Shown piece after piece: positions 1 to 32,000 of a stretch of 32,000 nucleotides of DNA. Every line of letters starts with the position of its first letter. Within the stretch, counting starts at the first letter, position 1. Both the position numbers and the translations under genes were made by a program. The stretch comes from Wolbachia endosymbiont of Dirofilaria (Dirofilaria) immitis (GTDB lineage: Bacteria; Pseudomonadota; Alphaproteobacteria; Rickettsiales; Anaplasmataceae). The notes under the pieces are model-generated. The model searched no databases. It saw only the letters and a list, made by a program, of their open reading frames with translations, and was not told where the DNA came from. The stretch spans positions 720,001 to 752,000 of the forward strand of contig NZ_CP046578.1 in the NCBI RefSeq assembly GCF_013365455.1. Reading direction: 5' to 3'.

Positions 1-26
1 CATAAGCTTCGCTCGTAAAAAAAACA

Positions 27-353
27 ATGACTTTATATAATTACACAACCATTATTATATTAATGATACTAGGTTTGTACATTATTATAAATGACAAAAA
101 TTTAATTAAGAAAATGATAGGAGTAAATATTTTTCAAGCATCAGTTTTACTATTTTATATATCTTTAGGATATATAAAAAGCTCTTTACCCCCTATACTA
201 GTGCCAAATTTTTATTTATATAGTAATCCTATACCGCAAGTTCTAATGCTTACTGCCATAGTAGTTGGAATTGCAACATTTTCAGTTGGGCTATCTATAG
301 CAGTGAAAATAGAAGAAAAATATGGAACAATTAACCAAGACAAATATATATGA
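27..353 (+). CDS. mnhC: Monovalent cation/H+ antiporter subunit C (MnhC/MrpC, NuoK-like)
   Basis: The 108 aa product has three hydrophobic helices. NLIKKMIGVNIFQASVLLF and PIPQVLMLTAIVVGIATFSVGLSIAV match the MnhC/NuoK-like pattern (NLIR..IG...L..A.NL ... P..QAL.LTAIVI). Confidence 0.75.
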   Translation: MTLYNYTTIIILMILGLYIIINDKNLIKKMIGVNIFQASVLLFYISLGYIKSSLPPILVPNFYLYSNPIPQVLMLTAIVVGIATFSVGLSIAVKIEEKYGTINQDKYI

Positions 354-395
354 TGAATTAACAGTATCTTAAACTATATTAAGTAACAAGTAGCC

Positions 396-420
396 AGAAG
401 CTAAATCATAGCTTTTATTT
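396..420 (+). terminator. Weak hairpin plus T-rich tail downstream of mnhC
   Basis: aagcta-aatca-tagctt forms a 6 bp stem, extendable by A-U and G-U pairs, followed by ttattt. The stem is AT-rich and short. Confidence 0.3.
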
Positions 421-469
421 ACTGTAGGTCTACTTACTAGCAAGTAATAAAGTTTAAATTACAAAGGTA

Positions 470-2407
470 ATGATGTCAGCTATTAACAACGAAGAAGATA
501 AGAAAAAAATCATTAGAGATCTCGTAACAAAAAGTATAAGAAAGGGTGGTTTTATCACTTTTGATGATATAAATGAAAAATTGTCAGACGAGAATTTTTC
601 GTCCGATTTTATAGATGACACTGTATCCCTATTGCAAGACTCAGGAATTAACATACTTGAAAGTAGTGAAGAAGAAGAAGCTTCTTCCAATAATGATGAC
701 AACAAACTCGATGAGGATGATACATTATCAAGCACTGCTACAACTTTAATACAAAATGACGACCCGGTAAGAGTTTACCTACAAGACATGAGCTCTGTAA
801 AACTCTTATCAAGAACAGATGAAATTACAATAGCAAAGAAAATTGAATCTGAAAAGCACAATATGCTACGTGCAATAATTGAAACACCAGTAACATTAAG
901 AATAATAAAGGCATGGCGTGATGATTTAAGCAGCGGATCTCTCTCACTAAGAGAAATTATAGATCTAGATGCGATTTATAACTCCGATTTTAACGCAATG
1001 CCTAAAGAAGATGTCAAAGATAGTATTGAAGATATTAAGAGTTCTGAAGACACTGAAGATAATAAACACTATGAAGATGATGAAACGGACAACAAAAAAG
1101 ACGATGATGAACAAGAAAGTAGCAACGAAGATATAAATTCAACGAACTTAAATGTTTCTGTCCTTGAAATGGAAAACGATTTATTACCCAAGGTCATAGT
1201 TGCACTAGATGAAATAATTGCTTTAGCAAATAAAGCACTAGTACTAAAGAAAAATTCTTCCAGTGAATTAGCATACAAAGATTTATATAATCAAATATGG
1301 TCTACAGCACTGCAAATCAAGTTAAGTGATGCCGCTGCTACTAAAATCACACAAAAACTTTATAATATAAATAGATCTATCATGCTCGCGGAAGCCAACC
1401 TTATTTCTGAGGCTAAAAAATACGGAATCGATAGAGAAAGTTTCTATAAGGTTTATGATGACATATTATTAAAGTATGGGTTAAAAAATATAAATCTTTT
1501 GAAAATTGATAAAAATCTATCTCCTCTCAAAGACGAACTAAAAAACAAATTCACAAGGTTCATAGATGACAATTTTGAGCATGTAAATAACGTTTTAAAT
1601 GATATAAAGCAGTACGTACAAGAAGATAATGTGCAAGAATTTAAGGAATTAATCAAAAGGATACAAAAACATGAACGAGAAGTCTCTGAAGCAAAACAAG
1701 AGATGATCAAAGCTAATTTAAGGCTAGTAGTTTCCATCGCTAAAAAATATTCAAACAGAGGTCTTGCCTTGCTTGATTTAATACAAGAAGGCAATATCGG
1801 TCTTATGAAGGCTGTAGATAAATTTGATTATAAACGCGGATATAAATTTTCAACTTATGGAACCTGGTGGGTAAGGCAATCAATCACTAGAGCAATACCT
1901 GAGCAATCTAAAGTAGTCAGAATACCAGTTCATATGGTAGAAATTATTAGCAAAATCAATAAGGCACTAAGAAAGCTAACTCATGAAATGGAAAGAGAAC
2001 CTACATTAGAGGAACTGAGTACAGAACTTGGGATGCCCCTGGAAAGGATACGTAAAGTCATGAAAATAGCAAGAGATCCGGTAAGTCTTGAAGCTCCAAC
2101 AGGAAAAGATGACAGTAGTACTTTCGGTGATTGTATAGAAGACAAGCGAGTCTCAAAACCAGAAGATGCCGCAATACTTGCTGACTTACGAGGTATTACA
2201 ACTAATGTTCTTGCAACTTTAACACCAAAGGAAGAAAGAATTCTAAGAATGCGCTTTGGTCTTGGTAAAGATGGGAAGGAACATACATTAGAAGAAGTAG
2301 GAAGAATATTTAATGTAACACGTGAAAGAATTAGGCAAATAGAGGCAAAAGCTCTGCGCAAATTAAAACATCCAAGCCGCGCTAGAAAACTCAGAGGGTT
2401 CTTTTAA
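470..2407 (+). CDS. rpoD: RNA polymerase primary sigma factor RpoD (sigma-70)
   Basis: The 645 aa product carries region 2 ([41 protein letters not shown]) and region 4.2 ([32 protein letters not shown]). It has an acidic N-terminal region and a non-conserved insert. aaagg lies upstream of the ATG. Confidence 0.97.
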
Positions 2408-3590
2408 GGAATATTTAATCTCTACTATAATTAATAGTAAATATAGTATATCTCTTTTTTTTCTGATTAATAGCAGCTATAGTATAGCTATACAGACTTA
2501 ATATTGTAAGTGTATATAAGAAACCAGTCAGTAAAAAAGAGAGCAAAAACAAGATTAGCATTGCTGCAACTTGAAAATAAAGAAGGTATATAACAACAAT
2601 ATTTGGACGCTAAGTTTTTTGCGTGGTTATACTATTTAATTCCTTGATGAGATTAATCTATATCAACTACTAATTACTAGAACTTGGCGATAATGCCTAT
2701 TTAAGATACGAAGAAAATAAAATTGAAAACTAAATTTTCCATGTAAAAAAAGATTCTTATTAGTTACCTGTCAGTACGATACCAATAAGGTAATAAAACA
2801 TCTACCAGACGCTTACAAAATGCTACTAAAACATATAGTAAAAAGAAAAAAAAAGGGACTTCTAAACAAAAAAGATACAAGATAAAGGATCTTTCTAATT
2901 AATTAATAATTCTGAAATAATTCCTTTTACATCTAACTAGAGAAGTAAAACTATACAAGTATAAATCAATAATATATAACCTCACTATATAATACTAACT
3001 AAGATTAGATTTTAGACAAGCTATTAAAAATCATGACTTTTTAAAATCAAGCCTGACCAAATCTAAAAACAGCAGCTTATTAAATATTTCATATTACTAA
3101 ACCATCAAGACTCTTTAATTTTATTAAACTAGTAAACATAACATTTAGAACATCAACTGCTCAAGCAGCGGTAGCATGCTTTTTTAGTTCAAGTTTACTG
3201 CTGGATAATTTATAAAAAACTTTTCAGTTTAATAGATAAACTTCCTATAAATAAACCAGATTCAGCGTAAATTTGCTCACTTTTCCGGGAGATAAAGACA
3301 AGTTCACCCAATTTTTATTATATAAGGTACTTCATACAAGGCTCATTCAGTACCATACGGCATATATAAAATAGTATATAACGTAGACTTCTTACTAAGA
3401 CCAGAAATAAAATGCCAAGAGGCAGTGATCATTTCATATTTCACTACATTTTTTTATATTTCCTGCTTTAACCTCCCTTGCGCCTTTTACATTCAAAAAA
3501 TCCTCCTTCTATTTTTAAATATCAATTCTCTCATACTAACCTAGTGATAACTGAATATCAAGTACATATCTAATTTTAATGGCTAATTAG

Positions 3591-6143
3591 CTAACTACCT
3601 CCTTTACCAATTATAGTATTAAATATTAAATCTTCATCGAAACTCATTCTAGGATGCCAAATAGGACCATCTAAATGTACATCAACATAGATTGGATTAC
3701 TATGACCTGGTGGGATAAAGAAGAACCTAGATAAAGAAATTAAAGCAAAGCTAGATAAAGTCAAATTAGAAGAGACAGACCCTGATGCTTGATCGATTTC
3801 AAACTGTAGACTAGTTGAACATATACCGTTTTTAATATTTGCTTTCCCACTGATATTCTTAAAAACCGTACTACCATTATATATACTAATATGAGTAAGT
3901 GTGGAAATCCCAGATTTATTTTTACTGCTGAATAAATCAGTGATGAAAGAATTAAAGTCTACATTAGCAAATTCTATTCCCTGTGCTTGCAGATTTACCT
4001 CCCCTGACAAAGTGTTAGCCCAATTATAAAAGCTTTTTCCTTGAGCTTTAATTTCACCGTTCAAGTTTATCTTACCACTTAAATTATCAATTCCAATAAC
4101 TTGACCAACCCTTTTAGTATCTAAATCCACAATAAAAAATTTTATATACATTGAATCTAACCTTAAGTAACCCTGAAAAGAAACTTGTCCATGTTCTAGT
4201 ACATAATTTACTTTTTTAATAGTAATAGTATTATTTATCACTACTGCATCCAAATTAAAGTCCTTTAAAATACCCTCTCCAGCCTTAAGATTTATAACAT
4301 TGATCTGCACATTTGCATCAAAACCTTCTTTACCATCCAAGAAATTAAATTGTTCTGTTGACCACTGAACCTGATCTATCTTATTTCTCAAACCTTTTTT
4401 TACTTCTATTAAATTTGGTAACTTTAAAATATCGCCATTAAATCTATCACCAGTTAAGCTTACATTCAACAAAGGTTTAGTATATTTTTGATCTGCTAGT
4501 ATTTTTACACTACCAGTAACATTAAAATCTTCTCCAAACAACTTTATTTTACCTGCAACAAGTCTGCCCTTTTCTATATTCAGCAAAAAACCTAAATCTT
4601 CAACTTTTATACCATTAAACATAAAATTATTAACATTGATTTTCATATTTACATCATACCTCAGGTTTTTTAACCATTGCATTCTTGATAAATCGCTTAG
4701 TAACAAATAATCGTATTTATTTACATCGAAATTGTACACACTAAATCTACCACTAATTGCATTATGCTTTTTTGTGTAGTTCACCTTAACTGATCCTCGC
4801 CAAAATTCTTCATCATTTAGTAATTTAATATCTGAAATAGAGAATATTCTAGGTGCAAAATGTAACCTTGAGCTTATCGTAAATTGATTTCTCTTGTTTT
4901 CTCTCATTTTTATAGAAGGAAAAAAACATGAAATGAACGACTCAAAATCATCTCCTTTTACTAATAAATCACCATCAAATTCAGACAGGATAAGATTATT
5001 TGAAACTTCCCCTGATAAACAAGATACATTGTTAACCCCTGGAAGCTGAAGAAGCATATCAACTTTTATTTTACCATCAGCAAATTTTAGCATAGCATGA
5101 AACTTGTCCAATATTCTATTTTGGTATTGAATGCTTAAAGCTTCTATATTAAAATCTAGATTCAAGTTTTTTGGTATAACTTTCCTAAAACACTCTAGAA
5201 GATCCTTAATACCCACTGTTTTTCGTGAGCCATCTTGCACAAAACCTAAGTCAACTTTACTGAAATTGATATCAACATTAGTGTGATTATTTCTTTTATC
5301 ATTTCGTACTGCACCACTAGCTTGTATGCTTTTAGAATCAATCTTTAAGTCAGTTGCTATGAACTCACTTCTATTAAAGCTAATATTAGATGACATCTCA
5401 ACATTTTCACTAGGAACAACATAAGTAAAAAAGCTAAGACCAACAACTTTTGCTAAATCATCTACAAAGCTAGAACTATTATCAATTGACAGCATTAATT
5501 TACCATGAAGCCATTCTTGGTTTCTATTGCCCTCAAATAGTACATTTCCAAAATTTGATTTGGCATTAATATATACATTCTTTTTCGTGATATTAACTTT
5601 TCCTAAAAAATTATAACTATTATCATCTACTTTTACTTTACCAAAAAAGTGTCCGTCCTTCTTAATAGCAACCTCTTTTATACCAACAATACTTCTATAA
5701 TCAGCAAAATTATTGTTTAAATTTATCTTGCTATCTTTTATTACTACATCTACATCAATCTTACTGGCTCTTCCATTTATAATACCAGTAAAATTTTTTT
5801 TACTACCTTTCATACCAAATAAAGTAATCGACTTTGGTTGTAACGAAAACAAAAAAAACGATAGAAAAGATGGTCTTACTTCAATCCTATTTATACTAAT
5901 TAAATCTGATAATTTTTGCTTCTCATCATCGAGACACTGCACATATACATTATCAATAGTGAGCTTTGGAGTAATCAGTGAAACTTCAATTTTTCCTCCA
6001 ATATATATTTTAGCATTATAATTATTTTCCAATTTTTGTACAATAAGCTCCTTATAGCTGTCCCAATCTTTGAAAATTGTAACAATGTGTAGAATGGTTA
6101 ACACTAAAGAGATTGACAATATTATGTATATGAAAAGTCTCAT
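3591..6143 (-). CDS. AsmA-family large membrane-anchored protein
   Basis: The 850 aa product has a single N-terminal TM helix (MRLFIYIILSISLVLTILHIV) followed by a long beta-rich repetitive body. The N-terminus (GGKIEVSLITPKLTIDNVYV) resembles AsmA. Its start overlaps the murJ stop in an ATGA overlap at 6140-6143. Confidence 0.55.
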   Translation of the reverse strand: MRLFIYIILSISLVLTILHIVTIFKDWDSYKELIVQKLENNYNAKIYIGGKIEVSLITPKLTIDNVYVQCLDDEKQKLSDLISINRIEVRPSFLSFFLFSLQPKSITLFGMKGSKKNFTGIINGRASKIDVDVVIKDSKINLNNNFADYRSIVGIKEVAIKKDGHFFGKVKVDDNSYNFLGKVNITKKNVYINAKSNFGNVLFEGNRNQEWLHGKLMLSIDNSSSFVDDLAKVVGLSFFTYVVPSENVEMSSNISFNRSEFIATDLKIDSKSIQASGAVRNDKRNNHTNVDINFSKVDLGFVQDGSRKTVGIKDLLECFRKVIPKNLNLDFNIEALSIQYQNRILDKFHAMLKFADGKIKVDMLLQLPGVNNVSCLSGEVSNNLILSEFDGDLLVKGDDFESFISCFFPSIKMRENKRNQFTISSRLHFAPRIFSISDIKLLNDEEFWRGSVKVNYTKKHNAISGRFSVYNFDVNKYDYLLLSDLSRMQWLKNLRYDVNMKINVNNFMFNGIKVEDLGFLLNIEKGRLVAGKIKLFGEDFNVTGSVKILADQKYTKPLLNVSLTGDRFNGDILKLPNLIEVKKGLRNKIDQVQWSTEQFNFLDGKEGFDANVQINVINLKAGEGILKDFNLDAVVINNTITIKKVNYVLEHGQVSFQGYLRLDSMYIKFFIVDLDTKRVGQVIGIDNLSGKINLNGEIKAQGKSFYNWANTLSGEVNLQAQGIEFANVDFNSFITDLFSSKNKSGISTLTHISIYNGSTVFKNISGKANIKNGICSTSLQFEIDQASGSVSSNLTLSSFALISLSRFFFIPPGHSNPIYVDVHLDGPIWHPRMSFDEDLIFNTIIGKGGS

Positions 6144-7642
6144 AATTTCATATATTTAAAATCATCCATAAACATTAGAGTACCAAAATAAATAACAACA
6201 CCTAAAGCCACTAAAGCTGCTAAATGAATAATACAAACAAATGCTTTATCAAAAGATAATCCTGCCAGTAAGGAGCTAGAAATGTAAAGAGCTATCGACA
6301 TGATTAAAGTTGCAACGATGATTTTTACAATATTTAATAATAGCACTTGGCTAATCTTATACATTTTGTTTATTATTAAATAATAAATTAGCAAAATAGA
6401 ATTCACCCAAGTGGAAATAGAAGTAGCAATAGCAATCCCTACATGTTGGTACTTACCTATTAATAGAAGGTTAAGTACTACATTAATCCCGAGGCATATT
6501 AGTGAAAATATAGTTGGTATTTTAAAATCACCCTTAACAAAAAAGGTGATTAGTAATACTTTATTTATAATAAACGCAGGTAAAGAAAAAGAAAATGCTG
6601 TTAACGTAGAGGCAATCTGCTGCATTGCATAGTGATTAAACTTACTGTAGGAAAAAAGCGTAAGTAAAATTATATGAGGAACAATAATAAAAGCAGCAGT
6701 TACTGGCATAATCAGCATTAACCCGGCATTAAGGGCACTATTCTGTATTCTGATCATATTTTTAGTATCACTTACTTGTTTTGAGATTAAAGGAAGAAGT
6801 ACTACACCGATTGTAATGCCAATTACTCCTCGCGGTAGCTGATTTATTCTATCAGCATAATATATATAGGATATTGCATTTGGTATAAAACTTGCCATAA
6901 TTGTGTCAAACCATAGGCTTATTTGAGTTACACAGTTATTGACAATTGCTGGTATCACACGTTTGAAAAACAACTTTACTTCATTACTTAACTTTATACT
7001 AAAAAAAAAGGTAACTTTTGATTTATATGCGCTAAATACCATTAACAGTAGCTGCAAAATTCCCCCAACCAAAACAGCTATAGAAAGGTTGTGAACCGGT
7101 GTTTTTATATAAGGCACAAATAAACTGATAATCAGGCAGAGATTCAAGATAATCGGCGCAATAGCTATTGAAACAAAATGTTGTTTTACCTGCAACATTC
7201 CCCCAATAAGTGACGCAATTGAAATAAAAATTATGTAAGGAATCATAATTCTTGACAGAGTTACAGTAAGGGTAAGCTTGCTTTGATCAAAGCCAGGAGT
7301 AAATATTTGAACTATATAAGGAAAAAGGGTTTGCATAGTAAGGCAAAAAATTACTAAAATGATAAACGTAAGAGATATTACACTACTTGCAAAATTGAAT
7401 GCCTTTTTATTATCACGTGATTCTGTTGAATATAACGGTATAAAAGAGGTAGTAAACGCCCCCTCTGCAAAAAATGCTCGAAATAGATTAGCAAAACGAA
7501 ACGAAGAAAAAAATATATCTGCAAAAGAAGTCGCACCAATAATTTGAGCAACTAATACATCCCTTACTAACCCAGAGACTCTTGAAATAGCTGTAAAAAA
7601 GCTAAATGTGATAATATTTTTTAACATCGTGCTATTTAGCAC
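6140..7642 (-). CDS. murJ: Lipid II flippase MurJ (MviN)
   Basis: The 500 aa polytopic protein has an N-terminus typical of MurJ/MviN (FFTAISRVSGLVRDVLVAQIIGATSFADIFFSSFRFANLFRAFFAEGAFTTSFIPLY). The true start may be the Met at 7627. Confidence 0.9.
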   Translation of the reverse strand: MLNSTMLKNIITFSFFTAISRVSGLVRDVLVAQIIGATSFADIFFSSFRFANLFRAFFAEGAFTTSFIPLYSTESRDNKKAFNFASSVISLTFIILVIFCLTMQTLFPYIVQIFTPGFDQSKLTLTVTLSRIMIPYIIFISIASLIGGMLQVKQHFVSIAIAPIILNLCLIISLFVPYIKTPVHNLSIAVLVGGILQLLLMVFSAYKSKVTFFFSIKLSNEVKLFFKRVIPAIVNNCVTQISLWFDTIMASFIPNAISYIYYADRINQLPRGVIGITIGVVLLPLISKQVSDTKNMIRIQNSALNAGLMLIMPVTAAFIIVPHIILLTLFSYSKFNHYAMQQIASTLTAFSFSLPAFIINKVLLITFFVKGDFKIPTIFSLICLGINVVLNLLLIGKYQHVGIAIATSISTWVNSILLIYYLIINKMYKISQVLLLNIVKIIVATLIMSIALYISSSLLAGLSFDKAFVCIIHLAALVALGVVIYFGTLMFMDDFKYMKL

Positions 7643-8353
7643 TACTCCAGATTATATTCAGTGTCAATATAATTAACTGTAATAGCTTGATCGATAAGAT
7701 AAGTGGCAATGGAAAATGGAGAAATAGTATTATAGAAATAATAAACATGATAAGCAGGTTTATATTACTATTATTAATAATCTATACCCATATATTAAAT
7801 ATAAAACTTGAAAGCTTAGTTAATATAGGCCTGATCTTGATTTTTGATCAGCCTCTAAAGCAACTAAACAATGGATAAAGATATAGAAGTCCATTAATTA
7901 AGTTTTAGTAAAAGTTCAAGTATGTCAAAAATACAAGTAAAAACACTAATAGAAATAAGCATTAGTAGAAACTGAGTAAGAGCAAAAGGTATGATATAGA
8001 GAGCTACATATCAATACTAAAAGCATTCTTAAAAAATACTTACTGTTTTACCTTGAGTAGGAAAATGCGAGAAAATATTAGAAAGCTGCAGAAACAAAAG
8101 CTCATAGCATAAATATGATATATAATAACATTAACACAAAATTAGAAGACTATATACAAAACCCTTAACTTACTGTGTGCGCTATATTAAGGTAATATCA
8201 ACAGCACTAGAAACAACACTAGCATAATAATAATACTTCAAAAGTAAGCTACACCATTCAATTTCAGCTTAAATGAGCTGCTAGAACCATCAATTATCGG
8301 TGTGTTATCTTTAAGAAAAACATAAGGCACAAAGTTGAGTGTCACACTATCAA

Positions 8354-8398
8354 TAAATATAAATACTAAATTTGTGATAAATTTAGTATTTATATTTA
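8354..8398. repeat. Perfect 20 bp inverted repeat with a 5 nt spacer
   Basis: taaatataaatactaaattt-gtgat-aaatttagtatttatattta, checked base by base. It lies 113 nt upstream of tRNA-His. Confidence 0.85.
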
Positions 8399-8510
8399 AT
8401 GAGAACCATATCACAGTTCAAAGCAAAAGAGCCTACTTAAATAACTAATTGACTTTTTTTTGCCGATGTGTTATGGGTTTCATAATTTTACACTTGTATG
8501 CTGGAAATTT

Positions 8511-8584
8511 GGCGGGTGTAGCTCAGTTGGTAGAGTGTCAGTTTGTGGTACTGAATGTCGCCAGTTCGATTCTGGTCACTCGCC
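8511..8584 (+). tRNA. tRNA-His (anticodon GTG) with encoded G-1
   Basis: The cloverleaf folds by hand. Acceptor gcgggtg/cactcgc, G-1 opposite C73, anticodon arm tcagt-ttGTGgt-actga, T arm gccag-ttcgatt-ctggt. CCA is not encoded. Confidence 0.95.
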
Positions 8585-8715
8585 CCTATCAAGTTTTTTT
8601 ACTCCATAAAAATAAAAGCACACCAAATACTTTTTTTATACATTTTTAGAGACCATTCCAAGAACTGATCTAATTTCTTAGTTAACTCTCAAATCATATA
8701 GACAACTTAACAGTA

Positions 8716-9267
8716 CTATAAAATAATTAAGCTAATAAAAGATGCATTATCTCCTTGAAGGACTAAGTGTATATTTTTCGCTATTTTCTCTACTAAAAAG
8801 GTAACCTTATCAAGGTTGAGAAATTTAGATAATACATAATCTGCCAGACTTCCTTGATCATCAGGTCTACCTATTCCAAACCTCAGGCGCCAATAATCGT
8901 TACCAATAAGACTATCTATAGATTTAAGTCCATTATGTCCAGCAGAGCTGCCACCTTTCTTTATCTTTACTCTCCCAAATTCCAAGTCAGCATCATCATG
9001 TATAACAATAACATTATCTAATAAAAACTTATAACAGTCTCGTACTCTTGCAACAGGAATACCTGAGTTATTCATAAACGAATAGGGTTTTAGCAATATA
9101 ACTTCATTTTTATCAATTATACCAGAAGTTACCAAATAATTAGCTTTCTTAGAAAATGGCTGGAAGCTCCAATATTTGCAAACTGCATCAATAATAAGAA
9201 AACCAATATTATGATAGGTTAGCTTATATTGGCTACCTGGGTTACCAAGTCCAACTACTAAATACAC
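8716..9267 (-). CDS. pth: Peptidyl-tRNA hydrolase
   Basis: The 183 aa product carries LVVGLGNPGSQYKLTYHNIGF and GGSSAGHNGLKS motifs. It has a GTG start whose G is shared with the rplY TAG stop (1 nt overlap at 9267). Confidence 0.93.
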   Translation of the reverse strand: MYLVVGLGNPGSQYKLTYHNIGFLIIDAVCKYWSFQPFSKKANYLVTSGIIDKNEVILLKPYSFMNNSGIPVARVRDCYKFLLDNVIVIHDDADLEFGRVKIKKGGSSAGHNGLKSIDSLIGNDYWRLRFGIGRPDDQGSLADYVLSKFLNLDKVTFLVEKIAKNIHLVLQGDNASFISLIIL

Positions 9268-9878
9268 TATTCTCCTGTTTCTGCCCTAGATTCTTCAACA
9301 TCACCATCAACAGTAGAAATTGTAACAACAGCAAAATTTCCTTCTTCATGTGTTGCAAGTTTAACACCTTCTGGCAATTTTATATCACTTATACGTATAG
9401 ACTGGCCGATCATTTTGTCAGATAAATCAACTTCTATAGCTTTAGGTATCTTACCTAGAGAGCTTTTAACGGTAATAGAGCGGCATAAAACATTAAGCAC
9501 CCCACCTAATTTAACCCCTGGAGATCTACTTTCATTCACAAATAATAAAGGTATATCTATCTTGACTTCACCATCTTTATCAATAAATTGGAAATCAACA
9601 TGTTGTACAGTATCCTTTACCACATGCCACTGAGTATCGCGAACAAGAGCATACTCTTTTTTACCTGAAATGTTTAACTCTACTACGTGTGCAGAAAGAG
9701 AACCAAATCTATACTTTTTCATGAATTCCTTTATTGACAGTATCAAATTTATATTATCATGTCCTTTACCATATACAACTGCAGGTATATACCCCTTTTC
9801 TCTCAGAGAACGCATCGCTTTTGTTTTTGTTATATTACGTAACTCTGCATTAATTGTTACTATTTCCTGTTGTATCAC
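9267..9878 (-). CDS. rplY: 50S ribosomal protein L25 / general stress protein Ctc
   Basis: The 203 aa product has an L25/Ctc-like N-terminus (R...GK...R.LR..G.IPAVVYGKG) and an acidic C-terminal tail. The rplY-pth order is the conserved one. Confidence 0.9.
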   Translation of the reverse strand: MIQQEIVTINAELRNITKTKAMRSLREKGYIPAVVYGKGHDNINLILSIKEFMKKYRFGSLSAHVVELNISGKKEYALVRDTQWHVVKDTVQHVDFQFIDKDGEVKIDIPLLFVNESRSPGVKLGGVLNVLCRSITVKSSLGKIPKAIEVDLSDKMIGQSIRISDIKLPEGVKLATHEEGNFAVVTISTVDGDVEESRAETGE

Positions 9879-11056
9879 TAGTTACCTCTATTCATCCAAT
9901 TTTTTTTAACATAATTTAGCAGTAGTATAACACAAAAATATTTATTTCAAACTTTATTACTTACAATATATGCAAAAGACTTATAAAGTGCACGTACTCT
10001 ACTATAAGGTATTATACTATTACATACTTATTAAAAAAGTATAAATTATACCTAGCATAGTGTCAATTATTGCATACAAACTTCACGAGACATTAAGAAA
10101 GCATTATCTAATAGTAAAAAAATTAAACTTAACCATATAAGATATATCAATTAATCATAAACCAGCAACTAACAAAGAAAGAGATATCTCTTTGGTCACA
10201 AATGGGACCTGAACTTAAATCAGGTCAATAGAGGAACTTAAGAATAAATTCAAAAAAGTAGGTAAAATACATGTATATTATAAGATAAGCTGCCATAAAT
10301 ACGATCTTTATTGAAAAGAGATTGATTAAAAGCAAGAAATAAAATTGGAAAAGATATAAACATTAATATACAGCAAAGAATTCAGGAAAGAACATTTCCT
10401 CAATTGAAAAGTTGATATCTCTCAATACTATTGCCACTTACCACATGCTATGCAAGCAAAGGAATTTTAATGCTCTTGAGAGCATTAGTAATGATAAATA
10501 TCAAAGAAAACAGAAAGAAAAAACTTTATGATAGGAACGATAAGCGGAAGGTATAAGAAACAGCACAAAATAATACATAACAGAATTTAACGAATAAAAG
10601 TGGCAAGACATAATTATTGTACAGATTCACCTACACTTTAAAAAACTACAGTGAGCATAAATAAAATATACCCAATCAAGATAAAATAAAAGCAAGATCT
10701 AAAGAAAAGCTAGCAAAGAGAAAATTAAAGCATTAGTTTACGCTAAATCTGATAAAGGCATAAATTGGTGTGTAGTACTCTATCACAAGCCTGATAAACC
10801 ATATCTTTTTGAGTAGAATATCATCAAATTTACTCTCAACCTGAATTAATAGGCATGTTTCACTCACACATGTTGACTTACTAAAAATAGAGATAAGTAC
10901 CTTTCAATCAGTGATAGACAACCGATGATCAAAGAGTTAGCACCATAATAATATTCCTTAGTGCAAAATCCTTATACTTTATAAACAGCTAGTTTAATAA
11001 TAATTAAACCATTTAAAATATAAAATTATAACATATTAATTAGCTAGAGGGTTAAA

Positions 11057-11518
11057 ATGTCAACAAATTGGCTTCATGACTTATTATTCGGTTCTAATGA
11101 ATTGAAAATAGAAGCACTAGAAAAAGCTCAAAAGCTTAATGCTAAGCAGCTTGAAAAGGTATTCAATACATTTGAAAAAATTGACAATGAACAGCTTCAA
11201 CTTATGCAAGATCATTTAAACAGTCTGCAAGAAAAAGTAGAAACACTCACAGAGACAGTAGCAAATCAAGAAAAAATAACGCTAACTTGTTGCATTGCAG
11301 CCAGCGTTGTTGCTTTAGCGGCAATTAGCTTTATTGGCTTCTGTATCTATCAGGGAATGAAGAATGAAAAGGAGAAACAAAGGAACTCATTTCAGAGCGT
11401 GTCAACTAAGAAATTGACTAATTTATGTAAACTAAACCCAGATACGAAATTTAACATAGATATCAGTAACACTAAAAAATCAATAAAAGGTCAAGAGTCA
11501 GTGGCAGCGTACAAATAA
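11057..11518 (+). CDS. Hypothetical membrane-anchored coiled-coil protein
   Basis: The 153 aa product has an N-terminal heptad-like helical region, one TM helix (CCIAASVVALAAISFIGFCIY) and a basic C-terminal tail. I recognise no family. gaggg lies upstream of the ATG. Confidence 0.5.
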   Translation: MSTNWLHDLLFGSNELKIEALEKAQKLNAKQLEKVFNTFEKIDNEQLQLMQDHLNSLQEKVETLTETVANQEKITLTCCIAASVVALAAISFIGFCIYQGMKNEKEKQRNSFQSVSTKKLTNLCKLNPDTKFNIDISNTKKSIKGQESVAAYK

Positions 11519-11521
11519 CAT

Positions 11522-11566
11522 TTTCCTTTAAAGGGATTACAAAATATGTAACCCCTTTAAAGGAAA
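11522..11566. terminator. Strong hairpin between convergent genes (candidate bidirectional terminator)
   Basis: tttcctttaaaggg and ccctttaaaggaaa form a 14 bp perfect stem around a 17 nt loop. It lies between the stop at 11518 (+) and the glmU stop at 11575 (-). There is no clear U-tract on either side. Confidence 0.45.
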
Positions 11567-11574
11567 GTAATAAA

Positions 11575-12813
11575 TTACTTTATTTTCTTAATCACTTGTC
11601 TCCTTTTTGTCATCACAAGCCTTCTCCTTGGCACATCTTTAACTATAATGCTACCTGCTGCAATTATAGACTCATCATGAATACTAAGCGGCGCAATCAA
11701 CGAACTATTTGAACCAACAAAGCAATTGCTTCCAATATTTGTCTTATGTTTTTTCCTCCCATCATAGTTACAAACAACAGTACCAGCACCTATATTACTT
11801 CCTGTCCCTACTTTAGTATTTCCTATATAACTTAAGTGCTTTACTCTAGCGTTTACACCTATATCACTTGCTTTTGCTTCAACAAAATTTCCCACAATTG
11901 CATTATCACCAACTGTTGTACATTCACACTTAGTAAATGGACCAATTTTAACACCAGAACCTACTTTTACTCCAGGACCAAAAAAAACATATGGGTAAAT
12001 AATTGAATCTATACCAATTTGAGTATCAAAAGAAAAAAAAACAGTCTCCGGAGCAACAAGAGTTACTCCCGAACTAGTAAAGAATTTTCTCTGACTTTCT
12101 TGAAAGAAAAACTCAGCTTTTGCGAGTTCATTCCTGTCATTTATACCAGCTGCCTCCTCCTCTTTAACAGTAATATAACCGACGTTTAAATTACTCTTTA
12201 TCGCAATGGAAACTATATCAGTCAAGTAATACTCATGAGTCAATTTATTACATTCTATCTTTTCCACCAAGTTACGTAAATCTTTCATATATGCAACCAT
12301 TATTCCAGCATTCGCAAGAAATTCTTCACCACTACTTTCTCCATTTCGCGCTTCTACAATTTCTCTCAAGAAATCATTCTCAATAATTAACCTACCATAC
12401 CCTTTACTACTAGTTCTAAAACCAAGACAAACCAGAGCCTTACCTTCTAAGCAACCAATCATTCTAGTTATCGTGCTGCTTCTTATAAACGGAGTATCTC
12501 CATACTGTACAATAACTATATTTGAACCTGGTAACTCCCTCAGACTTCTCATCGCAGTCCTAACTGCATCTCCTGTGCCGAGCATTGATTCTTGTGTAAT
12601 TAACTGTACACCTTCAAAACACTCTAATTTTTCAATCAAAGGAAGATCAACCACAATAGCTATATTCCCGGGATCTAACTGTTTTGCGTTATAAGTAACA
12701 TGCTTAAGCATAGGGAAATTACCTATCTTATGTAGAACTTTAGGCAAGTTTGAATTCATACGCTTGCCATGCCCGGCAGCGAGTATAACAAATGTATAAG
12801 CTTTGTTTTTCAC
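11575..12813 (-). CDS. glmU: Bifunctional GlcNAc-1-P uridyltransferase / GlcN-1-P acetyltransferase (GlmU-like)
   Basis: The 412 aa product has N-terminal VILAAGHGKRMNSNLPKVLH, a central EYYLTDIV motif and C-terminal hexapeptide repeats (GNFVEAK...HLSYIGNTKVG..SNIGAGTVVCNYDG..KHKT.IG). Its GTG start abuts the pheS stop. Confidence 0.85.
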   Translation of the reverse strand: MKNKAYTFVILAAGHGKRMNSNLPKVLHKIGNFPMLKHVTYNAKQLDPGNIAIVVDLPLIEKLECFEGVQLITQESMLGTGDAVRTAMRSLRELPGSNIVIVQYGDTPFIRSSTITRMIGCLEGKALVCLGFRTSSKGYGRLIIENDFLREIVEARNGESSGEEFLANAGIMVAYMKDLRNLVEKIECNKLTHEYYLTDIVSIAIKSNLNVGYITVKEEEAAGINDRNELAKAEFFFQESQRKFFTSSGVTLVAPETVFFSFDTQIGIDSIIYPYVFFGPGVKVGSGVKIGPFTKCECTTVGDNAIVGNFVEAKASDIGVNARVKHLSYIGNTKVGTGSNIGAGTVVCNYDGRKKHKTNIGSNCFVGSNSSLIAPLSIHDESIIAAGSIIVKDVPRRRLVMTKRRQVIKKIK

Positions 12814-13860
12814 TTATTTTAAAGATAAAAAATGAAAACCATAATGGTTGATCCAGCTAATTTTATTGTTATAAAAGCTCCTTAGGTCACCAATTTGATA
12901 TTTTAGCATCGCAAGCCTTTCTATGCCAACACCAAATGCAAAACCATTATATTTAGTATAGTCTATCCCAACACTTCGAAAGACATTTGGGTGTACCATA
13001 CCACATCCAAGCACCTCAATCCATTTATTATCTTTATAACTTATATCCACTTCTATAGAAGGCTCAGTAAAAGGAAAAAAACTACCACGGAAACGTACCT
13101 TTAGCCCTCTATCTCCAAAGAACCTATTAAGGAAGTAGTGAATAGTAAATTTTAGCTGGCCCATATTGACATTTTCATTTACATATAGCCCCTCTATCTG
13201 ATGGAACATAGGAGTGTGAGTTGCATCAAAATCATTTCTGTATACCCTACCTGCGGCCACTACTTTAATTGGGAAAGTTTTTACCTTTTCCATGGTTCTA
13301 ACCTGCGCAGATGAAGTATGAGTACGCAGCAATATCCTTTTTTTGTTATCTATTTTGTTCTTTAAGTAGAAGGTATCTTGCCCCTCACGTGCAGGATGAT
13401 AACTTGGAGTATTTAGCGCATCAAATACATAAAACTCATCCTCAATTTCTGGACTGTCTACTGCTTTAAAGCCCATATGTGCAAAAATGAGTTTTGCTTC
13501 GTTTATAACCTTACTGAGCGGGTGGATCTTACCAACTCTCTCTGGTCTAACAGGTAATGTAATATCAACTGCTTCACTCTGCAGTTTAAAGTTAATTCTC
13601 TCAGCTCTTAGTATATTTCCCTTATTTATTATAAGTTGATCTAGCTTATTGCGTAAGGCATTAATGGCCTTACCCAAATTATACTTCTTTTCCGTATTTT
13701 TCATCTTTCTTAAGCCATTAAAATATGCTTTAATTACACCCTTTCTCCCTAAATATAATAGCCTAACTTTTTCCAAACTTTGCAAAGAAGAAGCACTTTC
13801 AATTTCGGATACAGCTCTATTTTCAAGCAAAGACATCTCATTTAGCAGTTCTTTATTCAT
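12814..13860 (-). CDS. pheS: Phenylalanine--tRNA ligase alpha subunit
   Basis: The 348 aa product carries class II aaRS motifs (HPAREGQDTFY, LLRTHTSSAQVR, FRGSFFPFTEPS.EVD, GCGMVHPNV, AFGVGIERLAMLKY). Confidence 0.95.
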   Translation of the reverse strand: MNKELLNEMSLLENRAVSEIESASSLQSLEKVRLLYLGRKGVIKAYFNGLRKMKNTEKKYNLGKAINALRNKLDQLIINKGNILRAERINFKLQSEAVDITLPVRPERVGKIHPLSKVINEAKLIFAHMGFKAVDSPEIEDEFYVFDALNTPSYHPAREGQDTFYLKNKIDNKKRILLRTHTSSAQVRTMEKVKTFPIKVVAAGRVYRNDFDATHTPMFHQIEGLYVNENVNMGQLKFTIHYFLNRFFGDRGLKVRFRGSFFPFTEPSIEVDISYKDNKWIEVLGCGMVHPNVFRSVGIDYTKYNGFAFGVGIERLAMLKYQIGDLRSFYNNKISWINHYGFHFLSLK

Positions 13861-13885
13861 CCCAGAAACGCTAGCTTAAACATTC

Positions 13886-13913
13886 ATTATAACAAAAACT
13901 TATACAACATCAA
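13886..13913 (-). promoter_or_regulatory. Candidate sigma-70 promoter for pheS-glmU
   Basis: On the minus strand, TTGATG (13913-13908), a 16 nt spacer, then TATAAT (13891-13886). This is about 26 nt upstream of the pheS ATG. The call rests on sequence pattern only. Confidence 0.35.
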
Positions 13914-15019
13914 CAATTCAAAAAACTATCCTATTCCAATTACTAATCTATTGATTAACTAAACTTTTTTTTACCTAACTCTACATTAAAACATATTATA
14001 TTGACTATATATAATAGTAACATTGAAACTAAGAGAGAATATAAAGCAGAGGATTGCTAAACTCTCCAAGGGAGAGATATAAAGACATAAGTAAAGCATT
14101 CTCTAATATAAAGTAAAAGATCTATAGTATTGCTTACTTGAGTAAGGTTTACAAATAATTATATAAGAGTTTTTACCTAAGCGAATAATACGACAACAGT
14201 AGATCAAAGCATTAAGATACTATTACTCCAAGCAAAACATTTAATTAACTTCTTTAAATCTATCTCCTCCGAGAAAAAAATCTCTTTAATTAACATAAAA
14301 GTACTAAAAGAAAGTAGCAAATTATATTATGACCTAATAAAAATTACCGAAGAACTCATCAGTAACACTCTACCTAAAATCTCTCTATAGTAAATACTAA
14401 TCACGCTACAAACAAATATTAAAATTAACTTTAGTAATTTGCACCAGATTCTATTCCTAAATTAGGAGCCAGAACACGTAAAAAAACTGAAAGCAAAGGG
14501 CAGAAATAAGTTACGTAAATCAAAGATTCCTTCAGCTAAAATGCAAGCAAGTAACAAAAAGCAAGTTACTATACACCAGTAACTGCTTCAGCAATGCATA
14601 AAAATGCACAGAGAACAATCAAGCAATCATGCCATATACAGAGTATGCCAAGGCCAATAAAAAAGCTAAAAAGTAGAAGATAGAAGAAGAAAGATGACCT
14701 ACCATAAGACAAACTCAAACTAATACTAGGTTATTAGCTATGACAAATAATCTAACTGAGCACAAGAAAAAAATTAGATAAGATATTATTAAAGTAGTCG
14801 GTAAATACTAAAGACTAAGACACAGAAACATTTCACAATACTTTTAACCTAGTGTTTAACACCATTTATTTTGCAAACAAACAATCATATGAAATATTAA
14901 AAGTATTATAAAATGCTACAACCAACTGGCAAGTTTTCTACTCTAGAAGAATATTCACAAAAGTAAGTACATAGAGAAAAAGAGTGATTATTTAAATTAG
15001 TTTTAGGTATTCATACACA

Positions 15020-15440
15020 ACAACCTTTTCCATAGCCTAAAAATACCTTACATGAAAATGGAAAATATACATGAATAAAGCCACAAATTGCTAAACCGAA
15101 CAAAAAGCTCTGCTGGCCAATATTACCTTTAAAATCACTGTTCAAAACTGTTTTTCCTAAAAGACTCACTTTTGTCTATTTTTGATAGCGTTCTTTATAC
15201 CGTATACCGATATTCTGCCTAGGCATTTACCTCTTGGAAAATGCACCAATCTTAAAAAGGATTAGCGCTATCAGAAATAAAGTATTAGGTCAACACTGAA
15301 CATAAGGTTACTAATAACAATCACATTATGTGCTTTAAACTTAGCCGACCTTATATATTTAAATATTTAGTAGAATTTACTGAATAAATAAGTCAAAACA
15401 AGCTTCCTTTTCCTATTCAGAAGAATAGAAACAGTTGTTT
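15020..15440 (-). pseudogene. Probable eroded 3,4-dihydroxy-2-butanone-4-phosphate synthase (ribB-like) relic
   Basis: Minus-strand frames give SFLRLVHFPRGKCLGRISVYG (15246-15214 encodes VHFPRGKCLGR). This compares with RibB S.L.RPGHVFPL.A..GGVL.R.GHTE. Further 3' come ..FE..(stops)..AELFVRFSNLWLYSCIFSIFM*GIFR, compared with ..CE....DG.MAR......FA..H.L...SI.DL..YR. The matches are colinear but interrupted by stops and frameshifts, and the N-terminal half appears to be missing. Confidence 0.35.
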
Positions 15441-15481
15441 TAAAGGACTTTATATAATAAAATGGATTTCTGTTTTGCTGT

Positions 15482-16076
15482 ACGTTTAAAGGAGTCATTA
15501 CAGATATTGAATTACAATTGACACCACATTTTACTCCGACTCTGATCAAATCTTCTACATGAAGGCACAAAACTTACTTTCCATATAAGGGAGATTCAAT
15601 AGCCTGTTCCAGTATACATTTAACTGCTATTGACATAATCAATGATATATTCACAGTCCAAGCATCTTAAGAAATTATGAAAGTTTTTAACTTAAATATG
15701 TGGAAAGAGGGAAAAATAAACTTAGAGCAAGCAATAAGATTAAGTAATAGAATTGATGCTACTTAGTTCAAGGTCATGTAGACAAGATAGTATAAATTTT
15801 AGCAATTAGTCAAAACTTAGATTCTTATGAAATTAAGTTATCATGCCCAGAAGAATTAATAAAATCAGTTGCAAAAAATGGATCTGTTACCCTAGATGGG
15901 CTGGTTCCCCCATCACAGTAAATCCAATTATCAATCAGGAATTTACTGTAAATATTACTCTCTATACATAGTAAAATATAACTTTCCAGTATAATAAAGT
16001 AAATGATAGTTTAAATTTAGAAGTTAACATAACTGCTAGGCATTTAGACCAGCTTATGCAGCATAAAAACAATTAA
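15482..16076 (+). pseudogene. ribE: Eroded riboflavin synthase alpha chain (ribE/ribC) pseudogene, near full length
   Basis: The frame from 15482 reads TFKGVITDI..(TGA 15560)..KGDSIACSSIHLTAIDIINDIFTVQAS(TAA 15668)EIMKVFNLNMWKEGKINLEQAIRLSNRIDAT(TAG 15764). This is colinear with MFTGII...GDSIAVNG.CLTV...FTVDV.PET...TNL..L..G..VNLE.A......GGH. After two frameshifts it reads PEELIKSVAKNGSVTLDG / ITVNPIINQEFTVNITLYT** / NDSLNLEVNITARHLDQLM, which matches the second lumazine-binding repeat (KGSIA.DG.SLTV...F.V.IIPHT....G..VNLE.D...KY). The start codon position reads ACG. Confidence 0.8.
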
Positions 16077-16136
16077 TTTTACAATCTTGTTATCTACATC
16101 TACACTTATTATACTTGAAAACCATAAGCGTATAGT

Positions 16137-16721
16137 ATGCTTTTTGATTATCTAATCATCTTTATCATCGTTTTATGTATAATAATCTCAATCACTAGGG
16201 GCTTTATAAAAGAATTATGCGCATTAATGTTTCTGTTTTTATCGATCTTTCTAACAGTTAATTATTATGATTTTTTTACCATAAATTACAGTAAATATTT
16301 TGATTCCAAAGTCATGCAAAACATACTTTCTACAATTTCTGTATTTATTATACTTAACTTCATATTTATAATAATAAATAACTGGCTAATGTACATATTA
16401 CTACCTATAAGGCTAGGGTTAATCGACAGAGTCACTGGAATCTGTATTGGAACCCTTAAAGGGATATTACTTTCTCACATACTACTTTCCGTCGTGCACT
16501 TATACTGCTATATAATATATGATAAAAAAGAGGAAGAGTCTAAAATAGAAGAAATATTACCTAACTGGATAATAAGATCACATTCTTATCAGACTTTATT
16601 TATAACAATAGAAAACATAGTTGATATGTATGTACCAGAGTCGTTTATACTAAAAATCAAAGAGATTGGAAAAGACATGACTAACCAAGAGAAACCTGAA
16701 CGTAATCAGAAAGAAAAGTAA
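16137..16721 (+). CDS. cvpA: CvpA-family membrane protein
   Basis: The 194 aa product has 4 TM helices and the characteristic N-terminus MLFDYLIIFIIVLCIIISITRGFIKE. Confidence 0.6.
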   Translation: MLFDYLIIFIIVLCIIISITRGFIKELCALMFLFLSIFLTVNYYDFFTINYSKYFDSKVMQNILSTISVFIILNFIFIIINNWLMYILLPIRLGLIDRVTGICIGTLKGILLSHILLSVVHLYCYIIYDKKEEESKIEEILPNWIIRSHSYQTLFITIENIVDMYVPESFILKIKEIGKDMTNQEKPERNQKEK

Positions 16722-16879
16722 CAATTATATCTATAAAGCAACAATTAATAATTTTCATTTAGCAGCAGTTTTTTTCTTGATCAGCATAACTAGCCTCCCG
16801 CTTATTAGCAGTTGTTTCCTATTATGAGTTAAGCTAAAATCCTGTGGTATATATTAAAGCTCGAAGAAATATCTTTTAC

Positions 16880-17344
16880 ATGGAAGTTATTATAGAAAAT
16901 AGAAAAATAAGGTTTGAGTACTTTCTTTTAGAAGAATTTGAAGCAGGAATAGTTTTGTTAAGTAGTGAAGTCAAATCACTAAGGGAAAGAAAAGTAAATG
17001 TCTCTGACGCTTACGTCATCGAAAGAAACGGTGAAATATGGCTATATAATATGCATATTGCAGAATATAAAGCCGCAAACCGAAAAAATCATAAGCCAAA
17101 AAGAGAACGTAAACTACTTCTGCATAAAAAAGAGATAAATAAATTAATTAGCCAAATTAAGACTGCTGGAATAACTGTTGTACCACTTTCAATTTATTTT
17201 AATGACAAAGGATTAGCAAAAACTAAAATTGCTATCGTGAAAGGAAAAAAACTTTATGATAAGAGAGCAACCATAAAACAGAGGGAATGGAATCGCGAGA
17301 AAAGTGGACTATTTAAAATAACTTGTAGCAAAATATGTCTTTAA
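16880..17344 (+). CDS. smpB: SsrA-binding protein SmpB
   Basis: [40 protein letters not shown] matches the SmpB N-terminus. I place the start at the ATG at 16880 rather than the GTG at 16844 used by the ORF track. The 3' end overlaps the lgt start by 10 nt. Confidence 0.9.
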
Positions 17345-18123
17345 GCCCAGTAATTTTTAGGATTGGTTCTATCTCTATATACTGGTACTCTCTAGCATAT
17401 ATTTTCGGTATAGCGTTTGCACACTGGTATTCATATAAGCTAGATAACCAAAAGATATTTACTAAAAACTTTCATGATTCGTTATTAACAGTTACTATTA
17501 TAGGTGTCATACTCGGAGGCAGGCTTGGCTATGTATTGATATATGATTTAGGTTATTATGTAAACAACCCTATTGAGATATTGAAAACCTGGAAAGGAGG
17601 TATGTCGTTTCACGGCGGTGCCATAGGAGTTTTTCTTGCGGTGGCAATTCTATGTAAAAAATATAATATTCCTGTGTTTTACACACTAGATCTAATTTCT
17701 TGCGGAGTTCCTGTAGGTTTATTTTTAGGCCGAATAGGCAATCTTATAAATGGAGAGTTATTTGGTAGAATTACAACTATACCTTGGGGTATAGTATTCT
17801 CAGAAAGCGATAATTTACCACGTCACCCAAGCCAACTTTATGAGGCATTTTTTGAAGGATTATTGCTTTTCATAGTTATGAATCTACTGTTTTTCTTGAC
17901 TAGAATAAGATTATATCGTGGTACATTGACTAGCATTGCGGTTATATGGTACGGAATAGTACGTTTTATGGTCGAGTTTCTCCGTGAACCAGATTATCAA
18001 CTTGGCTACCTATGGCTCGGGTTAACCATGGGACAGTTACTTTCAGCACCCATGATTTTGTTAGGAACAATCTTATTTTTGAGTGCGTTAAATTTAAAAT
18101 TCACGAGCACAGAAAAAAGATAA
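17335..18123 (+). CDS. lgt: Prolipoprotein diacylglyceryl transferase
   Basis: The 262 aa polytopic protein carries the Lgt signatures [26 protein letters not shown] and HPSQLYEA. Confidence 0.93.
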
Positions 18124-18490
18124 ACCTGATCAGAAAATATCATTTATGCAAATTAAAGTCTGTAGCTTGCCATTTTAAAAATCATATAGCAACAAATTCA
18201 TAATAACTTCCAGTCTATTAAATAGAATAGCAAATATGTTAAAAAATTTTATCTAGAACTATCATATGAAAGAAAAACAGAAAGCTATTCTAGCGAGCTG
18301 TAAAAGCTAAGCTTTAAGGTTCAATCAGTCATACTATGATTATGTCTGTGCTATTAACTCTATGAAAGAGAAACATTAATATATTAACAATATTACTCGA
18401 CTTAATGATGAGAGTAATTAATATTAATAACTTTATCAAACATTATCATTAAAGATAATTATTATTATTCAGGTGTGACGACTTATATTA

Positions 18491-18516
18491 TAGAATTAAT
18501 AATATTATTAATTCTA
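18491..18516. repeat. Perfect 26 bp palindrome
   Basis: tagaattaataat|attattaattcta is exactly self-complementary, checked base by base. It contains a single G/C pair per arm. Confidence 0.85.
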
Positions 18517-19836
18517 ATAGCTTGAAATACTTTAGAAACGTGAGGTAAAGTACATATCAAGTCAGTAAATTTAGGTAAAATTATTCAGCACAGTTACCTA
18601 AAAAAGGTTTTCATAAAGAAATGGAAGTGTAATCATATCATTTTTCAGTGCCTGGAAAAGATCTTACCTATGGTCTTAGTTATCGAAAACAGAATTACTA
18701 GTCTATACTGCTAGTTACAAAAGCGCAGATTAGGGAAGCTCTTATAGTAATTTCAGGTACCAACATTAAAAGCATCTGCTTACAAGAAAGAGTACCGTAT
18801 AACTAGAAAGTTTTTATAGAACATAAAAAAGAATACTGCTTAGTGTTTGGCGAATTAACAATACGTGACACAATATCTAAAAATAACAAAAGAAAAAAAC
18901 ATATTAAAGATTCACAAAAAAAAAAGAAAAAGTCTTAACAAGCCAAAGAGCACTAGTCAAATACTTTACTTTGCTTTTTAAAATTCTATCTACACTAAAG
19001 CGTGATTTTCAAAAAAAAAAGGGTAGAGAAAAAAGCAAAAGGTATAAAATCTAATTTTTGAGCTTATCATGGACTAGTGTAAAATAAAGTAAGTAAGTAA
19101 GCAAGAGTAGATGAAACCAAATGAACAAGACTCCAATATTCAATAAATCAGCAACAGACTAGTAATCGAAAAGTTGAGACCAAAGTTAGTATCAATACAA
19201 AAGGAATAAAATAAAGTCATAGAAGTAGAACTCAGGTTATAACTATTGTCATGAGTCTGATACAAAACTTAAACTATTAAGAATAGAATTTAAAGCCTCT
19301 GACCCTGAAGTAAATTCATCTAATACCTAGTATAAAATAGAAAAAAGTATTTGCATTACAAAACAATTAAAGCATCCATTTGGTGATTCAGTAGAAAAAA
19401 ATTTCAAAAAATAAGTATTTTTATTAAAAATAAATATAAAAATATAATCATTTAAAAAATTAAAAATAAATTACTAAACACTCTACACAATACACCTTTC
19501 AACCACACCACTGAACACCTATAAGAAATCTACTAAACGGAAAAATAAAAGAAGCCCTAGAGATAATATCCTCCACTATTAAAAATTGATGTTCCATATT
19601 ATCTTAAACGCTTTATAAGTACAATTTCATACTTATATAAATAAAAACCTAGAAGACTAAGCAAAATTTACAAAGATATAAAGATATAAGGTAAGCATAG
19701 TGTAAAAAAACTATGTATTAAGACACTAGCTACATAATACCTTTGATTTTATGGTAAAGAGAATTACAAAATTTGTCAAGTAATTTCCTTTATTTCTAAT
19801 ATATCTATGTGCTGCTAAATGTTATACAAGAGTCTA

Positions 19837-19867
19837 TTGACTTTTAACACACTTTTGCCTATATAAT
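19837..19867 (+). promoter_or_regulatory. Candidate sigma-70 promoter for nuoD
   Basis: TTGACT (19837-19842), a 17 nt spacer, then TATATAAT (19860-19867). The nuoD ATG at 19891 is about 20 nt past the predicted start site. The call rests on sequence pattern only. Confidence 0.45.
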
Positions 19868-19890
19868 TTCAATACTTCAAGTTACCACAT

Positions 19891-21063
19891 ATGTCTAACC
19901 TAAAGACGATGATGTTAAATTTTGGGCCTCAACATCCGGCTGCACATGGAGTGTTGCGTCTTGTTTTAGAAATGGATGGCGAAGTGATTGAAAGAGCAGA
20001 CCCTCATATTGGTTTTCTACACCGTGGTACTGAAAAATTAATAGAACATAAAACGTATCTTCAAGCCTTACCTTATTTTGATCGCCTTGACTATGTATCA
20101 CCAATGTCACAAGAGCATGCATATTCACTATGCGTGGAAAAATTGCTACGATGTGAAGTTCCAATTAGAGCAAAATACTTGCGTGTTCTATTTTGTGAAC
20201 TAACAAGAATACTCAACCATCTACTCAATATCTCTTCTCAAGCACTCGACGTCGGAGCAATGACTCCTCTTTTATGGCTCTTTGAAGAAAGAGAAAAGAT
20301 ATTAGAGTTTTATGAGAGAGCTTCAGGGGCAAGGTTTCATGCAGCTTATATTAGGCCAGGTGGAATCGCAGCAGATGTTCCAGAAGGTTTAACTGAGGAT
20401 ATTGCAAAGTTTATAGAGCAGTTTCCAAAGTATATAGACGATATTGACGACCTCTTAACAGAAAATAGAATATGGAAACAACGTACTGTAGGAATCAGTG
20501 AAATGTCAATTAAACAGGTTCTTGACTGGGGCTTTAGTGGCCCAATGTTGCGTGCAGCCGGACTTGCTTGGGATCTGCGAAAAAGCCAGCCATATGAGAT
20601 ATATGATCAATTAGATTTTGATATACCGATCGGCCAAAACGGCGACTGTTACGACCGTTATTTAGTAAGGATGGAAGAGATTAGGCAGTCTACTAGACTA
20701 GTAAAGCAATGTATAGAGAAAATGCCTGAAGGACCAATAAAAACTGAAGATAGAAAAATTTCTCCACCGCCAAGAGCAGAGATGAAAAAGTCTATGGAAG
20801 CTCTAATTCATCATTTTAAGCTTTATTCAGAAGGATACCATGTACCAGAAGGTGAGGCTTATGTGGCTGTTGAGGCACCAAAAGGCGAGTTTGGAGTATA
20901 TATAGTTTCAGATGGTACTAATCGACCATATAGATGTCGAATAAGAGCACCTGGCTTTGCACATTTACAAGCCTTAGATTTCATGGCAAAAGGGCACATG
21001 CTTTCTGATATTGTAGCAATCATTGGTTCACTTGATATAGTTTTTGGTGAGATTGACAGGTAG
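19891..21063 (+). CDS. nuoD: NADH-quinone oxidoreductase subunit D
   Basis: The 390 aa product has [34 protein letters not shown] and C-terminal [11 protein letters not shown], all canonical NuoD. No other nuo genes flank it. Confidence 0.97.
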
Positions 21064-21076
21064 ACTTTCAGTTACA

Positions 21077-21103
21077 GCCAGCATAAGTGAGCTGGTCTTT
21101 TTT
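21077..21103 (+). terminator. Rho-independent terminator after nuoD
   Basis: gccagc-ataagtga-gctggt stem-loop followed by cttttttatt. It starts 14 nt after the nuoD stop. Confidence 0.6.
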
Positions 21104-21222
21104 ATTATTTTTACAGCTTGAATTACCTCTTACTACTTTACGAATAAACAAAAACCTTATATCTACTCCCTAATTACACATTAGTATAAACTTACCGCTT
21201 ATACTAACTACTTACTCTTCTA

Positions 21223-21993
21223 TCAAAGCACATTTTCATTAAATAGGCAAACTGTGCTCAACCCGTTTCTTAAGGTAAACACAGAACCTACTTTTTCAAG
21301 TATAAGGTAATCATCAACTGTTCGAAAATTCACTATAGATTCATACCCTGCAGAGTCAACCATAAAAACTGCTGGAAAATCAGAATTTGTTTTATTAAAC
21401 TGCAGATACGTGAATTTCCCATCATCAAAGACTTTAGTTGGTACTATTGATTCACTACCTTTAACATGTGAGACAGAATAATTAAAGTTTAAGCCTCTTT
21501 TTATAACTTCAATATCATTCATATCAGGCAGCACAGTAGTAGGATTAGCTTGCTCAAGAATATCACCGTTACCAGTTGTATAGATTTCATCACTGTTAAA
21601 TAGTGGATAAAGAAACCTAACTTCATATGCTAACCTTGGATCATCTAGCCCAGTCGCTTCCTCAGCACGAAATTCAAAGTAATAAACTCTTTTATTAGTA
21701 ATAATAGTTGCATTAGTATCAGCAATATCATCTATAGGTTTAATGAACAACCTATTGCCCTGAGGAATAAGCTGCCAACCAGTTGGATCGCCCATTGAAA
21801 GGTTCTGTATTATCTCACCTGACTCAAACAATATGCTAGACTGATAACCATAAAAACCTGTGTACTTATGTATAGCCTGCGGATTATAATTTATTACCTT
21901 TATATGACTGTCTGCAGCTATTGAACGTGGTTCCTGTTTTGCAAACGCATCACCACAAAAAAACACCAGCACTATAAATAACAAACTAATCAT
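21223..21993 (-). CDS. virB9: Type IV secretion system protein VirB9 (solitary copy)
   Basis: The 256 aa product has a signal peptide (MISLLFIVLVFFCGDAFA) and a VirB9/TrbG-like body (ITNKRVYYFEFRA, GKFTYLQF, PAVFMVD). No other vir genes are present in the window. Confidence 0.8.
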   Translation of the reverse strand: MISLLFIVLVFFCGDAFAKQEPRSIAADSHIKVINYNPQAIHKYTGFYGYQSSILFESGEIIQNLSMGDPTGWQLIPQGNRLFIKPIDDIADTNATIITNKRVYYFEFRAEEATGLDDPRLAYEVRFLYPLFNSDEIYTTGNGDILEQANPTTVLPDMNDIEVIKRGLNFNYSVSHVKGSESIVPTKVFDDGKFTYLQFNKTNSDFPAVFMVDSAGYESIVNFRTVDDYLILEKVGSVFTLRNGLSTVCLFNENVL

Positions 21994-22099
21994 AATACTT
22001 AAACCGTATGCCAGTCATTATTCTACCATTGAGAAAAATTCACTGCAACTGTCAAGGCGTTATCTTATATATCACTTACTTACTACTTAAGCAATTGCA

Positions 22100-22968
22100 T
22101 AATCCACTGCTCCTTTAAACTTACTGATCAGGTTTTTATACCTTTTAGTAAACCAGATTTAAATTCCATATACCCCTATCTTTTCAGATAGTATAATCCT
22201 TTAGTTTATACATATGTAATACTTTTTCTATTAAAGGTACAAACAAAAATTAGAATTCTATCACATTTGTACTCTTGTTATTATTTTCCCATAAATTTTG
22301 ACCACCAAACAATGTAATATCACTACATAACCTGTAAGCCCAAATTTAGTGTTCCACCTGCTCCCAAACATACTTAACTGGTCTACTTATCCTACATAGC
22401 CATCTATATTAAATAATAGGAAATTTCCAGTTTCCCGTTGTTTTTGTTATATATAACATTTCTTTACTACCACGTTTGAAAGTAATATCAGTCTTATAAT
22501 CACTTAGTTAGGGGAATACTCCACAAACTGTCATCGCAGCACCAGCTTACTAGCATTTTATCAAGTCTATAAACAATTTCTAATCTTACACAAGCATAGA
22601 GGATTTTAGTAAGACATATAATAATTGTACTTAAAAGTGTATCCATTACTTGTTCTAGCACCTAAGTAGACAAATCAATTTACTCCATTTATCGAGAATC
22701 ACAATGTTCTCATCTTCGTAGATAATATCAAGCTCTATGTCATAATTAGTCTCAGTTGAGACTAATTATGACATAGGCAAAACCAAATTTTGCCAACGCA
22801 CTATAACAATTAGAGCACTCAACACATATTGAAATAGAGAAGAGTACTAAATTTATTACTCCCTGCGCTATATACACAAACATGATTATCACAATTGAGA
22901 CCTTTGTTCTAAGTTACTACACTTAGCATAGTTAAAAAATTTAACCCTGCCCATTTTGCTTCATTCAT
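22100..22968 (-). pseudogene. Eroded RluD/RluC-family 23S rRNA pseudouridine synthase relic
   Basis: Colinear minus-strand anchors sit in shifting frames. LDIIYEDENIVILDK (22732-22688) matches LDI.YEDE.I.V.NKP. IVYRLDK (22577-22557) followed by NASKLVLR matches the catalytic GIVHRLDKDTSGL.VVAK. SDITLFGG (22324-22301) matches .GD..YGG. VLHMYKLKDYTI (about 22222-22184) matches .LHA..L.F.HP. The 155 nt spacing between the first two anchors compares with about 159 nt in E. coli RluD. There are many in-frame stops, and the outer ends are approximate. Confidence 0.7.
22735..22776. repeat. Perfect 19 bp stem / 4 nt loop hairpin inside the rlu relic
   Basis: ctatgtcataattagtctc-agtt-gagactaattatgacatag, checked base by base. 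A second hairpin follows immediately at 22776-22794 (ggcaaaa-ccaaa-ttttgcc). Confidence 0.9.
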
Positions 22969-23281
22969 GTTTTAATAGCAAAAAGCTCCTGCTTCTCCCG
23001 TAAAGGATAGTAATTTACTACTGCTCTTTAATAGCAGCATTATCAGTACTGACTAAGATACCAAGAGATATATATAAAACTAGAGAAAATACCAAGCACA
23101 ATAAAAAAAAATTCCAAAGAAACACCAAATTCTTCTCTACAAGCATACTATAATAACCTAAGTGCTATGATAATAATCAATGGTTCAGGGAAATGCGGAT
23201 AAGAACAAAACTAAATGCCGTAAACTAACAACTCAGTTTATTATATAAAAAACCCTATATACTATAGGGATAATTTTATTC

Positions 23282-23310
23282 TTTTATTTTTTTATTATTA
23301 CAGATATAAT
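23282..23310 (+). promoter_or_regulatory. Candidate promoter for initiator tRNA
   Basis: A perfect TATAAT at 23305-23310 lies 13 nt upstream of the mature tRNA 5' end. The -35 region is poor (ttttat) and is embedded in an AT-rich tract. Confidence 0.3.
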
Positions 23311-23323
23311 AGCTAAATAACGA

Positions 23324-23397
<74 letters not shown>

Positions 23398-23953
23398 CTT
23401 CATGTCTATATTCCAAAAGTTACTTTAATTATTAAATCGATCTCACCCTAATAATAACAGAAAATCAAAATTCCACAGAAAAAATCATTATTACCAGTTA
23501 ATTAGAAAGGTTATATAGAAAAGGACTAAAGAACTTTTATAGTCTATTCTGCTACATTATCAGTAGCATGAGCTTCAAAATAGGAGCACTTGCAGATAAG
23601 ATCAATTTACGTTTCATTATCTTAAGTTGCAGATCAAAAGTTATTGCTACTGTTTCTTCAATATTATTTTACGCATATTATATACAACAGTATAAGAAAA
23701 GAACTATTCTCCACAAAAGATTCTTTCGTATATATTTAATTACACATTGTAGATATTATAATTTGAGTTAGTCTCACCACAATTCACAACCACTACTTTT
23801 CTGATATAATACTTAAATAACACCAGTAGCTTTAAAAACAATTACAGTGTGCTGCAGCGTATAGCTATACAGACGTTAAGTTAATTTTGTCTTACTTCCA
23901 GTGAAGGTAATTACTAAATCAAAGTGTTCATTGTATTACATAGTTTTACATAG

Positions 23954-24547
23954 TTAAGGATACAGCTGTTCTATTTTCCAATTGCTCCTTGCAACAAGAG
24001 TATACCTAAATCTAGTATGCCTCCTATACTCACCTTCTTGCCAAAATTCAATTATTTTTGGAATCACGTAAAATCCTACCCAAAAAACAGGACAGGAAAC
24101 TTGTATATCACTAAATTCCTTCTCTTTAACTTCGATATCTTGCTTGAAGTTTTCCCAATCTTCCAGAATGCTTGATTGCTTTGAGCACCATGCACTAATT
24201 TGACTATTGCGTGCTCGAGAAGAAAAGTATTTGCCAGCTTGCTCGTTATCTAAAAGTTTAACATCTCCTTCAACTCGTACTTGTCTAGAAAATTCTATCC
24301 AGTGAAATACTAATGCAGCTTTAGGATTTTCAGTTAATTCTTTCCCTTTTCTGCTATTCACGTTAGTGAAAAACGCAAAGCCTTTTTCACCATATTCTTT
24401 TAGTAACACTACTCTTGCGGATGGAACGCAGTCTTTACTGCAAGTTGCTAGTGTCATCGCAGTTGGTTCTTTACATGAAGAATTAAGCACTGCTGTATAC
24501 CACATTGAAAACAAACCAAGTGGATCTTTCTCAGGTGAAAACGTCAT
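23954..24547 (-). CDS. pdxH: Pyridoxamine 5'-phosphate oxidase
   Basis: The 197 aa product carries ARVVLLKEY...GFAFFTNVNSRKGKEL..NP.AALVFHW....RQVRVEG and C-terminal EFWQ....R.H.R..Y. Confidence 0.9.
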   Translation of the reverse strand: MTFSPEKDPLGLFSMWYTAVLNSSCKEPTAMTLATCSKDCVPSARVVLLKEYGEKGFAFFTNVNSRKGKELTENPKAALVFHWIEFSRQVRVEGDVKLLDNEQAGKYFSSRARNSQISAWCSKQSSILEDWENFKQDIEVKEKEFSDIQVSCPVFWVGFYVIPKIIEFWQEGEYRRHTRFRYTLVARSNWKIEQLYP

Positions 24548-24562
24548 ATTTAAAAATATGAA

Positions 24563-25378
24563 TCAATTTTGGCATGCATTACAAAAATAAGTGCTACGAC
24601 CATTCTGTCGTATAAGTGTTATGATATTACCACAAACTTTGCAAGGATTTTGAACTCTACCATATACATAGAAACTATTTTGAAAGTATCCAACAGACCC
24701 AGATGGCTGTGTATAATTCCTCACCGTTGAACCTCCTGCAGCAATTGCATCATTCAAAGTATTTTTTATCTCGGTGGCAAGTTTCTCGCACTCTTTATAT
24801 TTCAAATCCTGCGCCGGCCTGAGCGGTGATATGCGAGCTCTAAATAAGCTCTCAGAAGCATATATGTTACCCACACCAACTATTAGCTTATTATTCATTA
24901 ATGTCGATTTAATATTTGCTTTTCTATTTTTCAGTAACTTCTGCAAATAACTTCCACTGAATTCACTTGTGAGAGGTTCTATTCCAAAATTATTAAAAAA
25001 ATTACTTTTTTGCTCTTTACTTAAAATAATAACTGACCCAAACCTCCTTGGATCATAAAAGGTTATTGAAGCATTATCAGAAAATAAAAATATCACATGA
25101 TCATGTTTACCCTGTGCTCGATTACCTTCAGCATATATAAGCTTTCCACTCATGCCAAGATGCATAATCACAGCTGCATCATTGTCTACACACCAGATTA
25201 TATACTTACCTCTACGCTCGATATCACTTACACATCTATTTTTTAGTATATCATTAATATTCTTTGTTACTGACACACGCATACTCCAATTATTAACTAT
25301 TACACTACTTATCTGCCTATTTTTTATCTCATTAAGTAAAAAATTAGAGATTACTTCTACTTCCGGCAGTTCTGGCAT
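24563..25378 (-). CDS. mutM: Formamidopyrimidine-DNA glycosylase (Fpg/MutM)
   Basis: I place the start at the internal MPELPEVE (ATG at 25378), because Fpg catalysis uses Pro2. The ORF-track start at 25450 adds 24 non-homologous residues. The product also has the C-terminal zinc finger C.VC......I...GRSTYFC..CQ. Confidence 0.92.
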   Translation of the reverse strand: MPELPEVEVISNFLLNEIKNRQISSVIVNNWSMRVSVTKNINDILKNRCVSDIERRGKYIIWCVDNDAAVIMHLGMSGKLIYAEGNRAQGKHDHVIFLFSDNASITFYDPRRFGSVIILSKEQKSNFFNNFGIEPLTSEFSGSYLQKLLKNRKANIKSTLMNNKLIVGVGNIYASESLFRARISPLRPAQDLKYKECEKLATEIKNTLNDAIAAGGSTVRNYTQPSGSVGYFQNSFYVYGRVQNPCKVCGNIITLIRQNGRSTYFCNACQN

Positions 25379-25395
25379 AAGGCCTTCCTTAAAAC

Positions 25396-25623
25396 TTAAG
25401 TTTCTGGTGACAATTTTACTGTTAAAAATTCCAAAAACATGTTCAGGCATTCCATGAATCTCCTTTCCAAAAATTTCTCACCATAAATAAACTTTGAAAG
25501 TGGCCTATTTTGTCTAACCTGTTGCTGTTTTTTTCTTCTTAGGATATTTTGTTTTAAAGCCCTCGCTAATCTTTTTCTTTCTTCTTCTTTCTTCTCATTC
25601 TTTTTTATGTTACTCATATGCAT
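25396..25623 (-). CDS. Hypothetical small basic protein
   Basis: The 75 aa ORF is lysine/arginine/glutamine-rich (KKNEKKEEERKRLARALKQNILRRKKQQQVRQNR). It ends 18 nt before the fpg start. I recognise no family, and the composition could be fortuitous. Confidence 0.3.
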   Translation of the reverse strand: MHMSNIKKNEKKEEERKRLARALKQNILRRKKQQQVRQNRPLSKFIYGEKFLERRFMECLNMFLEFLTVKLSPET

Positions 25624-25630
25624 GAACCTT

Positions 25631-25703
25631 GCCGTTATAGCTTAGGTGGTAGAGTACGTCATTGGTAATGACGAGGTCCCAAGTTCGAGTCTTGGTAACG
25701 GCA
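25631..25703 (+). tRNA. tRNA-Thr (anticodon GGT)
   Basis: The cloverleaf folds by hand. Acceptor gccgtta/taacggc, anticodon arm cgtca-ttGGTaa-tgacg, T arm ccaag-ttcgagt-cttgg. Confidence 0.93.
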
Positions 25704-25739
25704 CACTGACTATACTTAAAATAAGAACTCAGAAAAAAG

Positions 25740-27266
<1,527 letters not shown>

Positions 27267-28099
27267 ATCGAAAAAAAGTGATTTTTAGTTAACAAAGTAT
27301 ATACTACTTTTTTAGAAGTGTAAAAAATTCCATTCCTGCATAAATAGCCTTCTAAATGATAAATATAATTTTTAGCTATAGAAAGTCATAAACAACAGGT
27401 AAAAGTTCAGGGCAACATCTTTATATTAGTAATTTTGCTGCCTTTTTGGTTGAGTGTTTATCTAATAGCACTCAAATAAATAACTAGAAAATTTTTTATC
27501 CTAGAGTTAACTACTTTGAAGCATTACTCAATAACATAGCAAGTCTAGAAGATGAAGAAAAGATACAGATACCAATACAAAAGGAGCCTTTGCTCTAATA
27601 GGAAGAAAAAATTGAAGTTGCCTACAGTCTTTCCCAAGTCATTTCAGGATTTCTGCTAGCAGTGCTGAAGAGGACATTTGTCGAACACATGAAATGCTAA
27701 ATCTAAAAACTTATACTTTCAAACTGAATCATGCGATAGAGATTATTAGAACAATAAGTCACTCAAAGCATGTTAAATCTCATTATGATAAAAAGTACCA
27801 TGCTTAAGTAAAATATGATTTACTTTAGAAGAGCATCAAATTTTTAAGAAGTAAAAAAATGATGTTGGAAGAGACACTAAAAAGCATGCTAACGCTAATG
27901 CAGGCATTAAAAGCAGATTTTAGAGTCGCACTCAAAATGAAAAACGAAAGCTTTAATAATCTAGCTAGATGATTAATATATATTACTATTTTAACAGAGA
28001 AAGAATGTAATTACTCTGCACGCTGGTATTGGTGTAGTGTTAATTTAAGGTCAAATCTTCATAAGAGGACAAGATACGCATCTACTTACCAAGCAAAAT

Positions 28100-28739
28100 T
28101 TGGTATTAATTAATCAATTTACACCACAAGTGTAAGTACTTGCCATTCTGTACTATCTTTAGCATTCTTAGCAATAGGTTTGAAGGCACTTTGTACCTAT
28201 AATTAAAATACTAAAAGGTAAAAAATATACTTCCTATTGAAAAATAGCAGTAAAATCAATAAAATTAGGCGTATTAAATACACTACTGTAACTAGTACAA
28301 ACAGGTTTAGCATATATAACTTCTAGGCTCTGGTATTAGCTTATCGTTCTTAGCCTGCTATTTAAAGTAGCAGCGAAGTAGAAAAATAGTTGAACATATT
28401 GTCTATTCAGTGACCTACTTTGGGTAAATTCACTGAAAGCTTATTTACTGAAGTAGTAGTTATATCAAAATGGTACTATTATAACAATTCCGTTGTGAAT
28501 TTTTTTTCATTTTCTTAAAAGGGTACTGGCAATAGATACATCCAAGCACTCTGAATAGCACCATAAAATCACTACAATCAGATACATAAGACCTACAACA
28601 ACCCTAGCTACTTTTAAAGTAAAAACAGACCTTTAGACCAAAAAATATCGCTATTATTAGGATGGTAGAACTATAAAAACACGTCAAGCAATGTAGATAT
28701 TATATTATTTTAAAACACTATACTCTTTTTATAAAACAT
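28100..28739 (-). pseudogene. Probable eroded heme exporter permease (ccmB-like) relic
   Basis: An SD-like aaggtggaga and an ATG (28739) lie 24 nt after the ccmA stop. One frame then reads MFYKKSIVF*NNIISTLLDVFL*FYHP...FYGAIQSAWMYLLPVPF*ENEKKFTTELL** for 88 codons without a frameshift. It is hydrophobic, and a motif at 28520-28482 resembles the conserved CcmB F..D.eDGsLe.L at the colinear position. More hydrophobic frames follow (LNLFVLVTVVYLIRLILLILLLFF). At least 10 in-frame stops are present, and the 3' end is approximate. Confidence 0.45.
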
Positions 28740-28763
28740 TTTAAACTTTCTCTCCACCTTTGC

Positions 28764-29390
28764 TCAGTAAGAGCAATCAACCATAAAATTACACATGTCA
28801 ATCGTTATAAAATCATACAATTGTTTCATGGGATTATGTCCCGTGATAACCACTATACCATTTTGTTCAGAACGCGTTAAGATTAAACCCAGTACTAATT
28901 TATACGCCGTACTATCAAGATTACAAAATGGTTCATCTATTAACCAAACATTTGCATTAGAAATCAAAAGGCGAGCAAAAGCAACTCTCTTTTTCCATCC
29001 TGCAGAAAGTGCACCATATCTAACATTAAGTACAGGTCGCAACTGTAAACAACAAATAGCTGCCATGGTTAACTCTCTAGTATCCCGTATTCCTGCCCAG
29101 AATTCTATATTTTGAGCAACAGTTAGGTTATCTTTACAGGCATTCTTATGCCCCACATAGACCATAGAAGATACATAAGGTCGTGGATCATTATATATAT
29201 CTTTTCCACAGTATCTTATGCTTCCCGATACTGGTGGCAAGAGCCTAGACAAGCTTCTAATTAAGCTGGTTTTGCCACTACCATTTGGACCAGTAATTAA
29301 AACTCTCGATTTTGGCTCAGCTTTAAAACTAAGATTTTTAAACAATATTTTGTTATTACGGACACAGGATAAACCTTCACATTCGAGCAT
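28764..29390 (-). CDS. ccmA: Heme ABC exporter ATP-binding protein CcmA
   Basis: The 208 aa product has Walker A GPNGSGKTSLIRSL, signature LSAGWKKRVAFARLL and Walker B WLIDEP. Its size and motifs are typical of CcmA. Confidence 0.88.
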   Translation of the reverse strand: MLECEGLSCVRNNKILFKNLSFKAEPKSRVLITGPNGSGKTSLIRSLSRLLPPVSGSIRYCGKDIYNDPRPYVSSMVYVGHKNACKDNLTVAQNIEFWAGIRDTRELTMAAICCLQLRPVLNVRYGALSAGWKKRVAFARLLISNANVWLIDEPFCNLDSTAYKLVLGLILTRSEQNGIVVITGHNPMKQLYDFITIDMCNFMVDCSY

Positions 29391-29393
29391 GAA

Positions 29394-29861
29394 TTACCTA
29401 CCTCTTCCTTTATGCTTCTCACGAGTTGAAGCTTGAGCTCTTATAAATATCTCCCAGAATCCTTTCTGCCTATCTTTTTTATATATCAATTGTGCAAAAC
29501 GCTGCATTAAATTACTGCCAACTATAACCATTTTTGTCCATTTACCTACTGGCTTTGCTATGCCAACTATTTTTGGATCCCCTTTATACTGTATATCCTT
29601 TTGCCTCTCACGTAGCATTTCTAAACGTTTTATTAGCTCTCTTCGCTTATTTTCTTGATATAGCTCATTATATTTCCTGTTTTCTTCACATTCTTCTTTA
29701 AGCCCTTCTTTAGGGAAGATAATTTTCCTAACCCAACCTCTATATATTTTTCTAAAAAAGAAAAATATTGCAGCTATAGCAAGTAAAATTGTGCTACATA
29801 TAATGATTTGCCCAAATGACATTTTTGTACTCAGCTTATTGAAAGAGCCATCTATAATCAT
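29394..29861 (-). CDS. Hypothetical membrane-anchored, highly charged protein
   Basis: The 155 aa product has one TM helix (IIICSTILLAIAAIFFFF) followed by a K/R/E-rich domain. Its stop is 3 nt from the ccmA start. I recognise no family. Confidence 0.5.
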   Translation of the reverse strand: MIIDGSFNKLSTKMSFGQIIICSTILLAIAAIFFFFRKIYRGWVRKIIFPKEGLKEECEENRKYNELYQENKRRELIKRLEMLRERQKDIQYKGDPKIVGIAKPVGKWTKMVIVGSNLMQRFAQLIYKKDRQKGFWEIFIRAQASTREKHKGRGR

Positions 29862-30010
29862 AGCCTAACTATAGAAACTTCACAATTTTTTGTAGGAAAA
29901 ATGATACCAGAAAGTAACATTGAACTTCAAAAATAATACAAGTATCCAAGCAAACAAACTTGTATTTGATAAGATTTACTCCTATACTTTAAAATGCCGC
30001 TGCAACAAAT

Positions 30011-31813
30011 ATGAATTGCTATAAAACTCATACGTGCGATGAATTAAGGAAAGGCGATATAGAAAAGGAAGTCACTCTTTCTGGATGGCTGTACCATAAG
30101 CGTGACCATGGTAATCTAATCTTTATTGACTTGAGAGACTTTTATGGAATTACTCAGTTAGTATTTAATAATGACAAAGACTTTTTTGATGAAATTTCAA
30201 ATTTAAAATCAGAGAGTGTAATTACTGTCACAGGAATAGTAAAAGCTAGAACTAAAGATACAGTAAATAGCTCTATCCCTACAGGAGAAATTGAGGTTAT
30301 AGTTATTAATTTGCACATTGAATCGGAAGTCAAATTTCATTGTGATGAAGAAATAGCAAAAGAAGAAAAAAGCATATTAGCAAGTATTTCTGGCAAGCAA
30401 GAATACTCAGAAAATATGAGGTTAAAATATCGGTTTCTTGATTTAAGGCGAGAAAAAGTTCGTAATAATATTATTTTACGCTCACAAATCATTGCAGAAC
30501 TCCGCAGACTCATGATAGAACAAGGTTTTTTAGAAATCCAAACTCCAATACTTACTGCTTCATCTCCTGAAGGAGCACGTGATTATTTAGTACCAAGCAG
30601 ACTAAACCCCGGTAAATTCTATGCATTACCACAAGCTCCACAAATTTTCAAGCAATTACTAATGGTGTCAGGGTTCGATAAATATTTTCAAATTGCACCA
30701 TGTTTCCGTGATGAAGATACAAGGTCAGATCGCTCTCCTGGAGAATTTTACCAGCTAGATCTTGAAATGTCTTTTGTGACTCAGGAAGATATATTTCAGG
30801 TCATTGAAACTACTTTATATAAAGTGTTCACTAAATTCTCTTGCAAGTCAGTTGACAAAAATTTCCCACGCCTCACATATAAAGAGGCAATGCTTAAATA
30901 TGGATCTGATAAGCCAGATCTACGCAATCCATTATCAATTAGTGATGTTACAGAAGTTTTCCGTGATTCAGGGTTCAATATCTTCAAAAGCAATATTCAA
31001 CAAGGCATGGTAGTCAGAGCTATTCCCGCTCCTAAAACAGCAAGAAAGCCACGGAGCTTTTTTGATAAAAAGATAGAGCATGCGCAAAAAGAATTCGGAG
31101 CTAAAGGTCTTGGGTATATAACGTTTGATAAAGATGGTACTATAAAGGGACCAATCGCTAAATTCTTTAATGATAATAAGCTAAATCATATAAGAGAAGT
31201 AACAAATATAAAGCCTGGAGATAGCATATTCTTTGCTTCTGACAAAGAAAATGAAGCAGCAGTAATTGCAGGAAAAGTACGTACCCTTTTAGGATCAGAA
31301 TTAGGCCTAATAGATAAAAATGTTTTCAAATTCTGTTGGGTTATTGATTTTCCATATTTTATGTATGACAATAAAAATAAAAAAATCAACTTCTTTCATA
31401 ATCCATTTTCTATGCCGCATGGTGGCTTGAAAGATCTGGAGGAAAAAAATCCATTATATATTCTTGCTTACCAATATGATCTAGTTTGTAATGGAATAGA
31501 ATTATCAAGCGGAGCGATTCGCAATAATAAGCTAGATGTTATGTATAAAGCTTTTGCTATTTCAGGCTATAGTAAAGAAGAAGTAGATACAAAATTTAGT
31601 GCACTTGTGCGTGCATTTAGATTTGGGGTACCACCTCATGGTGGGATAGCACCAGGAGTTGATAGAATGGTCATGCTGCTTGCTGACGAGCCAAATATTC
31701 GTGAAGTAACCTGTTTCCCTATGAACCAACAAGGCGAAGATGTTTTAATGGGTGCTCCTTCTAAGATAAAAAGTGGACATTTACGTGAATTATTCTTGCA
31801 AGTTATTGATTGA
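30011..31813 (+). CDS. aspS: Aspartate--tRNA ligase
   Basis: The 600 aa product has an OB-fold N-terminus (V.LSGWL...[16 protein letters not shown]) and class II motifs ([42 protein letters not shown]). Confidence 0.96.
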
Positions 31814-31845
31814 CAGCACCGCAGATTATATTAAACTGAAAAAGT

Positions 31846-32000
31846 GTGAATAATATCCAAAAAGCAATAATATCAGGTATAATCTGCAATATGATTATAT
31901 GGTATGAATTGACTCTATTTGGAGTTTTGACACACATAATAAGTGATGTTCTCTTTTCATCAGAAAGTAGTGAATACGTAAAAAAAATTAAATTTCTTGG
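31846..32000 (+). CDS. 5' end of a probable MFS (ProP-like) transporter, truncated by the window edge
   Basis: The frame is open from a GTG at 31846 (or the ATG at 31891) to the window end. ISGIICNMIIWYELTLFGVLTHIISDVLF resembles the ProP-type N-terminus (G...EWYDF.LYG). Only about 50 codons are visible. Confidence 0.35.
   Translation, partial: MNNIQKAIISGIICNMIIWYELTLFGVLTHIISDVLFSSESSEYVKKIKFL

Follow-up and report, generated by a model that had tools for sequence, protein, structure and literature searches.

Positions 15482-16076 of the window (the whole stretch of DNA that was analysed, 32,000 nucleotides in length) carry, on the plus strand, the remains of a riboflavin synthase gene. 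We put at about 95% the probability that this is a non-functional pseudogene of wDimm, the supergroup C Wolbachia endosymbiont of Dirofilaria immitis, that it lies in the orthologous position, that it arose by ordinary reductive evolution and that its inactivation dates to the base of supergroup C or close to it. Exact matches to wDimm proteins (in the range QKX02478-QKX02495) were obtained for 8 of 10 ORFs of the window, which makes the source a Wolbachia and not Ehrlichia or Anaplasma; the NCBI taxonomy assigns it to Anaplasmataceae, the family that the first-pass annotation had named. Riboflavin synthase (ribE; RibC in older E. coli naming; EC 2.5.1.9) catalyses the final reaction of the riboflavin pathway, in which two molecules of 6,7-dimethyl-8-ribityllumazine dismutate. 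The loss of ribE in wDimm is already published, and the relic is unremarkable as a pseudogene, one of the many for which this genome is known. What is added here is the exact lesion map of the gene, the recognition that the surrounding spacer consists of two tandem dead genes, and the identification of a single nonsense codon that is common to all supergroup C relics.

Identity and genomic position of the relic

The relic lies between pheS and cvpA, and the features of this region are as follows.

12814-13860, minus strand: pheS (QKX02484), which bounds the spacer on its upstream side, assigned by protein match
13998-15358, plus strand: relic of gene X, which encoded a Wolbachia-specific hypothetical protein of about 575 amino acids; the matches fall in several frames and are colinear
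15367-15570, minus strand: antisense ORF of 67 amino acids with a TTG start, a chance ORF over the 5' end of the ribE relic
15482-16076, plus strand: ribE relic, 595 nt, assigned by alignment, profile and tblastn matches
16077-16136, plus strand: ribE-cvpA intergenic region, highly conserved in Wolbachia by alignment, with a promoter-like TTTACA-17-TATTAT motif that we treat as a lead only
16137-16721, plus strand: cvpA (QKX02485, a member of the CvpA family), which follows ribE as its conserved neighbour, assigned by protein match and synteny

Positions 15482-16076 are colinear with all 198 codons plus the stop codon of intact Wolbachia ribE. Each of the three unstitched forward frames of 15300-16200, with stop codons masked, separately matched Pfam Lum_binding (E 8e-6, 1e-4 and 4e-3), and these matches are themselves colinear. 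The first-pass annotation had read both lumazine-binding repeats in line over about 198 codons, and the stitched 198-residue reading bears this out in two ways: it aligns with 198-residue RibE, and it contains two copies of Lum_binding (PF00677; E 3e-21; score 75.6 bits, cutoff 27), a strongly significant result from the kind of profile and tblastn search that had been proposed as a check. The peptide strings cited in that annotation are likewise found in the three-frame translation of 15400-16110. The NCBIfam riboflavin synthase models PRK09289 (E 7e-35) and TIGR00187 (E 3e-30) also match the stitched reading, although at 120 and 104.8 bits they stay under the respective equivalog cutoffs of 155 and 156.6. 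Scores of this kind are expected of a decayed gene, which is homologous to the family but below the level of a functional equivalog. In a search of 5.8 billion proteins, the best matches were 198-residue Wolbachia RibE proteins (E ~1e-65, 55-71% identity), while proteins from outside Wolbachia matched far more weakly (E 1e-16 or worse). Judged from these matches, the similarity between the relic and RibE lies far above chance and spans the entire length of the gene. Taken with the disabling mutations described below, such full-length homology is what would be expected of a bacterial pseudogene. Additionally, the relic was the sole match to intact RibE by tblastn in the 32-kb window, and no second copy was found within it.

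The assignment of the family extends to enzymes of solved structure. The Wolbachia orthologue aligns end to end with the riboflavin synthases of Brucella abortus (4E0F), S. pombe (1KZL) and E. coli (1I8D), with E values of 1e-42 to 1e-27. These alignments extend over the MF(T/K)G sequence at the N-terminus and over the GxCLTV motif, the cysteine of which is also present in the aligned Brucella and S. pombe enzymes. Compared with these proteins, the relic is a descendant of the family that encodes no protein, and not a functional member of it.

The accessions of pheS and cvpA are consecutive and thus no protein is annotated between them. The spacer that they bound runs from 13861 to 16136 (2,276 bp). 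As an observation on the window at large, its GC content is about 30% and about a third of it is without an ORF of at least 80 amino acids. Composition alone, with this GC content and long ORF-free stretches, would also have suggested Ehrlichia or Rickettsia, which the protein matches reject. For comparison of this locus across the genus, species-representative genomes were scanned with the CvpA protein of the window, yielding 17 other Wolbachia loci; the best CvpA identity to the window protein in that scan was 81%. It had been thought possible beforehand that relatives would hold an unrelated gene upstream of cvpA. Instead, tblastn with intact RibE located ribE there in all 17 loci, on the same strand as cvpA and ending about 60 bp upstream of it. 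A single uninterrupted segment covering all 198 residues was found in 15 of the 17. At one of the remaining two loci (L002) the match is split over two reading frames, and the other (L008) contains another relic. The interpretation of the window sequence as a ribE pseudogene in its orthologous place upstream of cvpA is therefore supported by synteny as well as by homology.

The first-pass annotation had placed ribE in a 2.3 kb spacer. The size of the spacer stands, and a second relic is found inside it. Arthropod Wolbachia have an intact gene X in the interval from pheS to ribE (for example at L011 7547-9280), and tblastn with the product of that copy matched 13998-15358 of the window at E values of 1e-12 and 1e-8. 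Members of the gene X family were found in Wolbachia only, and no Pfam match was obtained for them. By tblastn, gene X has decayed to a relic in wMoz and the Onchocerca Wolbachia too, and no trace of it was detected in wLsig. Thus, the spacer is made up of two tandem dead genes.

Decaying gene relics are also known from other reduced genomes of the Rickettsiales, such as that of Rickettsia prowazekii, where they occur in the "junk DNA". The likeness to the present case, which concerns another genus and another gene, lies in a recognisable, unannotated remnant that fills a long spacer, and in its setting in an alphaproteobacterium that is AT-rich and obligately intracellular.

Lesion map and coding capacity

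In order to place each lesion, the relic was aligned at the codon level, in the ancestral frame, to 12 intact Wolbachia ribE genes. The lesions, all on the plus strand and all called from the codon alignment save the lost start, which was called from alignments of the start region, are listed below.

15482-15484: lost start, ATG to ACG (ATG in orthologues; GTG in wMoz)
15508-15509: frameshift 1, loss of 1 bp in codon 10 (GG to G)
about 15584-15585: frameshift 2, loss of 2 bp in codons 35/36, by which the first frame is restored
15668-15670: nonsense codon 64, TAA where 12 of 12 intact genes have CAA (Gln)
about 15705-15706: in-frame 3-bp deletion in codons 76/77
15757-15758: frameshift 3, loss of 1 bp in codon 95 (GGC to GC)
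15793-15795: nonsense codon 107, TAA where intact genes have AAA, CAA or GAA
15903-15907: frameshift 4, 5-bp insertion (GGTTC) after codon 143
15969-15974: adjacent nonsense codons, 164 (TAG, beginning at 15969, where intact genes have an invariant Trp TGG) and 165 (TAA, beginning at 15972)

The relic resembles intact Wolbachia RibE (198 amino acids; for example in wFol and in wLsig, L007 9354-9950) in its locus upstream of cvpA, its strand, its length and its two lumazine-binding domains. It differs in having lost its start codon, in four nonsense codons, four frameshifts and one in-frame 3-bp deletion, in the replacement of Cys47 and in the sub-equivalog scores given above. Cys47 belongs to the G-x-C-L-T-V motif and is invariant in the 12 intact Wolbachia genes, and the relic encodes His (CAT) in its place. 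We take this motif cysteine to be the active-site residue, Cys48 in E. coli numbering. There are, in addition, many further replacements in the relic at sites that are invariant among the intact genes. The longest forward ORF within the relic is 42 amino acids. With its start lost, four nonsense codons, four frameshifts, the Cys to His replacement and no forward ORF longer than 42 amino acids, the relic is incapable of encoding the enzyme.

Several particulars of the first-pass annotation can be compared with this map. The ACG that it noted at the start position indeed aligns with the ATG or GTG start of the orthologues, and the ancestral length is kept as it had stated, at 595 nt against 597 nt for the intact gene. 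Its only ORF-track entry, the antisense 15367-15570, is the only ORF of at least 60 amino acids in this region. Its count of "at least 9" in-frame stops, in contrast, is too high, as there are four in the ancestral frame and five along its own three-frame path. Where it gave two frameshifts, the codon alignment counts four; the first two had been missed, and codons 10-35 were read out of frame. In the ancestral frame, these codons read 'ITIDTTFYSDSDQIFYMKAQNLLS'. Lastly, "thoroughly eroded" overstates the decay: the relic retains 76-78% DNA identity to intact orthologues, compared with 82-84% between intact genes of different supergroups.

Time of inactivation

The relics most informative about the time of death are those of the Onchocerca clade, of which five were compared. 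These are wOo (HE660029.1; L020 3372-3946), the near-identical copies from metagenome-assembled genomes at L018, L019 and L021, and L008; the loci on the wOo side were fetched with the CvpA protein of wOo. L008 belongs to an uncultured Wolbachia, the proteins of which group with proteins from Onchocerca symbionts, and the locus is colinear with 10033-20655 of the window at a DNA identity of 73-82%. In this clade the pheS-cvpA interval is a gene-free 2.4 kb that contains a ribE relic of 575-600 nt. Similar to the relic in the window, it lies between pheS and cvpA after a gene X relic, is multiply broken and carries TAA at codon 107, and it has several amino-acid changes in common with the window, such as T167I and D183N. 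Eight lesions are common to the five Onchocerca-clade relics, namely six indels, a TGA at Trp75 and TAA107. Unlike the window, these relics keep the ATG, and they are set apart by the six shared indels and the Trp75 TGA; in wOo, another 24 bp are missing. The window for its part has five indels of its own, three further stops and the loss of the start.

TAA107 is the sole disabling lesion common to the window and all five Onchocerca-clade relics. None of the five indels in the window is found among the 7-9 Onchocerca-clade indels. Because only TAA107 is common and the other lesions are specific to one lineage, the death of ribE is placed at the base of supergroup C or close to it. We propose that selection on de novo riboflavin synthesis was relaxed and that ribE was then inactivated in the course of reductive evolution. 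After its death, the gene decayed separately in the Dirofilaria and Onchocerca Wolbachia lineages.

Recurrent hits are frequent within this gene. At codon 164, wOo still has TGG (Trp), and the window has TAG and L008 TGA, indicating that this codon was hit independently. V46I and the loss of Cys47 occur in both the window and L008 while Val46 and Cys47 are kept in wOo, which makes these parallel changes; they were considered as ancestral changes and ruled out on account of wOo. G45S is present in the window and in wOo and absent in L008.

To gauge the constraint on the gene over this period, substitutions were compared between the window and the Onchocerca relics, giving a dN of 0.17, a dS of 0.44 and an NG86 omega of 0.39. 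The flanking pheS, cvpA, smpB and lgt genes show a dN of 0.06-0.08 at a dS of 0.44-0.67, and omega for pairs of intact ribE genes is 0.12-0.18. The pair of relics that were already dead, L008 and wOo, gives an omega of about 1.2, a value derived from only 6 synonymous changes. In raw counts, nonsynonymous and synonymous changes stand at 80:24 between the window and Onchocerca, at 27:6 between L008 and wOo and at about 51:47 for intact pairs; the changes polarised to the window lineage are 27:6, compared with 80:68 in intact lineages. Relative to its functional orthologues, the relic has thus evolved under relaxed protein-level constraint. In a neutral simulation, the median NG86 omega was about 0.62 (5-95% range, 0.42-0.90), and values of 0.39 or lower occurred in 2-3% of runs. 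DNA identity between the two lineages is 81% for the ribE relic, 76% for the gene X relic and 85-88% for functional genes. As the observed omega falls below the neutral simulation and the ribE relic is better conserved than gene X, part of the divergence would have taken place under constraint; this speaks against one ancestral death. On all these data together, most of the divergence accrued without protein-level constraint, though perhaps not all of it.

These data bear on whether ribE was lost once or in parallel. If lost in parallel, the gene would still have worked in the ancestor that the Dirofilaria and Onchocerca Wolbachia have in common and been inactivated separately in each, with TAA107 as a recurrent hit on a mutable codon. 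Such a history would account for the fact that no indel is shared, for an omega of 0.39 where dead relics give about 1.2 and neutral simulation about 0.6, and for the better conservation of ribE than of the adjacent gene X relic, and recurrent hits in this gene are demonstrated at Trp164, V46I and G45S. It has to explain, however, an identical TAA at codon 107 in 6 of 6 supergroup C sequences and the absence of ribE from 3 of 3 published supergroup C genomes. The four stops in the window also equal or exceed the 2.6-2.8 simulated for a branch that was neutral throughout, and the raw ratio of 80:24 looks no different from the 27:6 of the dead gene, in a comparison of small numbers made by eye. 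We regard parallel loss as having an even chance. The death of ribE around the base of supergroup C was either a single event, through TAA107, or a double one that followed soon after the split between the Dirofilaria and Onchocerca lineages, and the two histories are roughly in balance.

A quite different explanation for a dead gene of nearly unchanged length is that it has been kept for a non-coding role, as the transcribed 5' leader of cvpA-smpB-lgt or as the carrier of a promoter. In the alignment, conservation across Wolbachia extends to a TG-n-TAAAAT-like box that precedes the ribE start and to the ribE-cvpA intergenic region, the relic is somewhat better conserved than that of gene X, and nearly all pseudogenes of wOo are transcribed (PMC3514676). 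Against such a role, cvpA has a conserved promoter-like motif of its own in the 60-bp intergenic region (in the window, a 6-bp insertion lies within the spacer of this TTTACA-17-TATTAT motif), and wOo has lost 24 bp of the relic and still keeps cvpA. A pattern scan found promoter-like sites in the region at chance level, with 19 sites compared to 17.1 +/- 4.3 expected and hence no excess, and scans of the spacer at 13861-16136 found no terminator, Rfam family or tRNA. The length that is kept is accounted for equally well by slow deletion of dead DNA in this lineage, given that the neighbouring gene is also a relic and that about a third of the window lacks longer ORFs. We consider retention for a non-coding role improbable. 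Less probable still is an assembly or sequencing artefact that hides a gene which is whole in the bacterium itself: GG to G changes, typical of long-read errors, account for two of the frameshifts, but five lesions are base substitutions (the start loss and the four nonsense codons) and another is a 5-bp insertion, many replacements fall at invariant positions and dN is raised, an independent and older Illumina-based wDi annotation is also without riboflavin synthase, and copies that broke independently are seen in the closest relatives, across several separate assemblies.

Riboflavin supply in the heartworm symbiont

The published gene content of wDimm can be set beside the decay of ribE by ordinary reductive evolution. 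The 920-kb wDimm genome (chromosome of 920,122 bp) was generated by Lefoulon et al. 2020 (PMC8116671), whose supplementary table lists ribA, ribD, ribB, ribH and ribF for wDimm and leaves ribE blank. The same table leaves ribE blank for wOo as well and gives only 2 of 6 riboflavin genes for wOv (PMC8116671). For wOo, Darby et al. 2012 described the riboflavin pathway as pseudogenised and found no peptides from pseudogenes (PMC3514676). Luck et al. 2014, on the other hand, stated that the riboflavin pathway of wDi "appears complete and functional" and reported high expression of "RibE" (PMC4289336). The RAST table for wDi in that study contains ribA, ribB, ribD, lumazine synthase and ribF and no riboflavin synthase (PMC4289336). 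Since lumazine synthase is listed and riboflavin synthase is not, "RibE" there seems to denote lumazine synthase, as in E. coli naming, and the missing last step to have been overlooked. The absence of this step from the heartworm symbiont therefore agrees with Lefoulon 2020 and disagrees with Luck 2014, in a discrepancy that is apparently one of gene naming. Additionally, the wDi ribD locus is only 206 bp in the tables of Luck 2014 (PMC4289336), so ribD may also be fragmentary. Our own tblastn searches with E. coli RibA, RibB, RibD, RibH and RibF gave no matches in the window or the 17 loci. That wDimm has no intact ribE elsewhere is taken from the published tables, which fit this reading; our own reading covers 32 kb of the genome.

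From this gene content, in which ribE is the one riboflavin gene missing from wDimm, we infer that wDimm has no enzymatic route to finished riboflavin and must obtain either riboflavin or flavin cofactors from the nematode cell. The first-pass annotation had drawn the same consequence for FAD/FMN precursors on the condition that no intact ribE exists elsewhere. Imported riboflavin could then be converted to FMN and FAD by way of ribF, which is reportedly retained.

The density of lesions in ribE also offers a way of looking at the rest of the pathway. The relic has 9 disabling lesions in 0.6 kb. By our estimate, ribA, ribB, ribD and ribH together amount to about 3.3 kb, in which about 50 lesions would be expected at the same density. 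Thus, if these four genes are truly full-length, they would be held by selection and not by chance. It is conceivable, though we think it unlikely, that the truncated upstream pathway is kept for a use other than enzymatic riboflavin synthesis, with ribE long dead. Were this the case, possible uses would be the production of lumazine (6,7-dimethyl-8-ribityllumazine) or the supply of a pathway intermediate to the worm. 6,7-Dimethyl-8-ribityllumazine can dismutate to riboflavin without an enzyme.

Riboflavin provisioning is one of the original explanations for the dependence of filarial worms on Wolbachia, and the riboflavin pathway has come up in discussion as a target for drugs against Wolbachia. 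With no enzymatic last step, wDimm would not be a supplier of riboflavin to the heartworm, and riboflavin provisioning would not be the basis of the dependency between the heartworm and its Wolbachia.

Relics and ORF-poor sequence around ribE

The spacer that holds the ribE relic also holds a second relic, and further stretches of the window lack any ORF of at least 80 amino acids:
13998-15358, plus strand, relic of a hypothetical gene (Wolbachia-only, ~575 amino acids)
2408-3590, ORF-poor
7643-8715, ORF-poor, containing tRNA-His (8512-8586)
9879-11056, ORF-poor
18124-19890, ORF-poor
21994-23953, ORF-poor, containing tRNA-Met (23324-23398)
27267-28763, ORF-poor

In arthropod Wolbachia, the ~575-amino-acid hypothetical gene lies between pheS and ribE, and locus L011 carries an intact copy (7547-9280). 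The gene is also a relic in the Wolbachia wOo (L020) and wMoz (L012) and in L008, an uncultured Onchocerca-clade Wolbachia, and wLsig (L007) retains no trace of it. Together with the ribE spacer, the six additional ORF-poor stretches, each 1.1-2.0 kb, account for ~34% of the window. These six stretches probably contain additional relics. Almost nothing in L008 can be aligned to the stretch at 18124-19890.

Gene content compared with the Onchocerca clade

Three further ORFs of the window:
11057-11518, plus strand, ORF of 153 amino acids (counterpart L008 1139-1604)
11575-12813, minus strand, glmU, intact ORF of 412 amino acids
21223-21993, minus strand, stand-alone virB9, 256 amino acids

While the glmU ORF is whole in wDimm, its L008 counterpart (~1683-2787, minus strand) is broken over three frames. 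Thus, the two supergroup C lineages lost different genes. The 153-amino-acid ORF, which has no NCBIfam match and only one, sub-threshold, Pfam match, is kept in L008 at 63-78% identity and is cut there by a frameshift. The virB9 product is 256 amino acids long, whereas most Wolbachia members of its 90% cluster have 261. Its gene stands apart from any virB8-D4 operon; its neighbours are nuoD and, on the opposite side, an ORF-free stretch of 2 kb.

Variation in RibE and in the ribE-cvpA interval

Some Wolbachia, mostly of group A, encode a RibE of 243-246 amino acids (proteins P0022, P0033, P0041 and P0050; loci L001 9212-9940 and L005 7850-8587). The extra length of P0022 is an in-frame insertion of ~48 amino acids (144 bp) within the second lumazine-binding domain, and tblastn places the same insertion in L001 and L005; in all three it lies between 'LTVNSV' and 'EFTVNIIPYT'. 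This insertion might represent a small inserted element tolerated in coding sequence.

The interval between ribE and cvpA (16077-16136) is near-invariant among Wolbachia and includes a promoter-like motif, TTTACA-17-TATTAT. In the window copy, a 6-bp insertion lengthens the motif spacer to 23 bp, and an alternative promoter-like site, TTGTTA-17-TATACT, overlaps the stretched motif.

ribD and the riboflavin pathway

Luck 2014 worked with annotation wDi 2.2, in which the ribD locus spans just 206 bp (wDi22.scaf1:290681-290886; PMC4289336 supplement). Lefoulon 2020 listed ribD as present in wDimm, as wDi2_02470 (PMC8116671 supplement). The wDimm ribD may be a fragment. If so, the riboflavin pathway is more eroded than the absence of ribE only would imply.
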